Shown piece after piece: positions 1 through 64,000 of a stretch of DNA of 64,000 bases. The stretch comes from Alphaproteobacteria bacterium (lineage in GTDB: Bacteria; Pseudomonadota; Alphaproteobacteria; Paracaedibacterales; CAITNM01): assembly GCA_947478955.1 (NCBI GenBank), contig CANJXJ010000001.1:53746-117745 (forward strand). The letters run 5' to 3'. Numbering within the stretch: the first letter of the stretch is position 1; every line of letters begins with the position of its first letter. Under the pieces are notes generated by a model. That model was not told where the DNA came from. It saw only the letters and a list, made by a program, of their open reading frames with translations, and searched no databases. The position numbers and the translations under genes were made by a program.

Positions 1-2
1 TT

Positions 3-884
3 GTTGTAGCCGGGTCTGAATGGGGTAAAGTACGCGCCATGGTAAATGATCATGGGAAGTCTATTAAACAAGCAGGACCATCTCTTCCTGTTGAAGTGCT
101 TGGCTTTAACGGCGTCCCAGCAGCGGGACATGAATTCTTGGTTGTAGAAAGCGAAGCAAAAGCTCGTGAAATTGCGGAGTCGCGCACTCATCGTAAACGT
201 GACCAAATCGCAAAATCTCGTGTGAAAACTTCTATGGAATCTATCATGAGCCAAATCGCAGCAGGGGACATTAAAGAATTCCCGGTGGTAATAAAGACCG
301 ATGTTCAAGGATCATTAGAAGCTATTACATCAAGTTTGCAAAAATTAATTGGCACCGAAGTAGCGCCGCGTATTTTGCATGGTGGAGTTGGGGGAATTAA
401 TGAGAGCGATGTGACTTTAGCAAGAGCGTCCGGTGGTATTATTATTGGATTTAACGTACGTGCGAATCCCCAAGCCCGTGAGCTTGCTAGACAAGAAGGG
501 TTAGACATTCGTTATTATTCAATTATTTACGATGTCATTGATGATGTAAAAACCATGCTAAGTGGAATGCTAGCGCCGACACTTAAAGAAAAATATCTTG
601 GAAATGCTGCTATCCGTAACGTATTTAACATTACCGGTATTGGTAAAGTTGCAGGGTGCTATATAACTGAAGGCGTGGTAAAACGTGGTGCAAAAGTACG
701 CTTGCTGCGTGATAACGTGGTTATACACGAAGGTACTCTCAAAACTCTTAAACGCTTTAAAGATGAAGTTAAAGAGGTTAAGGAATCATTTGAATGTGGC
801 ATGGCCTTTGAAAATTATAATGACATCCGTGAAGGTGATATTATTGAGTGTTTCGAGATAGAATCAATAGCTCGAAAGCTATAA
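3..884 (+). CDS. infB: Translation initiation factor IF-2, C-terminal ~290 aa (5' end lies upstream of the window)
   Basis: Frame 3 is open from the window edge ([18 protein letters not shown]...), so the ATG at 39 is internal. IF-2 C-terminal blocks are present: [50 protein letters not shown]. Confidence 0.92.
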
Positions 885-905
885 TTTCTTGCCCCACAAC
901 ATAGC

Positions 906-1472
906 ATGAGCACAATCACTGAACAAAATTTCGCCCAATATCCTATCTGTGTTGATCTGGATGGGACCTTATGGGCGGGTGATTGCTTATGGCTATGTGC
1001 ACGGGCATTTTTAAAACGTAACCCTTTAGGAATTTTTCAACTTTTATTCTGGTGGTACAAGGGCAGAACACATCTGAAACATCACCTATTAAACTTTGTA
1101 TCATTTGACCCTGGCAAGTTATCGTTTTTTCAAGATATTTTACAATATTTACTTTTGCTTAAAGAGCAGGGTGCCCAAATTTATTTAATAACTGGTTCTG
1201 ATCAACAAATTGCTGATAAGGTTTCTGCGCATCTTAATATTTTTGAGGGTGCTTTTGGCAGCACACTGGGCAATAACTTAGTGGGTAAGAAAAAAGCAAC
1301 GTTACTTAATTCCTTATTTAGGGAGAAAAATTATATCTATTTTGGTAACGAATGGAAGGACCGTTTTGTTTGGCAACATAGCATTGCGGCGGGTGCTGTA
1401 AATGTTGATCAAAAAACATTGAATTGGCTAAACGCTCAGCCTTTCTATACCCGTAGGTTTATTTGTAAATAA
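906..1472 (+). CDS. HAD-superfamily hydrolase-like protein
   Basis: N-terminal CVDLDGTLW matches the HAD motif I (DxDxT). Length is 188 aa. No further specificity can be read. Confidence 0.45.
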   Translation: MSTITEQNFAQYPICVDLDGTLWAGDCLWLCARAFLKRNPLGIFQLLFWWYKGRTHLKHHLLNFVSFDPGKLSFFQDILQYLLLLKEQGAQIYLITGSDQQIADKVSAHLNIFEGAFGSTLGNNLVGKKKATLLNSLFREKNYIYFGNEWKDRFVWQHSIAAGAVNVDQKTLNWLNAQPFYTRRFICK

Positions 1473-1516
1473 TGGGTATAATAAAAAAAAATATCTAGTG
1501 TCTGCCTTCCAAAGAA

Positions 1517-4500
1517 ATGCAAAAATCAGATTTTATTAAAAAAATTCTTCCGAAGAAGAATCAAGAAAACAAAACTTTTGAAGAGTTTGTCGAAGGTTTT
1601 TATCAGCATGTGAGCTTTGGATATTTATTGAACCTTGTTGAACAAGCATCTGAAAGCGTATTAGCAGAAATTGCTGAACGAGCCTTTGAAGTTTTTAAAA
1701 AATCTCCCCCTAAAAATGCTTTTCATATTGAACTTTGTGCATTTGAAAAATATGGACTTCAGGTTTTATTTTTACATAGTGTTACCAAGGCATTTGTTGT
1801 ACGTAGTACAAAGGTATGGTTATCAACAAACCAATTGTTTTGTGATGAAGTGATACACCCCATATTCACTCCCAAAAGACCGTCAACAGAGCTTTCTGAC
1901 TGCTACCAAGGGGAAACTTCAGAATCATTAATTGCGGTTATTCTTCCCTTATCAACAAAGGTTCCTGCCGATTATCAAGAATCGCTTCAGGCGCTTTATA
2001 CTAAATTGACGCTTGTGGTTGATGATTTTTCTAATATGCAACAGTGGGTCGAGAATATTTCTACTTCACTACTTGCACAAAAACAGGAAGACATTAAACA
2101 AGCAGGGGCATTTTTAAATTGGTTAAATAATGAACATTTTGTGTTCCTTGGATTACGCCGTTTTAAGGTTAAGGATTCTTCTTCCCAAAATATTAGTTTT
2201 GAGGATCACGCCACCCACAAGTATGGTGTATTTAAAATAGATGAAGTCAATGAATCTCAAGACTTTACACCTCTTATATTGCAGTTGCAGGCACCTTCCA
2301 ATCAATTTTTTCAGCATCACTTAATGCATATTAAGAAAAAGCATGCCCGTTCTTCCATATACCGCGGTTCTCGAATAGACTCGATTAAAGTACTGGATAT
2401 TAATGCCCAGGGTAAAATCGAAGGAATTACCCAAATTATTGGACTGTTTACTTCAGATTTTTATAAGACATCTCCTCTTGATATTCCATGGTTAAAAGAT
2501 AAAGCGGAACGCGTTTATCAATTGTTTGGATTTTCGCTTAGGTCCCATGACGAAAGACTATTGCGAAATATTATTGATAGCATACCGTTAGATGAATTTT
2601 ATTATTTGTCAGAAGAACAGCTTGCAGCGTTGATTACCCGAATTCTTAATATGTATGATCGAAATGCAGTTTTTGCTCGCGCTGATGAAGTAGGGCGTTC
2701 CCTATCAGTGTTGGTATATTTGCCCAAGCATCGATATAGCGAAAATCTTCGTAATGAACTAGGAATTTTGGTTTCAAAAGAATTTGGCGGAAGATTAACA
2801 TCTACCCATGGATATGTAGGCGATACGTCGTTTGCCCGCTTAATATATACTCTTAGCTTTAATTCTTTAGAAAAGATCACGATCAATGTTGATGACCTAG
2901 AAGAAAAATTATGGGTAGCGTCACAAACTTGGCAGGAGCGATTTACCTATTTTTGTAAAAAGAAAGCGATTACAACATCAATTAATTTTTCTGATCTATA
3001 CTTAAAACTTAACGATCCCGAGGTTGCCGCCTCTGATGCCCATGTTTTATTGAATTGGCTAAAAACAAATGAAAATATTTATTTTGAAACAATAACTAAA
3101 GAGGGCCCTGGAATCATCAGGGTATTCCAGCAGAATGTCCCTCTAACGTTGGGACAAATTATTCCTATTTTCACAAATTTTCAATTAAATATCCAAGCTG
3201 AGCGCACTTTTTTTGCTGAAGTAGATGGGCAAAAAGTGTGGATGCACTATTACGAGATTTCCAATTTAAATGATTTAGTAGTCTCTTCATCGGTTTTAGA
3301 AAAATTAGTAGAGGGTCTAAAGGCAGCCTGGTCAGGATTAATTGAAGTTGATCCTTTCAATGCTTTAACTGTTTCTTGTTGTCTTGATTTTAAGGAAATT
3401 ATTATCTTAAGAGCCTATGGAAGGTTCTTAAAACAGCTCGGATTTAATTATTCTCAAAAATCCTTAGCAGATTGTCTTGTTGCATATCCATCTATTACGC
3501 AGCTAATGATTGAATACTTTTATCAGCGGTTTTCCCTAGACGATTCAAAAGAAGAAAAATTATTAGAGCTCCAGAATTTAAAAGAAAAAATTTTCCAAGA
3601 GTTTTCCATTATCAAACGCCTTGACCATGATAGAATCATGCGCCGTTTTCAAAATGTGATGATGTCAACATTGCGCACCAATGCTTACCAAACTGGATCG
3701 TTGATGCCTTATCCTTGCGTAAGTTTTAAGGTAAGCTCAGTACAAATTATTGATATCCCTAAGCCATCCCCCTTATTTGAAATTTTTGTTTACTCCACAA
3801 CCATGGAAGGCTGTCACCTCAGGGGTGGAAAAATTGCCCGAGGAGGTATTCGTTGGTCTGATCGTCCTGAAGATTTTAGGTCAGAAGTTCTAGGATTAAT
3901 GAAAGCCCAAATGGTTAAAAATTCAGTGATTGTTCCTGTTGGTTCAAAGGGTGGATTTGTTGTTAAAAACTATAACGCCTTGCAAGAATCAGGATGCACT
4001 GATCAAGATCTTAAATCAGCCGTTGTAAGTTCATACAAAGCGTTTATAGAGCAACTTTTAACCATCACAGATAATCTGATCGAAAATCATATTGAGCCCC
4101 CACAGCACGTACTGCGTTATGATGACGACGATCAGTACCTAGTGGTTGCAGCAGATAAAGGTACAGCAACTTTCTCTGATATTGCTAACGAGATTTCAGA
4201 TAGAAGAGGATTTTGGTTGAGCGATGCTTTTGCATCAGGCGGTTCAAAGGGATATGACCATAAAAAATTAGGTATCACTGCACGTGGTGCTTGGATTGCT
4301 GTACGCAGGCATTTTTGGGAAATAGGCATTGATTGCCAAAATACTCCTATATCAGTTGTGGGAGTAGGTGATATGGCGGGCGATGTGTTTGGGAATGGTA
4401 TGTTGCAATCGGAAAAGATTTGTTTGCAAGCTGCGTTTAACCATAAACATATTTTTATTGACCCCACTCCAAATCCCCAAACAAGTTATATTGAAAGACA

Positions 4501-6049
4501 GCGGTTATTCAATGCCCTTGGTGCATGGAGTGAGTATGATCTTTCGAAAATTTCTAAGGGGGGCGGTGTATACGATAGATTTGCCAAAGTCATAGAGATT
4601 ACCCCAGAAGTTGCACAGGTTTTTAACATAGAGCTACCTGAGCTTTCTCCTGATGAATTGATAGTCAGAATTTTACAAGCTCAGGTAGATTTATTATTTT
4701 TTGGAGGTATTGGGACATTTATAAAATCTCAACCCGAAAGCCATACAGCAGTTGCTGATAGAGCGAATGATTCAATACGTGTAGATGCCCGCATGATTAA
4801 AGCAAAAGTCATCGGAGAAGGTGCTAACCTTGGTTTAACTCAGTTAGGTCGGATAGAGTATGCCCAAAATGGTGGACACATTAATACCGATGCTATTGAT
4901 AATTCAGCAGGGGTCGATTGCTCAGACCATGAAGTGAACCTGAAAATTATGTGTCAGGTTTTACTACAGCAAAAATCTATCCACAGTGATCAACGAGATG
5001 AATTATTAGCAAGTTTAGCTGATGAAGTTAGCGAATTGGTGCTGGAAGATAACTGGATGCAAACTCTGGTTTTAACCCGTATGAGCCAAGAATCAAAAAT
5101 TGACCTTAATGCTTATACTACTCTTATTAAAAATCTTGAAAAAAGTGGTGATTTACCTCTGGTAAGAGCTGTCGAAAACATTCCATCAGATGAAGAATTA
5201 CAGCAACGCAAGAATCAACATCAAGGGTTAACACGACCAGAGCTTGCCATTTTGCTGGCCTATTCAAAAATTCATTTATATCAAGATATGTTGCATGCCT
5301 TGCAAAATACCGCATGTTTTGGTGAAACGTATTATGTAGAATATTTCCCTAAGCGTTTTCAAACTGTGTATCAAGATCAGTTAAAATTTCATCCTTTAAA
5401 AGTAGAAATTACTGCAACTGTTCTTGCGAACTTGATTATAAACACCATGGGGCCATGTTTTGTTGGACAGATGTCAGAAGCTTTTAGGGTTGATTCGCTA
5501 GAGGTGGTCAGAGCTTTTGTTGAAGTTTTAGAACAAACCAATTTTGATAAGCAATTGCGGGCTTATAAAACATTTGATCATGATAAAGAAACAACCCTTA
5601 CAGCTTTACGGCGTTTGAGTCGAAATCTTGCTCAATGCGTAATGGTTCGCCTAGCATCACCTCAACATATTTTTGCTGCACAGTTAAAATCTCTTGCTTC
5701 ATCAAAAGTGCCTTTTTCTGTATTATTTACATACCAAGTTAGTCACCAGGGGGTGATTGATATCCACAGAATAGACAACGTCTATAAGAAACTAAATTTG
5801 TCTTATCTATGGAATTGGGCTGAAACTATTTGCCCTGCAACCTCTTGGCAAACTGCATCTTGGCTATTATTGCAGCATGATTTAATTCAAGTGATTGCAA
5901 ACTTATGCCAACAAATTTGGCCAGAGGAAAAGCTTACAGCATATTTTGAGCTTTATGAGCAGCTTAAGAATCACATGTCCAGCTCAGCGGACCCTAGCCA
6001 GCATCTACTGTTGCTAGATTATGTTATCAGACAATTGCGGAGTGTATAG
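1517..6049 (+). CDS. gdhZ: NAD-specific glutamate dehydrogenase, large (~180 kDa) bacterial type
   Basis: The 1510-aa size is diagnostic of this family. Catalytic-core blocks: GGIRWSDRPEDFRSEVLGLMKAQMVKNSVIVPVGSKGGFV, VVAADKGTATFSD, GGSKGYDHKKLGITARGAW, GDMAGDVFGNGML, NTDAIDNSAGVDCSDHEVN. The symbol follows alphaproteobacterial usage (gdhB in Pseudomonas). Confidence 0.9.
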   Translation: MQKSDFIKKILPKKNQENKTFEEFVEGFYQHVSFGYLLNLVEQASESVLAEIAERAFEVFKKSPPKNAFHIELCAFEKYGLQVLFLHSVTKAFVVRSTKVWLSTNQLFCDEVIHPIFTPKRPSTELSDCYQGETSESLIAVILPLSTKVPADYQESLQALYTKLTLVVDDFSNMQQWVENISTSLLAQKQEDIKQAGAFLNWLNNEHFVFLGLRRFKVKDSSSQNISFEDHATHKYGVFKIDEVNESQDFTPLILQLQAPSNQFFQHHLMHIKKKHARSSIYRGSRIDSIKVLDINAQGKIEGITQIIGLFTSDFYKTSPLDIPWLKDKAERVYQLFGFSLRSHDERLLRNIIDSIPLDEFYYLSEEQLAALITRILNMYDRNAVFARADEVGRSLSVLVYLPKHRYSENLRNELGILVSKEFGGRLTSTHGYVGDTSFARLIYTLSFNSLEKITINVDDLEEKLWVASQTWQERFTYFCKKKAITTSINFSDLYLKLNDPEVAASDAHVLLNWLKTNENIYFETITKEGPGIIRVFQQNVPLTLGQIIPIFTNFQLNIQAERTFFAEVDGQKVWMHYYEISNLNDLVVSSSVLEKLVEGLKAAWSGLIEVDPFNALTVSCCLDFKEIIILRAYGRFLKQLGFNYSQKSLADCLVAYPSITQLMIEYFYQRFSLDDSKEEKLLELQNLKEKIFQEFSIIKRLDHDRIMRRFQNVMMSTLRTNAYQTGSLMPYPCVSFKVSSVQIIDIPKPSPLFEIFVYSTTMEGCHLRGGKIARGGIRWSDRPEDFRSEVLGLMKAQMVKNSVIVPVGSKGGFVVKNYNALQESGCTDQDLKSAVVSSYKAFIEQLLTITDNLIENHIEPPQHVLRYDDDDQYLVVAADKGTATFSDIANEISDRRGFWLSDAFASGGSKGYDHKKLGITARGAWIAVRRHFWEIGIDCQNTPISVVGVGDMAGDVFGNGMLQSEKICLQAAFNHKHIFIDPTPNPQTSYIERQRLFNALGAWSEYDLSKISKGGGVYDRFAKVIEITPEVAQVFNIELPELSPDELIVRILQAQVDLLFFGGIGTFIKSQPESHTAVADRANDSIRVDARMIKAKVIGEGANLGLTQLGRIEYAQNGGHINTDAIDNSAGVDCSDHEVNLKIMCQVLLQQKSIHSDQRDELLASLADEVSELVLEDNWMQTLVLTRMSQESKIDLNAYTTLIKNLEKSGDLPLVRAVENIPSDEELQQRKNQHQGLTRPELAILLAYSKIHLYQDMLHALQNTACFGETYYVEYFPKRFQTVYQDQLKFHPLKVEITATVLANLIINTMGPCFVGQMSEAFRVDSLEVVRAFVEVLEQTNFDKQLRAYKTFDHDKETTLTALRRLSRNLAQCVMVRLASPQHIFAAQLKSLASSKVPFSVLFTYQVSHQGVIDIHRIDNVYKKLNLSYLWNWAETICPATSWQTASWLLLQHDLIQVIANLCQQIWPEEKLTAYFELYEQLKNHMSSSADPSQHLLLLDYVIRQLRSV

Positions 6050-6094
6050 ATAAAGCTAGGTGCAAGTTACGAAATGGGTGGGATAATAATCCCC

Positions 6095-6817
6095 CTATAG
6101 CTTAACGCAGCCTGCTTCAATTCGTTCTTTAAGAAGAGGTAAAAATTCACTTCTAGGTAAACCCGCAGGAATAGGATCTAAAAATTCCAAAGTAATACAA
6201 CCTGGCTTTTTAAATCGAGATCTTCTGGCCCAAAATTTTCCCGAATTCAAGGCAACGGGCACTACCGGTACATTGAGTTCTTGGTATAAAATACTAATCC
6301 CAGATTGATAGTCCCCTGATTCACCATAAACTCCACGCCGCCCTTCGGGGAAAATAAGAATTGAAAAATTGTTATCAATAGCTTTTTTACCTTGGTGTAT
6401 CAGCGATTTTAATGATTTCATGCCATTTGACCGATCAATAACAATGCTGTTCAGCTTAATGAGGTAGCTCCCATACCCTGGAATTTGCACTAACTGCTTT
6501 TTTAAAACAATGACGAAACGTTTTACAAGTGTTGAAAAAATAAGCGTTTCCCATGCTGACTGATGCTTACAGGCTAAAATTACCGGACCATTTTCTAAGA
6601 TTTTATCTAATTTGGCTTGACCTAATATTTTATAATCAAGCCCTACAGTTATTTTTAGAGCAAACATAATAATGTGCGTCCAGGTTTTATACCAAAGCAC
6701 ACAGCACCATCTTGGCAATAAAATCACAGGTATCCATAAAATAATGAATAGCGAAATTGTGAAGGCATAAAAAAACACATCAAAACAAAAAGAACGAAGC
6801 CGTGCAACAATATCCAT
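6095..6817 (-). CDS. plsC: 1-acyl-sn-glycerol-3-phosphate acyltransferase
   Basis: N-terminal TM segment. Acyltransferase block KHQSAWET (H-x4-D/E type) and block IFPEGRR. Length is 240 aa. Lies directly downstream of putA on the same strand. Confidence 0.75.
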   Translation of the reverse strand: MDIVARLRSFCFDVFFYAFTISLFIILWIPVILLPRWCCVLWYKTWTHIIMFALKITVGLDYKILGQAKLDKILENGPVILACKHQSAWETLIFSTLVKRFVIVLKKQLVQIPGYGSYLIKLNSIVIDRSNGMKSLKSLIHQGKKAIDNNFSILIFPEGRRGVYGESGDYQSGISILYQELNVPVVPVALNSGKFWARRSRFKKPGCITLEFLDPIPAGLPRSEFLPLLKERIEAGCVKL

Positions 6818-6825
6818 GAGCTTAC

Positions 6826-9800
6826 CTATATACTACTCAACAAAGTTGTGTTTCCGCCGCACGCGGTAACGTTTTGAGTAAAGGTACGCTCATGAACAAA
6901 GCGTAATAGGTAATTAGGGCCGCCTGCTTTAGGCCCTGTACCTGAAAGCCCTTCACCACCAAACGGTTGCACACCAACAACTGCACCGATCATATTGCGA
7001 TTGATGTATAAATTCCCAACTTTTGCAAGTCGTTCAGCTGTTGCAATGGTTGATTCCAGCCGACTATGAATTCCCATGGTTAAACCATACCCTGTTTCAT
7101 TAATTTGGGAGAAAACCTTTTCAAGCTCATCAGCCTTAAAACGTATCACATGAACAACTGGCCCAAAGACTTCTTCTTTTAGTAGGTTAATGCCCTCTAT
7201 TTCCCATAACTCTGGACCAAAAAAATCACCTTCGTTGGGGGCACGACATGTATAAATATTTTTAGCATGTCCTATTTTTTCAAGGCCACTTAGGTACTGT
7301 ATATGGTTTTGAAGATTTTCTTTAGCTGCGCTATCAATAAGTGGACCCACATCCGTGTTCAAGTTTCTAGGATCGTTCACCTCTAGCTCGCTCATGGCGT
7401 TGCTAAGCATGTGCAATAAGTTATCAGCAACATCTTCTTGAATGAATAAAACTCGTAATGCTGAGCAACGTTGCCCAGCACTTTGAAATGCTGAGCTAAT
7501 TACATCCGTGACCACTTGCTCATGCAATGCGGACGAATCAACAATCATCGCATTCATGCCGCCAGTTTCAGCAATCAACGGTATAATTTGTCCTGCTCTG
7601 CTTGCCAACGTTTGGTTAATACGGATAGCAGTATCAGTTGAACCCGTGAAAACAACGCCTTTAATGCGAGCATCTGTTAAAAGGTGCTCAGACACGTCAG
7701 TTCCTTTGCAATGCATAAACTGAAAAACATCCTTTGGCACACCTGCTTTATAGGCAAGCTCAACCGCAAATGCACCAATACGTGGTGTTTGATGCGATGG
7801 TTTTACAAGAACTGTGTTGCCTGTTACTAAAGCGGCAAGGGCTTGACCTAAGAAAATTGCCAAAGGAAAATTCCACGGCGCAATACACACAAATACACCA
7901 CGGGCATGATACGCCAAATTATTTATTTCACCTGTAGGTCCAGGAAGCTGAACGGGTGACTCTAAAAGAAGGCGGGATTGGTTCGCGTAATAATAGCAAA
8001 AATCGATTGCTTCACGAATTTCAGCAATACAATCACCGATAGTTTTTCGTGCCTCAACGCATAAAATTTGAATTAACTCATCCCGGTGTTCATCCAATAG
8101 ATCACCAAGCTTTTCAATAATACGTGCCCGGCTTTCAGTTCCCATTCGCTCCCACCCAACTTGCGCCTGGGCTGCATGATTTAAAAGTTTTTTTAAGTGC
8201 TCTGCTCCAAGGACTTCAGGTGCATCTTTTAATGAGTAGGAATTCATTAGCTGCTGGATATGGCTTAAAAAATCATAAGACGATAAATCATCACCTTTTG
8301 AATTACGTCTATAGGTTCCATACATTTCAGATGGCACTTTAATTTTTGTATGCGGATTGCATTCGGTTTCGACGCATTGCGCACTAACACTTTTTACAAG
8401 TGATTCTATAGGCAAATGCATATCATAGATTTGATGAACAAAGCTGCTGTTAGCTCCATTTTCTAGAAGCCTTCTTACTAAATAGGCTAGCAAGTCCTTA
8501 TATACGCCCACAGGCCCATAAATTCTATGGCGTGCTTGAATATGGCCATAAAGAGATTCACCCATACCATAGAGTCTTTGTAGCTCATATTTTGTCACGG
8601 ATTTTTGCGCCGCCATTTCTAAAACGAAAGAAGCCGTATAAGCGTTGTGGGTAGCAAATTGTCCGTAAATCAAGGGTGAAGCATTTAAGATTTTATCTGC
8701 ACACACAAGGTATGATAAATCTGTGTGGGCTTTTTGAGTAAATACCGGGTAATTACTTAAACCACGTTCCTGGCACCACTTGATTTCGCTATCCCAATAA
8801 GCACCTTTGACAAGGCGAATGTGCATAGGTTCACTGGCAGATTTCGCCAGTAAGATAAGCCAATCGATCACCACATGAGCCCGCTTTTGATATGCTTGAA
8901 CAGCAAGGCCAAAACCGCCCCAACCTTTTAAAGATTCATGGGTGTAGACATCATGTATAATTTCTAAAGATAGCTCCAGTCGCTCTGTTTCTTCAGCATC
9001 AACAGTTAGCATTACGTCAGCGTCTTTAGCGGCTTGGCATAATTTTAGTAATATTTCACCAAGCTCAGCTTTGACAACATCACGCTTTAGGACCTCATAC
9101 CGAGGATGAAGCGCTGACAATTTAATTGAAATACTCGATTTTGCGGCAATATCACCGGCCTGGCCTTTTAACGCTTCGATTGCATTTAGATATGCGTCAA
9201 AATAGCGTTTTGCATCTTCTTTTGTTTTTGCTGCTTCACCAAGCATATCAAAAGAATATAAGTCGTTCCCTTTTTTAGAGCTTGCTTGCTCAATTGTTTC
9301 ACCAGTTACGAATTGATGGCCCATGGTGCGAATAATTTTTGCCATAATTTGGCGAATAAGTGGCTCACCAAAACGACGAATTAATCCTGGAATATGAGAA
9401 AATGCGGATCCTGAAGCTCCTAATGATAAAAACCAGCTTGCTTGATTTAAGCTAAAGTTTGCCAAACGTTCCACCCAAGTAGCTTCATCAGTATTTTCCC
9501 AACTGCCTAGCCCAAGCTTGTCGCGTATTAATTTATTCTTTGTAGAGGTATCTGGAATGCGTAAAAGCGCTTCTGCCATGCACATTAATGCCAAACCTTC
9601 TTGTGTGCTTAAGCGATAAGTTTGTAGCAAACTTTCAATGCGTAAGGGGCTGGGTTTGTTCTGCCTTAAATTATTAATGATGTCTTGAGCTTGTTGAGAA
9701 GCAACTTCATGGAATCCCGATATAGACTCATATTGATTTAGAAGATGAGTAACAGCTTTTGTCTCATCAACGCGATATTGCTTTTCTAGCTGCTTCCACA

Positions 9801-9840
9801 TATGGGACAGCTCAACATTTAAAAATGTGGGGATATACAT
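6826..9840 (-). CDS. putA: Bifunctional proline dehydrogenase / 1-pyrroline-5-carboxylate dehydrogenase
   Basis: About 1004 aa. N-terminal PRODH barrel ([19 protein letters not shown]). C-terminal aldehyde dehydrogenase ([49 protein letters not shown]). The ORF-track start at 9852 is a TTG. The ATG at 9840 is preceded by GGAGA at a 5-nt spacing, so I prefer 9840. Confidence 0.92.
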
Positions 9841-9855
9841 GACTTTCTCCAAAAA

Positions 9856-9932
9856 TGGTCGGAACGGCGGGATTCGAACCCACGACCCCTATCCCCCCAG
9901 AATAGTGCGCTACCAGGCTGCGCTACGTTCCG
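9856..9932 (-). tRNA. tRNA-Pro (anticodon GGG)
   Basis: The reverse complement folds as a 77-nt cloverleaf. Acceptor CGGAACG/CGTTCCG, D stem GCGC/GCGC, anticodon stem CTATT/GATAG with loop CTGGGGG (GGG, G37). T arm GTGGG-TTCGAAT-CCCGC, discriminator A, encoded CCA. Confidence 0.9.
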
Positions 9933-9941
9933 AACTACATG

Positions 9942-9971
9942 AATATAGCAAATACTTAAGGGATAACACAA
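9942..9971 (-). promoter_or_regulatory. Candidate sigma-70 promoter for tRNA-Pro (and probably putA-plsC)
   Basis: The minus strand reads TTGTGT-18 nt-TATATT, followed by 7 nt and then tRNA position +1. It lies in the 44-nt gap after the DUF2497 gene stop. This is sequence resemblance only. Confidence 0.35.
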
Positions 9972-9976
9972 GGAAA

Positions 9977-10471
9977 TTAGCCGCGACGCATACGTTCAAT
10001 TTCTTTTTCCACAATACCTTCAACAATTTTTCGTAAATTCTGATCAAGCCAATTTTTAATTAAAGGAGTAGCTAATTGGTTTAACAATTCATCTGGCGAT
10101 AACGTTGGAGGGGCCGGAATTGATGCCACAATTTCGCTCTGCAAACGGTTAAAAGGATTATCAGAATCTGGCGTTTGAAAAGGATTTTGTGCCGGCTGAG
10201 AATTAGGATGCATAGAATTTTGCCCTACCTCCGATTTTTCAACTGGCGTCATTGGTGTAAATGAAGGCAAAGGCTGAGTTGCTGCCAAGCTAATCGTTTC
10301 AATCGGAAGCACTTCATCAGTTAACTGAATAACCTCAGGAGTGTAAAGCCTTTTTTCAGTCGCTAAAGAAGCTTCCCCTTTTGGAAAAGTCTGCCCTTCT
10401 GACACGTAACTACGGATGGACGCTAAAATATCGTCCATACTCATATCTTGTTTACTCGTTACTGAGGACAT
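9977..10471 (-). CDS. DUF2497 / PopZ-like pole-organizing protein
   Basis: N-terminal MSMDDILASIRSYVSE, a Pro-rich acidic middle, and C-terminal LLNQLATPLIKNWLDQNLRKIVEGIVEKEIERM. This matches the tripartite PopZ/DUF2497 layout of alphaproteobacteria. The ORF is open to 10507; I chose the start at MSSVTSKQ (10471) and it is uncertain. Confidence 0.6.
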   Translation of the reverse strand: MSSVTSKQDMSMDDILASIRSYVSEGQTFPKGEASLATEKRLYTPEVIQLTDEVLPIETISLAATQPLPSFTPMTPVEKSEVGQNSMHPNSQPAQNPFQTPDSDNPFNRLQSEIVASIPAPPTLSPDELLNQLATPLIKNWLDQNLRKIVEGIVEKEIERMRRG

Positions 10472-10543
10472 AAACCAAGCCTTATACCTTTTGTGACATT
10501 CTAGCAAAAATAAAGCTAGATAGAAAAGAAGAACGTTGCCTAA

Positions 10544-13258
10544 TTAATCAACGGTTGATAACGTTTCTTCCAAAATTTCTTCGCCTTCTTCAACTTTGCT
10601 AACCGAAACAACGTTTTCACCGCTTTCAATCCTGAAAATAATCACCCCTTGGGTACGGCGTCCGGTAATACGAACATCTGTAATTGGGCAACGAATCAGC
10701 TGACCACTTGTGGTAACCAGCATAATTTGATCCTGCTCTCTTACAGGGAATGCCGCGACCACACCGCCATTACGCACACTGGTAATAATGCTGTCAAATC
10801 CAACACCGCCGCGTTTAGTTGTGCGATATTCATAAGCAGAGCTGCGCTTACCAAAACCATTTTCTGTAACGGTTAGAATAAACTCTTCCATTGCTTGAAG
10901 TTCTTCAAAGCGCTCATTTGTTATGGTGATTGCTGCGACTTCTTCTTCTGCTTCAATCACTTCTGGCTCATCACTCACACCTTGACGTGCAGCTTTAGCC
11001 ATTTTCAAATATGCATTACGTTCTTCAATAGTCACTTTGCCAGGGTTGAGTATGGTTACGCTGATAACATAATCGTTTGGCTGCAATCTTATTCCACGCA
11101 CACCATTGGAATCACGTCCTGCAAATACACGAACGTTATCTGCCACATTAAAGCGATTACATAATCCCTTTTTGGTAAACAACATCACGTCGTCTTTTTC
11201 TGTGCATAACTTTACAGCAATTAATTCTTCACCAGCATCATCAAGCTTCATAGCACGTTTGCCATTGCTTGGAATGTTTGAAAAATCTTCCAACTTATTA
11301 CGGCGCACATTTCCTGTGTTGGTGGCAAACATTAAGAATACTTCTTGATCTTTGCGTTCAGTTTCTTCAGGCAAAATCAATACAGTCGAAATTGTTTCAT
11401 TAGCTGTTAATGGCAATAAGTTTACCATGGCTCGCCCACGTGATTGAGGCGTTGCCAATGGAAGCTCATAGGCTTTCATTTGGTACACTTTACCAAGCGT
11501 TGAGAAGAACAATACGTGGCTATGGGTATTGGCAATAATGATATCGCAAACTACATCTTCATCCTTGATGGTCATAGCGGAACGCCCTTTACCACCACGC
11601 CTTTGGGCACGATAGGTAGACAATGGAACACGCTTAATATAACCACTCAAACTTACGGTAATCACCATGTCTTCACGTTGGATTAAATCATCTAATTCAA
11701 GCTTGGTAACCGCATCTTCAATAACAGTTTTGCGTGGACTTGGAAAAATTTCTTTAATAGCATTTAATTCATCTTTTAAGATATTCAAAACACGTTGACG
11801 TGATCCTAAAATATCCAAATATTCTTGAATGTCCTTCGCGATATCATCTAAGTCTTTTAGAATTTTTTCACGCTCTAAACCAGTTAAGCGATGTAGTCGC
11901 AAATCTAAAATTGCATTCGCTTGCAATTCGCTTAAACGATATTGACCGTCAATGCTAACAACATCCGTATTGGCCTCAACAAGCTTAATATAACCAGCAA
12001 CTGATGAACCATCCCAAGTACGATTTAGTAAGTGCTCACGTGCTTCGTTGCGATCTTTTGATCCACGAATTAATTCAATAACAGGATCAAGGTTAGCAAC
12101 CGCCACAGAAAAACCAAGTAACAAATGGCTTTTTTCCCGTGCGCGATGCAACAGATACTTTGTTCTGCGAGTAATAACCTCTTCACGAAAATCAATAAAG
12201 TGCTGCAGAATGCTTTTAATGGAAAGCTGCAAAGGGCGACCATGGACAATAGCCAGCATGTTGTAGCCAAAGCTTACTTGCAGCTGACTATGGCGGTAAA
12301 GTTTATTAAGAATAACTTCCGCGTTAACGTCCTTCTTCAATTCAATGACGACACGCACGCCTTCACGGTTTGACTCATCTCGTAGATCAGAAATTCCTTC
12401 GATGGTTTTATCGCGAACAAGTTCAGCGATTTTTTCAATCATGCGAGATTTGTTAACCTGATAAGGCGTTTCATGGATGATAATCGCCTCACGGCTGCCT
12501 GAAATATTTTCAATAGTCGTCTTGGAACGAATTGTAATACTACCACGGCCTGTATTGAATGCTTCAATAATACCTTTTCGGCCTAACACAATAGCACCTG
12601 TTGGGAAATCTGGCCCCGGCACATATTGCATAATTTCTTCAATGGTAAGATTAGGGTCATCAACTAATGCACAAGTAGCATCAACAATTTCGCCTAAATT
12701 ATGGGTTGGAATATTGGTGGCCATACCAACCGCAATTCCGTTAGTGCCATTTACTAAAAGATTTGGAAATTTAGCTGGAAGAACAATTGGCTCAACAGTT
12801 GTGTCGTCGTAGTTGGCACGAAAATCTACAGTATCTTGGTCGATATCATCCAATAGCGAATGTGCAACCTTGCTTAAGCGCGCTTCTGTATAACGTTCTG
12901 CTGCTGGTGGATCTCCGTCCATTGAACCAAAGTTACCCTGACCATCAACCAATGGAACACGCAAGCTAAACCATTGCGCCATTCGAACCATTGCATCATA
13001 GATAGCAAGGTTGCCATGAGGGTGATACTTCGCCATCACATTACCAACTACGTTGGCAGATTTCTTATGTGGCCTGTTATATTCCAGACCAATTTCTTTC
13101 ATGGTATATAAAATACGGCGATGTACCGGCTTCAAACCATCACGAACATCTGGCAAAGCACGCGAAACAATTACGCTCATGGCATAATCAAGATACGATC
13201 TCTTCATTTCCTCTTCTAAGGAAACCGGCTTTACATCAGAAGTAGTTTGCGTGCTCAT
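10544..13258 (-). CDS. gyrA: DNA gyrase subunit A
   Basis: 904 aa. Blocks: [39 protein letters not shown] (QRDR), [24 protein letters not shown]-terminal beta-pinwheel repeats are present. Confidence 0.96.
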
Positions 13259-13349
13259 AAATCAACTGTCCAAAAAAGTTAGCTAAACATTAGCATTTTT
13301 TCCTAAATGCATGCCACAAAAATAGTCTAACGACATTGCATTTTAAGAA

Positions 13350-13490
13350 AAAAAATCTTTAATTGCGTAAGTAATGCAGTCTTAAATTTTTACGGCGGCA
13401 ATTGCTCATACTATCTAGAATCAGGCCACATGCAAAGCTTAAAAATCCAGGTACCATTAAACCCACGCAAAGTAGGGTACTTGGAATGCG
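13350..13490. repeat. Direct repeat copy A (orphan copy of the 3' end of the GT2 gene)
   Basis: Aligns without gaps to 16345-16485 at a constant offset of 2995 bp. I count 7 mismatches in 141 positions by manual alignment. Confidence 0.9.
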
Positions 13491-13562
13491 ATAATAAACA
13501 TTATCCGTTTCAAAAATAGATTTAGTTGGAGTTCTTTGTACCCCCAATTCGTAAAAAATCAA
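13359..13562 (-). pseudogene. Remnant of a glycosyltransferase C-terminus (duplicate of the 16354-16485 region)
   Basis: The C-terminal 42 aa of this 67-aa ORF (IPSTLLCVGLMVPGFLSFACGLILDSMSNCRRKNLRLHYLRN) mirror the C-terminus of the 301-aa GT2. Its N-terminus is unrelated and overlaps the end of the upstream gene. Confidence 0.7.
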
Positions 13563-14778
13563 CTTCCTTTTCTGAAGTTATTCTTGGGTCAGGTATCATG
13601 GCCAATCCTGCGTATTTGCAAATGACTTTTTCCAGATAGTCCTTGCTAACGTAATTTTTCAGTGATGCCTCTCTAGATACTATGTAATTAAGCATTCTAG
13701 CATAGATGACATCCCCCCCATGAAAACCATCGATAAACTCACCATCATTTGTGGATAATAATTGATTGGGGTCAGTAAAATCATACACTTTAACATCGTT
13801 TTTTTTTAATTTTCCGCGCAACTCAGCGATATATGAATAATCATATTGTTTCATTAATTTGTTGATTTCTGGAGCTAAAGGTGGAAAAAACAGGATCACC
13901 TTAACATTATTTTTTTGAAAAATTTCCAACAAATCTAAAAATTTTTGAAAATGTATTTCTGAAAATGAAGTGCCATGTGTAAACCTACCGGTTCCCTTTG
14001 CAACACTGTCTGCCGTTTCTTTAAAGGACACATCACCAAAGTTATTACTATGTCCAGTAACAAGGTCAGTATAATAACAAGACCCGTCGGCAGAAATGCC
14101 TGATTTCCTTAGTTTTCCACCAACTCCTATATGGTGTGTTTTTGACAAAGTAAATAATCTCATATAGTCAGAAATAGTAATTTTTTCATCTTTAATCCAT
14201 TTGAATGGTAAAAGAAGGTGAGCTGGATCTATCTTATTTACTGCTCTTTGAGAACATAAATCATATGCATCTGATTTTTGAAAATTCTCATTGAACCACC
14301 AAAAATCTATCCCTAATAGTACCACTTGTGGGCGATGAGCAGTCAACATTGCTGCAGTTGCATTTAGTGCTTCATGAATTGAAGTAGCAGTGTAGCCCAT
14401 ATTATAAAATGATTTGGAGAAGAATTGCTCGCGAAATTGTAGAACCCTTGATGATCCGAAGGAAATTATTTTTGGTTTTTTATATTTGTATGAGTATAGC
14501 TTCAACTCACTTATATCATTAAAAATAGATGACCCATAAATATTAAATTCACCCACTTTATTTTGAGATTCAAAGATTTGCTTGGTTGATAAAAATTCTC
14601 CGCAATTTCTAAGAAATAGGTAGTTTAAATAAATTGGGATAAGAAAAAAAATAAAAATAAAAATATACGCTTTTAAAAATTTTCTGTAATTATTTTTGGA
14701 TTTTAATTCAAAGCTCTCTTTTCCCTCTTTATTATCGAACAAGTGGGTAGGAAGAATTGCGGGTATTTCATTTTGCAT
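13522..14778 (-). CDS. DltD/SGNH-like O-acyltransferase partner protein (membrane-anchored, extracytoplasmic)
   Basis: N-terminal TM anchor (AYIFIFIFFLIPIYLNYLF). Ser motif ISFGSSRV. C-terminal D-x-x-H motif (FIDGFHGG), as in SGNH/DltD-type esterase-transferases. Lies immediately downstream of an MBOAT gene. The 418-aa size is similar to DltD. Confidence 0.5.
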   Translation of the reverse strand: MQNEIPAILPTHLFDNKEGKESFELKSKNNYRKFLKAYIFIFIFFLIPIYLNYLFLRNCGEFLSTKQIFESQNKVGEFNIYGSSIFNDISELKLYSYKYKKPKIISFGSSRVLQFREQFFSKSFYNMGYTATSIHEALNATAAMLTAHRPQVVLLGIDFWWFNENFQKSDAYDLCSQRAVNKIDPAHLLLPFKWIKDEKITISDYMRLFTLSKTHHIGVGGKLRKSGISADGSCYYTDLVTGHSNNFGDVSFKETADSVAKGTGRFTHGTSFSEIHFQKFLDLLEIFQKNNVKVILFFPPLAPEINKLMKQYDYSYIAELRGKLKKNDVKVYDFTDPNQLLSTNDGEFIDGFHGGDVIYARMLNYIVSREASLKNYVSKDYLEKVICKYAGLAMIPDPRITSEKEVDFLRIGGTKNSN

Positions 14779-14790
14779 TTTATGTACTTT

Positions 14791-16320
14791 TTAAAAATTA
14801 AAATATAAAAATTCGATTTTTCTATGTGATAAAAGTGCAAGCATAATCCATACGCTCATTACGGATAAAATAACTGCATATGGTATCGAAGGTTTCCATA
14901 CCAATCGAATAAGTCTCTTACTCGGGGTGTTCGTTGATGTATTGTAATGCCCATTAAATGAAACGTGATTTCTTAAAAAATCCTTTATATTTGGGAAGAA
15001 TAAGCATGAAAATATTGAAGACAGCATCAGTGGTAAATAATCCCAAAAATAAAAAAGCTGATTAGCAAAAAAACCTTTATAATTAAAGAAGAAGAAATTA
15101 GGAACTACTCCTTTCAATACTGGAGAAATTGATAGTCCATATGAGCCAAACATGGATTTATACATAATGGTCGCTACTGTAAAGTTTTGAGATCTAAAAA
15201 CAACCCAAGCAACCATGACCGCAAACATGGTGAAGAACCAACATATCGCAAGGTAAGTTTTCTTTTTAACAAACTCTAAGTTTCTTTTTTTACAGTACGC
15301 ACGCCATAAATGATTAACAACTAGGTAGAAACCATGCAGTCCTCCCCAAAAAATAAATGTCCAATTTGCTCCGTGCCATAAGCCTCCAATTAGCATCGTG
15401 ACAAGCAGATTTCTGTGTTTCATAAAAAGTCCATCGCGATTCCCTCCCAAAGGCTTGTATACATAATCCCTTAAGAAGATTGATAGTGTAATATGCCATC
15501 TGCGCCAAAAATCGATAATAGATGTTGATGTATAGGGAGAATCAAAATTTAGAGGAAATGAAATATTAAATATTTTTGCTAATCCAACGGCCATATCACT
15601 GTAGCCAGAAAAATCAAAATACAATTGCAATGTATAACAAATTACTCCAAACCATGATTCTGCAAATGAAGGAATTAATCCATTAGAAGCTGCATCAAAA
15701 ACAGAATTTGCACACGGGGCTAACCCATCAGCAATAATAATTTTTTTGAAAAGCCCTATAATGAAAATCGTACCACCTATTACAATGTTTTCAACAGATA
15801 ATCCCACCTTTTCAAACTGTGGAGATATCTCTTTGTATTGAACAAGTGGGCCAGCTATAGAATGAGGAAAAAAACTTACAAGCAAAGCGTAATTCACAAT
15901 ATTTTTTTCTGGGTTGTTTCCGTGATATGTATCAACAAGATAAGCAATCTGTTGGAATGTGAAGAATGAGATACCTAAAGGCAATGCAATTTCTGCAAAA
16001 ATCAATGTCCCGGGAATAAAAGCTTTTAGATTTTGAAGAATGAAAAATGAGTACTTAAAATAAGAAATAACAGCGACGTTAAACAGAATAGCTAACGTCA
16101 AAACCCTTTTATTATTGCGTACATATTGTCCGATAAAAAAATTAACTAAAATTGATGTGACCATTAAGAGCAGATCATTTACGCTGTGGTATGCATAAAA
16201 AGCTAGAGACCCAGATAAAAGAAGTAAGAGCACAGTCCTGTTATTTTTTCTAAATAAATATAAGGATGCGCATAAGGCAGGAAGAAAAATAATAATAAAT
16301 TCAAGACTATTAAAAAGCAT
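14791..16320 (-). CDS. MBOAT-family membrane-bound O-acyltransferase (AlgI/DltB/PatA-like)
   Basis: Polytopic 509-aa protein with MBOAT signature blocks: FWRRWHITLSIFLRDYVYKPLGGNR and GGLWHGANWTFIFWGGLHG (the catalytic His region). Confidence 0.85.
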   Translation of the reverse strand: MLFNSLEFIIIFLPALCASLYLFRKNNRTVLLLLLSGSLAFYAYHSVNDLLLMVTSILVNFFIGQYVRNNKRVLTLAILFNVAVISYFKYSFFILQNLKAFIPGTLIFAEIALPLGISFFTFQQIAYLVDTYHGNNPEKNIVNYALLVSFFPHSIAGPLVQYKEISPQFEKVGLSVENIVIGGTIFIIGLFKKIIIADGLAPCANSVFDAASNGLIPSFAESWFGVICYTLQLYFDFSGYSDMAVGLAKIFNISFPLNFDSPYTSTSIIDFWRRWHITLSIFLRDYVYKPLGGNRDGLFMKHRNLLVTMLIGGLWHGANWTFIFWGGLHGFYLVVNHLWRAYCKKRNLEFVKKKTYLAICWFFTMFAVMVAWVVFRSQNFTVATIMYKSMFGSYGLSISPVLKGVVPNFFFFNYKGFFANQLFYFWDYLPLMLSSIFSCLFFPNIKDFLRNHVSFNGHYNTSTNTPSKRLIRLVWKPSIPYAVILSVMSVWIMLALLSHRKIEFLYFNF

Positions 16321-16344
16321 GGTTAAATATCAAATTGTTACAAT

Positions 16345-16485
16345 AAAAAATCTTTAATTGCGTAAGTAATGCAGTCTTAAATTTTCACGGCGGCAATTGC
16401 TCATACTATCTAGAATCAAGCCACATGCAAAGCTTAAAAATCCAAGCACCATTAAACCCACGCAAAGTAGGGCAGTTGGAACGCG
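16345..16485. repeat. Direct repeat copy B (authentic 3' end of the GT2 gene plus 9 nt)
   Basis: See copy A. Covers the last 43 codons, the stop codon and 9 downstream nt of the 16354..17259 gene. Confidence 0.9.
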
Positions 16486-17259
16486 TGATACATACGAAGT
16501 TGCTAAAAATTCTTGAATAACCTGCACGCCTAAAAATAATCCTAAGGCAATCAATAGGGCAGATATTAATGAAAACAACAAAAATGGACGAAAGTCTTTA
16601 AACAACGATAGCATGCGAAGTCCAATTTTAAATCCATCTTTAAACGTAGATAGCTTGCTTTGAGTGCCTGCGATACGATCAAAAAAATCAGTTTCAATTT
16701 CTTTAACGGGTAGCTTCAAATTAAGGGCAAATACTGATAGCTCCGTTTCAATATCAAATCCGTTTGAAATCGCCGGAAAACTTTTTATCATGCGGCGAGA
16801 AAAGGTTCGATACCCTGAAAAGATATCTTTAAAGTTACTTTGGAATAGCATTTTCAATGCGAAATTAAACAATTGGTTGCCTAATTTATGGCCGGTACGA
16901 TGGGCAGTTTCTGTTTTTTCAACACGAACTCCAATGACCATATCTAGCTGATTTTCCAAAAGCGTATTGACCAGTTCACGAGCACGAGAATGATCATAGG
17001 TACCGTCTCCATCAACCATAAGGTAAACATCGGCCTCAATGTTAGTAAACATTCGCCGCACCACATGCCCTTTACCTTGACGTGGCTCAAACTTTACAAT
17101 TGCTCCTGCCCGCTTAGCCTCTAATGTTGTGTTATCCGTTGAATTATTGTCATAAACATAAATATCAGCTTCTGGAAGCTGGGATTTAAAATCTTGAACA
17201 ACTTTATAAATGGCTTTTTCCTCGTTATAACAAGGGATAAGAACCGCAATTTTAGTCAT
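16354..17259 (-). CDS. Family-2 glycosyltransferase, polyprenyl-phosphate sugar synthase type (GtrB/ArnC/DPM1-like)
   Basis: N-terminal IAVLIPCYNEE. DxD region LMVDGDGTYD. Two C-terminal TM helices, as in GtrB/ArnC. Its start overlaps the upstream gene by 8 nt. Confidence 0.8.
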   Translation of the reverse strand: MTKIAVLIPCYNEEKAIYKVVQDFKSQLPEADIYVYDNNSTDNTTLEAKRAGAIVKFEPRQGKGHVVRRMFTNIEADVYLMVDGDGTYDHSRARELVNTLLENQLDMVIGVRVEKTETAHRTGHKLGNQLFNFALKMLFQSNFKDIFSGYRTFSRRMIKSFPAISNGFDIETELSVFALNLKLPVKEIETDFFDRIAGTQSKLSTFKDGFKIGLRMLSLFKDFRPFLLFSLISALLIALGLFLGVQVIQEFLATSYVSRVPTALLCVGLMVLGFLSFACGLILDSMSNCRRENLRLHYLRN

Positions 17260-18505
17260 TTTCTTTACTCGTAAATACCAGGTGTAAACATAACAGCCAA
17301 AAGCAAATCATCAGGCCATCCGTATAAATAGCATAACGCCGCAACACAGGCAAAAATATTGCTACAATTCCATAATTTAGAAATTGTAGGGTTGTCAGCA
17401 ATAAGCCGAAATAAAGCAGAAAGTTTTTTTCTCTTGCAATAAGCCTCCACAAACACACGGCAAAAGCGCAACAAACCAGGTAAAAATAATAATATCCCCC
17501 CATATTGTTTACAACATTTCTATAATAAACCTTAGCAAAGTCAGCCAAATTGTTTTTAAGCACTACAAACGTAACATCACTTAAAAGTTTTTCTGATTCA
17601 AGCGCGCCTAAATTTAAGTCCTGCATAGCCTTATTGGTGATTTCAAACCGCAAAATATCATGGATAATCTCAAACTTCTTATGGTAAGGCCATGCAAAAT
17701 TTGCGTAATCTTCTTGGAGCATCCCAAGTTTTTGTTTGTCCCGTTCTTTTAAGGCCTCTTCAAGAAAGCGTTTTTGTTCAGGCGTTTTTAATAAATCAAC
17801 ATCACTCGCTTTTGCTACGTATAATGGTGATGCAATAATAAATACCCCGGAAGGCGTACTGGTAAAATGTCCTGTTTTCGCAAACATGTAACTTTTTTCC
17901 ATTAAGAGGCCGCAAACAAAAAATGCTATTGGCCATAAAAATATGTGAAGCTTAACTTTTTTTCGGTGTATTAAATCTAGAAAAATCCATCCATAAAATC
18001 CTGTAAACACATAGCCAAATTGTTTTCTCGTGAGCATTAAACACAAGGCTAATCCCAGTGCTATAAAGAAATGTCGCGTATCTTCGAATTTTTTCCATAA
18101 TAATAATTGGCAGAAAAGCAATAAAAATAAAGGATAGGCCAGAGGTTCTGTAAGAATCGTATTGCCAATAATTGTGTGCCCAATATAAGGCAATGCAAGG
18201 CCTACAAATAATCCTATTTGAAGAAAAACCCCAAAACGTTTTTCAAACAATTTTGCAAAGCAAGCAACTGCATAAAAACAAGTTCCTAGACCAAGCACAA
18301 GTTGAACCAAAATGACTCCGTATAAATTATTCCAAATCAAACGACATGTATTTAAAAAGAAAGGATAAAATAATCCTCTAGAAGAACTAGCCTCTAAGTA
18401 TCCACCTGAGTCACTTTGAAGATAAGGACCCTGAGCAATCAAAACAGTAAAAATGATGCAACATAATACGCTCAAGAATTTATGTTGTTTAATGGTTTGG
18501 ATCAT
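17252..18505 (-). CDS. Polytopic membrane protein, possible GT-C-type glycosyltransferase
   Basis: At least 9 hydrophobic segments. The first loop carries acidic YLQSDSGGYLE. A soluble-looking loop lies at roughly aa 230-320. Operon position is upstream of the GtrB-like GT2. I recognise no diagnostic motif. Confidence 0.35.
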   Translation of the reverse strand: MIQTIKQHKFLSVLCCIIFTVLIAQGPYLQSDSGGYLEASSSRGLFYPFFLNTCRLIWNNLYGVILVQLVLGLGTCFYAVACFAKLFEKRFGVFLQIGLFVGLALPYIGHTIIGNTILTEPLAYPLFLLLFCQLLLWKKFEDTRHFFIALGLALCLMLTRKQFGYVFTGFYGWIFLDLIHRKKVKLHIFLWPIAFFVCGLLMEKSYMFAKTGHFTSTPSGVFIIASPLYVAKASDVDLLKTPEQKRFLEEALKERDKQKLGMLQEDYANFAWPYHKKFEIIHDILRFEITNKAMQDLNLGALESEKLLSDVTFVVLKNNLADFAKVYYRNVVNNMGGYYYFYLVCCAFAVCLWRLIAREKNFLLYFGLLLTTLQFLNYGIVAIFLPVLRRYAIYTDGLMICFWLLCLHLVFTSKEND

Positions 18506-18594
18506 GCGGATTAAATCTATAAACTAAAGATTGTTGATATTGTCATAACTATTTGTTTGGGGGCAACCCTGATAGAAAAAGCATAGGAATAAAA

Positions 18595-19689
18595 ATGCGT
18601 ATTTTTTCCAAATCCATAAGTCTTATTTTTCTGTTCTCATTTTTTACCCTTACTGCCGGCGGAATTCCTGACATTAAAACAAGCGTTGAAGTAAAAACAA
18701 TTTTTGGACGTATAAAACTTCAGGACGAGTTGTTACGGGTTTATAACCTTGAGCATATGCAACGCTTAAAGGGAATTGATCAATCGGGCACACCTGCTTA
18801 CTGGAATGGTGTTCCTAAATTTAGCAGGCTAGAGCATTCCCTTGACGTTTTGTGGCTGGTTCTAAATTTTGGGGGCGATCTTAAGGAGCAAATAGCAGCA
18901 TTTTGCCATGATATTTCTCACACTGTTTTTTCCCATGTGGCCGATATTGTTTTTGGTGTTGCGAATTACCAAGACACTATTCATGAATGGTTTTTACAAC
19001 AAACAAAAATAGCAGAAATTATACGTGGGTATGATTGGGTTGAAAAAGATATTCTACCTGACAATCCTGATTTTAAACGTCTTGAACAACCCTTGCCTGA
19101 TATGTGTGCTGATCGTATTGCCTATAATATACGCACTGCTTTTGTGTTTCGTATGATTAATCAAGAGGATATAGATTTCATTGTGAACAAGCTACGTTTT
19201 GATGATGAAAAAAAGAGATGGTATTTCACAAGCAAAAAAGCTGCAAAAAAATTTGCATTACTCTCTTTAGCATTTACCGAACATTTTTGGGGATCAGCTG
19301 ATAACATGGTTGTTTATTTTATTACCAGCAAAATCTTAAAGCGTGCTTTTTTGTTAGAGCGCATTACCAAAGATGACATGCATTTTGGGACAGACAAGCA
19401 AGTTCTAGACAAGCTTGATAATCCAGAAATTTGTGATGATCCAGAAATTAAACGTTTAATTGGCAAAGCAAAAATTCCTAAAACCGCATATCGTATCTTG
19501 GAGGATGATGAAGGTACGCCGGACTTTGTTCCTAAGCCTAAATTTAGAGGGATTGATCCTTGGGTGTATAATCAACACTCACAAGAATACAAACGCTTGT
19601 CTGAACTTGACCAAGAATTTGCGGCTGAATTTAAACGCATTGAAGAGTTTTGTAAAAAAGGGTACAAAATTCAACTAAACATTAAGTAA
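18595..19689 (+). CDS. HD-domain phosphohydrolase (SAMHD1/COG1078-like) with N-terminal signal/anchor sequence
   Basis: Blocks: MQRLKGIDQSG, RLEHSLDV, AAFCHDISHTVFSH (H...HD...H metal ligands), ADRIAYNIRT. The ATG at 18595 is preceded by AGGAA. The ORF-track start at 18553 is a TTG. The N-terminus MRIFSKSISLIFLFSFFTLTAGG is signal-peptide-like. Confidence 0.65.
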   Translation: MRIFSKSISLIFLFSFFTLTAGGIPDIKTSVEVKTIFGRIKLQDELLRVYNLEHMQRLKGIDQSGTPAYWNGVPKFSRLEHSLDVLWLVLNFGGDLKEQIAAFCHDISHTVFSHVADIVFGVANYQDTIHEWFLQQTKIAEIIRGYDWVEKDILPDNPDFKRLEQPLPDMCADRIAYNIRTAFVFRMINQEDIDFIVNKLRFDDEKKRWYFTSKKAAKKFALLSLAFTEHFWGSADNMVVYFITSKILKRAFLLERITKDDMHFGTDKQVLDKLDNPEICDDPEIKRLIGKAKIPKTAYRILEDDEGTPDFVPKPKFRGIDPWVYNQHSQEYKRLSELDQEFAAEFKRIEEFCKKGYKIQLNIK

Positions 19690-19771
19690 TCTCATTTTAG
19701 GTCGCGTCTTGTCATAGTAGTGTCTGCGTAAGAATGAAATAACTTTTGGTTCTTGCAAGATACTTTAGTTA

Positions 19772-20692
19772 ATGGGGGATGGCATGCATCATTATTTTAC
19801 ACCCTTTTATAAGAAGCTTTTTGTAAGCTCTCTGTTCATTTTACTATTTGGATTATGGTATAGCGCTGAACATAAGACTGATGTTTTTCTTCCGTATCCA
19901 GACCTTATCAATCATGAAGGAAAAGTTCATTCGTCCCTTGTGGCAATTGCAAAGGTTCTTTACCCCAAAGAGGCCCCTGCAGAAAGGGATAGCGCTAAAA
20001 TATGGAATGCGTTTTTGCAAAAAAATTTTCTACGACCTGAAACGCAAGACCATCAAGAGGCTCAAAAAGCGGGGCAGCATCCAAAGCATCTGGAACTTCT
20101 CCCTCACTTCAAATCACTTAGATTGATTGATGAAATAATGCCAGAGCAACGAGAATTCGATGTGATTATTATTTTTGGGGGCACTCCATGGGATACTGAA
20201 GAACGCTTCCGCTGGGTTAATACTTTAGTGACAGAAAGAGGCATCAAAACCAAAGCCTTTATTTATATTAACGGCAAAAGACTGCTTAAATCTTCCGAAC
20301 TTGATTGGTTAAAAGGCAAAAAATTTGAGAATATAACTTACCAACATGAAGCCGCTAAAGCGCTATGGGATTGCTCTTATCTCCTTAAAAAAGATCCCCT
20401 CGCTATTATTACGGTTGCACCTCCTCCAGGTAGGCGAGCCAATACAAATGATACTTTGATTGCATTCTTAAAATATAAAAAAGAAAACGATATCCATAGT
20501 GTCTTGTTCATCACGAATGGACATTATGGTCCCTACCAATTTGAGACAGCTTCCATGGTAATTAAAGGATCCTTACAATTTGAGGGATCAAGCTCACCAT
20601 CTAATGACAATGTTTCAACGGTAAGTTTAACAGACACTCTCGCAAGACGTTTCTATACAATTGTTCAAAATTATAGTGCAAAGCCTGGCTAA
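19772..20692 (+). CDS. Membrane-anchored protein, possibly DUF218 (YdcF/ElyC/SanA-like) domain
   Basis: N-terminal TM (LFVSSLFILLFGLWY). Weak resemblance to DUF218 blocks: DVIIIFGG, HEAAKA, RRANTNDT, VLFITNGHYGPYQ. Confidence 0.35.
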   Translation: MGDGMHHYFTPFYKKLFVSSLFILLFGLWYSAEHKTDVFLPYPDLINHEGKVHSSLVAIAKVLYPKEAPAERDSAKIWNAFLQKNFLRPETQDHQEAQKAGQHPKHLELLPHFKSLRLIDEIMPEQREFDVIIIFGGTPWDTEERFRWVNTLVTERGIKTKAFIYINGKRLLKSSELDWLKGKKFENITYQHEAAKALWDCSYLLKKDPLAIITVAPPPGRRANTNDTLIAFLKYKKENDIHSVLFITNGHYGPYQFETASMVIKGSLQFEGSSSPSNDNVSTVSLTDTLARRFYTIVQNYSAKPG

Positions 20693-20843
20693 ATATTGCT
20701 TGAAGCTCATTTTGCAACCAATTGAACTCACCTTTAGAGGCGCCATAAGCTTTTGCAAGAAAGAGCGTAAAACTTAACTGAATATTAGTTGACTTTTTTC
20801 CAAGCTTAGCTAGCCTTATATAAATTTTTCCAAGATCAATAAC

Positions 20844-22259
20844 ATGCAAACTTTCTTTGATTTTTTAAAGCACCACCAAGTAGAATTTGTTGATTTTAGG
20901 TTTACCGATTTACGCGGAACCTGGCACCACACCACCTATCCAACCAGTGCGGTTGATGATGATTTATGTACTCATGGTTTGCTTTTTGATGGTTCGTCAA
21001 TTGCAGGCTGGTGTGCGATTAATCAATCGGACATGCTTTTAAAGCCAGATTTTGGCCCCGAGCTGTGCAATGTTCGACTTGATCCTTTTTCATCTTATCC
21101 TACCGCGATTGTTATTTGTGATGTTTATCACCCCTTATCAGGCGAGCCATATGCTAAAGACCCGCGTCAAGTCGCTAAGAAATGTATAAAGTATCTCCAA
21201 AGCACTGGGCTAGCAGATCAAGCTTTTTTTGGTCCAGAGGCTGAGTTCTTTATTTTTGACGGGGTATCGTTTCAAGCTCGCCCTGAAAAAACATCTTATG
21301 AAATTTATTCCGATGAATTTCCCAGCCAAAATGGGGCAGCACTTGGGCACACTAGCCAAAACCATGGGTGTCGTCCTAGCCCTAAGGGAGGGTATTTCCC
21401 TGTACAGCCCCTAGATTCTGCTCAAGACATTCGTTCTGAAATGCTATTAAAAATGGCCGAAATGGGTTTAAGGGTTGAAAAACATCACCACGAAGTTGCC
21501 CCTGCTCAACATGAACTAGGTGTCGTTTATAATACCCTTGTTAAGGGTGCCGATGAATTACAAGTTTATAAATACGTAGTGCGAAATGTTGCCCGGTTGT
21601 ATGGTAAAACCGCTACTTTTATGCCAAAGCCAGTATTTGGTGATAATGGATCAGGTATGCATGTACACCAAAGCTTGTGGAAAAATTCTGAGCCTTTATT
21701 TAGTGGCAAAGAATATGCTGGGCTTTCTGACACCGCATTGTTTTATATTGGCGGCATTTTAAAGCATGCAAAAAGTTTGAATGCTTTTACCAATCCTACC
21801 ACCAATAGCTATAAACGACTTGTTCCAGGCTTTGAGGCTCCGGTGATTTGTGCTTACTCAGCACAAAATCGTTCTGCAGCTTGCCGTATTCCTCTTGTGC
21901 ACTCCCCTAAAGGTAAGCGCGTTGAAGTGCGTTTCCCAGATCCCTCTGCAAATCCTTATCTTGCTTTCTCAGCTATGTTACTGGCTGGAATTGATGGTAT
22001 ACAAAACCGTATTCATCCCGGCGATGCTCAAGATGTTGATTTGTTTGAACACAAAGAAATTGCCAAAAAGCTTCCAACTGTAAGCGGTTGTCTCAGGGAA
22101 TCATTACAGGCTCTAGAAAATGACCATGAGTACCTAACCAAATCAGGAGTGTTTTCTAAAGAACTTATTGATTCTCATTTGGAAATGAAATGGCAAGAAT
22201 TCTATCGGTTTGCCCATCATCCCCATCCCCTAGAGTTTGAGCTATATTACAATACGTAA
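20844..22259 (+). CDS. glnA: Glutamine synthetase type I
   Basis: 471 aa. Blocks: VEFVDFRFTDLRG, FDGSSIAGW, FGPEAEFFIFD, HHHEVAPAQHE, KPVFGDNGSGMHVHQSLW, NSYKRLVPGFEAPV, RVEVRFPDPSANPYL. Confidence 0.95.
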   Translation: MQTFFDFLKHHQVEFVDFRFTDLRGTWHHTTYPTSAVDDDLCTHGLLFDGSSIAGWCAINQSDMLLKPDFGPELCNVRLDPFSSYPTAIVICDVYHPLSGEPYAKDPRQVAKKCIKYLQSTGLADQAFFGPEAEFFIFDGVSFQARPEKTSYEIYSDEFPSQNGAALGHTSQNHGCRPSPKGGYFPVQPLDSAQDIRSEMLLKMAEMGLRVEKHHHEVAPAQHELGVVYNTLVKGADELQVYKYVVRNVARLYGKTATFMPKPVFGDNGSGMHVHQSLWKNSEPLFSGKEYAGLSDTALFYIGGILKHAKSLNAFTNPTTNSYKRLVPGFEAPVICAYSAQNRSAACRIPLVHSPKGKRVEVRFPDPSANPYLAFSAMLLAGIDGIQNRIHPGDAQDVDLFEHKEIAKKLPTVSGCLRESLQALENDHEYLTKSGVFSKELIDSHLEMKWQEFYRFAHHPHPLEFELYYNT

Positions 22260-22278
22260 AGTTTTTTGGTGGCATTAA

Positions 22279-22875
22279 ATGAATCGCATTTTAATAGATT
22301 TACCAGAAACGATTGAAACACCCAGGCTAAAGCTGCAAATGCCAAAGGCTGGGTTTGGTCAACTGTTACATCAAGCCATTCTTGATGGATATGACGCTTA
22401 CGTTATGCGGCTTAATTGGCCTTCAACTCTGCCAACTGTAGAGTCGGTTGAGGAAGATTGCCGAAAGCATCATGCTGAATTTCTTTTACGCGACTGTATT
22501 CGCTATATTATTATAGACAAAGCAACGAGTAACGTTGTTGGAAGATGCGCTTTTCTGCCTATTCAAGCTAATTGGCTAATACCGCAATTTGGAATTTCTT
22601 ATTTCATTAGAAAAAGCCAAAGGTCAAACGGCTATGCTACCGAGGCAACCCATGCGATGGCTCTGCTTGCTTTTAAAAATTTAAAAGCTCGAAAACTTGA
22701 AATTTACTGTGAGGCTGAAAATATCGCCAGTGCCAAGGTTCCATTAAAGCTCAATTTCAAACTTGAATACACTCAAAAAGGCGGCTGGCCAAGAGCAGAT
22801 GGAGAGCTTGCCACCCTTCAGACCTATTCCCTTTTTTCTATAGATGACCTTCCTGCCGTAGAAATTAAATGGTAA
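22279..22875 (+). CDS. GNAT-family N-acetyltransferase (RimJ/RimL-like)
   Basis: 198 aa. N-terminal TPRLKLQMP. An acetyl-CoA pocket-like block RKSQRSNGYATEA. Specificity cannot be read. Confidence 0.55.
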   Translation: MNRILIDLPETIETPRLKLQMPKAGFGQLLHQAILDGYDAYVMRLNWPSTLPTVESVEEDCRKHHAEFLLRDCIRYIIIDKATSNVVGRCAFLPIQANWLIPQFGISYFIRKSQRSNGYATEATHAMALLAFKNLKARKLEIYCEAENIASAKVPLKLNFKLEYTQKGGWPRADGELATLQTYSLFSIDDLPAVEIKW

Positions 22876-22931
22876 GCATACGGATGCTCTAATCTTGTAA
22901 AGAAGCGCATTTGCATGATAATTCTGCTTAT

Positions 22932-23873
22932 TTAAGCAGCCGCAGGTGTCGTCAGGGATTGAGACGCCTTAGGCACAGACGAGGAATCTGACGCCATTGC
23001 TGGCGACTCTTTGCCCGAAGCGCTTGGTTGAGGTGCTTTAACAGGAACAGACGCAACTGTTGCCGTCTTTTTTCCTTGTATTTCATCTAAAGCTTGCTGT
23101 TGCTCAGCGGTTAATGGAATACTCTTTAAGCTTTTTACAATTCTTGCAACATCTGCTTCGTTACCCTTAGATTTTGCAAACTTTAAGCATATGAACTGAC
23201 AATCGACTTGATGTAGATCATCTAATTTTTCTTGTAATGCCGCATTGCAAACAATAGACGCATTTTCTAATTGGTTTTGTTTCTCCAAACAATATGCCAA
23301 ATGCACCATAGCTTTTGCAGCAATTGGATCAGTTTTGTAGGTCTGAATAATACGACTAAAACCAGCCATGGCTCCCTTATATTCCTTTTTATTATATAAC
23401 TCAAGGGCTAGCTCATACTGGGCCATAGCCTCTGATTTTTGTTCAGGTAAAATAGGAGCATTTTTTTGGGCAGCATTTGTTGCTGCTAATTCTGCCGGTG
23501 TAGGTACATGAGTTGTATCATAAGGACTTCCAAGCTTAGGGGTTACGCCAGCTTTTGCTAGCTCTTCTTGAATCATACGACGAAGTTTAGCATCTAAGCT
23601 CTCAGTACTATTGTTCGTTGTTGTCGCCAGGTTTTCCTGCACATTGCCCGTAGCTTTTTGTTCTAAAAGTTTATTTTGTTGCACAACCACGCTATCGATA
23701 TGTGACTGTAATGCTTTTACTAATTTCTCATCTTTTTTTAAAGAGGCCGTTTCTAATTGTTTCTGAAGAGTATCAATAATAATTTCATTTTGTTGAATTT
23801 CTTCATCGACATTAGAATAAAGCATACCAAGGCTAACACATACCAAAACAGTTAATTTTTTAAAAATAGTCAC
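22932..23873 (-). CDS. Exported coiled-coil/TPR protein (YbgF/CpoB-like)
   Basis: Signal-like N-terminus, then a coiled-coil region. TPR-like repeats follow ([41 protein letters not shown]). Ends in an Ala/Ser/Pro-rich tail. Confidence 0.45.
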
Positions 23874-23966
23874 TATAAAATCCTTTGCTTTGTGCAGAAA
23901 AACATTGCATTATTTTTTGTCTTGAGTATAGATATATATATTCTTTTTCGCGAAGGGAAGACATTT

Positions 23967-24191
23967 ATGAAAAAAGACATACATCCTAACTATCATACCA
24001 TTACAGTTAAAATGACTGATGGAACAACTTTTGAGACTAGAAGTACCTGGGGTAAAGAGGGCGATACCTTACAATTAGATATTGATCCGAAATCTCATCC
24101 GGCATGGACAGGTGGTGGTCATAGACTTATGGACACTGGTGGTCAGTTAAGTAAATTTAGCAAGCGTTTCCAAAATTTTGGATTAAACTGA
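23967..24191 (+). CDS. rpmE: 50S ribosomal protein L31
   Basis: [27 protein letters not shown]...HPAWTG is canonical L31. The ORF-track start at 23892 is an upstream extension. Confidence 0.93.
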
Positions 24192-24200
24192 GGATTTTAG

Positions 24201-26357
24201 ATGGTATTTGCTGGGGCTAGCTTGAGCGTTGCTCCAGCACCTTCTTATCTTGAGGCGTTGAATTCTAAACAACAACAGGCGGTTCTTACATGTGAAGGCA
24301 CGTTGCTTATTTTAGCAGGTGCTGGAACTGGAAAGACCCGTGTGTTGACTACGCGCCTTGCTCATATCCTTGAGCAAAATTTATGCGGTTATCAAAACAT
24401 CTTAGCAGTAACATTCACCAACAAAGCTGCCCAAGAAATGCGGGAGCGTATCCAACATTTGTTGGGTCGTAGTGTTGATGGCATGTGGCTTGGTACGTTC
24501 CACTCACTTTGCATGCGTATATTGCGCAAAAATGCAGAAGTGCTGGGGTATAGTCCAAATTTTACGGTGATCGATTCCGATGATCAATTACGTTTAATTA
24601 AGCAATTGTTAAAAGCTGAAAACATTGATGATAAGCAAGTGCCGCCTAAAATGGTGGCAGGTGTTATTAATCGGTGGAAAGACAAAGCAAAAACACCTGA
24701 TCGTGCAGGAAATCCCCAAGAATTAACTGTGCAGCTCTATCGCCAGTATCAAGAGCGTTTAAAAATTCTCAACGCTATGGATTTTGGGGATTTAATCCTC
24801 AATTGTTTAGTGTTGTTTCAGCAAAATCCAGAAGTCTTAAAAAGCTACCAGCAGCAATTTTGCTATATGCTGGTTGATGAGTATCAAGATACAAATGCGG
24901 CACAATATTTATGGTTACGTCTATTGGCTGATGGCTATGGAAATTTGTGTTGTGTAGGCGATGATGACCAATCCATTTATGGGTGGCGCGGCGCTGAAAT
25001 TGCTAACATTTTAAAATTTGAGAAAGACTATCCAAACGCTACCGTCATTCGCCTTGAACAAAATTACCGTTCGACGAACCACATATTAGGAGCAGCATCT
25101 GGGTTAATTGCGAATAATCGTGATCGTTTGGGTAAAGAGCTATGGACAGAAAAACAAGGCGGTGAGTCCGTTTTGATAAAAGGAAACTGGGATAGCGAAG
25201 GCGAAGCACGTTTTGTAATTGAAGAAGTTGAAGACTATCAGCGTAAGGGAAATAACCTAAGTTCTATGGCTATACTGGTTCGAGCTAGCTATCAAACGCG
25301 TGATTTTGAAGAGCGTTGTTTGAAAACTGGAACGCCATACCGTGTTGTGGGCGGTCTTCGATTTTATGAACGTCAAGAAATTAAAGATGCTCTAGCGTAC
25401 TTAAGAATATTGGTGCAACCAGATGATGGTCTAGCGTTTGAACGGATTATTAATGTACCAAAGCGTGGGATTGGGTCAACGGCTTTGCAAAACATGCATG
25501 TGATTGCTAGAGAGCAAAATATTTCCCTTCCACGAGCTGCACTGCAGTATGCAATGAATGATACTAAGGGGAGTGGTAAAGCCAATTTGCGGCAATTTTT
25601 TGAGGACATGCAACGATGGCGCTGCATGCTTGATACTCAACCTCATGTCGATGTTGTTAAAACCGTGCTTGATGAATCAGGCTATACAGGAATGTGGTTG
25701 GAAGAAAAATCACCAGATGCGGCAGGACGATTGGAAAACCTAAAAGAATTTGTACGCGCCATCGAAGAATTTGAATTTCTGCCTGGATTCTTAGATCATG
25801 TAAGCTTGGTAACTGATAATAACAATCAATCCGCGGGTGATTGCTTAAGCATTATGACTTTGCATGCGGCTAAAGGACTTGAATTTGATTTTGTATTTTT
25901 GCCAGGTTGGGAAGAAAATTTATTTCCGCATCCAAGGTGCCTTCAAGAAAGTGGCCAATCAGGATTAGAAGAAGAGCGTCGATTAGGGTATGTGGGCATT
26001 AGCCGGGCTAAAATTAAGGCGACAATTTCCTATGCATTGCGTCGTCGTACATCTTATCAAGGTTGGCAGGTAGGTTTACCTTCAAGGTTCTTGAGTGAAT
26101 TACCTGCAGCGCATGTACGACATGTTCAAGCGAATGGTGGAGAATCAAGACAATTTGGGAATAGCCCTGAATCATTTCGCCGACCTGCTAGTTTTACTGA
26201 ATACCAAGCCCAGCACTTCGTTATAGGCGACCGAGTATTCCACCAGAAATTTGGTTACGGCGATGTAATTGACACAGAAGGTGATCAAACAATTGTTGAA
26301 TTTGACTTAGCAGAAGAAAAACGTATCCATAGTAGTTTTTTAAAAAAGCAATCCTAA
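24201..26357 (+). CDS. uvrD: UvrD/Rep/PcrA-family DNA helicase II
   Basis: Walker A AGAGTGKT. Other blocks: AVTFTNKAA.EM, DEYQDTN, GDDDQSIYGWRGA, QNYRST, TLHAAKGLEF, RRLGYVGISRAK. Confidence 0.9.
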   Translation: MVFAGASLSVAPAPSYLEALNSKQQQAVLTCEGTLLILAGAGTGKTRVLTTRLAHILEQNLCGYQNILAVTFTNKAAQEMRERIQHLLGRSVDGMWLGTFHSLCMRILRKNAEVLGYSPNFTVIDSDDQLRLIKQLLKAENIDDKQVPPKMVAGVINRWKDKAKTPDRAGNPQELTVQLYRQYQERLKILNAMDFGDLILNCLVLFQQNPEVLKSYQQQFCYMLVDEYQDTNAAQYLWLRLLADGYGNLCCVGDDDQSIYGWRGAEIANILKFEKDYPNATVIRLEQNYRSTNHILGAASGLIANNRDRLGKELWTEKQGGESVLIKGNWDSEGEARFVIEEVEDYQRKGNNLSSMAILVRASYQTRDFEERCLKTGTPYRVVGGLRFYERQEIKDALAYLRILVQPDDGLAFERIINVPKRGIGSTALQNMHVIAREQNISLPRAALQYAMNDTKGSGKANLRQFFEDMQRWRCMLDTQPHVDVVKTVLDESGYTGMWLEEKSPDAAGRLENLKEFVRAIEEFEFLPGFLDHVSLVTDNNNQSAGDCLSIMTLHAAKGLEFDFVFLPGWEENLFPHPRCLQESGQSGLEEERRLGYVGISRAKIKATISYALRRRTSYQGWQVGLPSRFLSELPAAHVRHVQANGGESRQFGNSPESFRRPASFTEYQAQHFVIGDRVFHQKFGYGDVIDTEGDQTIVEFDLAEEKRIHSSFLKKQS

Positions 26358-26364
26358 AAAATTT

Positions 26365-27303
26365 ATGAAACGGATATTTCAAAGTATTTTTGTTATTGTT
26401 GTTTGCGCAATATGTTTTGCATATTATGCGTGTCATCCCACCCATTTACCAAGCCAAGATTCAACATATCAACAATTTTTGCGCTATGTTCATTATGTAT
26501 ATTTAAAAATAAAACATGATCCTTTTTGTAATTTGCATATTCCCAAAAGTAACATTCCAATTGATGTGGTGATTCCTGTTATTGAAAAAGACGCCCAAAC
26601 TTTGGGACTTACCATTGATTCGGTGCGCGGCAATATTTTGCAGCCTATTACCAATATCTATCTGATTGCACCAGAGTCAGCACTGCTACGACAAATTGCC
26701 CATGAGAAGAGCTGTATGTTTGTGTTAGAAGACACAGTGTTGCCCGTATTTTTAAACAAGACCAACCGCCGTGGGTGGATCAAGCAACAATATTTAAAAC
26801 TTAATGCTGACACCGTTGGGACATGCGAACATTTTCTGGTTATTGACGCCGACACTATTCTTATTCGTCCCCAAGTTTTTGTAATATCTGGCAAGGAAAT
26901 TTTAAATATTTTGCATGATTACTGGTTTAAGCGAAAGCAAATGGTGAAAATAGCGTTGGGCTTTGATAAGTTTCACAATGTTGATTTCACTAGTCACCAT
27001 ATGATGCTTTGTAAAACAAAATTAAGAGCCTTGAAACAACATTTACAAAATGTGCATGGGTTACCATGGCAAGATGCGCTTGATGGCTTAAATACTCCAG
27101 AAGGTAGCTTTTCCGAATATGAATTGTATGGCAATTTTGTAGCGCAACGTTTTGAACCTGAAATTGAGCTTGTGTTGGGAAGTAATATGCTTTTTCCCCG
27201 TAATGGCGTTACAAATATAGGTTATGCGCGGGAATATTTAAGCTGCAAATACAAAAGCATGACGATGCACAGCTTTTTAACCATTGAAGGGATGACGGGG
27301 TAA
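26365..27303 (+). CDS. Membrane-anchored putative nucleotide-sugar glycosyltransferase (DUF6492-like), paralog 1
   Basis: N-terminal TM. Blocks: IDVVIPVIEKD, KQQYLKLNADT, FLVIDADT (DxD-like), LPWQD. Clearly homologous to the next gene along its full length. Confidence 0.45.
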   Translation: MKRIFQSIFVIVVCAICFAYYACHPTHLPSQDSTYQQFLRYVHYVYLKIKHDPFCNLHIPKSNIPIDVVIPVIEKDAQTLGLTIDSVRGNILQPITNIYLIAPESALLRQIAHEKSCMFVLEDTVLPVFLNKTNRRGWIKQQYLKLNADTVGTCEHFLVIDADTILIRPQVFVISGKEILNILHDYWFKRKQMVKIALGFDKFHNVDFTSHHMMLCKTKLRALKQHLQNVHGLPWQDALDGLNTPEGSFSEYELYGNFVAQRFEPEIELVLGSNMLFPRNGVTNIGYAREYLSCKYKSMTMHSFLTIEGMTG

Positions 27304-27310
27304 CCACTTT

Positions 27311-28240
27311 ATGAAGCGCTTTTTGGCTTTGTTGTCACTAATAATTTCCTTATCAATTTTAAGTATGTGGGGCATCACAGCACCTGAAACATTGCCAAAA
27401 AAAGATACCACATGGCACGCTTACAAAAGAAAGCTTTTTATGAAGTTTTTGTCCCTTAAAAGAGATAGGTATTCTAATAACCATGTTCCTTTATGTAAGC
27501 ATAAAATTGATGTTGTCTTCTTGTGCATTGAAAAAGATCTACCAACCATTCGTCATGCGATTGATGCAGTAAAAGGGTTGGTGATGCATCCTATTAACAA
27601 GATTTATTTGATTTGTCCCAATTCTGAAAAGCTGCGAGCAGTTGCACAAGAAAAAGGCTGTGAGTTTGTAGAAGAAACTAAAATTATGCCTCATCTTGCG
27701 GGGGCTAGTCCAAGACATCTAAAGCAACAACTTATAAAACTTAATGCAGATACAATCACCACTGCCGATTACTTTTTGGTGATGGATGCCGATACAGTTT
27801 TGCTGCAAACCCAAATATTTCTTCGAGAAGGTAAGGCTGTGTTAAATGCCTTTGGTGAGTATGTGTTAGGCAGCAAGGTTACGGTTGAATCAGCATTGAA
27901 ACTTGAAAAGTATTACAATCTTGATTTTAATAGCCATCATATGTTTTTTGAAAAATCAAAACTTAAAGCCATGAAAGATAGATTAGAGAAATTACACGGG
28001 CTTCCATGGCAGGATGTTTTAAATACCTCAGAAATTGCAAGTGAGGCCTTTTCAGGATATGAAATGTATGCGAACTTTATACTAGCATTTTTCCCTAATG
28101 AAGCAGTGATTGTACATGGTAAAAACTCACAGATGCCTGCAGATCGAATTTCTGGAATCGAGTGGCAACGCGGGTTCTTGTCAAAAGGTTACAAAAGCCT
28201 TTCATTTCATCACTCTATGACAACCGAGAACTATAGCTAA
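27311..28240 (+). CDS. Membrane-anchored putative nucleotide-sugar glycosyltransferase (DUF6492-like), paralog 2
   Basis: N-terminal TM. Blocks: IDVVFLCIEKD, KQQLIKLNADT, FLVMDADT, HGLPWQD. Collinear with paralog 1, with roughly one third of residues identical by eye. Confidence 0.45.
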   Translation: MKRFLALLSLIISLSILSMWGITAPETLPKKDTTWHAYKRKLFMKFLSLKRDRYSNNHVPLCKHKIDVVFLCIEKDLPTIRHAIDAVKGLVMHPINKIYLICPNSEKLRAVAQEKGCEFVEETKIMPHLAGASPRHLKQQLIKLNADTITTADYFLVMDADTVLLQTQIFLREGKAVLNAFGEYVLGSKVTVESALKLEKYYNLDFNSHHMFFEKSKLKAMKDRLEKLHGLPWQDVLNTSEIASEAFSGYEMYANFILAFFPNEAVIVHGKNSQMPADRISGIEWQRGFLSKGYKSLSFHHSMTTENYS

Positions 28241-28243
28241 ATA

Positions 28244-29332
28244 ATGTTGCAATTTTTGTGTATTCATATCCTAGGCGATTTTAAGGCTTTTAACCTTCTG
28301 CGTTATATTACTTTTCGCACGATGGGAGCGATTTTAACGGCACTAATTATTAGTTTTTGCCTAGGAAAACCTATTATTTCTTGGCTTAAATCAAAGCAAA
28401 AACAAGGTCAACCAATTCGTAGTGATGGACCAGAGTCACACTTAGTAACCAAAAAAGGAACGCCAACTATGGGAGGCTGCCTAATTTTACTGGCAGTTTC
28501 TATAAGTACGTTGCTTTGGGGAGATTTGGCAAATCCCTTTTTGTGGATTGTGCTGCTTGTAACTTTAGGATTTGGTGCATTGGGTGCCATGGATGATTAT
28601 AAAAAACTGACTCGAAATTCCCATCATGGTATTTCAGGAAAAACAAAACTTTTAGGACAAACTATATTGGCAATGAGTGCCGCTTATGCCTCAGCCTACT
28701 ATACCGATATAAGCCTTGCCCATAGTTTAACCGTTCCATTTTTCAAAGACGTGATTATTAACTTGAGTTGGTTTTTCTATCCATGGGCTGTGCTAGTTAT
28801 CGTAGGCTCATCAAACGCAGTTAACTTAACAGATGGATTGGATGGCTTGGCAATTGTTCCGGTAATGATTTGTTCTGTGTGCTTTACAATTATCGCGTAT
28901 CTTGTGGGGAACCATGTTTTTTCCCATTATCTGCAGCTGCACTATGTGGCAAATGTGGGTGAAATTGGAATCTTCCTTGGCAGTATTATTGGGGCAGGTT
29001 TGGGCTTTTTATGGTTTAATGCACCCCCTGCAAAAGTATTTATGGGAGATACGGGGTCACTTGCTGCCGGAGGAGCACTAGGGACTATTGCTCTGATTAC
29101 AAAACACGAATTAGTGCTGTGCATTATTGGCGGTTTGTTTGTGCTTGAAGCGGTATCAGTCATTTTGCAAGTTGGATATTATAAGCTTACGAAAAAACGT
29201 ATTTTCCTTATGGCGCCGATTCACCACCATTTTGAAAAATTAGGATGGGCCGAATCTACGGTGGTGATTCGCTTTTGGATTATTGCATCGATTCTGGCCC
29301 TGGTTGGTCTTGCTACCTTGAAAATTAGATAA
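28244..29332 (+). CDS. mraY: Phospho-N-acetylmuramoyl-pentapeptide transferase
   Basis: 362 aa. Blocks: [65 protein letters not shown]. Confidence 0.94.
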
Positions 29333-30015
29333 TGTTAATTTCTCTAAAGGCTGCAGGTTATACCCTTGAGTCACCCCCTAAAACCTTATTGCATGATATT
29401 AATTTTGATGTTTTGCCTAATAGTGTTACAACGATTATTGGCCCAAATGGTGCAGGCAAAACTACTCTTGTGCGGTTGCTTTTAGGGCTAATTCAACCGA
29501 CAGCAGGAACGGTTACCCGGCAAAGACACATAACAATGGGATATGTCCCGCAAAAACTTCACGCTAATCGGTTTATGCCCATGACGGTAAGTACATTTCT
29601 AAGCTTATGCGGGGACCAAAAACTTGAGCATCCGTTTGATATTTCTCATTTAATGACCAGATCAATTCATGCATTGTCAGGGGGGGAATTACAAAAAGTA
29701 CTTTTCAATGCAGCTGTGCTGAAAAAGCCTGATTTATTAATTCTTGATGAGCCGACCCAAGGGATTGATGCGGACGGACAATCGGCATTTTACCGAAAAT
29801 TAATCGAGCTGAAGAACAAATACAACATGGCGATTGTGCTGATTTCCCATGATCTCCATTTTGTATTTGATTGCACTGATCATGTGATTTGTTTAAACCA
29901 CCATGTGTGTTGCCAAGGTACACCTGAAAAAGTGCGGCAAATTCAAGAAGTGCAACAGCTGTTTCCGGGCTTCGCACCCTATCAACATCATCATGATCAC
30001 CACCACCATGATTGA
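29332..30015 (+). CDS. znuC: Zinc ABC transporter ATP-binding protein
   Basis: Walker A GPNGAGKTT, signature LSGGELQKV, Walker B LLILDEP, His-rich tail HHHDHHHHD. The start overlaps the mraY stop (TAATG). Confidence 0.75.
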   Translation: MLISLKAAGYTLESPPKTLLHDINFDVLPNSVTTIIGPNGAGKTTLVRLLLGLIQPTAGTVTRQRHITMGYVPQKLHANRFMPMTVSTFLSLCGDQKLEHPFDISHLMTRSIHALSGGELQKVLFNAAVLKKPDLLILDEPTQGIDADGQSAFYRKLIELKNKYNMAIVLISHDLHFVFDCTDHVICLNHHVCCQGTPEKVRQIQEVQQLFPGFAPYQHHHDHHHHD

Positions 30016-30781
30016 TTCATTCGTCCTTTTTATTGTGGTATCAGCCCTGTTGGCGAGCCTCATTACCGCACCTCTTGGATGCATAGGCCTTTGGAATGGT
30101 TTGGCATTTTTTGGGGATACCTTGGCCCATGCATCGTTGCTAGGGGTATGTTTTAGTGTACTTTTACAAGTGCCCTATGCCTGTGGGGCGGTTGTCGTAT
30201 GCTTGGCGATAGCCTATTTCATTGCTCATAAATCCTCAAAGCAAAGCGATGTGTCGTTAGCGGTGATTTCCTATAGTTGCCTTTCGTTTAGTATGTTAGT
30301 GATATCGTTATTTCCAAAGGCTAATCTTGATCCAAATACGTTGTTGTTCGGTGATTTGCTAAGCACAAGCTCATCTGATGTTTTACTTCTTGCAATAGCC
30401 CTTGCAGTGCTATGGGGGGGAATTGCAAAATATTGGTCAGCGATTTTAATGACTAGCTTTGATGCCGACCTTGCACAAATCCAAGGATTTCCATCAAGAG
30501 CGATACGCCTGATGGTACTTTTTGCCTATGCAATCATTATAGGGATTGTAATGAAAATGCTGGGAGCATTGTTTGCACCAGCCCTTACAATTATTCCAGC
30601 TGCGGCTGCAAGATACCGTTCAAAAACTCCTTCTCAGATGATGACATCAGCTATAGTGATTAGTTGTTTTTCAAGCATTATAGGTATTGGCATAAGTTTG
30701 TATTTTGATCTACCTACGGGACCATCAATCATTTGCGTATCGGCAATTACAATGGCGCTTATAAAAATAAGCGCCAAGTAA
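30008..30781 (+). CDS. znuB: Zinc ABC transporter permease
   Basis: ABC-3 family permease (FFGDTLAHASLLG, LLFGDLLS). The ATG at 30008 overlaps the znuC stop (ATGATTGA). The ORF-track start at 29903 is an unlikely extension inside znuC. Confidence 0.72.
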   Translation: MIDSFVLFIVVSALLASLITAPLGCIGLWNGLAFFGDTLAHASLLGVCFSVLLQVPYACGAVVVCLAIAYFIAHKSSKQSDVSLAVISYSCLSFSMLVISLFPKANLDPNTLLFGDLLSTSSSDVLLLAIALAVLWGGIAKYWSAILMTSFDADLAQIQGFPSRAIRLMVLFAYAIIIGIVMKMLGALFAPALTIIPAAAARYRSKTPSQMMTSAIVISCFSSIIGIGISLYFDLPTGPSIICVSAITMALIKISAK

Positions 30782-30822
30782 TTTTGTAAGGCCTCTTTGG
30801 TTGAGGATCTAAGAAATAAATT

Positions 30823-32472
30823 TTACATATACATATGGCGTATACTTTCTGGCAATTCTGCCGTTGGTTCTTTGTTATCTTTGACGAATTGATCAATAGC
30901 AGGTGCTATGTCCTTTAAGGTTACAGTTAAAATTTTGTCTCCCTCAGCTGTCATTAGGTCCATTGCTTGGCTATAAAATGGTTGCAAAGCAGCACTAAGA
31001 ATTGTAGTTAAGCTTCGCACTCCAAGATTTATATCTATGCTTATCTTAGCGAGGCGCCTTAAAGCAGCATCTTTAATAGCAAGATCGACCCCATAAAAAA
31101 GTTTAAATTCATTTTGAATTTTTTTGAAAGGTGATCCTTCACGGCTAATAACATTCATCATGGTCTCTATCGTGTGTCCTTTAAAAGGAATAATTGTAGA
31201 AAAACGTCCAACGAATTCAGGTTCAAAGCCCGCGCTTATAATATCTTGGTGGGTGCGAGCCGTAGTTGTACGTTCGTCGTCTGTGTCATGGCGCCCTTTC
31301 AATTTAGAAAATGCCCCTGTGCCAATTACCCACCAATTTTTAAGGCTATATGTCCGTCCTTTTAAGGAAACATTTCCGCCATCTAGAGGCGTTAATAATA
31401 AACGCTGGACGGCTTTACCAAAATTTCTTGATTCCTCATCTGCGGATGATCCAAGCTTATCCAGTTCATCTAGAGCAACAATGGCAGAAATGGGATTGCC
31501 GTGTTCTTCACAAAAAGCAGCGACAGCTTCGCTAAAATTTTGCCCTTTAAAACCTTCATCAGTTAGGCTTCGTGCGTTAACATGCAGAATGGGGATATCC
31601 CTCAAGAAGAGTCCTAATTGCTTAAGACTTTCGCTCTTCCCGCAGCCGGTGGGCCCTGTTAATATGCAATGCGGCGGGCTACTAGCTGCTGCCATGCCAC
31701 TTTCTAGTAATAGTTTATTACATACAAACCGGTGTGTTAACAAACTGAGTATTCTTAGTGCTTCGTCTTGTCCCGCAATAAATCTGTCCAAATGGGCGAT
31801 GATAACTGGTGCTGGAATAGAACGTTTTGCAATTGGATCAGAATGGTCTATTACGGTTCCCAAACTGGCTAAGGTATGGTTGTCATCTAGATCTAGCGGT
31901 GGTGGTAGTGGCCTTCTCTCACTTCTAAAAGGTGGCCTGGTCCGTGATGCTGAACCAAGCATAATAGTAAATGAAGTTGGGGGGAGCACAGATGCCGCTA
32001 AGTTTGATAATGGAGGCATCACAGGCATGGGTGGTAAACTTAAGGATGAAACAGGAAAAGTTATAATTGAAGACAAAGTAGGGGTAATTGCAAGGTCAGG
32101 AAATGATGGATCTACTATATTAGCAATCGCAAGTCTTACCATTTTTTTTCTGTTGCCTGGGAGCGATTGCCCCAGAATTCTTTCACGTATACTTTCTAGT
32201 GTTGGTGCGTCTGTTAAGGATTTTTGGAAGGTCAAAATAGCATCTCTCCACGGGCCAATTTTTCCATTACTTGCGCTTAAGAAATTTAGGGTTTGCATTA
32301 GCTTGTTAAAGGGATCTACTGCAGATAAAGAAGCAGAACTGGCTCTTGGTGGTCGCAAGGAATCATCCGTCGGCACAGCAGTTGGGGGCATGGCTCCGTC
32401 ATCCATTGCTATAATGGCTGATGACACAAAAACTAGATTAGTGATTATTATTTTAAGGCGGGTAGTCAGCAT
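30823..32472 (-). CDS. ClpX-family AAA+ ATPase with a non-canonical hydrophobic, Pro-rich N-terminal half
   Basis: The C-terminal ~325 aa are collinear with ClpX. Blocks: LDRFIAGQDEAL, Walker A GPTGCGKS, LTDEGFKGQNF (pore-loop position), Walker B ALDELDKL, EPEFVGRF, LGVRSL. N-terminal aa 1-220 have a hydrophobic start (IIITNLVFVSSAIIA) and Pro/Ser/Leu-rich sequence with no Cys cluster. Confidence 0.7.
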   Translation of the reverse strand: MLTTRLKIIITNLVFVSSAIIAMDDGAMPPTAVPTDDSLRPPRASSASLSAVDPFNKLMQTLNFLSASNGKIGPWRDAILTFQKSLTDAPTLESIRERILGQSLPGNRKKMVRLAIANIVDPSFPDLAITPTLSSIITFPVSSLSLPPMPVMPPLSNLAASVLPPTSFTIMLGSASRTRPPFRSERRPLPPPLDLDDNHTLASLGTVIDHSDPIAKRSIPAPVIIAHLDRFIAGQDEALRILSLLTHRFVCNKLLLESGMAAASSPPHCILTGPTGCGKSESLKQLGLFLRDIPILHVNARSLTDEGFKGQNFSEAVAAFCEEHGNPISAIVALDELDKLGSSADEESRNFGKAVQRLLLTPLDGGNVSLKGRTYSLKNWWVIGTGAFSKLKGRHDTDDERTTTARTHQDIISAGFEPEFVGRFSTIIPFKGHTIETMMNVISREGSPFKKIQNEFKLFYGVDLAIKDAALRRLAKISIDINLGVRSLTTILSAALQPFYSQAMDLMTAEGDKILTVTLKDIAPAIDQFVKDNKEPTAELPESIRHMYM

Positions 32473-32722
32473 AAAGCCTCCTCAAAATAAAGGGGCTTTA
32501 GCAACACTTTTTGAGATGACTGCTTAGTACTGTTCGATAACAGATTTACCAACCATTGCTAAGAACTCTCTAAAAAAGAGAAGTCTTAAAGTCACTTTAT
32601 TTAAAATGTTTTTTACAAGTGTATTTTATAATAAAATTATTTAATGAATCATTAAAACAACAATAAATACGTTATTTTTATAATTTTTATTCTTTCAAGG
32701 GTGCTTGTTTTTAATGATGAAA

Positions 32723-32742
32723 CCCGCGGTCTGTACCGCGGG
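32723..32742 (-). terminator. Candidate intrinsic terminator downstream of the MFS gene
   Basis: Hairpin CCCGCGG-tctgta-CCGCGGG (7-bp GC stem), 52 nt past the stop. On the minus strand it is followed by TTTCATCATT, a short U tract. Confidence 0.45.
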
Positions 32743-32793
32743 ACGATTAGAGAATGAGAAATAGTAAGATTAGCGGTGTGTAAACGCTATGAA

Positions 32794-34095
32794 TTAAGCC
32801 AACTTTAGCTCTTCTTCCTTTTCATTATGATTTGCATAATGAGGTGCTGGGCTATAAAGTTTTGCCTTATGGCGATAGAACCTTGAGATAGTAGTAAAGA
32901 TGATAGCGTATACAGAAATAATGATTGCAGCCATGTACATATTGCCGCTGTAGCCTGTCATGAACGTATAGACTGATGGCATGAATCCGCCCGATATCGC
33001 GATTCCGATGGAGAAGCTAACGGCAACGCCTGTGTAGCGTGTCTCAGCTGGGAACAATACCTGCATAAACGCATGGCTTAAACCCACAAAGCTGCCTACG
33101 TACAGTCCTACACCATATTGCCCTAGGCCAACGAGCACTAGATCTTTTGACTGAAGCAAATAAAAGCTGAAGTAAGAAAGGGTACAACATAAGAAACAAG
33201 ATAAATATACTGATTTTCGCATGGTGATTTTATCGCTCAGCCAACCAAAAAACGTACAGCCTGAGGTATATCCGAGTAATCCAAAGACATTCAGGAACAC
33301 AGCGGTTGACATGTCATGCCCTAAGAATTTAGTCATATAGACATTCATAAAACCAAACACGGTATAGGTCAGGGACCCTTTGAAAATACCGACCCCGATA
33401 TTCATTAAAAATGCAGCTTTATGTTTTTGAAAAATAACTTTCATTGGGCTTTTTTGTTGTTTTTTCTTTTCTGCAATATGAAGGAACGCGTCGGTTTCTT
33501 TTGCATTTTTACGAAGCACAAAACCCATGAAGCTTACCAAGGCGCCAATGAGAAATGGAACCCTCCATGCCCAGTCTGGCATGCCAGGGCGTAACATGAG
33601 TGATCCGGCAAAACTTGCAAACACGGCGCCTACCATGCATGATCCGGCAATAATGCCGCTGATTAAACCCACCTGTTTGGCTTTTCCATGCTCAATAGCA
33701 AAGATCGCAGCCCCGTTATATTCACCACCCGTTGAAAGCCCTTGTACCATACGGCATAATACCAAAATAATAGGAGCAGCTATGCCTATGGTGTTATATC
33801 CGGGCAAAAGGGAGATGATTAATGTAGGGAACCCCATTAACATAACGGAATAAGTGAGAGCAACTTTGCGCCCAAAGGTGTCACCGACCAAGCCAAAAAC
33901 ATAAGCGCCTAGGGGCCGCGTAAAAAAAGCTGCAGAAAACGCAAATATACTTGCAAAAAGCGCTATCGTAGGAGACGTGTTAGGAAAAAAAACTTCAGAA
34001 ATTTTAGCAATAAAGACGCCACAAATAACAAAATCATAAAACTCAAGTGCGTTTCCTAGGGCACTGGTTCCAATCATTTTCCATGAATGTTTCAT
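32794..34095 (-). CDS. MFS metabolite:H+ symporter (ProP-like proline/betaine transporter family)
   Basis: 433 aa with 12 predicted TM segments. Blocks: NALEFYDF, RPLGAYVFGLVGDTFGRK (MFS motif A), GLSTGGEY. Confidence 0.75.
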   Translation of the reverse strand: MKHSWKMIGTSALGNALEFYDFVICGVFIAKISEVFFPNTSPTIALFASIFAFSAAFFTRPLGAYVFGLVGDTFGRKVALTYSVMLMGFPTLIISLLPGYNTIGIAAPIILVLCRMVQGLSTGGEYNGAAIFAIEHGKAKQVGLISGIIAGSCMVGAVFASFAGSLMLRPGMPDWAWRVPFLIGALVSFMGFVLRKNAKETDAFLHIAEKKKQQKSPMKVIFQKHKAAFLMNIGVGIFKGSLTYTVFGFMNVYMTKFLGHDMSTAVFLNVFGLLGYTSGCTFFGWLSDKITMRKSVYLSCFLCCTLSYFSFYLLQSKDLVLVGLGQYGVGLYVGSFVGLSHAFMQVLFPAETRYTGVAVSFSIGIAISGGFMPSVYTFMTGYSGNMYMAAIIISVYAIIFTTISRFYRHKAKLYSPAPHYANHNEKEEELKLA

Positions 34096-34181
34096 TGTTT
34101 GAACGCAAATTTAACTTTAGGTTTACCATTTTCTTCAAATTTTTAAGAAAAACAAGCTTTTTTATTTTTTGAAAGTGTGCT

Positions 34182-34856
34182 TTAGAGCATTTTTTGAAAG
34201 ATACTTGCGCTCAAACAAACGATAGCTGCCGTTTCTGCACGCAAAATATTTTTTCCCAGAGAAATTGGCTGGGTACATTTTTTAAGTAGCAGCTGTTCCT
34301 GGGGTGACCATCCGCCTTCGGGACCAATAATAAACCCGGTAGGGAATTGAATATCTATAGTATCCCTATCTGACCTTTCTAAAGCTGCGTACCAATGAAT
34401 ATCCTTTGGCAAGTTATTTAAGAAACCTGTTAGCGGCAAAGGATTATGAACCGTTGGGATATCAAGCCGTTCACATTGTTGTGCAGCTTCCTGAGCATTT
34501 TTAGCGAGACGATCAATATTAATTCGGTGACTATTAGTACGCTCGCTTAGGATGGGTTGAAAGTCAGTTACGCCAAGTTCGGTTGCTTTTTCGATTAAAA
34601 AGCCCATAGGGTCATGTTTGATGGGGGCAAATGCTAACCAGCTGGGCTTAATTAGTAAGGGCAGGCGCATGTGTTTAGTGCATCTGTATAGCGGTTTATC
34701 AAAGGTAACTTTCCATTCCCCATCTAGCCCATTAAACCCAAAGAAATGTTCCCCCGCTTCAAGCCGTAAGACCTTTTCCAGGTAATGGCGTTGGTCCTTG
34801 GTTAGCTCAATAATTTGCCCTGTATTTAAGGTCTGGGTAAGGTATAATCGTGTCAT
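34182..34856 (-). CDS. rsmE: 16S rRNA (uracil1498-N3)-methyltransferase
   Basis: MTRLYL...H.YLEKVLRLEAGE...FNG at the N-terminus. C-terminal SPOUT knot blocks: FIIGPEGGWSPQE, ISLGKNILRAETAA. Start chosen at the MTRLY Met; the ORF is open to 34898. Confidence 0.8.
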   Translation of the reverse strand: MTRLYLTQTLNTGQIIELTKDQRHYLEKVLRLEAGEHFFGFNGLDGEWKVTFDKPLYRCTKHMRLPLLIKPSWLAFAPIKHDPMGFLIEKATELGVTDFQPILSERTNSHRINIDRLAKNAQEAAQQCERLDIPTVHNPLPLTGFLNNLPKDIHWYAALERSDRDTIDIQFPTGFIIGPEGGWSPQEQLLLKKCTQPISLGKNILRAETAAIVCLSASIFQKML

Positions 34857-35712
34857 GTTTTTAAAATTCTTTAGCCCTATACAGCTTTTACCATACATTC
34901 ACCTTGCACGCCTACATAAACCCATTGGCATTTGGTTGCTGCTGTGGCCATGCTTTTGCGGTCTTGCTATTGGTCATGGTGGAATTTTAGATTATCTAGT
35001 GTTTTTCATTGGAGCGGTAGCTATGCGTAGCGCTGGTTGTATTATTAATGATCTTGCTGATAAAAGCTTGGATGCTAAAGTTGAGCGTACAAAATTAAGG
35101 CCCTTGGCAGCTACCACACTAACAACCAATCAAGCGCTTATTGCACTGGCAGTGTTTCTGAGTCTTGGGGGTGTGGTATGGATGTTTCTTAGCCAAACAG
35201 CTCAATATATAAGCATTATTGCAGCATGCATGATGGTAATTTATCCATTCATGAAACGTATAACCTATTGGCCTCAGTTATTTTTAGGGTTCACCTTTAA
35301 TATTGGGTTGCTGATTGCGATTGCCCATGTTGCAACTTTTACATTCTCTTGGCAGCTTCTCTGCTTGTTTTTAAGTTTGATTTTGTGGACAGTTTTTTAC
35401 GACACAATTTATGCTTTTGCGGACATTCGTGATGATTTAAAGGCAAATAGTAAATCGACGGCTATGGTGATGAGCCGAAGTCCTAAAACCTGCTTAACCT
35501 TAATTAATGTATTCACTCATGTTTTGTTATTTTTATCTTTTGGACTTAATGGGGTTATCCCCGTACTGATTGGGGTATTTTTTCTTCAAACACTTTTAAG
35601 TATGTGGAATCCACAGGACCCTGAAGATTGTATAAAAATTTTTAAACACTGCCATTTTTGGGGCTTAATAGAATGGGCTTGGCTCTTGCTTATAAGGATC
35701 ATCTCCCCATAA
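34855..35712 (+). CDS. ubiA: 4-hydroxybenzoate polyprenyltransferase
   Basis: Blocks: ARLHKPIGIWLLLWP, RSAGCIINDLADKSLDAKVERTK.RPLA (first Asp-rich motif), YDTIYAFADIRDD (second motif). The start is at 34855 at the latest, because the conserved N-terminus begins there. Confidence 0.85.
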   Translation: MFLKFFSPIQLLPYIHLARLHKPIGIWLLLWPCFCGLAIGHGGILDYLVFFIGAVAMRSAGCIINDLADKSLDAKVERTKLRPLAATTLTTNQALIALAVFLSLGGVVWMFLSQTAQYISIIAACMMVIYPFMKRITYWPQLFLGFTFNIGLLIAIAHVATFTFSWQLLCLFLSLILWTVFYDTIYAFADIRDDLKANSKSTAMVMSRSPKTCLTLINVFTHVLLFLSFGLNGVIPVLIGVFFLQTLLSMWNPQDPEDCIKIFKHCHFWGLIEWAWLLLIRIISP

Positions 35713-36906
35713 AACTTTATTTTTTTCTTGCTGTTCTTCAATCCAGACGGGGGAATAGACTATGTGTACTGCTATTAGCTTTTCTAAAGGTCTAGCTTCA
35801 GTCTCACCTGTATCAATGATTTCTTTTACGGCATCTTTATCAAGGTCTAATAGCCAACAGGCAAATTTTCCAGCCTTTTCAAGGCGTATACATCCTGATG
35901 ACAACGCACGGGAAGCCTCTCTAAACGCTTTTGGTTGAGAAGTGTCATGCATGTAAACGGCTTCGTTGTTTTGTAAATTGAATTTCACCAAACCAAGAGC
36001 ATTTTTTTTACCGGGTTTTTGTTTAAAGACATAAGGAAAATCATGAACATCAACTTCACTCCAGTCTACAGTGCTGGGATCAATATCATTTCCATCATGG
36101 TCTTGAACTTCTATGTTACTTGTTTCGAAAAAATTGGGATCATTTTGAATTTTAGGAAGATGGTCTTGGGAAAGGATTGTTTCTGGTACAACCCAAGCTG
36201 GATTAAATTCTAATCCGTTAATATAGCTTGTCATTAAGGGAGTAGGACGCCCGCGGTTTCCAACAACAGCTTTCATGCGCATTACAAGTTTTTGATTTTC
36301 ATAGGCATACATTGTATAAGTGGGGACATTTACAACGACCGTGCGATCGGTAAACACTAACTTTTGGAGTTCTGAAATGCTTGAATTAACCATGGTTAAA
36401 CGTTTTTCGTAAGTCCAATTAATTCTAGCCTTTGTTTCATCGCCAATAATTCCATCAGCCTTTAGACAATGCCCCACTTGAAAAGCTTTAATAGCTTTTT
36501 CTAACTCCGCATCAAAAAATGGAGAATCCGTGGCTTTTTCAAGATAGCCTAAAGACTGTAGAATTTGACGTAAAGCCGGGATGTTATTGGTGTCTTTATC
36601 ACTTGGCCGTAAGGAACGGCTAGGCGCAAACTCTGGCAGAGTTTCATCTTTTTTTTCCTTTAAAACACTTTGTAATTTTTGCAAAAGCTCAAGAGTTTTT
36701 ATATTGTTTTGGGAAGCGGGTGGAGTATCTGCGGCGGGGCCGCTTGCAGCAGTAGCAACTAGAGCTGTTGAAACAAAAGGTTTTTTATTGAGTGCAGCCG
36801 TGGCTTTGTTATCTCTACACGTTGAGTCACAAACATCATTACTCGCTTTTTTGGCTTGCTTAGCTTGCAGGGTGACAATCATTAATAGCAAAAGAATATA
36901 TTTCAT
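35665..36906 (-). CDS. L,D-transpeptidase (YkuD family) with peptidoglycan-binding domain
   Basis: Signal peptide. PG-binding-like LRQILQSLGYL...AIKAFQVGHCLKADGIIG. Catalytic YMHDTSQPKAFREASRALSSGCIRL (His ... Ser-x-Gly-Cys). Confidence 0.8.
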   Translation of the reverse strand: MKYILLLLMIVTLQAKQAKKASNDVCDSTCRDNKATAALNKKPFVSTALVATAASGPAADTPPASQNNIKTLELLQKLQSVLKEKKDETLPEFAPSRSLRPSDKDTNNIPALRQILQSLGYLEKATDSPFFDAELEKAIKAFQVGHCLKADGIIGDETKARINWTYEKRLTMVNSSISELQKLVFTDRTVVVNVPTYTMYAYENQKLVMRMKAVVGNRGRPTPLMTSYINGLEFNPAWVVPETILSQDHLPKIQNDPNFFETSNIEVQDHDGNDIDPSTVDWSEVDVHDFPYVFKQKPGKKNALGLVKFNLQNNEAVYMHDTSQPKAFREASRALSSGCIRLEKAGKFACWLLDLDKDAVKEIIDTGETEARPLEKLIAVHIVYSPVWIEEQQEKNKVLWGDDPYKQEPSPFY

Positions 36907-37049
36907 AGGACTTTGTTTCCCCTTATCTCCTTCTATTAGAAAACATAAGTGGTTAACAAATGATTAATAAATTCCAAATTTAAAGGAAGACCTTGATTTG
37001 TAATACGCCAACAAGCTAGCCTATACATGGTCAATAAAAATGTAGTTTC

Positions 37050-39665
37050 ATGTCCGTGGTATCAGTTAAAAAAACATTACAAGTTGGTAATAAAAATTAT
37101 ACCTATTATGCTATTGATACTATAGGTGATACCTTCGCACTGCCGTTTTCTTTAAAAATCCTGCTTGAAAACCTGTTGCGTCATTTTGATGGAAAAAGGG
37201 TTAAGCAAACAGACCTAGACGCCATTATTAATTCTATTAAGCCTGGTGCAACATTATCAGAAATTTCATTTTTCCCATCCCGGGTACTCATGCAAGATTT
37301 TACAGGAGTTCCAGCCGTTGTTGATTTGGCAGCTATGCGTGATGCAATGGCAAAAAAGGGTGGTAACACGGATAAAGTTAATCCTTTAATTCCTGTAGAT
37401 TTGGTTATTGATCATTCGGTAATGGTTGATCAATCTGGTACAAAATCTGCCTTTGAAGAAAATGTTAAATTAGAATACCAACGTAACATAGAGCGATACC
37501 GTTTCTTAAAATGGGGTCAAAAAGCCTTTAAGAACTTTCGGGTTGTGCCCCCAGGGACAGGAATTTGCCATCAGGTAAATTTAGAATACTTGGCTAAAGT
37601 CGTATGGACCGCCGAAGAGAATGGCCAAACCATTGCTTACCCTGACACCGTAGTTGGTTCTGATAGCCACACCACAATGATTAATGGTTTAGGTATATTA
37701 GGTTGGGGCGTTGGGGGAATTGAAGCCGAAGCGGCAATGCTTGGGCAACCACAAACTATGCTCATTCCAGAGGTGGTTGGCATGCGTTTAGATGGCGCTT
37801 TAAACGAAGGAATAACTGCTACCGATTTAGTGTTAACAATTACCAACATGCTGCGGTCAAAAGGCGTGGTTGGGAAATTTGTTGAATTTTATGGGCCTGG
37901 TTTAAAGTGGTTATCATTAGCTGACCGGGCGACCATTGCAAATATGGCGCCAGAGTATGGCGCTACTTGTGGGTTCTTTCCCATAGATGTAGAAACGATT
38001 AATTATCTAACACTTACAAACCGGGACGCTGATCAAATAGCGTTGGTTGAGAGTTATGCAAAAGCTCAAGGGCTATGGAATGATGGAGTCGAACCTAAAT
38101 TTAAAGATACAATTGAACTGGATCTTACAACCATTTTGCCAAGCTTGGCGGGTCCGAAACGCCCGCAGGATAAAATCTTTTTAAAAGATTTAAAAACAGC
38201 TGCCCTTAGTTTTGTTGCCCCATCGAGTAGTGTGCCGGTTGCAGGAAGAGACTTTAGCTTGAGCCATCATGATGTAGTAATTGCTGCAATTACTAGCTGT
38301 ACAAATACGTCAAATCCTTCGGTAATGATTGGTGCAGGGCTTTTGGCTAGACGTGCTAAGCAACTGGGATTAAAAGCAAAACCTTGGGTTAAAACCAGCT
38401 TGGCTCCTGGCTCACAAGTCGTAACCGAATATTTGGAACGAAGCGGTCTTATTGAAGACCTTGAAAGTGTAGGATTTCACGTGGTTGGCTATGGCTGTAC
38501 AACCTGCATTGGTAATTCGGGTCCTTTGGACCCAGCTATTACCCAAGCTATTGATAAGAATGACTTAACTGTTTCAGGAGTGCTTTCTGGAAATAGAAAT
38601 TTTGAAGGACGCATCAATCCGTACGTGAAAGCAAATTATCTGGCATCTCCACCATTGGTTGTAGCTTTTGCCTTAGCTGGCACAACCGCCATTAATCTTG
38701 ATGCAGAACCCATAGGACGTGGTGCTAATGGGCAAGATGTTTATCTGAAAGATATCTGGCCAACCACCCAAGAAATTAATGATGTGATCAAAAAGGTCAT
38801 GACCCCTGAAATATTTCAAATGCGGTATAGCACAGTGTTCGATGGGGACTCTTTCTGGAAAACTGTGGAAGCTGCGTCATCTCAGACTTATGCTTGGGAT
38901 GATAGTACCTACATTAAGCATCCACCCTATTTTGAAATGAAAACAAGCAAGCCTGCAGACATAGACAATGCGAGAATTTTAGCGTTGCTAGGTGATACTG
39001 TGACAACGGATCATATTTCACCAGCCGGAAGCATTAAAGCAAATAGCCCAGCGGGAACGTATTTATCATCCAAAGCAGTATCTCTGGAAGATTTTAACTC
39101 CTATGGTGCTCGTCGTGGTAACCACGAAGTTATGATGCGAGGAACATTCGCTAATATTCGTTTACAAAATGAAATGGTGCCTGGAGTTAGCGGAGGATAT
39201 ACACGATTGTTTGAAGGAACAAATGACCAACAAATGAGCATTTACGATGCCTCCATGGCATATATCAAAAATGATGTGCCTTTGGTTATTATTGCCGGGC
39301 GGGAATATGGCACAGGATCATCGCGAGATTGGGCTGCAAAAGGCACGCGGTTGCTTGGTGTTAAAGCGGTAATTGCGGAGAGCTTTGAACGTATTCACCG
39401 GTCTAATTTAGTTGGTATGGGAGTGCTGCCTTTGGAATTTATGCCAGGCACAACACGTAAAACTTTAAATTTAAACGGATCTGAACAGGTCGATATTCAG
39501 GGTCTTTCTAAGCACTTTCATCCTAAAATGGTAGCGAACATAATCTTTAAGGGGACAACAGAACAAGAGGTGCCTGTTTTAGTAAGAATTGATACAGAAG
39601 ATGAAATACAGTACTTTTTAGATGGTGGTATCTTACCTTTCGTGCTCAATATGTTGGCGGCTTAA
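37050..39665 (+). CDS. acnA: Aconitate hydratase A
   Basis: 871 aa, AcnA/IRP family. Blocks: RVLMQDFTGVPAVVDLA, GSDSHTTM, ITSCTNTSNP, GCTTCIGNSG, SGNRNFEGR, GREYGTGSSRDWAAKG. Confidence 0.95.
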   Translation: MSVVSVKKTLQVGNKNYTYYAIDTIGDTFALPFSLKILLENLLRHFDGKRVKQTDLDAIINSIKPGATLSEISFFPSRVLMQDFTGVPAVVDLAAMRDAMAKKGGNTDKVNPLIPVDLVIDHSVMVDQSGTKSAFEENVKLEYQRNIERYRFLKWGQKAFKNFRVVPPGTGICHQVNLEYLAKVVWTAEENGQTIAYPDTVVGSDSHTTMINGLGILGWGVGGIEAEAAMLGQPQTMLIPEVVGMRLDGALNEGITATDLVLTITNMLRSKGVVGKFVEFYGPGLKWLSLADRATIANMAPEYGATCGFFPIDVETINYLTLTNRDADQIALVESYAKAQGLWNDGVEPKFKDTIELDLTTILPSLAGPKRPQDKIFLKDLKTAALSFVAPSSSVPVAGRDFSLSHHDVVIAAITSCTNTSNPSVMIGAGLLARRAKQLGLKAKPWVKTSLAPGSQVVTEYLERSGLIEDLESVGFHVVGYGCTTCIGNSGPLDPAITQAIDKNDLTVSGVLSGNRNFEGRINPYVKANYLASPPLVVAFALAGTTAINLDAEPIGRGANGQDVYLKDIWPTTQEINDVIKKVMTPEIFQMRYSTVFDGDSFWKTVEAASSQTYAWDDSTYIKHPPYFEMKTSKPADIDNARILALLGDTVTTDHISPAGSIKANSPAGTYLSSKAVSLEDFNSYGARRGNHEVMMRGTFANIRLQNEMVPGVSGGYTRLFEGTNDQQMSIYDASMAYIKNDVPLVIIAGREYGTGSSRDWAAKGTRLLGVKAVIAESFERIHRSNLVGMGVLPLEFMPGTTRKTLNLNGSEQVDIQGLSKHFHPKMVANIIFKGTTEQEVPVLVRIDTEDEIQYFLDGGILPFVLNMLAA

Positions 39666-40457
39666 ATGACCAGGGATTTTATCTTTTTAAGTGCTTTTCA
39701 AGGCATTGCTGAGTTTCTGCCAATCAGTTCGAATGGCCATCTTGTTGTATTGGAAAAACTCTTTGGCATTACAACTAATGGACTTGAATCCCATGTGGCC
39801 CTACATTTTGGGTCATTGCTGGCCCTGCTTATTTATTTCTTTAAAGACATCTGCTTAATGATTTTTGGCCTTTGGGTTTATGACATCAAAGGATTGAAAA
39901 AACATCCAGGCAAAAGATATCGCGATTTAGCTTGGACACTTTTACTTTCCTCCTTGCCCGCTATGGTTATCGGGTTTTTTATTAAGAAATTTTACGGCTC
40001 AATATCTGAAAGTTTTGTTATTATAGGGACTGCAAGTATCGTATTTGGAATTTTGTTAATCGTAGCAGATTCTAATCCTGTAAAAGATCGCTATGTGACC
40101 TATAAAAGAGGATTTTGTATTGGCATCGCGCAATGTCTTGCCTTTATACCAGGGGCTAGTCGTTCTGGTATGTGTTTAACTGTAGCCAGATTTTTTGGAT
40201 TAAACAGAGTAGAAGCTACTCGATTTTCATTTTTGATGGCTATTCCAATCATATTAGGTGCTTCAACTTTGGTAGCCGTTGACGCGCCCAATCTTGGGGT
40301 ATTATTTACATCCTCACAACTGACTCTTATCGGAATAACAACCGGCTTGGGAATCTTAACGATTCAAACTTTGCTATGGTTTCTGGGAAGATTTAGCTTC
40401 TGCTTTTTTGGTATTTACAGAATCATTTTTGGGATCTTCTTGTTGCTGTTTTTGTAG
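39666..40457 (+). CDS. uppP: Undecaprenyl-diphosphate phosphatase
   Basis: BacA family. Blocks: FQGIAEFLPISSNGHL, PGASRSG, RFSFLMAIP. The C-terminal YRIIFG helix is present. The start abuts the acnA stop. Confidence 0.85.
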   Translation: MTRDFIFLSAFQGIAEFLPISSNGHLVVLEKLFGITTNGLESHVALHFGSLLALLIYFFKDICLMIFGLWVYDIKGLKKHPGKRYRDLAWTLLLSSLPAMVIGFFIKKFYGSISESFVIIGTASIVFGILLIVADSNPVKDRYVTYKRGFCIGIAQCLAFIPGASRSGMCLTVARFFGLNRVEATRFSFLMAIPIILGASTLVAVDAPNLGVLFTSSQLTLIGITTGLGILTIQTLLWFLGRFSFCFFGIYRIIFGIFLLLFL

Positions 40458-41645
40458 TTCATCAAACAATATAGTAATGCTAATTCGCCTGTTTTCAGGT
40501 GCCGTAGGGTCCTTTTTATTAAATGGATCTCTGTCGGAACGGCCATTAACTTCTATAAATCGATTGCTTTTTATATTGCTATCTTCCAAAATTCTACGGG
40601 TAGCATGAGCCCTATCAGATGATAACTCCCAATTTCCATATCCTTTTTTATTGTAGGGTTTTGAGTCAGTATGTCCTGTAATATTAATTTTGTTAGGAAG
40701 ATTCACTAGAATTTTACCTAGGGCTTTTATAATACCTTCTGTAAATTTAACAGGTATTGGGCTGCCACTTTTAAACATTTCATGCGCAGGACTATCAACA
40801 ATTTGAATTCTAATCCCTTCATCTGCTAATTCAACGATAAGATTGTGCTTAAACTTCTTCATTTCTTGGGGTGAATTAAAAGCAGCTTTGATATTATTAT
40901 CGATTTTCTCAATGATTTCTTTTTGTCGTAGTTCTTCTGCTAACACCTTTTCTGAGTCTGTACTTTTCTCGGCTTTTTCAATAGCTGCAAGTTGTTCCTC
41001 TAATTCTTTTTTCGTTAGTTTGGAATTTTTTATTTCGGCATTTTCTACTTGTTTTTCCTGGCTTTTTTTATCATCTTCTTTCATATTTTTTGTTTCAACG
41101 CTAACTTTTCCATGATCCTTGTCATCCATTTTTTTTAGGTCAGCAACATCTTTATCTTCAGGTATTGCGCCCTGCCGTTTTATATGATGTTCAATGTTTG
41201 GTTTATTACTTTCATTTGTATATGTAGTAATCTTGCGAGTGTTATCTTTGTCTCCCATTTGGCTCGGTGCAAAATCATCAGGATATAATTGGATTTTGGG
41301 AGCAGCTTTTTCTTTTAATTTTTGAACGTTTGAATTATAAGTATTTGATTTATTGTTATTATCATTTTCAATTTCCTGTTCGCTATTTCCATTTTGCGGG
41401 GCCGACGTTTCTCCGTCCATCATTCCTGTGCCAGTACTTGCAGATTCCATGTTGATGATGCTGGAGGTAAAGTACTCTGCGATTCCTTTTTTTGTCTCGT
41501 CGGTTGCAACGTTGATAAGCCACATTAGTAAAAAAAAGGCCATCATGGCGGTAACGAAATCAGCATAAGCAATTTTCCACGCCCCCCCATGGGTACGGTG
41601 ATGGGTTTTTTTGTACCTTTTGATAATTATAGGTTGCTCTGACAT
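40374..41645 (-). CDS. motB: Flagellar motor stator protein MotB with an extended charged linker
   Basis: N-terminal GGAWKIAYADFVTAMMAFFLLMWL (MotB TM/plug). C-terminal OmpA-like domain (ITGHTDSKPY, NWELSSDRAHATRRIL, NRRISI). About 185 aa of Lys/Glu/Asp/Asn-rich sequence lies between them. Confidence 0.85.
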   Translation of the reverse strand: MSEQPIIIKRYKKTHHRTHGGAWKIAYADFVTAMMAFFLLMWLINVATDETKKGIAEYFTSSIINMESASTGTGMMDGETSAPQNGNSEQEIENDNNNKSNTYNSNVQKLKEKAAPKIQLYPDDFAPSQMGDKDNTRKITTYTNESNKPNIEHHIKRQGAIPEDKDVADLKKMDDKDHGKVSVETKNMKEDDKKSQEKQVENAEIKNSKLTKKELEEQLAAIEKAEKSTDSEKVLAEELRQKEIIEKIDNNIKAAFNSPQEMKKFKHNLIVELADEGIRIQIVDSPAHEMFKSGSPIPVKFTEGIIKALGKILVNLPNKINITGHTDSKPYNKKGYGNWELSSDRAHATRRILEDSNIKSNRFIEVNGRSDRDPFNKKDPTAPENRRISITILFDELQKQQQEDPKNDSVNTKKAEAKSSQKP

Positions 41646-41648
41646 AGT

Positions 41649-42503
41649 TTACTTTATTTCTTGGGTAGCCTTTTCAAGCTCACTGAAAGAAGGTCTTAAG
41701 AATGGATCAATATTTTTTCTAGCAAACTCTACTGCAATAATGGGAGCCTGACCATTTAAGTAAGCTAGTAATCCTGCGCGAATTACCATTAAATATCCTT
41801 TATCTGCTGCATGAGCTTCTTTTAGAGAATTAGCTACAGGCCCAACGAATCCATATGAAACTAGCACTCCTAAAAATGTTCCAACAAGCGCACCGCCAAT
41901 TAACCGTCCCAAGATTGCGGGCGGTTGATCAATAGATCCCATTGTATGAATAACTCCCAAAACAGCCGCAACAATACCAAGTGCTGGTGTCGCATCTGCT
42001 AGATTTTGTATGGCCCCAGAGATATGGATATTTTGGTTCTCCAATTCATCGAGTTCTTGGTCAATAAGGGTTTCGATTTGATAAGGATTTTCACACCCCA
42101 TGGTCATTATTCGTATGTAGTCACACAAAAAATTAACTGCTCTTATGTTTTTTATAAAGCGAGGAAACTGTTGAAATATAGGGCTTTCGTCAGGGTTATC
42201 TATATGGCTTTCTAAAGACAGCATACCTTTACGGCGAGCAAGTTTAAAAATAGTAAATTGAAGCAATAAGGAATCAAGATAATCTTCTTGAGTGTATGTT
42301 GCACCTTTTCGAGCGATTGTTAATGCATTTCCGATATGACTAAGGGTTTTTCCGGAATTGGAAATAATAAATGAACCAACAGCTGACCCTAAGATAATAA
42401 TAAATTCAGCAGGCTGATATAAGACAGCAAGGTGTCCACCGACTATTAGGTATCCTAATAGAACGCTGGCAAGTACTGTAGCAACACCAATCCAAAAACG
42501 CAC
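41649..42503 (-). CDS. motA: Flagellar motor stator protein MotA
   Basis: 284 aa with 4 TM segments. Conserved C-terminal half: PALGIVAAVLGVIHTMG, GGALVGTFLGVL.SYGF. GTG start. Lies 3 nt upstream of motB. Confidence 0.85.
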   Translation of the reverse strand: MRFWIGVATVLASVLLGYLIVGGHLAVLYQPAEFIIILGSAVGSFIISNSGKTLSHIGNALTIARKGATYTQEDYLDSLLLQFTIFKLARRKGMLSLESHIDNPDESPIFQQFPRFIKNIRAVNFLCDYIRIMTMGCENPYQIETLIDQELDELENQNIHISGAIQNLADATPALGIVAAVLGVIHTMGSIDQPPAILGRLIGGALVGTFLGVLVSYGFVGPVANSLKEAHAADKGYLMVIRAGLLAYLNGQAPIIAVEFARKNIDPFLRPSFSELEKATQEIK

Positions 42504-42568
42504 GCTATAATGTCTACTGTTTTTTTTTAGTATGAATCAAGGTCGTTAATATTTGCCTAATAAATTCA

Positions 42569-43846
42569 TTATACGGCATAACAATGTATTAATTCATTCT
42601 CAATGTAATGAATATCATCAGGATGCAATTGCACACTAATAAAGACGGTTAGATTTTCATCCTTTCTGCTACATACTTGTCCCCGTTGATAGCACCAGGC
42701 AATTAAATCAGAACGGGCACAAGGGATACAAAAATTTTGAAGAGTAAATTGAGGGTTGATATTTTTGATTAACATGTTTTCTAACCGGTCTAACCCTAAG
42801 TGCTTGAGTGCAGAAATGTGAACACAATTCTTGTTTTCAGGGGGGATGTGATCATTAGTTGGTTCGGTTAAAAGATCTATTTTATTAATGACAGTTAAAA
42901 ATTTATTGGTTTCATCTATGTTGATTCCAAGATCATGAAGAATTTTTTCAACCTCAATTTTTTGAAGATGTGTCTCAGGATGGTTAATATCGCGAACATG
43001 TAAAATAATATCAGCTTCAATAACCTCTTCAAGAGTTGCTCTAAAAGCTGCAATTAAAGTGGTAGGAAGATCGGCAATAAAGCCGACAGTATCGGACAGA
43101 ATAATTTTTTGATTATTGGGTAATACCAGCGGGCGCATGGTTGGATCAAGTGTCGCAAACAGCATATCCCGCGCCATTACATTTGAATTAGTTAGAGTAT
43201 TGAAAAGAGTAGATTTTCCAGCGTTCGTATACCCTACTAAGGCGACAATGGGGATCTTATTTTTTTTTCTGGTTTTGCGATGCAGCTGCCTCGTTTTGCG
43301 GATTTTTTCTAAATCCTTTTGAAGATGTAAAATTCTGCCATCAATTAATCGGCGATCCAGCTCAATTTGTTTTTCGCCAGGCCCTCCGGTAAATCCAAAA
43401 CCACCACGTTGACGTTCAAGGTGCGTCCATGACCGTACAAGTCTGCTTCGTTGATATTGTAGCGCAGCTAATTCTACCTGAAGTTTGCCCTCAGCGGTTT
43501 TGGCACGCCTGCCAAATATTTCCAAGATAAGACCGGTACGATCAATGACTTTGGTTTTTAATCGTTGCTCAAGGTTACGATGATGAATCGGTGACAGGGG
43601 ATGGTTAATAATAACAAGGCCGATATTGTTAGCTTGGACTTGTTCGTGGATGATTTGAATGTTTCCTGATCCAAAAAGCGTTGATGAATTAATTTTATTG
43701 ATGCGAATAGTCTGAATATAAACAACGTTAAGGTCTATTGCCAACGCAAGGTTCATTACCTCATCTATTTCAGATTCAACACAGCGTTTGTTTTCATAGG
43801 TTTGAATATGAATAACAGCTACATTTACTATTTTTTTTATAGCCAT
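42569..43846 (-). CDS. hflX: GTPase HflX
   Basis: HflX N-domain (RAKTAEGKLQVELAALQY, GPGEKQIE.DRR). G motifs: GYTNAGKSTLFN, DTVGF, NKIDL. The start overlaps the nuoN stop (TAATG). Confidence 0.88.
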   Translation of the reverse strand: MAIKKIVNVAVIHIQTYENKRCVESEIDEVMNLALAIDLNVVYIQTIRINKINSSTLFGSGNIQIIHEQVQANNIGLVIINHPLSPIHHRNLEQRLKTKVIDRTGLILEIFGRRAKTAEGKLQVELAALQYQRSRLVRSWTHLERQRGGFGFTGGPGEKQIELDRRLIDGRILHLQKDLEKIRKTRQLHRKTRKKNKIPIVALVGYTNAGKSTLFNTLTNSNVMARDMLFATLDPTMRPLVLPNNQKIILSDTVGFIADLPTTLIAAFRATLEEVIEADIILHVRDINHPETHLQKIEVEKILHDLGINIDETNKFLTVINKIDLLTEPTNDHIPPENKNCVHISALKHLGLDRLENMLIKNINPQFTLQNFCIPCARSDLIAWCYQRGQVCSRKDENLTVFISVQLHPDDIHYIENELIHCYAV

Positions 43847-45306
43847 TATTGAAAAAGAATAGATGCTGCCATTACACGAGCAAGGTCTAGCATTTTAGAA
43901 GGAAACATAACAATTCCGCACAAAAGAAGAAAAATAAAGACAGTCATTGTTTTTACAATATATTTTCTTAAAGAATTAGTAGCGGTTATTTTTAAAGTCG
44001 TTTGGTTTAATACAAGAAATTTAAGCACATTTAAATAATACGCAGCGCTAATAACAGAAGTAATAACAGCTATAATTCCTAAGAAATAAGCTGATCGTGT
44101 AATAACACATTCTAAAACATAGATTTTAGCAATGAATCCCGGCAAAGGTGGTATACCTGCTAAGGATAAAATAAACAGACAGAACAAACTTCCAAGGAAG
44201 GGCATGCTGTTCATAATGCCACTAAGATCTTTGATATCATTTATGGGCTTAAAATTTCGTTCAAATATAATGAGCAAAGAAAACACTCCCAACATGCTAA
44301 GCACATAAAAAATCACGTAAATAATGGCTGAACGAAGGCCAAATTCTCCACCCATTGCCGGCCCCATTAAAAGGAATCCCATATTACTAACGGTACTATA
44401 GGCAAGCATTCTTCTAAGGTTTTGTTGGCGAAGCGCTGCTAATGATCCCCAGATCATTGATAAAACAGATAAGCCAACGAAGAGATAGCGCCAGTAAGTA
44501 AACATGCCATGAAAAGGGTAGGTCAATAAGTGAAGTAAGCTGAACACAGTAACAATTTTTGGAATTGTTCCAATAAACAAGGCTATAGGTAAAGGTGCTG
44601 CCTGATAGACGTCAGGAGCCCAAGTGTGGAAAGGCGCTACGGGAAGTTTAAAACATAATCCTATGAGCACGAAAAACATGCCAACTATTGCGCCTGCATG
44701 TTCCAAATCCCGTATGCCTGCCTCAAAGAAATAATAAAGTGAATTAAAGAAATTAGTGCCAGTAAAGCCATAAATTAAGCTCATGCCAAAAAGCATAAGT
44801 CCTGTACTGATAGCGCCGATTGTAAAAAATTTAACAGTTGCTTCACTACTTTGTTGGTTGTCTCTGTCGGCGGCAACTAATAAATATTGGCTTAAATGGC
44901 TCATTTCCAATCCTATAAATAGGGTAAGAAAATGATTAGAGGAAAGAGCTACAGAACCACCAATTACCGAAAATGTTGCAATAAGAAGCCATTCAAATTG
45001 TTTAATATTATATGCTCTTAAAAATGAGAATAAGCAAAAAAGAGCAGCAGCAGAGATAGCATATAGAATAATTTTTGCATAAACAGAAAAGGGAATATGT
45101 ATAAATAAACTGTTCCAAAAAAATTGTTCAGACTTATTTGAAAAAAGTAGCAGAATGCACAAGAATACGAGTCCAAGGATAATCGTTCCAAAAACTAAGC
45201 GTTCTTTTTTTTGCCTAAAGGAGCCAATAATTAAAGAAATAATTGTAGTTATAGATAAAATAAATTCAGGAATAGCTGGGATTGATTTTAAAAGGTTACC
45301 TAGCAT
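43846..45306 (-). CDS. nuoN: NADH-quinone oxidoreductase subunit N
   Basis: 486-aa polytopic antiporter-like subunit. Blocks: FKLPVAPFHTWAPDVYQ, NLRRMLAYSTVSNMG. Follows nuoM with an 11-nt overlap. Confidence 0.88.
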   Translation of the reverse strand: MLGNLLKSIPAIPEFILSITTIISLIIGSFRQKKERLVFGTIILGLVFLCILLLFSNKSEQFFWNSLFIHIPFSVYAKIILYAISAAALFCLFSFLRAYNIKQFEWLLIATFSVIGGSVALSSNHFLTLFIGLEMSHLSQYLLVAADRDNQQSSEATVKFFTIGAISTGLMLFGMSLIYGFTGTNFFNSLYYFFEAGIRDLEHAGAIVGMFFVLIGLCFKLPVAPFHTWAPDVYQAAPLPIALFIGTIPKIVTVFSLLHLLTYPFHGMFTYWRYLFVGLSVLSMIWGSLAALRQQNLRRMLAYSTVSNMGFLLMGPAMGGEFGLRSAIIYVIFYVLSMLGVFSLLIIFERNFKPINDIKDLSGIMNSMPFLGSLFCLFILSLAGIPPLPGFIAKIYVLECVITRSAYFLGIIAVITSVISAAYYLNVLKFLVLNQTTLKITATNSLRKYIVKTMTVFIFLLLCGIVMFPSKMLDLARVMAASILFQ

Positions 45307-46837
45307 GGTTTAGCCTAATTTTACTTTCTATTCGAATAGGTTTCATATTTGTCATGTCGGTGTAGTATTGTCGAATCGTTCTACGAATTGGCGTAATAAC
45401 TGGTTTTGTGTGTATTCCTAATGCCAGTATGCTAAATGTAAGCATAACTAGTACAAGTTTTTCAAAAGGTTTCAAGCTTAAAAGTGAAATATAGTCGCTG
45501 ATGTCTAACCTGGAATCAAGCCCCAACTTAGTAGAGAGCTTTCCATAAAACACTTGCCTTACTAGGTTAAGCATATATGCCGCCCCTAAAACCATCCCCA
45601 TACAAGCAAATACTGTAATAATCGGACGTACTGAAAAGCTATCAAGAAGCACTAAAATTTCGCCCACAAATCCCGATGTGAAAGGAAGCCCAATAGAAGC
45701 AAAGGAAAAAATAATAAACATAAGGCTAAAACCAGGCATTATTTTTAAGAGTCCGCCGTAATGGCTAACCTCACGTGTGTGAAAGCGGTCATAGAGCATT
45801 CCTACCCCAAAAAATAGTGCTGCTGAAATAAGTCCATGGCTAATCATTTGTAGTATTGAACCAATTAAGCCATCAGGTTTAAGGGAAAATATACCCAAGG
45901 TTACAATACCCATATGGGCAATGGATGAGTAGGCTATTAATTTTTTAATATCTGATTGTGCCAGTGCAATTAAAGACGCCCAAATGATTGCGATTACGCT
46001 AAGAATAGAGATGTATGGTGCGAAAAAATGACTGGCGTCAGGAAAAAGCGTAAGACAGAATCGGATCATTCCGTAACCACCCATTTTTAGGAGTACGCCA
46101 GCTAGAAGTACTGACCCCCCGGCTGGTGCTTCCACGTGTGCATCGGGTAGCCAGGTATGTAATGGCCACATGGGAATTTTGATCGTAAATGATGCCATAA
46201 ACGCTAGGAATAAAAATATCTGCAGATGGAAACTAGTATGAAAACCTTGTAATTCAATAAGGCTTGAAGTTTGTGCTTCTGTATAAAGCTTAAGAATAGC
46301 TAATAACATAAAGACAGAGCCAAAAAACGTGTAGAGGAAAAATTTGATCGTAGCGTACACTCTATTCCCTCCTCCCCAAATTCCTATCAAAAAGAACATA
46401 GGAATGAGTACGGCCTCAAAGAATATGTAGAAAATAAATAAATCAGTGGCAGCAAAACTACCAACCATAAACGCCTGAAGCACAAGGCAACATACAGCAT
46501 ATTCGCGTAAGCGTTCCTTAACAGAATACCATGTTCCAAAAATCATCAATGTGGATAACCAAACGGACAAAATAACAAAAAACAAAGAAATACCATCAAT
46601 TCCTAGTTCGAAATCAACTCCTGTGCTTTTTATCCACTGGTATTTTTCACAAAATTGAAATCCTGGATTGTAAAGATCAAAATAAAACCACAATCCACCA
46701 GCCAAAACTGAATTTATACAGCTTGTGAAGCCTGCAATTCGTTTAGCATTTTCGCTATTTTCTTTACGAACAAGCATGCAAACCAGACCTGCTAACAGGG
46801 GTAATATAATCATCAATGATAAAACTGGGATTTTCAC
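45296..46837 (-). CDS. nuoM: NADH-quinone oxidoreductase subunit M
   Basis: 513 aa. Blocks: IKIPMWPLHTWLPDAHVEAP, SDIKKLIAYSSIAHMG. Confidence 0.9.
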   Translation of the reverse strand: MKIPVLSLMIILPLLAGLVCMLVRKENSENAKRIAGFTSCINSVLAGGLWFYFDLYNPGFQFCEKYQWIKSTGVDFELGIDGISLFFVILSVWLSTLMIFGTWYSVKERLREYAVCCLVLQAFMVGSFAATDLFIFYIFFEAVLIPMFFLIGIWGGGNRVYATIKFFLYTFFGSVFMLLAILKLYTEAQTSSLIELQGFHTSFHLQIFLFLAFMASFTIKIPMWPLHTWLPDAHVEAPAGGSVLLAGVLLKMGGYGMIRFCLTLFPDASHFFAPYISILSVIAIIWASLIALAQSDIKKLIAYSSIAHMGIVTLGIFSLKPDGLIGSILQMISHGLISAALFFGVGMLYDRFHTREVSHYGGLLKIMPGFSLMFIIFSFASIGLPFTSGFVGEILVLLDSFSVRPIITVFACMGMVLGAAYMLNLVRQVFYGKLSTKLGLDSRLDISDYISLLSLKPFEKLVLVMLTFSILALGIHTKPVITPIRRTIRQYYTDMTNMKPIRIESKIRLNHAR

Positions 46838-48780
46838 AAACGACCCATAATATACAGTAACATTTTTGATAGATGAGGGAATGATTGCATCGCAAGATAT
46901 ACTCCCAGTATGAGAACAATCCCTAAAATAGCAATGAAACCATAATGGAATAAATACCCCGTTTGCGGTTTTTGCATGTAGCCGCCTAACTTAAGGGATG
47001 CATTCGCAAATCCATCAGGTCCGTATTTATCAATTATGTTTCTATCCACTGCTTTGTAAAGAAAGCTGCCTAATTTTATGAATGGAAGGGCAATCTTGTG
47101 ATAGTAAAATTCATCAATGTAAAACTTGTTTTTTAAAAATTTATGCAGATTGGGAAATTTTTGTGCAACAGCTAATGGAACAAATGGCTTTTGAATGTAC
47201 ATATAATAGCAAAAGAACAGCGCTAAACATGAAAATACAAGGGGAAAGAGTTTTACCCATATAGGAACATGTACGCTAATATTTTCGATAATGTTTTTAT
47301 CCCAAGAAAACCCAAGAGATTGATCAATCAGCAACTTAACCCCTATATAGCCCATTATAACTGACCCAGCAGCCAGTATGTTAATGGGGTATTGCATTAA
47401 TTTACCTGTTTTATGGATGTGGGCAATTACGTGTTCATCAGCCTTGGATTTTCCATGAAACACTAAGAACAACAATCGCCAAGAATATAGCCCTGTAATC
47501 AATGTCAGCAACAAACATAAGCCATAATACACTTGAGCGAAAGGAATTGATGAAAGATAGATAGATTCAAATATTAGATCTTTTGAATAATATCCAGCAA
47601 AAAATGGAAATCCTGTTAGGGCAAGGGTGCCAATAATCATGGTGTAATAACTAGAAGGAAGATACGATTTTAGTCCACCCATTTTAAAAATATTTTGTTC
47701 ATGGGACATGGCATGAATAACCGAGCCTGCACAAAGAAACAGCAGTGCTTTGAAAAAAGCATGGGTAAATAAATGCAAAAAAGCAACAGAATAGGCGCCG
47801 GCTGCACAAGCCATAAACATCATGCCCAATTGGCTGCAGGTTGAATAAGCAATAATTTTTTTTATGTCTGTTTGAGTAAGAGCTACAAAGCCTGCAAAAA
47901 ATCCAGTTGTTAGACCAATAAACATCATGGCTTGCTTTGCAATAGGTGCTAGTTCAAACAAAGGGCTAAATCTGATAATAAGGAAAACACCCGCAGTTAC
48001 CATTGTTGCTGCATGAAGTAAAGCAGACACCGGTGTGGGGGCTTCCATGGCATCAGGTAACCAAGTATGTAAACCGAATTGACCCGATTTTCCCATCGCT
48101 CCAAGAAGTAATAATAAACCTATGATATTTAACCAGTAATCTTTAGGTAAGCATTCTGTTTCTTTTAACAAGGAAAAAAAGTGCTCAAAATCAAGAGTGT
48201 GAAAAAATGTAAATATAGCGCCTAAAGCTAGAACTAGGCCAATGTCCCCGATTCTGTTCATGACAAATGCTTTAATAGATGCTGTGGTGGCAGAAGGTTT
48301 CTCATGCCAGTACCCAATCAATAGGTATGAGGCTAATCCTACACCTTCCCATCCGCAAAATAGCTGAAGCATATTAGGCGCAGATACCAGCACAATCATC
48401 ATGAAAGTGAAAAGATTTAAATGCCCAAAAAAGCTTAACTTATCTGGTTCATCACGCATGTATCCAACTGAATATATGTGCACAAGCAACGAAATAAACG
48501 AAACGATCAGTATCATTAATGTGCTTAAAGAATCAAAGAGGAAACCCCAATTGACTCGGATCGTTTCTGCTTTTATCCATGTAAAAAGATGAACCGAGCC
48601 AGAAATTTCAGATTTAGCGATCTTATAAAAAAGTACGCAACCGCTCAAAAAACAAATGCCAATAGCATTTACGCAAATCCATTGTCCTGCTTTTCGATTA
48701 TTGTGGGCCATGATGTAGGCAAAAATTGCCCCTAAAAATGGTGCCCCTAAACACAAACATCCCAGCTGAAAAGAATTCAT
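46834..48780 (-). CDS. nuoL: NADH-quinone oxidoreductase subunit L
   Basis: 648 aa. Blocks: CGWEGVGLASYLLIGYW, GKSGQFGLHTWLPDAMEAPTPVSALLHAATMV, TDIKKIIAYSTCSQLG. Confidence 0.9.
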   Translation of the reverse strand: MNSFQLGCLCLGAPFLGAIFAYIMAHNNRKAGQWICVNAIGICFLSGCVLFYKIAKSEISGSVHLFTWIKAETIRVNWGFLFDSLSTLMILIVSFISLLVHIYSVGYMRDEPDKLSFFGHLNLFTFMMIVLVSAPNMLQLFCGWEGVGLASYLLIGYWHEKPSATTASIKAFVMNRIGDIGLVLALGAIFTFFHTLDFEHFFSLLKETECLPKDYWLNIIGLLLLLGAMGKSGQFGLHTWLPDAMEAPTPVSALLHAATMVTAGVFLIIRFSPLFELAPIAKQAMMFIGLTTGFFAGFVALTQTDIKKIIAYSTCSQLGMMFMACAAGAYSVAFLHLFTHAFFKALLFLCAGSVIHAMSHEQNIFKMGGLKSYLPSSYYTMIIGTLALTGFPFFAGYYSKDLIFESIYLSSIPFAQVYYGLCLLLTLITGLYSWRLLFLVFHGKSKADEHVIAHIHKTGKLMQYPINILAAGSVIMGYIGVKLLIDQSLGFSWDKNIIENISVHVPIWVKLFPLVFSCLALFFCYYMYIQKPFVPLAVAQKFPNLHKFLKNKFYIDEFYYHKIALPFIKLGSFLYKAVDRNIIDKYGPDGFANASLKLGGYMQKPQTGYLFHYGFIAILGIVLILGVYLAMQSFPHLSKMLLYIMGRL

Positions 48781-48846
48781 CTGCAGTTAACTTAATTTTA
48801 CAATTCAATCTTATGCTTAATTTTACGCAAATGCTAGTAAAAGGGG

Positions 48847-48871
48847 CTTAGGGTAATCATTTTACCCTAAG
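48847..48871 (-). terminator. Candidate terminator hairpin between the exported-protein gene and nuoL
   Basis: Perfect 10-bp stem CTTAGGGTAA-tcatt-TTACCCTAAG. On the minus strand it is followed by GCCCCTTTT. Confidence 0.45.
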
Positions 48872-48929
48872 ATTATTAGAAAAACAGCAATCTTTTCAAT
48901 GGCTATCTGAAAAACGTTTAAAGGTTCAA

Positions 48930-49874
48930 TTATTGATAGACAGTTAGTTCTTTAAGGTTCATCACAACAGTAATGCCTTCACTTGAAGTTGTTTCCATAG
49001 CGCTTATCACACCAGTTGAAAACACTTCAATATTGTTTTCCTCATAATCTGGAACCGGATTGGAAGATTCAAGACTGTATAAGGCCTGTTGTAGACGCCA
49101 GAGCTTGCTGGAAGGCAAAAGTGAATTATTTTTCAAAGCTACTTTTTTATCTTTTAACGGTACAATCACCGTGTTAATCCTTACTGGTTCATGCGCTTCA
49201 TAAGTAGCATCGAAAACGATTTGATCAGATAATACTTTTCTTCCTTTTTCAATAGCCTCTAATATTTTTTCAAGATGACCAATGGGGAACACAAGGTGTT
49301 TGTCAGTTATAAAACCATCCATTTCTGGTTTTTGAAAATAAATTCTCCATTCTGCGTTTTCGCCAAGCTCTGCCCCACCTTGTAAAATAGATTCTGAAGC
49401 GCCGTCACGAAAATTTTCAATATGAAAAGAAACTTCTGTAGGAGATTCCCATGAGGCAATATTACGCTCAATAGTAGTGGTAGTTCCATCATAGTAGTGA
49501 ATTTGAATTTCTAAATTTTGCTTATATGTCCACCCATCTTTTGTTTTGATAAGTTCAATTGAACTTTGACCAGTAACATTATTGACGGTCGGATCATTTG
49601 GTTTTTTAAAAGGGTGAAGGCGAATTTCATAAATAGCCTTATGGGGTATGAGTTTGAAAGACTGCGGTTCCTCAGGAGCTACCGGAGCCTCCTTCTGTGA
49701 GGCTTCCCCGACAGGTTGAGATGTTTCGATAGCTTCTAAGCCAGGAACAACATCTTCTTTGTTTCTTGTCTGATCAACTAATTGAATAACTTGTGCTTGT
49801 TCTGAAGAGGAATAACTTGCTTCGCCAAAAAGAGTGACAACCGAAAACAAAAGAAGCGTGCAAAATTTGCCCAC
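48930..49874 (-). CDS. Exported protein of unknown function (weak resemblance to DUF1849/EipB-type periplasmic proteins)
   Basis: GTG start. Signal peptide (CTLLLFSVVTLFGEASY). The segment LIPHKAIYEIRL recalls the start of alphaproteobacterial DUF1849 proteins. The family assignment is from memory and weak. Confidence 0.4.
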   Translation of the reverse strand: MGKFCTLLLFSVVTLFGEASYSSSEQAQVIQLVDQTRNKEDVVPGLEAIETSQPVGEASQKEAPVAPEEPQSFKLIPHKAIYEIRLHPFKKPNDPTVNNVTGQSSIELIKTKDGWTYKQNLEIQIHYYDGTTTTIERNIASWESPTEVSFHIENFRDGASESILQGGAELGENAEWRIYFQKPEMDGFITDKHLVFPIGHLEKILEAIEKGRKVLSDQIVFDATYEAHEPVRINTVIVPLKDKKVALKNNSLLPSSKLWRLQQALYSLESSNPVPDYEENNIEVFSTGVISAMETTSSEGITVVMNLKELTVYQ

Positions 49875-50124
49875 GGGATAAAAATCTATAACTTAACTAA
49901 AACAGCATATCAACTATTTCGTTCATTTTCTGCTACCTATTGTGTGCAGCAGAATTATTTTAGGCGACCGTTGTCTTTTAAGCACGGTTAGGGGACTCTT
50001 TGTTACTTTAAATAAAAAACTAGAAAAAATTTAAAAAATCAGCTCTCATCAGTAATGTGAGAATAGAAAATGTTTTAAAGGCAAGTTTATAGGTGGTCAT
50101 TGCCTGATGATGAAGATTACCCCC

Positions 50125-50158
50125 CTGACTATTCCGCACCGATTCACAGAATAGTCAG
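50125..50158 (-). terminator. Inverted repeat just after the fliW stop (possible operon-end hairpin)
   Basis: CTGACTATTC-14 nt-GAATAGTCAG, a perfect 10-bp stem, 9 nt past the fliW stop. There is no U tract on the minus strand, so the terminator function is uncertain. Confidence 0.3.
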
Positions 50159-50167
50159 AAAAATTCC

Positions 50168-50638
50168 TTAAACTAAATAATGCTTCACTTGATAAGTAAC
50201 GCTATCTAAAATAATTTGCCATCCTTCTTGTCGACCCGGCGCCAATATAATGGGTGCTTTGGTATTTACACTAACACGCTGTTTTCCTTCTTCATTGTGA
50301 ATAGAGGTTACTAAAAATATCGCAACATCTTCTAGCTTAAGATTACGAGCTAGAAGATGAGGCTCCAAATCTTTAGGATCCACAATACTTGAGCCATTTG
50401 AGTTCAAGACAATATTCATGATGATCAATGCCAAATTTGGCTCTTCGGTTGATTGTAAATATCTGTACATCTCAGGGGTGTATTCATAAGGTAAAAATGT
50501 AATGATAAAATCCTTTAGATTCCCAAATCCATAAATTCCATTTTTGAAAGAGAATATATCCTCATGGGTGTACTCAAGTTCACCTACACTAGTTGTAAGA
50601 CGCTTTTTTAATTTACTTAAAGACGTTGTTCTGGTCAT
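50168..50638 (-). CDS. fliW: Flagellar assembly factor FliW
   Basis: 156 aa. Blocks: FSFKNGIYGFGNLKDFII, YLQSTEEPNLALIIMN, VNTKAPIILAPGRQEGWQIIL. These match the FliW pattern (G.pGF, LqS.e.p.l.F, N..aPi.in...g.Q.il). It is the last gene of the flgK-flgL cluster. Confidence 0.72.
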   Translation of the reverse strand: MTRTTSLSKLKKRLTTSVGELEYTHEDIFSFKNGIYGFGNLKDFIITFLPYEYTPEMYRYLQSTEEPNLALIIMNIVLNSNGSSIVDPKDLEPHLLARNLKLEDVAIFLVTSIHNEEGKQRVSVNTKAPIILAPGRQEGWQIILDSVTYQVKHYLV

Positions 50639-50654
50639 ATTCTCATCCTTATCC

Positions 50655-51563
50655 TTATCCTTGTTTTAGCATTGCAGCTGCTTCTTGTGCTTTACGGCTT
50701 TGTTGGGTAAATAAGTGTTGTCGGATATCTTCCATAACCGATAAAGTTGTAACTTTAGCTAGCAAATCTTCAATGCTATCTTCGGTCGTTTCTTCTCGGA
50801 GTCTAACTGCTTGGCTAATTAATTCTGATAACTCATCATCTTGCTCTGTGACACCATTAAGCTGGTCTAATTTTTGGTAGTACTTTGACAAAAGCGCTTT
50901 ATGAGCATCGGCAGCAAAAGTACTGGCTTGTTCAGCGGCTGTGTCGGAGCCTGTAGCTGAAGTGCCAAGCGTGCAAATTGCATGGTAAAGACTAGCAATT
51001 TCTGCATCAAAATCATTGCCTGACATTGTAACCGTATCGCCCATGTCATTAATATAAACAGTGATGGAGCCAGACACCGGGATGCTGTAATCGGTTGCAG
51101 AACCTGTATCAGCTGTAAATGTTGACGCAATAGGTGTATTTTGTGTAGCTACGCCTCCCATAGCATATTCCCCGGAAAGTGGATCGACTCTATTACCGAT
51201 GCTGTGAAATTTATCTTTAAAGTTTTGCTGAGCACTTGCTAACCCTGGTTTGATTCCTCCTAAGGTATAGCTGCCTGGCATAAATTCAGAATGAATCTCC
51301 TTTGCCAATTTCATAAAATCATCTAATGCCAAAAGCTGGGTCCTTAAGCGGCTTTCAACAAGCTTGTTACCCTTTTCAAACCCTTCTAGCCGCTGAATTT
51401 GATTTGTAGTGGTAATACTTACATCTATTTGCGATGGAGTTTTGTCAGACCAAGGTGCTTGTGCTCCCCCGTTTGCAAGCTTTTCGCTATATCTTTGCCG
51501 TTCTGCGCGAACATCTCTTAAGCTATTTGCCAAAGAACTTAAACTGCTGGTTATTGCTGTCAT
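50655..51563 (-). CDS. flgL: Flagellar hook-associated protein 3 (FlgL-like, flagellin superfamily)
   Basis: 302 aa, directly downstream of flgK. The N-terminal helical region contains SDKTPSQI (compare the FlgL psDdP block). The C-terminus is helical. The protein is divergent, so the call rests partly on synteny. Confidence 0.55.
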   Translation of the reverse strand: MTAITSSLSSLANSLRDVRAERQRYSEKLANGGAQAPWSDKTPSQIDVSITTTNQIQRLEGFEKGNKLVESRLRTQLLALDDFMKLAKEIHSEFMPGSYTLGGIKPGLASAQQNFKDKFHSIGNRVDPLSGEYAMGGVATQNTPIASTFTADTGSATDYSIPVSGSITVYINDMGDTVTMSGNDFDAEIASLYHAICTLGTSATGSDTAAEQASTFAADAHKALLSKYYQKLDQLNGVTEQDDELSELISQAVRLREETTEDSIEDLLAKVTTLSVMEDIRQHLFTQQSRKAQEAAAMLKQG

Positions 51564-51582
51564 ACCAAATTCCTATTCATTA

Positions 51583-53517
51583 CTACTTACCCATTTCTGC
51601 AATACGGTCCATCATGCGCCAATACATATTCATAAAAGAAAAATACAAATCCTGACTTTTTGAAATTTCCATTGAACGTATTGCTATCTCTTGTTCATCC
51701 ATTCCATATTTTTGAGAAAAGAGTTCTTTTTGCTGTTTATATGCTTCTGTTTGTGCTTCTTTATCTGCTTGTAAGGTGCTAACTTTGTTTGCAACCTCTT
51801 TAACTAAACCTGAAGAAAAAGCTTCTAGGGTTTGGGAAACTGTTCCCCCGGTGGGGGTTACAAAAGTTGTTTTCGTTCGGGTGAATAAATCACTGAGAGC
51901 GCGACCAATAACTGGATCACCTGACACGGCTTGCGCTGCCCCCAGGGCATCATCTCGTAATTTATCGACTGAAAAATAATCAGGATTATCTAACATTGAG
52001 CTATTAACGCTAAGGTTAGAAGCTAAGCCTGTAATTGCGCCGCCACGATAAAATGTCGCAGGCGCTGTAATCACATCATTTAAATGAAAAAATTCACTAA
52101 ACCCATAAGCGGTAGACCCCGGAATAGAAATTGTAGGTGACCCTGAACCAGAAACACTTCCCAAGCTTATGCCGCAACTAGGGTCAGCTGTAGTAATTTT
52201 TAAAGAATTTGTTGCCGGGTCTACGCTAGCTGTAACATGCCCTGTTAATGTTACATTGTTGTTAATCAAACTACATAACTGGGTAACAGTCGTTGCCGTA
52301 CTAATGTCAATATCTGCACTATAAGTAGCTAAATTAGTAGAAGTATTAATGACAGCAACTTTTAGGGTACCTGCAGACGTTATCGCCAAAGCCCCTGTTA
52401 AACTCGCGCCGCCAATATAACCTGAGCTGCCTTGTAATGTTGTACGAGGCTTAATTGCTGAGCTTAAGTTATGAACGGCGTTAAATGAATCACGCAGTCC
52501 TGCAGCGTAAGCGTCCAGCTCTTGGGCAAATAAAGCGGAATCACTTTGTAAAAATTGCATGATTCCTGATATGGAGCCTCCTACCGTATCAGAAAAATCA
52601 TTGGATACATCAAAAACGAAAGCTTCTTCTCTTCTATAATAGTAATTATTTCCATCCAGTGCAGGGGGCACTGTCGCTGCACCTGCTTCTGCATTTGTTG
52701 GGTCCACAGAAATTGATTTCAATGTGATGGTTCCTGCACCAAAAGTTTGAGAGGCGTCAATTTGCGTGGGAGGAGTGTAAATAAATTCGGAATATATGTC
52801 TTTTTGAACAAGGACACGGCCTTTTGGAGTGTAGACCAAAAAATCGCTATTGGTGTCTTCTACTTTAATTTCAATGTATTCTGATAAAGTATCTAACTTA
52901 GCACGGCGCTGCTGCTTGTAAGAAATATTAGAAGATGAAGTAGCGCCAGGCGCATCCATACTGGCGTTAATGGTGGCGATATCTTTTAGTAATTCATTGA
53001 TTTTTGGAAGTTGGCTTGTTAATTCTTTTGAAGCAGCATCGCGCAAATTTTGTAATTTATCAGCGACACTTCTTATTTGACGAGCATGATCTTTTATCGC
53101 TTCCATTACCGCTTTTTTATTAGCTGAATTATCACCACCTTGGCTACATAAGGTATTTATGGTTGTGACAATTTTATTTCCACTGGTAATAAAGGCATTG
53201 CTTCCACCCATTTGCCCAAAGGCATTTTGATATTCTCCTATATATTTTTCAAGCGAAGTCATTTTTTCTGCTTGTGCGGCAAGGGTACGTAATTGATTTT
53301 CTACATCAATGTCGGTGACTTCTTGAAAGTCTCCTTCTGTAATACCAATGGCATTCCCATTAGCATCATAGTAAAGTGAAGATTCTTGAACAACGCGGGT
53401 AAAGCCTGGCTTATCCATGGCAACCATATCAGCTTCAAGGCGTTTCATTTCATGAGACTTTTGTTTTAAGGCGGCTAAAACTAACCCAACACCTGAACCC
53501 CAAATTTCACTTACCAT
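51583..53517 (-). CDS. flgK: Flagellar hook-associated protein 1
   Basis: 644 aa. N-terminal rod/hook-type helix (GLVLAALKQKSHEMKRLEADMVAMDKPGFTR). Large Ser/Thr/Gly-rich central domain. C-terminal DEQEIAIRSMEISKSQDLYFSFMNMYWRMMDRI (compare FlgK DEEmanL..yQ.ay.A). Confidence 0.72.
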   Translation of the reverse strand: MVSEIWGSGVGLVLAALKQKSHEMKRLEADMVAMDKPGFTRVVQESSLYYDANGNAIGITEGDFQEVTDIDVENQLRTLAAQAEKMTSLEKYIGEYQNAFGQMGGSNAFITSGNKIVTTINTLCSQGGDNSANKKAVMEAIKDHARQIRSVADKLQNLRDAASKELTSQLPKINELLKDIATINASMDAPGATSSSNISYKQQRRAKLDTLSEYIEIKVEDTNSDFLVYTPKGRVLVQKDIYSEFIYTPPTQIDASQTFGAGTITLKSISVDPTNAEAGAATVPPALDGNNYYYRREEAFVFDVSNDFSDTVGGSISGIMQFLQSDSALFAQELDAYAAGLRDSFNAVHNLSSAIKPRTTLQGSSGYIGGASLTGALAITSAGTLKVAVINTSTNLATYSADIDISTATTVTQLCSLINNNVTLTGHVTASVDPATNSLKITTADPSCGISLGSVSGSGSPTISIPGSTAYGFSEFFHLNDVITAPATFYRGGAITGLASNLSVNSSMLDNPDYFSVDKLRDDALGAAQAVSGDPVIGRALSDLFTRTKTTFVTPTGGTVSQTLEAFSSGLVKEVANKVSTLQADKEAQTEAYKQQKELFSQKYGMDEQEIAIRSMEISKSQDLYFSFMNMYWRMMDRIAEMGK

Positions 53518-53526
53518 GCATTTCTC

Positions 53527-53943
53527 CTATACCATTTGCTGCACACCCAAACTTGGGGCATAGGAGTTTTCAAATAACTTACCAGAAGCAGTGTAGAATG
53601 CTGGTTTGCTTTTCATTTTATTAAAATAGATCTCCATGAGCTTCTTGTTGCCGCGCTTAGAGATATCTAATAGCTTAAGATTTTGTTGGATCGTGTCTGT
53701 AACAGATTTCAATAACTGGCTGATGTTTTGTCGCTGTGATTTCTCAAGTTGTTCCCAATAGGTTGGATCAAGTAATTGGTTAGCGCAGTGTTGGTTACTT
53801 TCAAACAGTTCTGCTTTTTTTTGCAGCAATGAATCTAGTTGAGCCAGATGAGTATCTTTTAAGTGTTGCTCTTCTATTTGCATAAGCACCAACAGGCTTT
53901 CTGCAGTTTTACAAAAATCATCATATACCTTAGAGAAGGACAT
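53527..53943 (-). CDS. FlgN-like flagellar export chaperone (tentative)
   Basis: 138-aa all-helical protein with heptad Leu/Gln/Glu pattern, located between the rod-binding protein gene and flgK. The call rests on position and composition only. Confidence 0.4.
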   Translation of the reverse strand: MSFSKVYDDFCKTAESLLVLMQIEEQHLKDTHLAQLDSLLQKKAELFESNQHCANQLLDPTYWEQLEKSQRQNISQLLKSVTDTIQQNLKLLDISKRGNKKLMEIYFNKMKSKPAFYTASGKLFENSYAPSLGVQQMV

Positions 53944-54304
53944 CGACTGGCTCCTTCTTTTCGGGGATATTCAATGTTTCCGGGGCGCTCTCTATTCCCA
54001 TCGTTTGATATAAACTTTTCGTAATGCTGGCTCTGATATTAAGGGACTCTGCTCCTCCCGACATAGCAATTGCCTCAATAAACATAGAACGCAATATTCC
54101 TGCTGCGTGGCTATCGCCAAACAATGCGCTATCTTCAGTTGTTGCAAACATAGATTTTACAAGGTGTGCATAACACATGGACTGAAACTCCCCCGCAACC
54201 CGATCAATTTCTTTTTCTTCTGTTCGGCTACGGGAAAGCGCTTCCAATTTGCCAAGCGAGGCTTGTGCGTTAAGGGTTGAAATATCAACATTTGATTGGA
54301 TCAT
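53930..54304 (-). CDS. flgJ: Flagellar rod-binding protein (FlgJ N-terminal-domain type, no muramidase domain)
   Basis: 124 aa. EFQSMCYAHLVKSMFATTEDSALFGDSHAAGILRSMFIEAIA follows the Rod-binding domain pattern (FE..fl.qmlKsMr......fgg......y..m......a). Lies directly downstream of flgI. Confidence 0.62.
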   Translation of the reverse strand: MIQSNVDISTLNAQASLGKLEALSRSRTEEKEIDRVAGEFQSMCYAHLVKSMFATTEDSALFGDSHAAGILRSMFIEAIAMSGGAESLNIRASITKSLYQTMGIESAPETLNIPEKKEPVDVLL

Positions 54305-54307
54305 TAT

Positions 54308-55969
54308 TTAACTCACTATAACTTCAGCATGCAGCGCACCTGCTGCTTTTATGCTTTGCAAAATTTGTGCCATCTCGCGGGGGGATGTACCTAGAAGGTT
54401 TAAGGCATTTACCAACTCCTCAAGGTCTGCCCCAGCATCTAAAATCGCAAATTTTCCTTTTTGTTCATCAATTTTTAGATTGGTTTCAGGTACCAAAGTT
54501 GCTTGCTGAAGCGGTGAGTTAGAGTTAAGCGCCGCATTCATTATTGAAGGCGCTTGATTTAAAAAACTTTGTTGTGGGGCACCTTGTGTGGAGGCTACGG
54601 GAGCAGAAACAATAGCACCTATTGCTGATGCTATTTGAATGGGAGTAGCCGCTGCAGGTAGAGTCGACATTGCCGCAATGATTTGAACAGCAGTTGTGCC
54701 TGCAGGGATAGCAACCGGCGCAGCTGGATTAACGCCAGGGCCGGCACCAGCGGCTCCTAATGCGGCAGCTATTGTTGCAAGTGATGCCTTTGCTGGAAGG
54801 GCAGCTAGCGCAGCAGCTATTATTGGGGGGGTGGCAGTTGCAAGAAGAACGGCAGGTATTGCAGGGCCCAATGCGGCAGGAGTTTGAGCAGCCGTTTGAA
54901 CAACCGAGGCAGCAGCATTTTGCCCAGCTACTCCATTTAAAGCCAATCCAAGTCCAACAGGCGCACCTGGATTATTTGCCAATGGATTAACCACTTGGGT
55001 AAATGGATTTGGTTGTGAAACAGAAGCGGATTCAGCAATACGAACGGTGACCGATCCATGGGTTAAGGCCACCGGACTAATGCGGACTTTATTGCCTAGA
55101 ACAATCACGCCTGATGGGTCAATAATGACCTTAGCTGTTTGATCAGGTTCAATTTCTAATTTCTCAATTTGAGTCATTGCATCAATAATTTTTTCAGATG
55201 ATCCTTTCGGCATCTCAATATTAATACTTGCGGAGTCTTGAGTTGATGCTACCGTGCGTTGAAAATGCCCATTGATAGCTTCTGCTACACGCTTGGCTGT
55301 AGTTAAATCTGGGCTGCCTAAGCTTAAGGTTTGATTTTTTAAATCAGTTAATTGAAAAGCAATTTCTTTTTCAACAATTGCTCCATTGGGAATCTTTGCA
55401 GATGTTGGAATACCAGTTACTTGTGACGCAGCAACTCCTTGAGCAGAAGTGCCTGACACAATAACTTCACCTTGTCCAACTGCATAAACTTCTCCATCAG
55501 CTGCCATCAACGGAGTTACTAATAGAGTACCACCGTTTAAATCTTTGGCGTCTCCTAAAGCGGACACAACAATATCGATAGTTGTTCCAGTACGGGCAAA
55601 TGGCGGTAATTTTGCGGTAACCATAACAGCTGCTACATTTTTCCCTGAAGGTAGCGAGTTATCACGAATGTTGACCCCTAAACGTTCAAGCATGCCAATG
55701 AGGCTTTCCTTTGTGTAAGGAGAGCTTGAAAGTGTATCACCAGTTCCGTTTAAGCCAACAACCAGGCCATAACCAACTAATTGGTTGTCGCGAATGCCTG
55801 CAAATTTAGCGATATCTTTAATCCGAACCTTTAGAGTTTTATTAGAAGAAGCAGGTGTGCGTATAATTGCCTTGTGGGTTAGAACTTGAGGTTCTTTAAC
55901 CTTGGATTCTTCACCTGGGGCAGCGTTTAAACTGAACCATAAACATATGATGGTATATAAAAAAACCAT
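54308..55969 (-). CDS. flgI: Flagellar P-ring protein FlgI with a large internal low-complexity insertion
   Basis: FlgI blocks: IKDIAKFAGIRDNQLVGYGLVVGLNGTGD, GGTLLVTPLMAADGEVYAVGQG, VSQPNPF, LVNALNLLGTSPREMAQILQSIKAAGALHAEVIV. Start chosen at the second ATG (55969), given the promoter at 55997-56012 and a GAAAGGG SD-like element. The ORF is open to 55987. Confidence 0.88.
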   Translation of the reverse strand: MVFLYTIICLWFSLNAAPGEESKVKEPQVLTHKAIIRTPASSNKTLKVRIKDIAKFAGIRDNQLVGYGLVVGLNGTGDTLSSSPYTKESLIGMLERLGVNIRDNSLPSGKNVAAVMVTAKLPPFARTGTTIDIVVSALGDAKDLNGGTLLVTPLMAADGEVYAVGQGEVIVSGTSAQGVAASQVTGIPTSAKIPNGAIVEKEIAFQLTDLKNQTLSLGSPDLTTAKRVAEAINGHFQRTVASTQDSASINIEMPKGSSEKIIDAMTQIEKLEIEPDQTAKVIIDPSGVIVLGNKVRISPVALTHGSVTVRIAESASVSQPNPFTQVVNPLANNPGAPVGLGLALNGVAGQNAAASVVQTAAQTPAALGPAIPAVLLATATPPIIAAALAALPAKASLATIAAALGAAGAGPGVNPAAPVAIPAGTTAVQIIAAMSTLPAAATPIQIASAIGAIVSAPVASTQGAPQQSFLNQAPSIMNAALNSNSPLQQATLVPETNLKIDEQKGKFAILDAGADLEELVNALNLLGTSPREMAQILQSIKAAGALHAEVIVS

Positions 55970-55996
55970 AACAACCCTTTCTGTCATTATGGTTTA

Positions 55997-56012
55997 TGCA
56001 AGTTTCGTGCCA
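55997..56012 (-). promoter_or_regulatory. Sigma-54 (RpoN) -24/-12 promoter upstream of flgI
   Basis: The minus strand reads TGGCAC-GAAAC-TTGCA, an exact match to the TGGCAC-N5-TTGCW consensus. The GC of the -12 element lies about 12 nt upstream of position 55987. Confidence 0.7.
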
Positions 56013-56121
56013 ATGGGGAATGAGGTTATTTACTTGGTTTAAGCTTCACTTGCTAGACCTTTATCTTTAGGGATCCTGGGGTCAAGCCAGAAGAAAACTA
56101 GAAAGAGCCGTTCCGCAGTAT

Positions 56122-56142
56122 CCCTACGACTTTATCGTAGGG
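56122..56142 (-). other. Palindrome/hairpin between tolC and flgI (tolC terminator or activator-binding site)
   Basis: CCCTACGA-cttta-TCGTAGGG (8-bp stem), 35 nt after the tolC stop and about 110-130 nt upstream of the sigma-54 promoter. No U tract follows on the minus strand. Confidence 0.3.
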
Positions 56143-56176
56143 TCCCTATCAATAACAACCTTTACCCATTTCTATT

Positions 56177-57547
56177 TTAGATATGATTTTTTATGTCTTC
56201 ATACTTTTGTTCAATATGGAAAATCTCAACCGGAAGCTGTAGTCCTTCTGCGGTTAGCTTTCCTTGCAATGAAAGCATGAGATAAAGATTTTCATAGTAC
56301 TTTTGTATCGTGCTAATTTGATTAAGTTTTGCTTCTAAAAGTTTAGTCTGAGCTTGCAAGACATCAAATAAAATTTTTGTCCCAACTTCCATTTCTTGCA
56401 TGTTTCCATCAACAGCAATTTGTTGTGCCTTAACTTGCTTTGTGGAATTGTCCATATTTGTTTTTGCAGCAAGGTATGCTCTGAATACTTGTCTACATGC
56501 CTGAATAATTTCTTTGCGAACTTTTTCAAAGGTAATACGGCTAGTTACCACATTTTCCCCGGCTTGGCGGCGTTGAGAACGAGTAACACCTGCATCATAC
56601 AACGGAACGGAAAGTGTTAAAGCAACCTGATTGTTGACTTGGGTAACTTTGGGGTTTGAGCTCTGGTAATTGAGGCTGTTGACAGACACCTTGTTGCGAT
56701 TAATATCTCTTGTGCTTGATGCTTCAACATCAACTGACGGCAATAATTGACCTGTATACGATTTTTTATTTTGCTTTGATGATGCAAGATCTTGAATTGC
56801 CTGAGTGATTTTTGGGTTATCTTTTAGTGCTATATCTTGCAATAATTCTGCCGATCCAGGCATATCAACCAGCTCTGTAGGGTGATCAACATGTTCAGGA
56901 GCCACAAGAGATGTTAACTGTTCAAAGGTAGCCTTGGCCGCTTCTAAGTCAGCTAAAGCACTTTCAAGTCTGGATTGCGCATCTGCATACTGTGCTTCTG
57001 CTGCTGATTCTTGAGTGAGGGTTTCTTCTCCAATACTACGTTTAGTGCTGGCCGTTTCGTAGTTTTTTCGCATTGAAACAACGTTTGCTTTATGGACTTC
57101 AACAGTTGCGTATTTCGCATATAACTCTAGATAGGCTCTTATAACTTTTAGGAAAACGTCCTGCTCTTTATCCTTTAATTGCGCCCAGGCACTAAAAATA
57201 TCATGTTCTGCTTTGGAAACTTTTGCTACATCGGTAAATCCTCTAAAAAGATTCTGAGAAACGATAACGCTTCCCTTATTGTCTTTTTTTATCCCTTTCT
57301 TATGCAAACTATCTGCATCACTCTTGGTTCTGCTACTTACAAGTGTATTCGATAGCTTTGCATCAATTCTTGGCCTAAAGCCACCTTTGGCTTGAACAAC
57401 TCCTTCATGAGCTGCAATAACTTTTTGACGTATCTCTAAAAGCTCTTGGTTATTCTGATAAGCTGATGCTAATGCATCTCGCACATTAAGTGCGTGCGCG
57501 GATCCACAAGCCAATGTGAAACCTAAAAACATAATACAATATTTCAT
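56177..57547 (-). CDS. tolC: TolC-family outer-membrane channel protein
   Basis: Signal peptide. LNVRDALASAYQNNQELLEIRQ start. Two-repeat coiled-coil/beta-barrel architecture. 456 aa. Sits in the alphaproteobacterial pcm-rhodanese-tolC context. Confidence 0.82.
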   Translation of the reverse strand: MKYCIMFLGFTLACGSAHALNVRDALASAYQNNQELLEIRQKVIAAHEGVVQAKGGFRPRIDAKLSNTLVSSRTKSDADSLHKKGIKKDNKGSVIVSQNLFRGFTDVAKVSKAEHDIFSAWAQLKDKEQDVFLKVIRAYLELYAKYATVEVHKANVVSMRKNYETASTKRSIGEETLTQESAAEAQYADAQSRLESALADLEAAKATFEQLTSLVAPEHVDHPTELVDMPGSAELLQDIALKDNPKITQAIQDLASSKQNKKSYTGQLLPSVDVEASSTRDINRNKVSVNSLNYQSSNPKVTQVNNQVALTLSVPLYDAGVTRSQRRQAGENVVTSRITFEKVRKEIIQACRQVFRAYLAAKTNMDNSTKQVKAQQIAVDGNMQEMEVGTKILFDVLQAQTKLLEAKLNQISTIQKYYENLYLMLSLQGKLTAEGLQLPVEIFHIEQKYEDIKNHI

Positions 57548-57561
57548 GATTACCTTAAAAT

Positions 57562-57870
57562 CTAATAAAGAGGCACTGAAGGATCAATTTCCCTAGACCA
57601 TGCATCTATTCCCCCATCCACATTGTAGACGGCGGTAAAACCATGTTGCAAGAGAAAATCAACGGCTCTGGCACTTCGTGCGCCATGATGGCACAATACT
57701 GCAATTGAGTTGGTAGGATCAAGCTCGTTAATTCTTGAGGGGATATCTTTTAAGGGCATATGGACAGATCCTGCCACGTGGGCCATGTCCCATTCCCATT
57801 TTTCTCGCACATCAAGCAGCAAGAAGTGTCCGAACTGTTCGTGTAATTTTTGAACTGATATTGATTTCAT
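57562..57870 (-). CDS. Single-domain rhodanese sulfurtransferase
   Basis: 102 aa. LLDVREKWEW. Active-site loop VLCHHGARS. C-terminal GGIDAW. Confidence 0.8.
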   Translation of the reverse strand: MKSISVQKLHEQFGHFLLLDVREKWEWDMAHVAGSVHMPLKDIPSRINELDPTNSIAVLCHHGARSARAVDFLLQHGFTAVYNVDGGIDAWSREIDPSVPLY

Positions 57871-57873
57871 TTG

Positions 57874-58542
57874 TTAAAATGTAAAATTGTCTGGTCCTGT
57901 AAGCTCGGTGCATAATGGCATATTTGTTCCAGTTGTAAAGACCTCATGTAACTTGTTGCTTTTTTTTTCAAAAATACAGGCCTTGGTTAGCCCATTTTCT
58001 GGAGTTGTGATGCAAATGGCCAACTTACCATTTTCCTCTAATTGGTGAATAACGAAATCTGGAATTGATGAAAGTCCAAGCTCAATAATAATCGCCCTAT
58101 AAGGGCCATATTCTTCTAGCCCTAATGCCAAGGGAGTGTTTTGAATGACAGCGCTATATTTTTTTAATCTCTCACGGCATTTAGCAACCAAAATAGGATG
58201 GGATTCAACAATATATGCGCTGCACTTCAATTCAAACAATACAGTTGCTGTATAGCCATAGTTTCCACCAACAACCAAAACCTTATCATCTTGAGATAAG
58301 TTTAAATGTTGTAAAAATATACCCAGGGTTTGCGCTGCAAAAAGATAACGCCCTGGCACATCACAATATATAGGACTATCTCCATAAGCTATAGGTAAAG
58401 AAACTACAGGAACAAAATATTCTCGCGCGGTATTTTCAAAAACATTTAGGATAGATTTACTGATTACGCCATTTGTTTTTAGCTGCGCACATACCATGTT
58501 GCTTCGCGCATTCTTAATAGGATCGACACGGCGAACACGCAT
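57874..58542 (-). CDS. Protein-L-isoaspartate O-methyltransferase-like protein
   Basis: N-terminal MV.AQLKTNGVISKSILNVFENTAREYFVP (compare Pcm ...vpRe.FvP). Degenerate SAM-binding block VLVVGGNYGYTA. Conserved position upstream of rhodanese-tolC. The true start may be the Met at 58497. Confidence 0.55.
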   Translation of the reverse strand: MRVRRVDPIKNARSNMVCAQLKTNGVISKSILNVFENTAREYFVPVVSLPIAYGDSPIYCDVPGRYLFAAQTLGIFLQHLNLSQDDKVLVVGGNYGYTATVLFELKCSAYIVESHPILVAKCRERLKKYSAVIQNTPLALGLEEYGPYRAIIIELGLSSIPDFVIHQLEENGKLAICITTPENGLTKACIFEKKSNKLHEVFTTGTNMPLCTELTGPDNFTF

Positions 58543-58613
58543 CCCTTGACCTTTAGTTGTAAACTTGTGTATTCATTATAGACGGGACGATGGTGCTTTG
58601 ACAAAAAGCAAAT

Positions 58614-58687
58614 GGCCGGGTGGCAGAATGGTTATGCGGAGGACTGCAAATCCTTAAATGTCGGTTCGATTCCGGTCCCGGCCTCCA
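58614..58687 (+). tRNA. tRNA-Cys (anticodon GCA)
   Basis: 74-nt cloverleaf. Acceptor GGCCGGG/CCCGGCC. D stem GCAG/ATGC (13:22 mismatch, as in tRNA-Cys). Anticodon stem GAGGA/TCCTT with loop CTGCAAA. T arm GTCGG-TTCGATT-CCGGT. Discriminator U, encoded CCA. Confidence 0.88.
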
Positions 58688-58812
58688 ATGTCTTATTCAC
58701 TGAAGTTCAATAGCATCCAAAAAACCTTGAGTTATCTTGGTTTTGTTGCTATTGTTTGCTCGATAGAGCTGAATAAAATTTACTAACATCCGGGGGCATA
58801 TGGGGCCATAAA

Positions 58813-58850
58813 TGGGGGCACCAAAACGCTAAACCGGAGAAATGCCCCCA
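58813..58850 (+). promoter_or_regulatory. Inverted repeat enclosing the integrase ribosome-binding site
   Basis: TGGGGGCA (58813-58820) and TGCCCCCA (58843-58850) are perfect reverse complements. The 22-nt loop contains GGAGA, and the int ATG is at 58853. A further GGGGGCAT lies at 58792-58799. Confidence 0.35.
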
Positions 58851-58852
58851 CC

Positions 58853-60070
58853 ATGAAATTAACTGATACTGCCTGTAAAAATGCCAAGCCTAGCGAAAAA
58901 TCTCGTAAATTATCAGATGGCGCTGGCTTATACCTTGAGGTCATGCCTAACGGTAGTAAATATTGGCGATTGAAATATCGTTATGGGGGCAAAGAAAAAA
59001 GATTGGCTCTGGGGGTTTATCCAGCTGTCTCTTTAAAAGACGTCCGCGAAAAGCGCGACAAAGCCCGCAAGCTTATACAAGAAGGCATAGATCCTGCTCA
59101 AGCTAAAAAAGATTTAAAGCATCAGCACTACATTGATACAGAAAATACTTTCAAAAACATAGCTTACGAGTGGCACCGAAACCAAAAACTATCATGGTCA
59201 GAAAGGCACAGCGAAACAATTCTGCGTCGATTAGAAATGAATGTTTTTCCAGCTTTGGGTGGTAAACCTATTCACACTCTAAAGGCACAAGAGCTTCTTT
59301 CCATACTAAGGGTTATTGAAAGCAGAGATGCATTAGATATTGCGCATAGAACATTGCAAACGTGCAGCCAAATCTTTCGTTATGCCATTGCCACGGGCCG
59401 AGCTGAACGGGATATCTCAGCAGATTTAAGAGGAGCCCTAAGAACTCGTAAAAAAGAAAACTACAGTCGATTAGAAGCTAAGGAACTCCCCGAATTTCTA
59501 AAAAAGCTGGAAAAATATGATGGTGATTTACAAACTATTTTAGGTTTCAAGCTTCTTATCCTCACATTTGTACGTACAGGAGAATTAAGAGGAGCTCGGT
59601 GGGAAGAATTTGATTTTGAAAAAGCTGAATGGCGTATACCTGCTGAACGCATGAAAATGAAAGAACTTCATATAGTCCCTTTATCAAAACAATCAATTGC
59701 TGCCTTAAAAGAGCTTCAGGAAATCAATGGATCCAGAGAATACATCTTACCCAATCGTAATAAGCCAACAACTTTTATCAGTGAAAATACCCTTCTTTAT
59801 GCTTTGTATAGAATGGGTTATCACAGCAGAGCCACCCCTCATGGGTTTAGGGCAACTGCTTCTACCATTTTGAATGAGCATAATTTTCGTTCAGACGTTA
59901 TTGAGCGTCAACTAGCACATGGTGAGCGTAACAAAGTAAGAGCAAGCTATAACCATGCTCAGTACTTACCTGAACGTCGGCAAATGATGCAATGGTGGGC
60001 GGATTATTTGGATGCTGTGGCCGATGGTGGGAATAACGTGGTCATCGGGAATTTTGGAAGAGCTGCATAA
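58853..60070 (+). CDS. int: Tyrosine recombinase, P4/CP4-57-type integrase
   Basis: DUF4102-type N-terminus (KLTDTACKNAKP...KLSDGAGLYLEV.PNGSKYWRLKYRYGGKEKRLALGVYP). Catalytic residues: TGELRGARW (Arg), HGFRATAST (His-x-x-Arg), LAHGERNKVRASYNHAQY (His ... Tyr). Confidence 0.92.
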   Translation: MKLTDTACKNAKPSEKSRKLSDGAGLYLEVMPNGSKYWRLKYRYGGKEKRLALGVYPAVSLKDVREKRDKARKLIQEGIDPAQAKKDLKHQHYIDTENTFKNIAYEWHRNQKLSWSERHSETILRRLEMNVFPALGGKPIHTLKAQELLSILRVIESRDALDIAHRTLQTCSQIFRYAIATGRAERDISADLRGALRTRKKENYSRLEAKELPEFLKKLEKYDGDLQTILGFKLLILTFVRTGELRGARWEEFDFEKAEWRIPAERMKMKELHIVPLSKQSIAALKELQEINGSREYILPNRNKPTTFISENTLLYALYRMGYHSRATPHGFRATASTILNEHNFRSDVIERQLAHGERNKVRASYNHAQYLPERRQMMQWWADYLDAVADGGNNVVIGNFGRAA

Positions 60071-60079
60071 GGAATTGTT

Positions 60080-60985
60080 GTGAAAAATAAAAAAAGCAAG
60101 GTTGAAGAAGTTCTTCAATTCCCCAATATTGAATTATTTGAACAATTACCTTGTCCCATAAAGGAAGTAGTAAGCAATTTCTGTAAAATGGCTCCAACAA
60201 AACAGAATAATTTTAACGTTCCAGGGTACACTCCATCTGAAACATTCGGAGATTATATTACAAAAACTTGGTTAGTATTTACTGATGAATCAACTCACCG
60301 CGTATGGCAAAAACTATTGAGTTTAAATTCTAAAAATGTAGAAAACGCTTCCATTAAGCACTTTACTATAGAAATGCGAGCTCAAAAAATAGCGCAAGTT
60401 TTATTGCATATGAAAAATCACAAAGAGTTTGTATTTGATCAATTTAATTACTGCCAATGGCATATAAAAAATAAAGAACCAATACTCAATAAAATTAGAT
60501 CGCTTATTAAAGCCAAACAAAATTACTTGTTATCAGCCTCTCAAGACCAATTTTTAGCTGCTAATGACACTTTACTTAATCATTTAATTGAAGAAGAAAA
60601 AAAAGAAATCGCCGATATCCAAAGGTTGAAAGATCAATTAGGCGACATTCGAAGATTTCAAACTGAATTTATGCCTGTTACCCGACAATCAAACGGCACA
60701 GGAGAAGCAACACTCTCCGCATGTTTTTTGCATGTAGCATTTAAAAGACTGTATGGAAAACCAAGACATGCAGACGTAGCAATTTTAGTGAATGCTTTAC
60801 ATAAGAGCACACGTTATACAGAAAAATGTATTGCAGCTATGGTTCGACGGTCTAAAAAACTTGAAATGAACAAAATAGCTTTACCTTTGCAAGGTGTGTT
60901 TGAGGGGTTCTTACGATCAGGCATAGCTAATAATGGTCTATGTTTTTGGATAACTAGCGCAATGAAAAATGAATCTTCATTATGA
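60080..60985 (+). CDS. Hypothetical protein (island cargo, no recognisable domain)
   Basis: 301-aa ORF with a GTG start 10 nt after the int stop. Helical, Lys/Gln-rich composition. I recognise no motif. Confidence 0.5.
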   Translation: MKNKKSKVEEVLQFPNIELFEQLPCPIKEVVSNFCKMAPTKQNNFNVPGYTPSETFGDYITKTWLVFTDESTHRVWQKLLSLNSKNVENASIKHFTIEMRAQKIAQVLLHMKNHKEFVFDQFNYCQWHIKNKEPILNKIRSLIKAKQNYLLSASQDQFLAANDTLLNHLIEEEKKEIADIQRLKDQLGDIRRFQTEFMPVTRQSNGTGEATLSACFLHVAFKRLYGKPRHADVAILVNALHKSTRYTEKCIAAMVRRSKKLEMNKIALPLQGVFEGFLRSGIANNGLCFWITSAMKNESSL

Positions 60986-61308
60986 AAATTTTATTTATTC
61001 ATTATTAAGCAATCTATTAGTCCAAACAGATAAACCCCTTTAAATTTACTGATATGCCTAGCAAGTATTGTAAAAACTTCTCGCTTAGATTTTTTTAAAA
61101 TAGCTAAAATTTTGTCAGTATGTATTAACTTCTGCTGATGCCATGCAGTTTATTCGTAAGTTCAAATTCTTGGACTCCTTACCCTTTAAAAATACAATAA
61201 CTCGATATCAAAAAATAAGCCTAGACACTCAACCTTAACATCGAATGCATGCACTCGTATATTTTTCTTATTGAATCTTAACACAGCCTATAAGGAGCTT
61301 TTAATTTT

Positions 61309-61545
61309 ATGCGAACATCATTACCTGAAACTGGTTTCTTACGTCTAGAAATGGTTCTCAAATACATACCCGTAGGTAAAACCACCTGGTGGAATGGCGT
61401 AAAAACAGGACGATTTCCTAAAGCAATAAAATTAGGTAAACGCATTACAGCATGGCGAGCTGAAGACATCCGTGCCCTCATTGATCAATCAGACCAATCA
61501 ACAGCTTCTAAAAACGCTTTTATAAGCTGTGAGAGGGGTGTGTAA
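61309..61545 (+). CDS. alpA: AlpA-family phage/island transcriptional regulator-excisionase
   Basis: 78 aa. LRLEMVLKYIPVGKTTWWNGVKTGRFPKAIKLGKRITAWRAEDIRALI matches the AlpA/Phage_AlpA HTH pattern. AAGGAG lies 10 nt upstream of the ATG. Confidence 0.85.
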   Translation: MRTSLPETGFLRLEMVLKYIPVGKTTWWNGVKTGRFPKAIKLGKRITAWRAEDIRALIDQSDQSTASKNAFISCERGV

Positions 61546-61922
61546 TGAAAGCACAAATAGGCGCACCCGCTAGCCACAGCGGGCACTACAGATACGTATC
61601 TCAATCTAACAGCAGCCATTTACATAATCAATATGAGATTGATTATGAACGATTAAAAGATAAGTCGAGGCCTCATACTCTAGCGCTTTTACAACGCGTG
61701 TTGCCTGAAGGAAGACTAGAGAGAAATGAATACGTTGCCCGCAATCCTAGGCGACCTGATAAGTGTCTTGGATCGTTTAAATTCAATATCAACAATCACA
61801 AATGGCAGGACTTTGCGACAAAAGATAAGGGAGGCGACATCATTTCTTTGTGGGCTTACGTAAAAGGTATTCGCCAAATAGATGCAGCAAGAGAAATACT
61901 AGCCATCGTTGGAGGTGTGTGA
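61545..61922 (+). CDS. Primase N-terminal-domain-like protein (separate ORF)
   Basis: EYVARNPRRPDKCLGSFKFNINNHKWQDFATKDKGGDIISLWAYV resembles the N-terminal module (NP.R.D...GSF..N...G.W.DFa....GGD.i.L) found fused to Toprim in P4-family primases. The start overlaps the alpA stop; the stop overlaps the next start. Confidence 0.45.
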   Translation: MKAQIGAPASHSGHYRYVSQSNSSHLHNQYEIDYERLKDKSRPHTLALLQRVLPEGRLERNEYVARNPRRPDKCLGSFKFNINNHKWQDFATKDKGGDIISLWAYVKGIRQIDAAREILAIVGGV

Positions 61923-63991
61923 TGAACATGTTACCTCTAACACCAGAAGAATTAGCTCGTTCAGTGATTAAAAATACAAATACAGAAGATGATGGCGCAC
62001 CAATACTGCCCATTCCAGATGGTATAGACCTAAAAACAATTTCTGATAACTCTAAAATGATTACGCCTTATAGAGATATGTCTGGGAAAGTACTATTTTA
62101 TGTCGCGAGATACCAGAAGACCAATGATCAAAAAGTAGACTTACCATATTGTTGGTGGAAGTATTCCGATGGTCGTGAAAAGTGGAAATGTAAACAACCT
62201 TTGGAATGTAATCGGCCCTTATTAAATTTACACAACATTATTAAGCAGTTCGACAAGCCAGTCTATGTTGGTGAGGGAGAAAAAGTAGTTTCCGCATTAC
62301 AGGAACTTTTCCCAGGTACCGTTGCGACAACATCAAGCGGCGGAGCAAATGCAGCTTCTAAAACTGATTGGTCTGCTTTAAGTAGCCGTGATGTGGTTTT
62401 ATTTTTAGACAATGATCCTGCAGGAGCTAATTACGGTAGAGAGGTTTATAACCTTTGCCAGCAAGCCGGTGCCAGGTCTATAAAATTATTTCGCCCAGAG
62501 ATTTTTGCTCAATACGCCATTGAAGATGGTCAGATTATTGAACGCACACGAGAGCTTCCTGATGGTTATGATCTTGCTGATGCTCAAGAAGAGGGCTGGA
62601 CTGCTGATTTATTGTCAGGATTTGAAAAAACTACAGGAGTGCCATTGTTTGTGGAATATGAAAATATATTTCCTGCTTCAGGCAATGAATGTCCCGATAC
62701 CAAAACATTTCAACGGTTAGCAGCTTATTCACTCATTGAATATGAGCGAGTAAGAAAAGATGAAGCAAAGCGTCTAAACGTTAATGTATCTGCCTTAGAC
62801 CACGAAGTAAAAAAATGGCGCACTCAAAATTCTAATGAAGAAAAAAAGGAACTTTCAGACATTTTCCCCACCATAGAACCTTGGCCTGATCCTATATGCA
62901 TAGATGAAATTTTGACAGAGATCACTACATTATTTAATAGATTTGCAATATTGCCAGCTCATGCAGATACAGCTTTAGCTTTGTGGGTCACATTTACGTG
63001 GTGTATTGAGTATGTAGATGTTGCACCTATCTTAACCCTGTCTTCGCCTGAAAAGCAGTGCGGTAAGACCACTGTTCTTTCAATCATAGGTAAACTTGCA
63101 TTAAAGCCTTTACCTGCTTCTAATATATCTGCAGCCGCTTTATTCAGGGCAATAGAAAAATGGCAACCAACCCTGATCATTGATGAAGCTGATACCTTTA
63201 TTGGTGCATCACATGAATTAAGAGGAGTTATTAATTCAGGTCATGCACGTCCTACAGCTTATGTAATTAGAACAGTGGGAGAGGATCATACCCCAAAACA
63301 ATTCAGTACATGGGGAGCTAAAGTCATTGCTCTAATAGGTAAATTACCTGATACGTTAAATGATCGCTCTATTGTCATTGAGTTACAGCGAAAACACACC
63401 AATGAAAAAACCGAAAAATTAAGGCATGTGGACCAGCAAATTTTTGCTGATTTAAGACGTAAGCTTTTGCGATTTTCTCAAGATAATGGACATCTTATTA
63501 AAGGCGCTTGCCCAAATCTTCCCACTAACATTTCAGACCGAGCTGCTGATAATTGGGAGTCTTTACTCGCAATTGCAGGACTTGCAGGGCAAAACTGGAT
63601 GGATAAAGCTCATAAAGCTGCTGCTTTTTTATCAAATCGTGTAAAAGATTCTGTTTCTTTAGGAAATCAGTTGCTTTTTAATATTCAACAGATTTTTCAA
63701 AGAAATAATGGTGTAGACAAACTATCGACAGCAGCGCTTATTGAAGGTCTTTGTAATGATGATGAGTTACGGTGGCTTACATATAATGCAGGGAAGCCTA
63801 TTACCCCCAAACAAATTGCAGCATTATTGAATGCTTATAAAATTCACAGTAAAAGTATCAAATTTGAAAATGGTACAGTTTTAAGGGGATTTGAAAAAAG
63901 CCAGTTTGAAGATGTCTGGAATCGATATCTTTCTCCGGGCCCTTCTGAAAATGCCGCTACTCCGCTACCAATATTACTACTTTCTAAATAA
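61922..63991 (+). CDS. Toprim-domain plus DUF3631 P-loop protein (island primase/replication protein)
   Basis: Toprim: VYVGEGEKVVSA ... VVLFLDNDPAGANYG. DUF3631-type block: SSPEKQCGKTTVLS, LIIDEADTF, GVINSGHARPTAYVIR, LPDTLNDRSIVIELQRK. The ATG at 61922 overlaps the preceding TGA. The ORF-track start at 61850 is an out-of-context extension. Confidence 0.75.
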   Translation: MNMLPLTPEELARSVIKNTNTEDDGAPILPIPDGIDLKTISDNSKMITPYRDMSGKVLFYVARYQKTNDQKVDLPYCWWKYSDGREKWKCKQPLECNRPLLNLHNIIKQFDKPVYVGEGEKVVSALQELFPGTVATTSSGGANAASKTDWSALSSRDVVLFLDNDPAGANYGREVYNLCQQAGARSIKLFRPEIFAQYAIEDGQIIERTRELPDGYDLADAQEEGWTADLLSGFEKTTGVPLFVEYENIFPASGNECPDTKTFQRLAAYSLIEYERVRKDEAKRLNVNVSALDHEVKKWRTQNSNEEKKELSDIFPTIEPWPDPICIDEILTEITTLFNRFAILPAHADTALALWVTFTWCIEYVDVAPILTLSSPEKQCGKTTVLSIIGKLALKPLPASNISAAALFRAIEKWQPTLIIDEADTFIGASHELRGVINSGHARPTAYVIRTVGEDHTPKQFSTWGAKVIALIGKLPDTLNDRSIVIELQRKHTNEKTEKLRHVDQQIFADLRRKLLRFSQDNGHLIKGACPNLPTNISDRAADNWESLLAIAGLAGQNWMDKAHKAAAFLSNRVKDSVSLGNQLLFNIQQIFQRNNGVDKLSTAALIEGLCNDDELRWLTYNAGKPITPKQIAALLNAYKIHSKSIKFENGTVLRGFEKSQFEDVWNRYLSPGPSENAATPLPILLLSK

Positions 63992-64000
63992 AGGAGCAGA

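Follow-up and report, generated by a model that had tools for sequence, protein, structure and literature searches.

A strain-variable two-gene module, putatively for surface O-acylation, inserted between a GT2 glycosyltransferase gene and gyrA in a relative of Candidatus Finniella

Analysis of a 64,000-nt stretch of DNA (hereafter the window) from an uncultured relative of Candidatus Finniella, a protist endosymbiont of the Holosporales, revealed a putative two-gene surface O-acylation module that lies as an accessory-gene insertion between a GT2 glycosyltransferase gene and gyrA. The module, encoding an MBOAT O-acyltransferase and a DltD/SGNH-like partner, is strain-variable and is bracketed by a direct repeat of the GT2 3' end. 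An old, homology-dependent integration, followed by recombinational spread of a cargo for O-acylation, is in our judgment the probable explanation of the locus as a whole, with considerable room for doubt.

The module follows the GT2 gene on the minus strand (Table 1), with gyrA, a gene for an HD-domain protein, and glnA as neighbors of the locus. The apparent operon starts with p417, whose reading frame overlaps the GT2 start by 8 nt; this protein had no Pfam or NCBIfam match, its single-sequence AlphaFold2 model was unusable (pLDDT 42), and its gene is present in the strain studied, in a conspecific strain (strain E), and in lineages L098/L099 and absent from the L004 clade, L010-13, L020, and L021. 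The GT2 product resembles polyprenyl-phosphate sugar synthases (AglJ/DPM1/GtrB/ArnC-like), with a match to TIGR04182 (AglJ) at 7.5e-64 that is under the cut-off of that model. No convincing internal promoter or terminator was found in the four-gene run from p417 to the DltD-like gene, nor any outstanding motif of either kind in the spacer between GT2 and MBOAT, and the cassette genes are probably cotranscribed with p417 and GT2. The cargo is trimmed nearly to its two open reading frames (ORFs), with a leader of ~13 nt and a trailer of at most 31 nt; the ancestral region beyond it presumably carries the gyrA promoter.

Table 1. Features of the GT2-gyrA locus, in order of transcription (window coordinates)
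Feature	Coordinates	Strand	Description
p417, multi-pass membrane protein	17252..18505	-	Context, outside the cassette
Intact GT2 glycosyltransferase, 301 aa	16354..17259	-	PF00535 at 1.7e-18; two C-terminal membrane helices
R-GT repeat copy	16338..16485	-	Functional GT2 end: 43 final codons, stop, first nt of the ancestral intergenic region
GT2-stop to MBOAT-start spacer, 33 nt	16321..16353	-	Holds the left insert junction, ~16334-16342
MBOAT O-acyltransferase, 509 aa	14791..16320	-	PF03062 at 2.2e-26
DltD/SGNH-like partner, 418 aa	13522..14778	-	N-terminal membrane helix plus alpha/beta domain
Trailer, DltD-like stop to repeat, 31 nt	13491..13521	-	nhmmer posterior support to ~13517; homologous trailer in L181
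R-orphan repeat copy	13343..13490	-	Displaced GT2 3' fragment, pseudogene
Ancestral GT2-gyrA intergenic region	13259..13342	-	Colinear with all relatives
gyrA, 904 aa	10544..13258	-	Conserved right-hand anchor; NF004043 and TIGR01063 over cut-offs

A repeat search of the window returned one long direct repeat (148 nt, 93% identity, spacing 2995), present in exactly two copies. The initial annotation had aligned 13350-13490 with 16345-16485 at an offset of 2995 bp and counted 7 mismatches in 141 positions, and our recount gave the same number; the mismatches fall at repeat positions 4, 11, 13, 39, 41, 67, and 100 (gene orientation), leaving identity runs of 3, 6, 1, 25, 1, 25, 32, and 41 nt. 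Chance does not explain the similarity, since 134 or more matches in 141 have a binomial tail probability of ~1e-60. As had been proposed, 16345-16485 is the 3' end of the GT2 ORF (43 final codons, the stop, and 9 nt); compared with the GT2 ends of relatives, this copy retains ancestral intergenic sequence for ~11-20 nt beyond the stop, the homology reaching ~16342-16334. The other copy, a short way upstream of gyrA, translates as originally read and is part of a 67-aa ORF (13359-13562). Four of the seven mismatches are derived changes unique to this copy (A>T, L>P, one synonymous, and E>K; three nonsynonymous), and at the other three it has the allele state of lineage L099 (P ~0.005 by chance); its 5' part is of a different allele type. 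We infer that this orphan is a noncoding relic. The idea that similarity collapses outside the 141 bp held only in part: identity does drop abruptly at 13490, but a profile of GT2 alleles follows decayed similarity on to ~13517. The trailer resembles the "TGYVYR" allele type (shuffle test, p=0.003 versus L099, a borderline 0.06 after taking the maximum over alleles) and probably represents what is left, after decay, of the 5' portion of the displaced GT2 fragment (~GT2 nt 745-775).

Set against every relative found, the two genes represent an insertion. The GT2 gene is followed directly by gyrA, the comparison that the initial annotation had singled out, in 10/10 related Candidatus Finniella lineages examined and in strain E. 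The ten independent relatives have the order glnA<-HD, GT2->gyrA, with a GT2-gyrA gap of ~100 nt, no cassette, and GT2 orthologs adjoining gyrA that are 82-95% identical. By blastn (13486..10577 with L004 and 13493..10000 with L099), the orphan together with the sequence downstream of it is colinear with these relatives from the GT2 end through the intergenic region into gyrA, and alignments of the intergenic region show conserved blocks. Strain E has 99.1% protein identity to the strain studied (34 differences in 3853 aa over nine genes) and the same gene map minus the cassette; the GT2-gyrA gap measures 102 nt in strain E and, counted from the orphan stop, 100 nt in the strain studied. Both GT2 differences between the two strains lie inside the duplicated segment, and residue 289 is Gln in strain E and Cys in both copies here; since Gln289 is encoded by neither copy, strain E is neither an excision product nor an assembly collapse.

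The age of the insertion is indicated by a second cassette lineage, known from a 1.8-kb contig (L181) that ends inside its orphan and stops short of the GT2/gyrA flanks. Its cassette is 74.6% identical in nucleotides and 72% in amino acids, with a dS of 1.0-1.5, which equals the core-gene dS between species of the clade; with dN/dS at 0.12-0.16, the cargo is under purifying selection. The junction is alike, the DltD-like gene being followed by a trailer homologous to the one here and then by an orphan GT2 end, which shares the Cys and Lys codons and has disabling changes of its own; the common Lys codon could be a parallel G>A change, to which we give a small chance. Because this junction is common to cassettes with a dS of ~1, the insertion architecture must be old, and its age means that the 95% identity of the copies reflects gene conversion (homogenization) or recombinational import rather than youth. 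The two orphans differ by only 15%, and both closely resemble functional copies, a pattern that suggests gene conversion between the copies.

Extracytoplasmic O-acyl transfer is carried out by two-component systems such as DltB/DltD, PatA/PatB, and AlgI/AlgJ/AlgX, and the assignment of the cargo to MBOAT and DltD/SGNH-like proteins was upheld. The MBOAT protein matches PF03062 over residues 74-374 (93.4 bits against a gathering cut-off of 27), and its translation contains the histidine motifs FWRRWHITLS (RRWH) and GGLWHGANW (WHG), which, following the DltB literature, we take to be catalytic. Its nearest solved relatives are the DltB structures 6BUG (1.6e-26) and 8JEM, both at ~2e-26. Assignment as a DltB equivalog was rejected (TIGR04091, 166.2 bits against a cut-off of 375). 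The partner comes from a rare family of 71 members, which also occurs in Fluoribacter (Legionella) dumoffii, and has only weak matches in Pfam (DUF1574, DltD, and Lipase_GDSL). It barely passes DUF1574 (PF07611; 29.8 versus 29.1 bits) over its final 100 residues only, a match seen in 3 of 11 family members, while Pfam DltD (PF04914) was matched in 2 of the 11 (E 0.036); the partner does not reach the curated DltD threshold. A search by sequence found no relative in the PDB. In an alignment of 11 family members, GSSR (G108-S109-S110-R111) and DGFHGGD (D350, H353) are invariant, and the block I serine and the block V Asp-x-x-His are present. The best Foldseek matches of its AlphaFold2 model (pLDDT 79) were the DltD structures 6pfx, 3bma, and 6o93 (E 3.6e-4 to 4e-3, probability ~1), followed by GDSL/SGNH acylhydrolases, with low TM-scores of 0.3-0.4 to DltD and ~0.5 to GDSL domains; the predicted fold of the partner is DltD/SGNH-like.

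By family and fold, the MBOAT protein would carry an acyl group (acetyl being the likeliest) through the inner membrane, and the membrane-anchored SGNH-like partner would transfer it to an envelope glycan. The arrangement is that of the Dlt, Pat, and Alg systems in that an MBOAT gene adjoins a gene for a membrane-anchored or periplasmic SGNH-like partner, and the nearest solved matches are DltB for the MBOAT protein and DltD for the partner. The locus does not encode a complete Dlt D-alanylation system: neither protein reaches a curated threshold, and DltA, DltC, and DltX are absent from the locus (p417, GT2, MBOAT, the DltD-like gene, and neighbors). The module also differs from the known systems in the rarity of its partner family and in its host, a Gram-negative alphaproteobacterial endosymbiont. 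More distant homologs of the cassette occur in unrelated contexts, behavior expected of a portable two-gene module.

The most economical origin would be a homology-dependent integration that duplicated the GT2 3' end. DNA carrying a copy of the final ~55 GT2 codons would have integrated by such a route, either through a circular fragment and a Campbell-type single crossover or through its one-ended equivalent, a "3'-end displacement," leaving a complete GT2 gene upstream of the cargo and, downstream, an orphan GT2 end still joined to the ancestral gyrA leader. The module could later have been gained and lost among strains by homologous recombination in the GT2/gyrA flanks or between the repeats; gene conversion or crossovers within the repeat may have held the orphan ~95% like the functional copy, while its 5' edge at 13491-13521 decayed. 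The initial annotation had offered a Campbell-type insertion or recombinational gene replacement, and the flanking repeats, the empty site, and the colinear orphan agree with this. As after the integration of a suicide plasmid, direct repeats of the homology segment flank the insert, one continuous with the upstream part of the target and the other with the downstream part, and relatives have the empty site. A recent single crossover in this genome does not fit the same junction in the L181 lineage and the cassette dS of ~1. The presence of Cys289 in both copies and Gln289 in strain E makes a plain Campbell history insufficient; a recipient like strain E would need an extra conversion or import step. 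Unlike in plasmid integration, there is here no known vector or circular form, and the junction is old and common to lineages. Our searches found no circular form, donor, or recombinase for the cassette; a 3025-nt Logan contig (L003) has a 30-nt terminal overlap, which equals k-1 for k=31, and is therefore read as an assembly-graph loop through the repeat, not a circle. The reported lack of a nearby integrase or transposase extends over ~-13 to +20 kb.

The AT-richness noted for the cassette is real: the two genes have a G+C of 0.325 and 0.330 (z -2.2 and -2.0), compared with 0.387 for the window on average. It is not, however, a good sign of foreignness. GC1 is the low position and GC3 is lowered by only 1.1 and 0.9 SD (-1.1 and -0.9), so the AT-richness comes mainly from amino-acid composition and the low G+C is weak evidence of foreign origin.

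The nearest known footprints are those of e14 at icd/icdC and of C-terminal displacement at rhs. At rhs, contact-dependent inhibition (CDI), and type VI secretion system (T6SS) effector loci, C-terminal displacement and orphan arrays have been attributed to homology-facilitated illegitimate recombination (PMC5361080, citing Jackson et al. 2009, de Vries & Wackernagel 2002, and Prudhomme et al. 2002). There, as would be the case here, incoming DNA is anchored by homology to the conserved part of a resident gene, and the old 3' end is pushed downstream as an orphan with a conserved stretch. At those loci what is displaced is a different toxin tip with its immunity gene, diversity being the point, whereas here the same gene end is displaced, cargo and anchor gene are unrelated, and a single orphan takes the place of an array.

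The e14 parallel brings in another reading, in which the locus is the remnant or satellite of a site-specific integrative element with its attachment site in the GT2 3' end (~nt 740 to stop+16) and an integrase that is lost or acts in trans; the element would bring a replacement gene end and displace the resident one as the orphan. In Escherichia coli, e14 or phage 21 in the 3' end of icd leaves complete icd on one side and the icdC pseudogene on the other (PMC13626634, citing Hill et al. 1989), and icd/icdC recombination can remove the e14 insert (PMC13626634). The architecture here matches: an intact gene runs into the element, and a C-terminal pseudogene that spans some tens of codons and differs little from the functional end lies at the far side. 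The trimming of the cargo almost to two ORFs also speaks for this reading. However, e14 is a prophage of 15 kb that encodes an integrase and excises upon SOS induction, whereas the present insert is 2.8 kb, carries two envelope genes and nothing else, has no integrase or recombinase in it or within ~-13 to +20 kb, and has not been observed to excise. An F. inopinata-type strain (L180) has a GT2 end of 183 nt that shares these limits (L019 7369-7551; GT2 nt 740 to stop+16) and is bordered on either side by different, unrelated DNA, as would be seen at an attP-like junction or if a further insertion had used this site, and both GT2 differences of strain E fall inside that segment. Yet L180 is a single 564-nt metagenomic contig that may be a chimeric path through the repeat, and neither the repeat nor the L180 flank was found in IMG/VR viral contigs. 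A displaced resident end should, moreover, resemble that of strain E, but the orphan differs at seven residues, about three of them explained by decay. On this balance we consider a site-specific element unlikely. Doubtful, too, is a broader proposal that the final ~183 nt of GT2 (nt 740 to stop+16) form a dedicated capture site in Candidatus Finniella, at which differing cargoes share boundaries (two lineages having the MBOAT/DltD-like module, and L180 having unrelated DNA), the gene end is regenerated, and an orphan is left, with no cargo recombinase; if true, an obligate intracellular bacterium would possess a cassette-capture system that is integrase-less or works in trans.

If the repeats acted as a switch, as the initial annotation suggested, frequent and precise RecA-dependent excision would give on/off variation of surface O-acylation within populations. 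Rare deletion by homologous recombination could be supported by the identity runs of 25, 25, 32, and 41 nt; one species does include strains with and without the cassette, many members of the clade are cassette-free, and icd/icdC recombination on e14 loss is a precedent. No sign of excision, circles, or switching was found in the assemblies, however: the cassette is in 3/3 long contigs with the exact GT2 and 4/4 with the exact MBOAT gene, the 3025-nt contig is a graph loop, and the only empty-site strain found, with Gln289 and 34 other residue differences over nine genes, is a separate lineage rather than a segregant or a recombination product of these repeats. Loss would in any case be irreversible without a donor, allowing "off" only, and we hold such a switch to be quite improbable. 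Still less credible is a recent, one-off duplicative insertion in this strain, whether a staggered break produced a long target-site duplication or a new Campbell event took place, with the seven mismatches arising since. The copies are 95% identical, the four changes unique to the orphan (three nonsynonymous) are what a young pseudogene would show, and the decay is of the same order as the estimated neutral divergence from strain E; but the same junction, trailer, and orphan accompany a 25% diverged cassette, three mismatches reproduce the allele of another lineage (P ~0.005), identity drops abruptly at 13490 despite continuing decayed homology, and at least 2-3 nucleotide changes are required to account for Cys289 in both copies when strain E has Gln289. 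Metagenomic mis-assembly of the repeat or of the empty site has a negligible probability: repeats do break or mis-join contigs, and L003, L181, and L180 end in or near the repeat, but the arrangement recurs in independent assemblies (an ENA contig of 129 kb, an NCBI contig of 138.7 kb, and L003, 100% over 3025 nt), the seven differing sites make the copies resolvable, and the strain E alleles are found in neither copy.

These results, with an empty site documented in a conspecific strain, indicate that homologous recombination still adds and removes envelope-modification genes in an uncultured protist endosymbiont of the Holosporales, one of the lineages usually seen as streamlined and genetically isolated. 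The orphan is a natural case, and a clean one, in which a displaced gene-end pseudogene has stayed similar to its functional copy over species-level divergence, and it illustrates that repeat identity can mislead the dating of insertions. The rare, uncharacterized family of DltD-like partners may be a marker of a distinct system for O-acylation among Gram-negative intracellular bacteria, and if surface O-acylation differs between co-occurring strains, we speculate that this could affect recognition by hosts or phages.

The direct repeats that the initial annotation had noticed around an MBOAT gene and a DltD/SGNH-like gene (13522-16320; together, the cassette) were confirmed by a repeat search, which found one long direct repeat in the 11- to 19-kb region (13343-13490 and 16338-16485; 148 nt, 93% identity, spacing 2995). 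The 141 nt originally aligned indeed contain 7 mismatches at that offset, at repeat positions 4, 11, 13, 39, 41, 67, and 100 in gene orientation, leaving identity runs of 3, 6, 1, 25, 1, 25, 32, and 41 nt; the codon counts and translations reported for the two copies were also correct. The chance probability of such a 141-nt match is ~1e-60, and the window holds only these two copies. The functional copy is the 3' end of the glycosyltransferase gene GT2, whose product ends in two membrane helices; the duplicated part encodes the second helix and the cytoplasmic tail. The displaced copy (the orphan) lies beyond the cassette, toward gyrA. Repeat mismatches form a gradient toward its 13490 edge, where the boundary is sharp and a decayed trailer (13491-13521) follows.

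Features of the GT2-gyrA locus, in order of transcription
Feature	Coordinates	Strand	Basis or description
p417	18505..17252	minus	multi-pass membrane protein, no family match
GT2	17259..16354	minus	PF00535 match
MBOAT	16320..14791	minus	PF03062, 93 bits
DltD-like protein, 418 aa	14778..13522	minus	fold and invariant motifs
Orphan GT2 end	inside ORF 13562..13359	minus	repeat of GT2 3' end
Intergenic region, 100 nt	between orphan and gyrA
gyrA	13258..10544	minus

An ENA metagenome contig of 129 kb contains the window, whose proteins were also found on an NCBI MAG contig (138.7 kb) and in Logan assemblies. Among named genomes, Candidatus Finniella MAGs (Paracaedibacteraceae, Holosporales) are closest, their GT2 being 94% identical. 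Wherever DNA was available, relatives have the arrangement glnA <- HD-domain gene / GT2 -> gyrA, and GT2 and gyrA lie ~100 nt apart. None of the contigs compared by DNA (L004-L009, L010-L013, L018, L019, L020, L021, and L098/L099; GT2 82-95% identical) carries an MBOAT or DltD-like gene, and GT2 is followed directly by gyrA, the comparison that the initial annotation had called for. By blastn, window 13486..10577 is colinear with 8779..11696 of the relative's contig L004 (GT2 end, intergenic region, and gyrA), window 17275..16342 with L004 7985..8917 (GT2), and window 19677..18479 with the HD-domain gene segment; the orphan therefore occupies the ancestral position of the GT2 end, and the cassette is extra DNA. 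Retention of the orphan for the sake of a gyrA promoter within it is not supported: the blocks shared with relatives are in the 100-nt intergenic region, downstream of the orphan, and a motif scan gave nothing above chance.

A cassette-free site was also found much closer to the window strain. Strain E is represented by a 17,861-nt contig (JGI 3300059473, also in NCBI) that encodes a GT2 (P0202) with two residues different. Its gene map has the same coordinates as the window strain up to GT2, including the HD-domain gene, p417, and p306, and places gyrA 102 nt after GT2 with no cassette between. The two strains differ at 34 of 3853 residues in nine proteins (99.1% identity), with differences spread over all genes. 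Strain E is a distinct strain of the same species, and the cassette is polymorphic for presence and absence within that species. At GT2 residue 289 both window copies have Cys; strain E has Gln, as does every other lineage apart from L098/L099. The codons from 289 read TGC CGC CGT in the window copies versus CAG CGC AGG in the L004 clade. Strain E is thus neither an assembly collapse nor the product of recombination between the window repeats. The two GT2 differences between the strains, L252F and C289Q, are confined to the 55 codons at the gene's 3' end, the segment that is duplicated (P ~0.03 under uniform placement). In metagenome contigs, an exact-pattern scan for strain E DNA gave no match, and a protein-seeded scan returned only GT2 genes of at most 54% identity.

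The genes p417 and p306 are further lineage-specific additions nearby; long flanking duplications were looked for around both insertions, and none was found. The gene p306 (19772-20692, plus strand) is inserted between the HD-domain gene and glnA in this species only (window strain and strain E); the strains' p306 products differ at 12 amino acids, and the grouping of these differences at residues 199-263 points to a recombination patch. The product of p417 (417 aa; gene overlapping the GT2 start by 8 nt) had no match in Pfam, NCBIfam, or PDB. The window strain, strain E, and L098/L099 carry the gene; the Ca. Finniella inopinata clade and other relatives lack it. In a Eubacteriales MAG (L070), a gene for a protein 23% identical to the p417 product adjoins a GT2 gene, and p417 may be a glycan-transferring partner of GT2.

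The arrangement is old. The nearest nonidentical homolog of the DltD-like protein (P0122, 72% amino acid identity) is encoded on a 1816-nt Logan contig, L181 (SRR6231203), which over its full length is colinear with window 15231..13361 at 74.6% nucleotide identity and contains the MBOAT 3' end, the DltD-like gene, the trailer, and, at the contig end, an orphan GT2 3' fragment. Homology extends to the trailers (ACGGATAATGTTTATTATCGCAT in the window and ACGAATAATAGGATTTATATCTCGCAT in L181), and the two orphans have TGY CGC CGT AAA (Cys...Lys) in common; a 2-nt deletion and the changes Cys>Tyr and Asp>Gly are peculiar to the L181 orphan. Between the two cassettes, dS is 1.0-1.5, equal to that of gyrA or GT2 between the window strain and L004 or L099, and dN/dS is 0.12-0.16; the cargo is functional, and its age equals that of the radiation of these lineages. 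The window orphan differs from that of L181 by 15% and from its own functional copy by 5%. The orphans are too similar for neutral fragments of the cassette's age, which argues for repeated homogenization with functional copies; gene conversion within a genome could bring this about, as could recombinational transfer in which a crossover falls inside the repeat. Such homogenization explains the sharp boundary at 13490 with an unconverted, decayed trailer past it, the mismatch gradient toward that edge, and the L099 state of the orphan at 3 of the 7 mismatches (P ~0.005). The orphan would then be a pseudogene kept similar by conversion.

The closest NCBIfam likenesses of GT2 are AglJ and dolichyl/polyprenyl-phosphate hexose transferases, under their cutoffs. 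DltB structures are the nearest solved relatives of the MBOAT protein, and its match to the DltB model is subthreshold (166 bits; cutoff, 375). The DltD-like family is rare (71 proteins among 5.8 billion). Its family matches at the sequence level are marginal; GSSR and DGFHGGD are invariant in the family alignment, and an AlphaFold2 model (pLDDT 79) best matches DltD structures, followed by GDSL/SGNH acylhydrolases. "MBOAT plus DltD/SGNH-like" is thus a fair label; membership in the Dlt system proper is not supported, since the locus contains neither DltA nor DltC and the equivalog thresholds are not reached. The cargo belongs with systems such as DltB/DltD, PatA/PatB, and AlgI/AlgJ. The MBOAT protein would move an acyl group across the membrane, probably an acetyl group, and an anchored SGNH-like partner would pass it to an envelope glycan. 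Both genes are probably cotranscribed with p417 and GT2, given gaps of 33 and 12 nt and a motif scan in which no promoter or terminator rose above chance. An "LGVQ" similarity upstream from the orphan had raised the possibility of a further GT2 remnant in the DltD-like gene, and this was rejected because that C terminus is native to the family. About 8 kb from the GT2 locus, two tandem DUF6492 paralogs followed by a GT4/MraY-like (WecA-type) transferase gene (26365-29332, plus strand) look like another envelope-glycan group. Ribosomal protein L31 (~23.9-24.2 kb; L001 3069-3368) is called at 99 aa here and at 74-75 aa in 90%-cluster members, reflecting either an N-terminal extension or a difference in start codon calling.

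The AT richness ascribed to the cassette is real, its genes having the lowest G+C content among 42 window ORFs (0.325 and 0.330; z, -2.2 and -2.0). As a sign of foreign origin it did not hold up and was dropped: GC1 is very low and GC3 low by only ~1 SD, the AT richness being mostly a matter of amino acid composition. Below-average values are also seen in GT2, p417, and the HD-domain gene. Far stronger GC3 outliers are an ABC-3 permease gene (29903-30781, plus strand) and an MFS transporter gene (32794-34095, minus strand), at 0.416-0.417, three SD above the window mean.

Judged by its homologs elsewhere, the pair acts as a portable module of two genes. More distant homologs occur in unrelated surroundings: they lie between rnhA and usg (L017, 49%) and beside a polysaccharide gene cluster (P0124, 55%), and a 69% identical DltD-like gene adjoins a PBP transpeptidase gene (L014; GCA_973318375.1, CCWSIC010000193.1); no GT2 fragment was found in these three contexts. 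Upstream from the DltD-like gene of L014, an IS630-family transposase (1481-2516; HTH_Tnp_IS630 and DDE_3, two ORFs) has replaced the MBOAT gene apart from its last ~39 codons, and the module is broken in that genome.

On balance, we consider it probable that an old, homology-dependent integration at the GT2 3' end was followed by exchange and loss through homologous recombination, with the orphan kept by conversion. Integration, whether Campbell-type or by one-ended "3'-end displacement," would have produced a GT2-cargo-orphan unit, subsequently exchanged and lost among strains with GT2 and gyrA as recombination flanks. For the window strain versus strain E, the most economical account is import, from a cassette-bearing relative, of a single segment that begins within the GT2 3' end and takes in the cassette and the orphan; possibly the empty allele was instead imported into strain E. 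Import in either direction would explain why both copies have Cys289 and why the GT2 differences are clustered. A recent duplication in situ is disfavored and seems very improbable. An assembly artifact is excluded for practical purposes. A high-frequency excision switch, also disfavored, appears improbable; the candidate for its excised circle was a 3025-nt Logan contig (L003, SRR6787038_292173; 2995 + 30 nt) that equals window 16374..13350 without a mismatch and has identical first and last 30 nt. We rejected it: these ends are the last 30 nt of the 41-nt stretch common to both repeats, and an overlap of k-1 at k=31 is expected of an assembly-graph loop through the repeat, not of a circle.

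The main rival, which we regard as unlikely, is that the cassette is the remnant of a site-specific element resembling e14 at icd. The cargo is tightly trimmed, as such a remnant might be, and a second detached GT2 end exists; against this, no recombinase was found in the insert or within about -13 to +20 kb of it. That second end was the single protein (P0269) recovered when a donor allele was sought with the orphan peptide, none being closer than the strain's own GT2. It lies on a 564-nt ENA contig, L180 (ERZ19572007 scaffold_454637), where a 183-nt stretch (104-286) matches the GT2 end of F. inopinata at 98.9% identity (L019 7369-7551; GT2 nt 740 to stop+16) and is bounded on both sides by unrelated DNA. 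Its limits match the duplicated extent in the window, where the trailer starts at ~nt 745 and homology ends 11-20 nt past the stop codon. The left flank holds the start of a divergent ORF (MLSIIEQVMHLS...); the right flank has a strong ribosome-binding site and a 15-codon ORF and, on the other strand, what looks like a tRNA-Lys(UUU)-like gene represented by its 3' half. This one short contig could represent an attP-like junction, a further insertion at this site, or a path made chimeric in assembly; viral contigs scanned with the repeat and the L180 flank gave no match.

Footprints of the same kind as the GT2-cassette-orphan arrangement are known from icd/icdC around e14 (PMC13626634) and from C-terminal displacement in rhs/T6SS loci, the latter ascribed to homology-facilitated illegitimate recombination (PMC5361080). 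New in the present case are the host, an uncultured endosymbiont; an insert without an integrase; the rarity of the DltD-like family; and an orphan maintained over species-level divergence.

Follow-up and report, generated by a model that had tools for sequence, protein, structure and literature searches.

We describe a gene (30823..32472, minus strand) in the window analysed here, the whole 64-kb stretch of DNA, whose 549-aa product is an AAA+ ATPase of the ClpX/HslU clade with a predicted export signal. Compared with ClpX, the protein appears to have exchanged both interaction modules and to have gained a signal peptide, an N-domain carried on a linker and a 14-residue tail. We tentatively read it as a lineage-specific, Sec-exported AAA+ unfoldase that acts independently of ClpP outside the bacterial cytoplasm, a proposal that we consider possible rather than probable. 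We infer this function as a whole from the features of the protein and its relatives, and likewise its status as a host-directed effector.

The ORF has exactly the coordinates given in an earlier note made from the same DNA, and the motifs quoted there (Walker A, GFKG, Walker B, EPEFVGRF and LGVRSL) were all found where it had placed them. The ATG is preceded, at a distance of 4 nt, by a strong Shine-Dalgarno sequence, GAGGAGG. The gene lies, as had been claimed, between znuB, which is convergent, and an MFS gene on the same strand. The MFS gene has its own terminator-like GC hairpin (32723..32742, minus strand, found by reading the sequence), which parts it from the AAA+ gene. On the other side, a 10-bp palindromic hairpin that is terminator-like on both strands (30753..30776) sits inside the 3' end of the znuB ORF, 47 bp past the AAA+ stop codon. 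The AT-rich upstream spacer noted before was recovered as well (321 bp, 31% GC), but the gene is not more GC-rich than its surroundings, as the note had thought: its GC content is 0.422, against 0.428 and 0.424 for the neighbours. Its GC3 of 0.318 equals the window mean of 0.319. We also considered horizontal transfer or a compositional island and rejected both, given this GC3 value, the equal GC of the neighbours and a position next to znuB that is kept across the clade. The window contains several genes of amino-acid catabolism (a large NAD-GDH, PutA and GlnA). No canonical clpX or clpP was found within its 64 kb; two ORFs inspected as candidates turned out to be DUF1574-like (13522-14778) and gyrA (10544-13258).

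A search of 5.8 billion proteins yielded a family of about 47 sequence clusters. Its boundary is sharp: in the profile search no protein scores between 326 and 111 bits, and more distant members were not found. The full-length members have in common a signal peptide, a four-helix N-domain, the AAA+ motor and the C-terminal tail, and most also have the linker. All loci that carry an organism name come from Candidatus Finniella or Odyssella MAGs (Paracaedibacteraceae), which bears out the earlier suggestion of an endosymbiont lineage (PMC11909080). Every described member of the Paracaedibacteraceae lives in the cytoplasm of a protist host (PMC11909080). In current annotations the genes are called either 'ClpX', which is wrong, or merely 'AAA family ATPase'. 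We found no account in the literature of the family, of a bacterial HbYX effector or of a periplasmic AAA+ protein, and ClpX-like secreted proteins are absent from the supplements of the Ca. Bodocaedibacter paper. The family thus seems to be previously undescribed and restricted to protist-dwelling bacteria, with Finniella and Odyssella as the only named sources.

The AAA+ module spans residues 211-535 (30868..31842, minus strand) and comprises the large and small subdomains of the ClpX/HslU fold, as judged by Pfam, NCBIfam, PDB, AF2, Foldseek and alignment. Pfam AAA_2 matches at 1.7e-14, and the best PDB sequence match is E. coli ClpX (5.7e-20). With the AF2 model as query, Foldseek again returned ClpX (E 1e-17), with HslU close behind and TM values of 0.7-0.77 to ClpX and HslU chains. 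Alignment and motif counts place the Walker A motif GPTGCGKS (31633..31656, identical in 45/46 family proteins), the pore-1 loop (31543..31554), Walker B DELDK (31456..31470, [DE]E[LIVM]DK in every family protein), the arginine-finger box EPEFVGRF (31201..31224) and the sensor-2 arginine box LGVRSL (31009..31026), all on the minus strand. Of 46 family proteins, 45-46 carry these catalytic motifs unchanged. With every catalytic element kept, the module is, judged by its motifs, ATPase-competent. The change from GYVG, the form in ClpX and HslU, to GFKG at pore-1 is real, and G[FY]KG is found in 46/46 family proteins. Such an F/Y-K pore loop is unusual, and the competence of the motor to thread substrates is assumed.

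The earlier assignment to the ClpX family holds at the level of the ClpX/HslU clade, but not below it, since the protein misses the equivalog cut-offs for ClpX and HslU by about 280-300 bits: it scores 77.3 bits against 359 for NF003745 (ClpX), 59.6 against 370.75 for TIGR00382 (ClpX) and 60.6 against 362.45 for TIGR00390 (HslU). Likewise, the collinearity with ClpX reflects a homology that is real but distant. On these scores the protein is not a ClpX orthologue. Pfam Torsin does not match at E <= 1, and neither does zf-C4_ClpX; the first cysteine of the protein is residue 251, in line with the reported loss of the Cys4 zinc finger. When the protein is aligned by MAFFT with E. coli ClpX and with ClpX-like proteins that carry an IGF loop, a gap of about 20 residues that includes the IGF ClpP-docking loop falls at SKLKG|RHDTD (31279..31308, minus strand), in agreement with the note, which could find no IGF-type tripeptide. 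The RKH-loop region is shortened in the alignment with ClpX. We considered whether the 'IGT' of WWVIGTGAF might be a hidden IGF-like tripeptide and rejected this, as its counterpart in the alignment with ClpX is the core strand ICGGAF and not the loop; a phmmer pairing of 'IGT' with the IGF loop is a mis-registration. With the zinc-finger domain lost, and both the RKH and the IGF loop gone as well, the protein cannot, as far as sequence can tell, dock on ClpP in the manner of ClpX.

At its N-terminus the protein has a Sec-type signal peptide (residues 1-22, MLTTRLKIIITNLVFVSSAIIA, 32407..32472, minus strand), identified by heuristic scan and alignment, with a predicted cleavage site after IIA. 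The pattern consists of an n-region with K/R, a 15-aa h-region, a small residue (nearly always A, S or G) and an acidic mature N-terminus. It was present in 30/30 N-terminally complete aligned members in the heuristic scan, and the segment evolves with a dN/dS of 0.15-0.30. It is the sole hydrophobic segment of the protein, the charges around it indicate an N-in orientation, and no Cys lies near the predicted cleavage site that could form a lipobox. Within the same window, similar N-termini are found on the periplasmic or outer-membrane proteins YkuD and a TolC-like protein. What had been described as a hydrophobic, signal- or anchor-like leader is therefore a family-wide Sec-type signal, and this implies export or an outward-facing anchor. 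The protein probably works outside the bacterial cytoplasm. The predicted mature N-terminus (residues 23-50, 32323..32406, minus strand) is acidic and proline-rich, with low pLDDT and a recurrent P-x-[DE]-D-x-L motif in alignment A1 (columns ~60-120) that occurs in no other protein of the window.

The region that follows had been described as about 200 aa of Pro/Ser/Leu-rich sequence. This is correct for residues ~126-210, which are disordered and rich in Pro, Leu and Ser, but residues 51-125 (32098..32322, minus strand) are predicted by AF2 and alignment A2 to form a new four-helix domain whose first hairpin is TPR-like. Modelled by itself the domain has a pLDDT of 88, and within the full-length model 84-93. 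In A2, W75 is invariant, and F55, L58 and I79 are nearly so. The earlier note had asked whether the N-terminal half might be a domain of a characterised protein. The N-domain has no Pfam match and no recurring Pfam family, and its top Foldseek match in the PDB, M. tuberculosis PafE/Bpa (E 1.7, TM 0.34), is not significant; we therefore rejected PafE/Bpa as a fold relative and left it out of the evidence. A profile search of 1.84 billion proteins did not find the domain in other architectures, only in the family itself, in fragments and as weak repeat matches to TPR proteins. The linker (residues 126-210, 31843..32097, minus strand) has a pLDDT of 30-46 and contains 15 P, 13 L and 12 S in 85 residues, as well as a short conserved motif, R-P-x-[FL]-[RS]-S-E-[RK]-[RK], in A1 columns 401-425. 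It is missing from the shortest members, and its dN/dS of 0.19-0.36 indicates purifying selection. A true start near aa 220, which the note had named as a possible refutation, does not agree with the dN/dS of 0.15-0.5 across the 5' half or with the confident prediction of the N-domain. We conclude that the N-terminal half is translated and that purifying selection acts on it.

Within the protein, constraint is strongest in the flexible C-terminal tail (residues 536-549, PTAELPESIRHMYM, 30826..30867, minus strand; pLDDT ~58), which ends in M-Y-M, a motif of HbYX type at 30826-30834. By alignment and motif count, [ML]-[YWF]-x-COOH is found in 42/43 complete members, with Tyr in 37, and the tail has a dN of 0 while dS is 0.5-1.2. 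Such C-termini occur by chance in about 0.72% of bacterial proteins (PMC11475706). The penultimate aromatic residue fits HbYX as defined in PMC6568242. In one divergent branch the proteins end in GMY[LIM], which is near the GQYL end of actinobacterial proteasome activators (PMC4254994). The claim of ClpP independence stands as far as the IGF docking loop is concerned, which is gone, but a near-invariant C-terminal Hb-Tyr-x tail had been overlooked, and independence of ClpP should not be taken to mean independence of any partner. The tail looks like a docking element. It does not identify the partner, because an [ML]-Y-[MLI] end has the form of a class-II PDZ ligand too and bears a loose likeness to HslU. 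Of the candidates, the host 20S proteasome is the most exciting.

The resemblance to HslU raises the possibility of a cytoplasmic, membrane-tethered partner of HslV or Anbu, with an N-out anchor and a tail that activates HslV. HslU belongs to the same clade, and its C-terminal tail docks on and activates HslV, an aromatic residue being decisive (PMC4106860, PMC6429459). In E. coli HslU, however, this aromatic residue is F441 and the chain ends at residue 443 (PMC4106860, PMC11475706), whereas the family has its aromatic residue at the penultimate position, off that of HslU. The I-domain is also absent, and the HslU model gives about 60 bits against its cut-off of 362. The N-terminus speaks against an N-out anchor too: K/R before and acidic residues after the hydrophobic segment in all members would place the bulk of the protein outside, and an h-region of 15 residues with a small residue after it is like a signal peptide and not like a stable transmembrane helix. 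We regard the HslU-like arrangement as improbable.

The AAA+ gene evolves much faster than its neighbours. Across genomes its product is 49-54% identical, while the flanking genes are 82-94% identical. Some loci carry tandem arrays of two or three paralogues, in which the N-parts are 17-33% identical and motor and tail 47-78%. The fast rate and the diverging N-parts of tandem paralogues look like effector-like evolution. A fast rate could also be a sign of a decaying or neutral ClpX paralogue without a specific function, and one MAG copy (locus L008) is indeed split into two ORFs. The constraint data already contradict decay, which seems highly improbable to us: dN/dS is 0.11-0.18 for the gene against close relatives, 0.08-0.13 in the motor and below 0.5 elsewhere, the catalytic motifs are conserved as described above, and so are the adjacency to znuB and a dedicated leader.

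This leader, found by comparison and folding, is a conserved structured element of about 135 nt (32473..32608, minus strand) with a palindrome, TAAAGTGACTTTA (32587-32599). The Shine-Dalgarno sequence GAGGAGG (32477-32483) is sequestered in one of its hairpins. It is near-identical between loci whose proteins share only ~50% identity. The consensus structure has three compensatory pairs, and the minimum free energy is -41.1 kcal/mol (z -3.1). In 291 kb scanned, the covariance model matched solely 5' of family genes and upstream of no other gene type, and Rfam gave no match better than E 0.25. Translation of the gene appears to be gated by this dedicated leader through its sequestered Shine-Dalgarno sequence.

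In locus L013, a family gene lies 1.4 kb downstream of tssK-tssL-tssM-tssA, and tssH is missing from the T6SS list reported for Ca. Bodocaedibacter (PMC8163844). Both observations would suit a surrogate of ClpV/TssH that recycles the contracted sheath of the non-standard Holosporineae T6SS. The linkage is limited to 1/13 loci searched, though, and is absent from the window. ClpV is moreover cytoplasmic and a two-ring Hsp100, whereas the protein studied here has a predicted export signal and a single AAA+ module, and its score with the NCBIfam TssH/ClpV model is weak (28 bits against a cut-off of 885). Francisella fills the same gap with ClpB (PMC5481754). A role as ClpV surrogate thus seems very improbable, less probable still than a partnership with HslV.

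According to our proposal of an exported unfoldase, the precursor would pass the inner membrane via Sec; outside the bacterial cytoplasm, the mature protein would then form a hexameric ring. ATP for this ring could come from the host, since the named relatives are described in host cytoplasm and a gene for an ATP:ADP antiporter is present in a related genome. The variable N-domains might catch substrates or adaptors, the pore loops would thread the substrates, and the invariant C-terminal tails would plug the ring onto a ring-shaped partner. In the version that we prefer, the protein would be released into the host cytosol, where its HbYX-type tails would dock in pockets of the alpha-ring of the host's 20S proteasome, and host proteins would be fed to it for degradation. 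The result would be a chimera of bacterial ATPase and eukaryotic 20S protease for the ubiquitin-free degradation of host proteins picked by the fast-diversifying N-domains. The gain might be amino acids that are freed, or the removal of host defence factors. We put this chimera forward as a speculative and, on balance, unlikely elaboration. Docking on the host 20S is the least secure of the proposed steps. We know of no precedent for ClpX-clade rings docking on 20S proteasomes, nor of a route by which a folded hexamer could cross the outer membrane after Sec export. Holospora periplasmic proteins reach the host by release (PMC11909080), and the secretion reported in these lineages comprises Sec and a non-standard T6SS only (PMC8163844, PMC11909080). 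Bacteria other than Actinobacteria have no 20S proteasome (PMC11475706); thus, the only one within reach would be that of the host.

It is also conceivable that the Sec-exported protein remains periplasmic, free in solution or tethered by a signal anchor that is not cleaved, and uses host ATP that enters via porins. Its tails would then bind PDZ domains of HtrA/DegP or Prc/CtpA, or an outer-membrane channel, giving an ATP-dependent protease in the periplasm or a motor for pushing proteins outwards. We consider this scenario unlikely, about as much so as the host-20S chimera. The periplasm is the sole compartment backed by the sequence itself, through the signal peptide, and the antiporter in a related genome would imply ATP in the periplasm. 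The tail fits a PDZ ligand of the hydrophobic-x-hydrophobic-COOH type, but the M-Y-S end of three members would be a poor class-II ligand. Periplasmic AAA+ proteins are without a known example, and the phrase 'periplasmic AAA' was not found in the literature searched. The fast rate and the rapidly diverging N-domains of tandem paralogues also look more host-facing. In favour of a periplasmic site, a T2SS-type exit is not reported (PMC8163844), and there is a eukaryotic precedent in HSP101 of PTEX, reported to be an exported AAA+ protein that powers translocation over an outer barrier (PMC7355975, PMC6550532).

If the protein is exported as predicted, the family has wider implications. AAA+ unfoldases are thought to be confined to where the cell makes ATP, and we know of no Gram-negative AAA+ unfoldase past the inner membrane. 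A family with an intact ClpX-type motor and a conserved predicted export signal breaks this pattern, and an exported motor would make sense only in bacteria bathed in host ATP. The swap of IGF loops for a tail of the proteasome-activator type would show how easily unfoldase rings can be re-plugged onto other peptidases. Should the partner be the host 20S, symbionts would have a new means of hijacking eukaryotic proteolysis; should the periplasmic reading be true, the protein would be the first AAA+ machine known from the periplasm, and host ATP would fuel it. To our knowledge, effectors of the Holosporineae are essentially uncharted, and the family offers a concrete, testable candidate for host interaction in the biology of this group.

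Among known systems, ClpX (E. coli, PDB 6WRF/3HWS) is the closest in sequence and fold. Both proteins have a single AAA+ ring module without an I-domain; in our protein Walker B follows Walker A after only ~55 residues, and the I-domain insertion is absent. Walker A and B, the arginine finger EFxGR, the sensor-2 motif GxRxL and an aromatic pore-1 loop are kept. In contrast, the C4 zinc-binding N-domain, the IGF loop and the RKH loop of ClpX are missing, pore-1 reads G[FY]KG and not GYVG, and a signal peptide, N-domain, linker and conserved C-terminal tail have been added. The nearest proteins outside the family are ClpX-like proteins from Verrucomicrobiota (P0045-P0120, ~530 aa), which match over the AAA+ half with E values of ~1e-19 to 1e-26. 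Like the family, they are without the C4 domain, but they keep GYVG and the IGF loop, have a C-terminal extension and have neither a signal peptide nor an Hb-Y-x end.

HslU (ClpY) shares with the family the AAA+ clade, a nearly equal fold score and the absence of IGF loops, and it docks on HslV via its extreme C-terminal tail, with a decisive aromatic residue (PMC4106860). It differs in having an I-domain and in the position of that residue (F441 of 443, as opposed to the penultimate, HbYX-type position), and our protein has a predicted export signal. The HbYX/GQYL activators (PAN, Rpt2/3/5, Cdc48/VAT, Mpa, Bpa, Cpa and PA200/Blm10) have a flexible hydrophobic-Tyr-x tail after the ATPase ring, as the family does. 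The family motor, however, is of the ClpX/HslU clade and not a classical AAA, it has no OB or coiled-coil N-domains, and its binding to 20S is hypothetical. Plasmodium HSP101 (PTEX) and the torsins are AAA+ proteins that are made with a secretory signal and are active outside the cytosol, as predicted for the family. HSP101 is a eukaryotic two-ring protein of ClpB type, and torsins are ER-lumenal and lack the arginine finger; we know of no bacterial counterpart among signal-peptide-bearing AAA+ proteins. HSP101 is reported to power the passage of exported parasite proteins through the vacuolar membrane (PMC7355975, PMC6550532).

The AAA gene (30823-32472, minus strand) encodes a protein of 549 aa. 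The sequence GAGGAGG ends 4 nt 5' of its ATG, and in the family alignment the same Met is the start of the homologues. The earlier note had placed the gene in the ClpX family, and a sequence check recovered every motif quoted there in its place. Kinship with ClpX was borne out; membership was not. Pfam recognised AAA_2 at residues 270-426 (1.7e-14) plus AAA, and the first 215 residues had no Pfam match even at E <= 1. ClpX (77 bits) headed the NCBIfam models, with HslU (61 bits) next, but the equivalog cut-offs were missed by about 280-300 bits each. E. coli ClpX was the top PDB sequence match (5.7e-20, in two stretches). An AlphaFold2 model built from a 32-sequence family alignment was confident for residues 210-535; a Foldseek search with it gave E ~1e-17 and TM 0.7-0.77 for ClpX chains, closely followed by HslU. 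We predict that the AAA protein works as a ClpX/HslU-type unfoldase; it belongs to neither family, since it falls short of the features that define each.

Family proteins, E. coli ClpX and IGF-bearing ClpX-like proteins were aligned with MAFFT. Compared with E. coli ClpX, whose sequence came from the PDB-search alignment except for residues 219-267, which were supplied separately, the family lacks about 20 residues, among them the IGF loop that the note had looked for in vain. The RKH-loop region is shorter, and the replacement of the GYVG pore-1 loop extends across the family as G[FY]KG. Walker A, Walker B, the arginine finger and sensor-2 are all retained. Judged from this alignment, the family ATPase is intact, with an aromatic pore loop, and ClpP docking via IGF loops is impossible for the AAA protein. 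The zinc finger is indeed absent, as there is no Cys in the first 250 residues. The gene had also seemed GC-rich, a claim that fails: its GC is 0.422 (0.428 and 0.424 in flanking genes) and its GC3 0.318 (window mean 0.319). Antisense to it runs a 467-aa ORF (31124-32527, plus strand), with shorter counterparts in related loci. This ORF resembles a shadow ORF that the codon bias of the AAA gene keeps open, and it has no independent support.

The hydrophobic leader is a predicted signal peptide (residues 1-22). One or two K/R precede a hydrophobic core of 15 residues, after which come a small residue (nearly always A, S or G) and a mature N-terminus that is acidic. Each of the 30 aligned members with a complete N-terminus shows this pattern, and its core is the sole hydrophobic segment of the family proteins. 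The charges on either side of the core predict an outward orientation for most of the protein. Similar N-termini occur in the window on a YkuD protein and a TolC-like protein (periplasmic and outer-membrane proteins). These topology signals contradict a cytoplasmic, HslU-like partner of HslV, which we regard as improbable.

After the signal peptide comes an acidic, proline-rich stretch in which the motif P-x-[DE]-D-x-L recurs. What had been read as low-complexity sequence up to the motor is so at residues ~126-210, a disordered Pro/Leu/Ser-rich linker with a short conserved motif, R-P-x-[FL]-[RS]-S-E-[RK]-[RK]; the linker is missing from the shortest family members. Residues 51-125, however, form a four-helix N-domain (pLDDT 84-93 in the full model, 88 when modelled alone), and W75 is invariant in the alignment of this domain; in P0007, another family protein, it is present twice. 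No known domain emerged in the N-terminal half: the N-domain had no recurrent Pfam match and no significant PDB fold (best E 1.7), and its profile, run against 1.84 billion representative proteins, returned the family only. The weaker multi-stretch matches were TPR proteins, whose repeat GKWxEAIAxYEQSL resembles GKIxPWKxAIxxFQxSL of the N-domain.

The protein closes with a 14-residue tail after the AAA+ motor. Forty-two of 43 complete family proteins end in [ML]-[YWF]-x, 37 of them with Tyr. The HbYX motif of proteasome activators consists of a hydrophobic residue, Tyr and any residue at the extreme C-terminus, and inserts into 20S alpha-ring pockets (PMC6568242); by sequence, the tail matches this definition. 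Some 0.72% of bacterial proteins carry such an ending by chance (PMC11475706). One branch ends in GMY[LIM], close to the GQYL of actinobacterial proteins (PMC4254994). HslU also docks by its C-terminus, yet without an HbYX motif (PMC11475706), and the aromatic residue of E. coli HslU is F441 of 443 (PMC4106860).

Codon comparison with relatives 76-87% identical gave dN/dS of 0.15-0.30 for the signal peptide, 0.17-0.26 for the N-domain, 0.19-0.36 for the linker and 0.08-0.13 for the motor. The 5' half, whose translation the note had left to be checked, is thus translated. In the tail dN was 0 (dS 0.5-1.2); no other part of the protein is under tighter constraint. A decaying paralogue is contradicted by these values and hardly credible. 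In one relative's MAG (L008 10001-11587) the gene is broken into two ORFs, 10001-11071 and 11240-11587, which points either to a pseudogene with a frameshift or to a faulty assembly.

Among 5.8 billion proteins searched, 44 close clusters emerged (E < 1e-60), followed by a sharp fall to ~1e-19, where a separate, mostly Verrucomicrobiota, ClpX-like family begins that retains GYVG and IGF, unlike the AAA family. A profile search confirmed the break (326 to 111 bits). The loci are labelled Ca. Finniella inopinata, Ca. Finniella sp., Ca. Odyssella sp. and unclassified Alphaproteobacteria or Pseudomonadota MAGs, and their family proteins are annotated as 'ClpX' or 'AAA family ATPase'. The named carriers are Paracaedibacteraceae, for which an endosymbiotic life in the cytoplasm of amoebae, cercozoans and ciliates has been described (PMC11909080). 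The window itself belongs to a metagenomic contig of ~129-139 kb. Elsewhere in the window, a large NAD-specific glutamate dehydrogenase (1510 aa; 1517-6049, plus), bifunctional PutA (6826-9852, minus) and glutamine synthetase (20844-22259, plus) cluster; the organism appears geared to amino-acid use. Flagellar motA, motB, flgK and flgI (40374-42503 and 51583-55987, minus) occur in this endosymbiont-type genome; the unusual length of FlgI (559 aa) and its match in two stretches suggest an insertion. A tRNA gene (58614-58684), a tyrosine integrase (58853-60070) and a DUF3631 protein (61850-63991) probably mark the edge of an integrated mobile element (58614-63991).

The order uvrD, two DUF6492 genes, mraY, znuC, znuB, AAA gene is kept in Finniella-type loci and the closest relatives (L001-L008 and L011-L013, some without the DUF6492 pair or cut short). 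In the window, the DUF6492 genes are tandem paralogues with signal-peptide-like N-termini (26365-28240, plus); the pair occurs in some related loci and is absent in L001, L002 and L005. As listed, the znuB ORF shares 113 nt (29903-30015) with the end of znuC, and its true start is probably an internal codon, because ZnuB has 257-262 aa in relatives' gene calls. Upstream of the AAA gene lies an MFS gene (window, L010), uvrC (Finniella loci) or UPF0102 and BON (L011-L013). The AAA protein is 49-54% identical where neighbour genes are 82-94% identical.

More divergent genomes carry tandem paralogues, two in L009 (10001-13376) and three in L010 (10001-15224). All retain the signal peptide and HbYX end; their N-parts are 17-33% identical, compared with 47-78% for motor plus tail. 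A motor and dock that stay constant behind a diversifying front are to be expected in a machine whose partner is fixed while its targets change. The L010 array adjoins a Sel1/TPR protein of 800 aa whose C-terminus is YoeB-toxin-like. Beside the L009 array are genes for a NUDIX-containing protein of 1575 aa and a member of the endonuclease/exonuclease/phosphatase family, possible further host-interaction genes.

The ~135 nt 5' of the start codon (32473-32608, minus strand) form a leader conserved above the coding sequence. It is present in L001-L008 and L011-L013, in diverged form before each paralogue in L009 and L010, and the window's copy hardly differs from those of loci whose proteins share ~50% identity. 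It holds a 13-bp palindrome, TAAAGTGACTTTA. The predicted fold (-41.1 kcal/mol, z = -3.1) has an outer stem that encloses two hairpins, and L007 shows three compensatory pairs; its GCCCCUU/GAGG-GGC hairpin buries the Shine-Dalgarno sequence. Rfam gave no match to the leader, and in 291 kb its covariance model matched nowhere except in front of family genes. Such a conserved, structured and family-specific leader indicates that a dedicated operator or leader probably controls expression.

We propose that the AAA protein would cross the inner membrane by Sec and assemble as a hexamer outside the bacterial cytoplasm, where the N-domain may capture substrates and the tails may dock the ring onto a ring-shaped partner. 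Host ATP could be the fuel, because host cytoplasm is the habitat described for the named relatives and a related genome codes for an ATP:ADP antiporter. The 20S proteasome is absent from bacteria except Actinobacteria (PMC11475706), which makes the host 20S, whose alpha-ring pockets are conserved across the clade's very diverse hosts, the obvious HbYX receptor. We prefer this version, though with low confidence. Its main obstacle is the lack of a known route over the outer membrane, the export systems reported in these lineages being Sec and a non-standard T6SS only (PMC8163844, PMC11909080); periplasmic proteins of Holospora do reach the host (PMC11909080). A protein that stays in the periplasm, with a PDZ protease or outer-membrane protein as partner, seems to us rather unlikely. 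It is very improbable that the protein is a ClpV surrogate: a tssK-tssL-tssM-tssA block (L013 902-8551) lies 1.4 kb upstream of a family gene, but in only one of the 13 loci covered by the search, and that role belongs in another compartment than the predicted one.

Our literature search found no paper on the family, and the combination of an export signal, a new N-domain, IGF loss and an HbYX-type tail has not been described. The nearest analogues of an AAA+ protein with a secretory signal are eukaryotic, namely Plasmodium HSP101 and the torsins.
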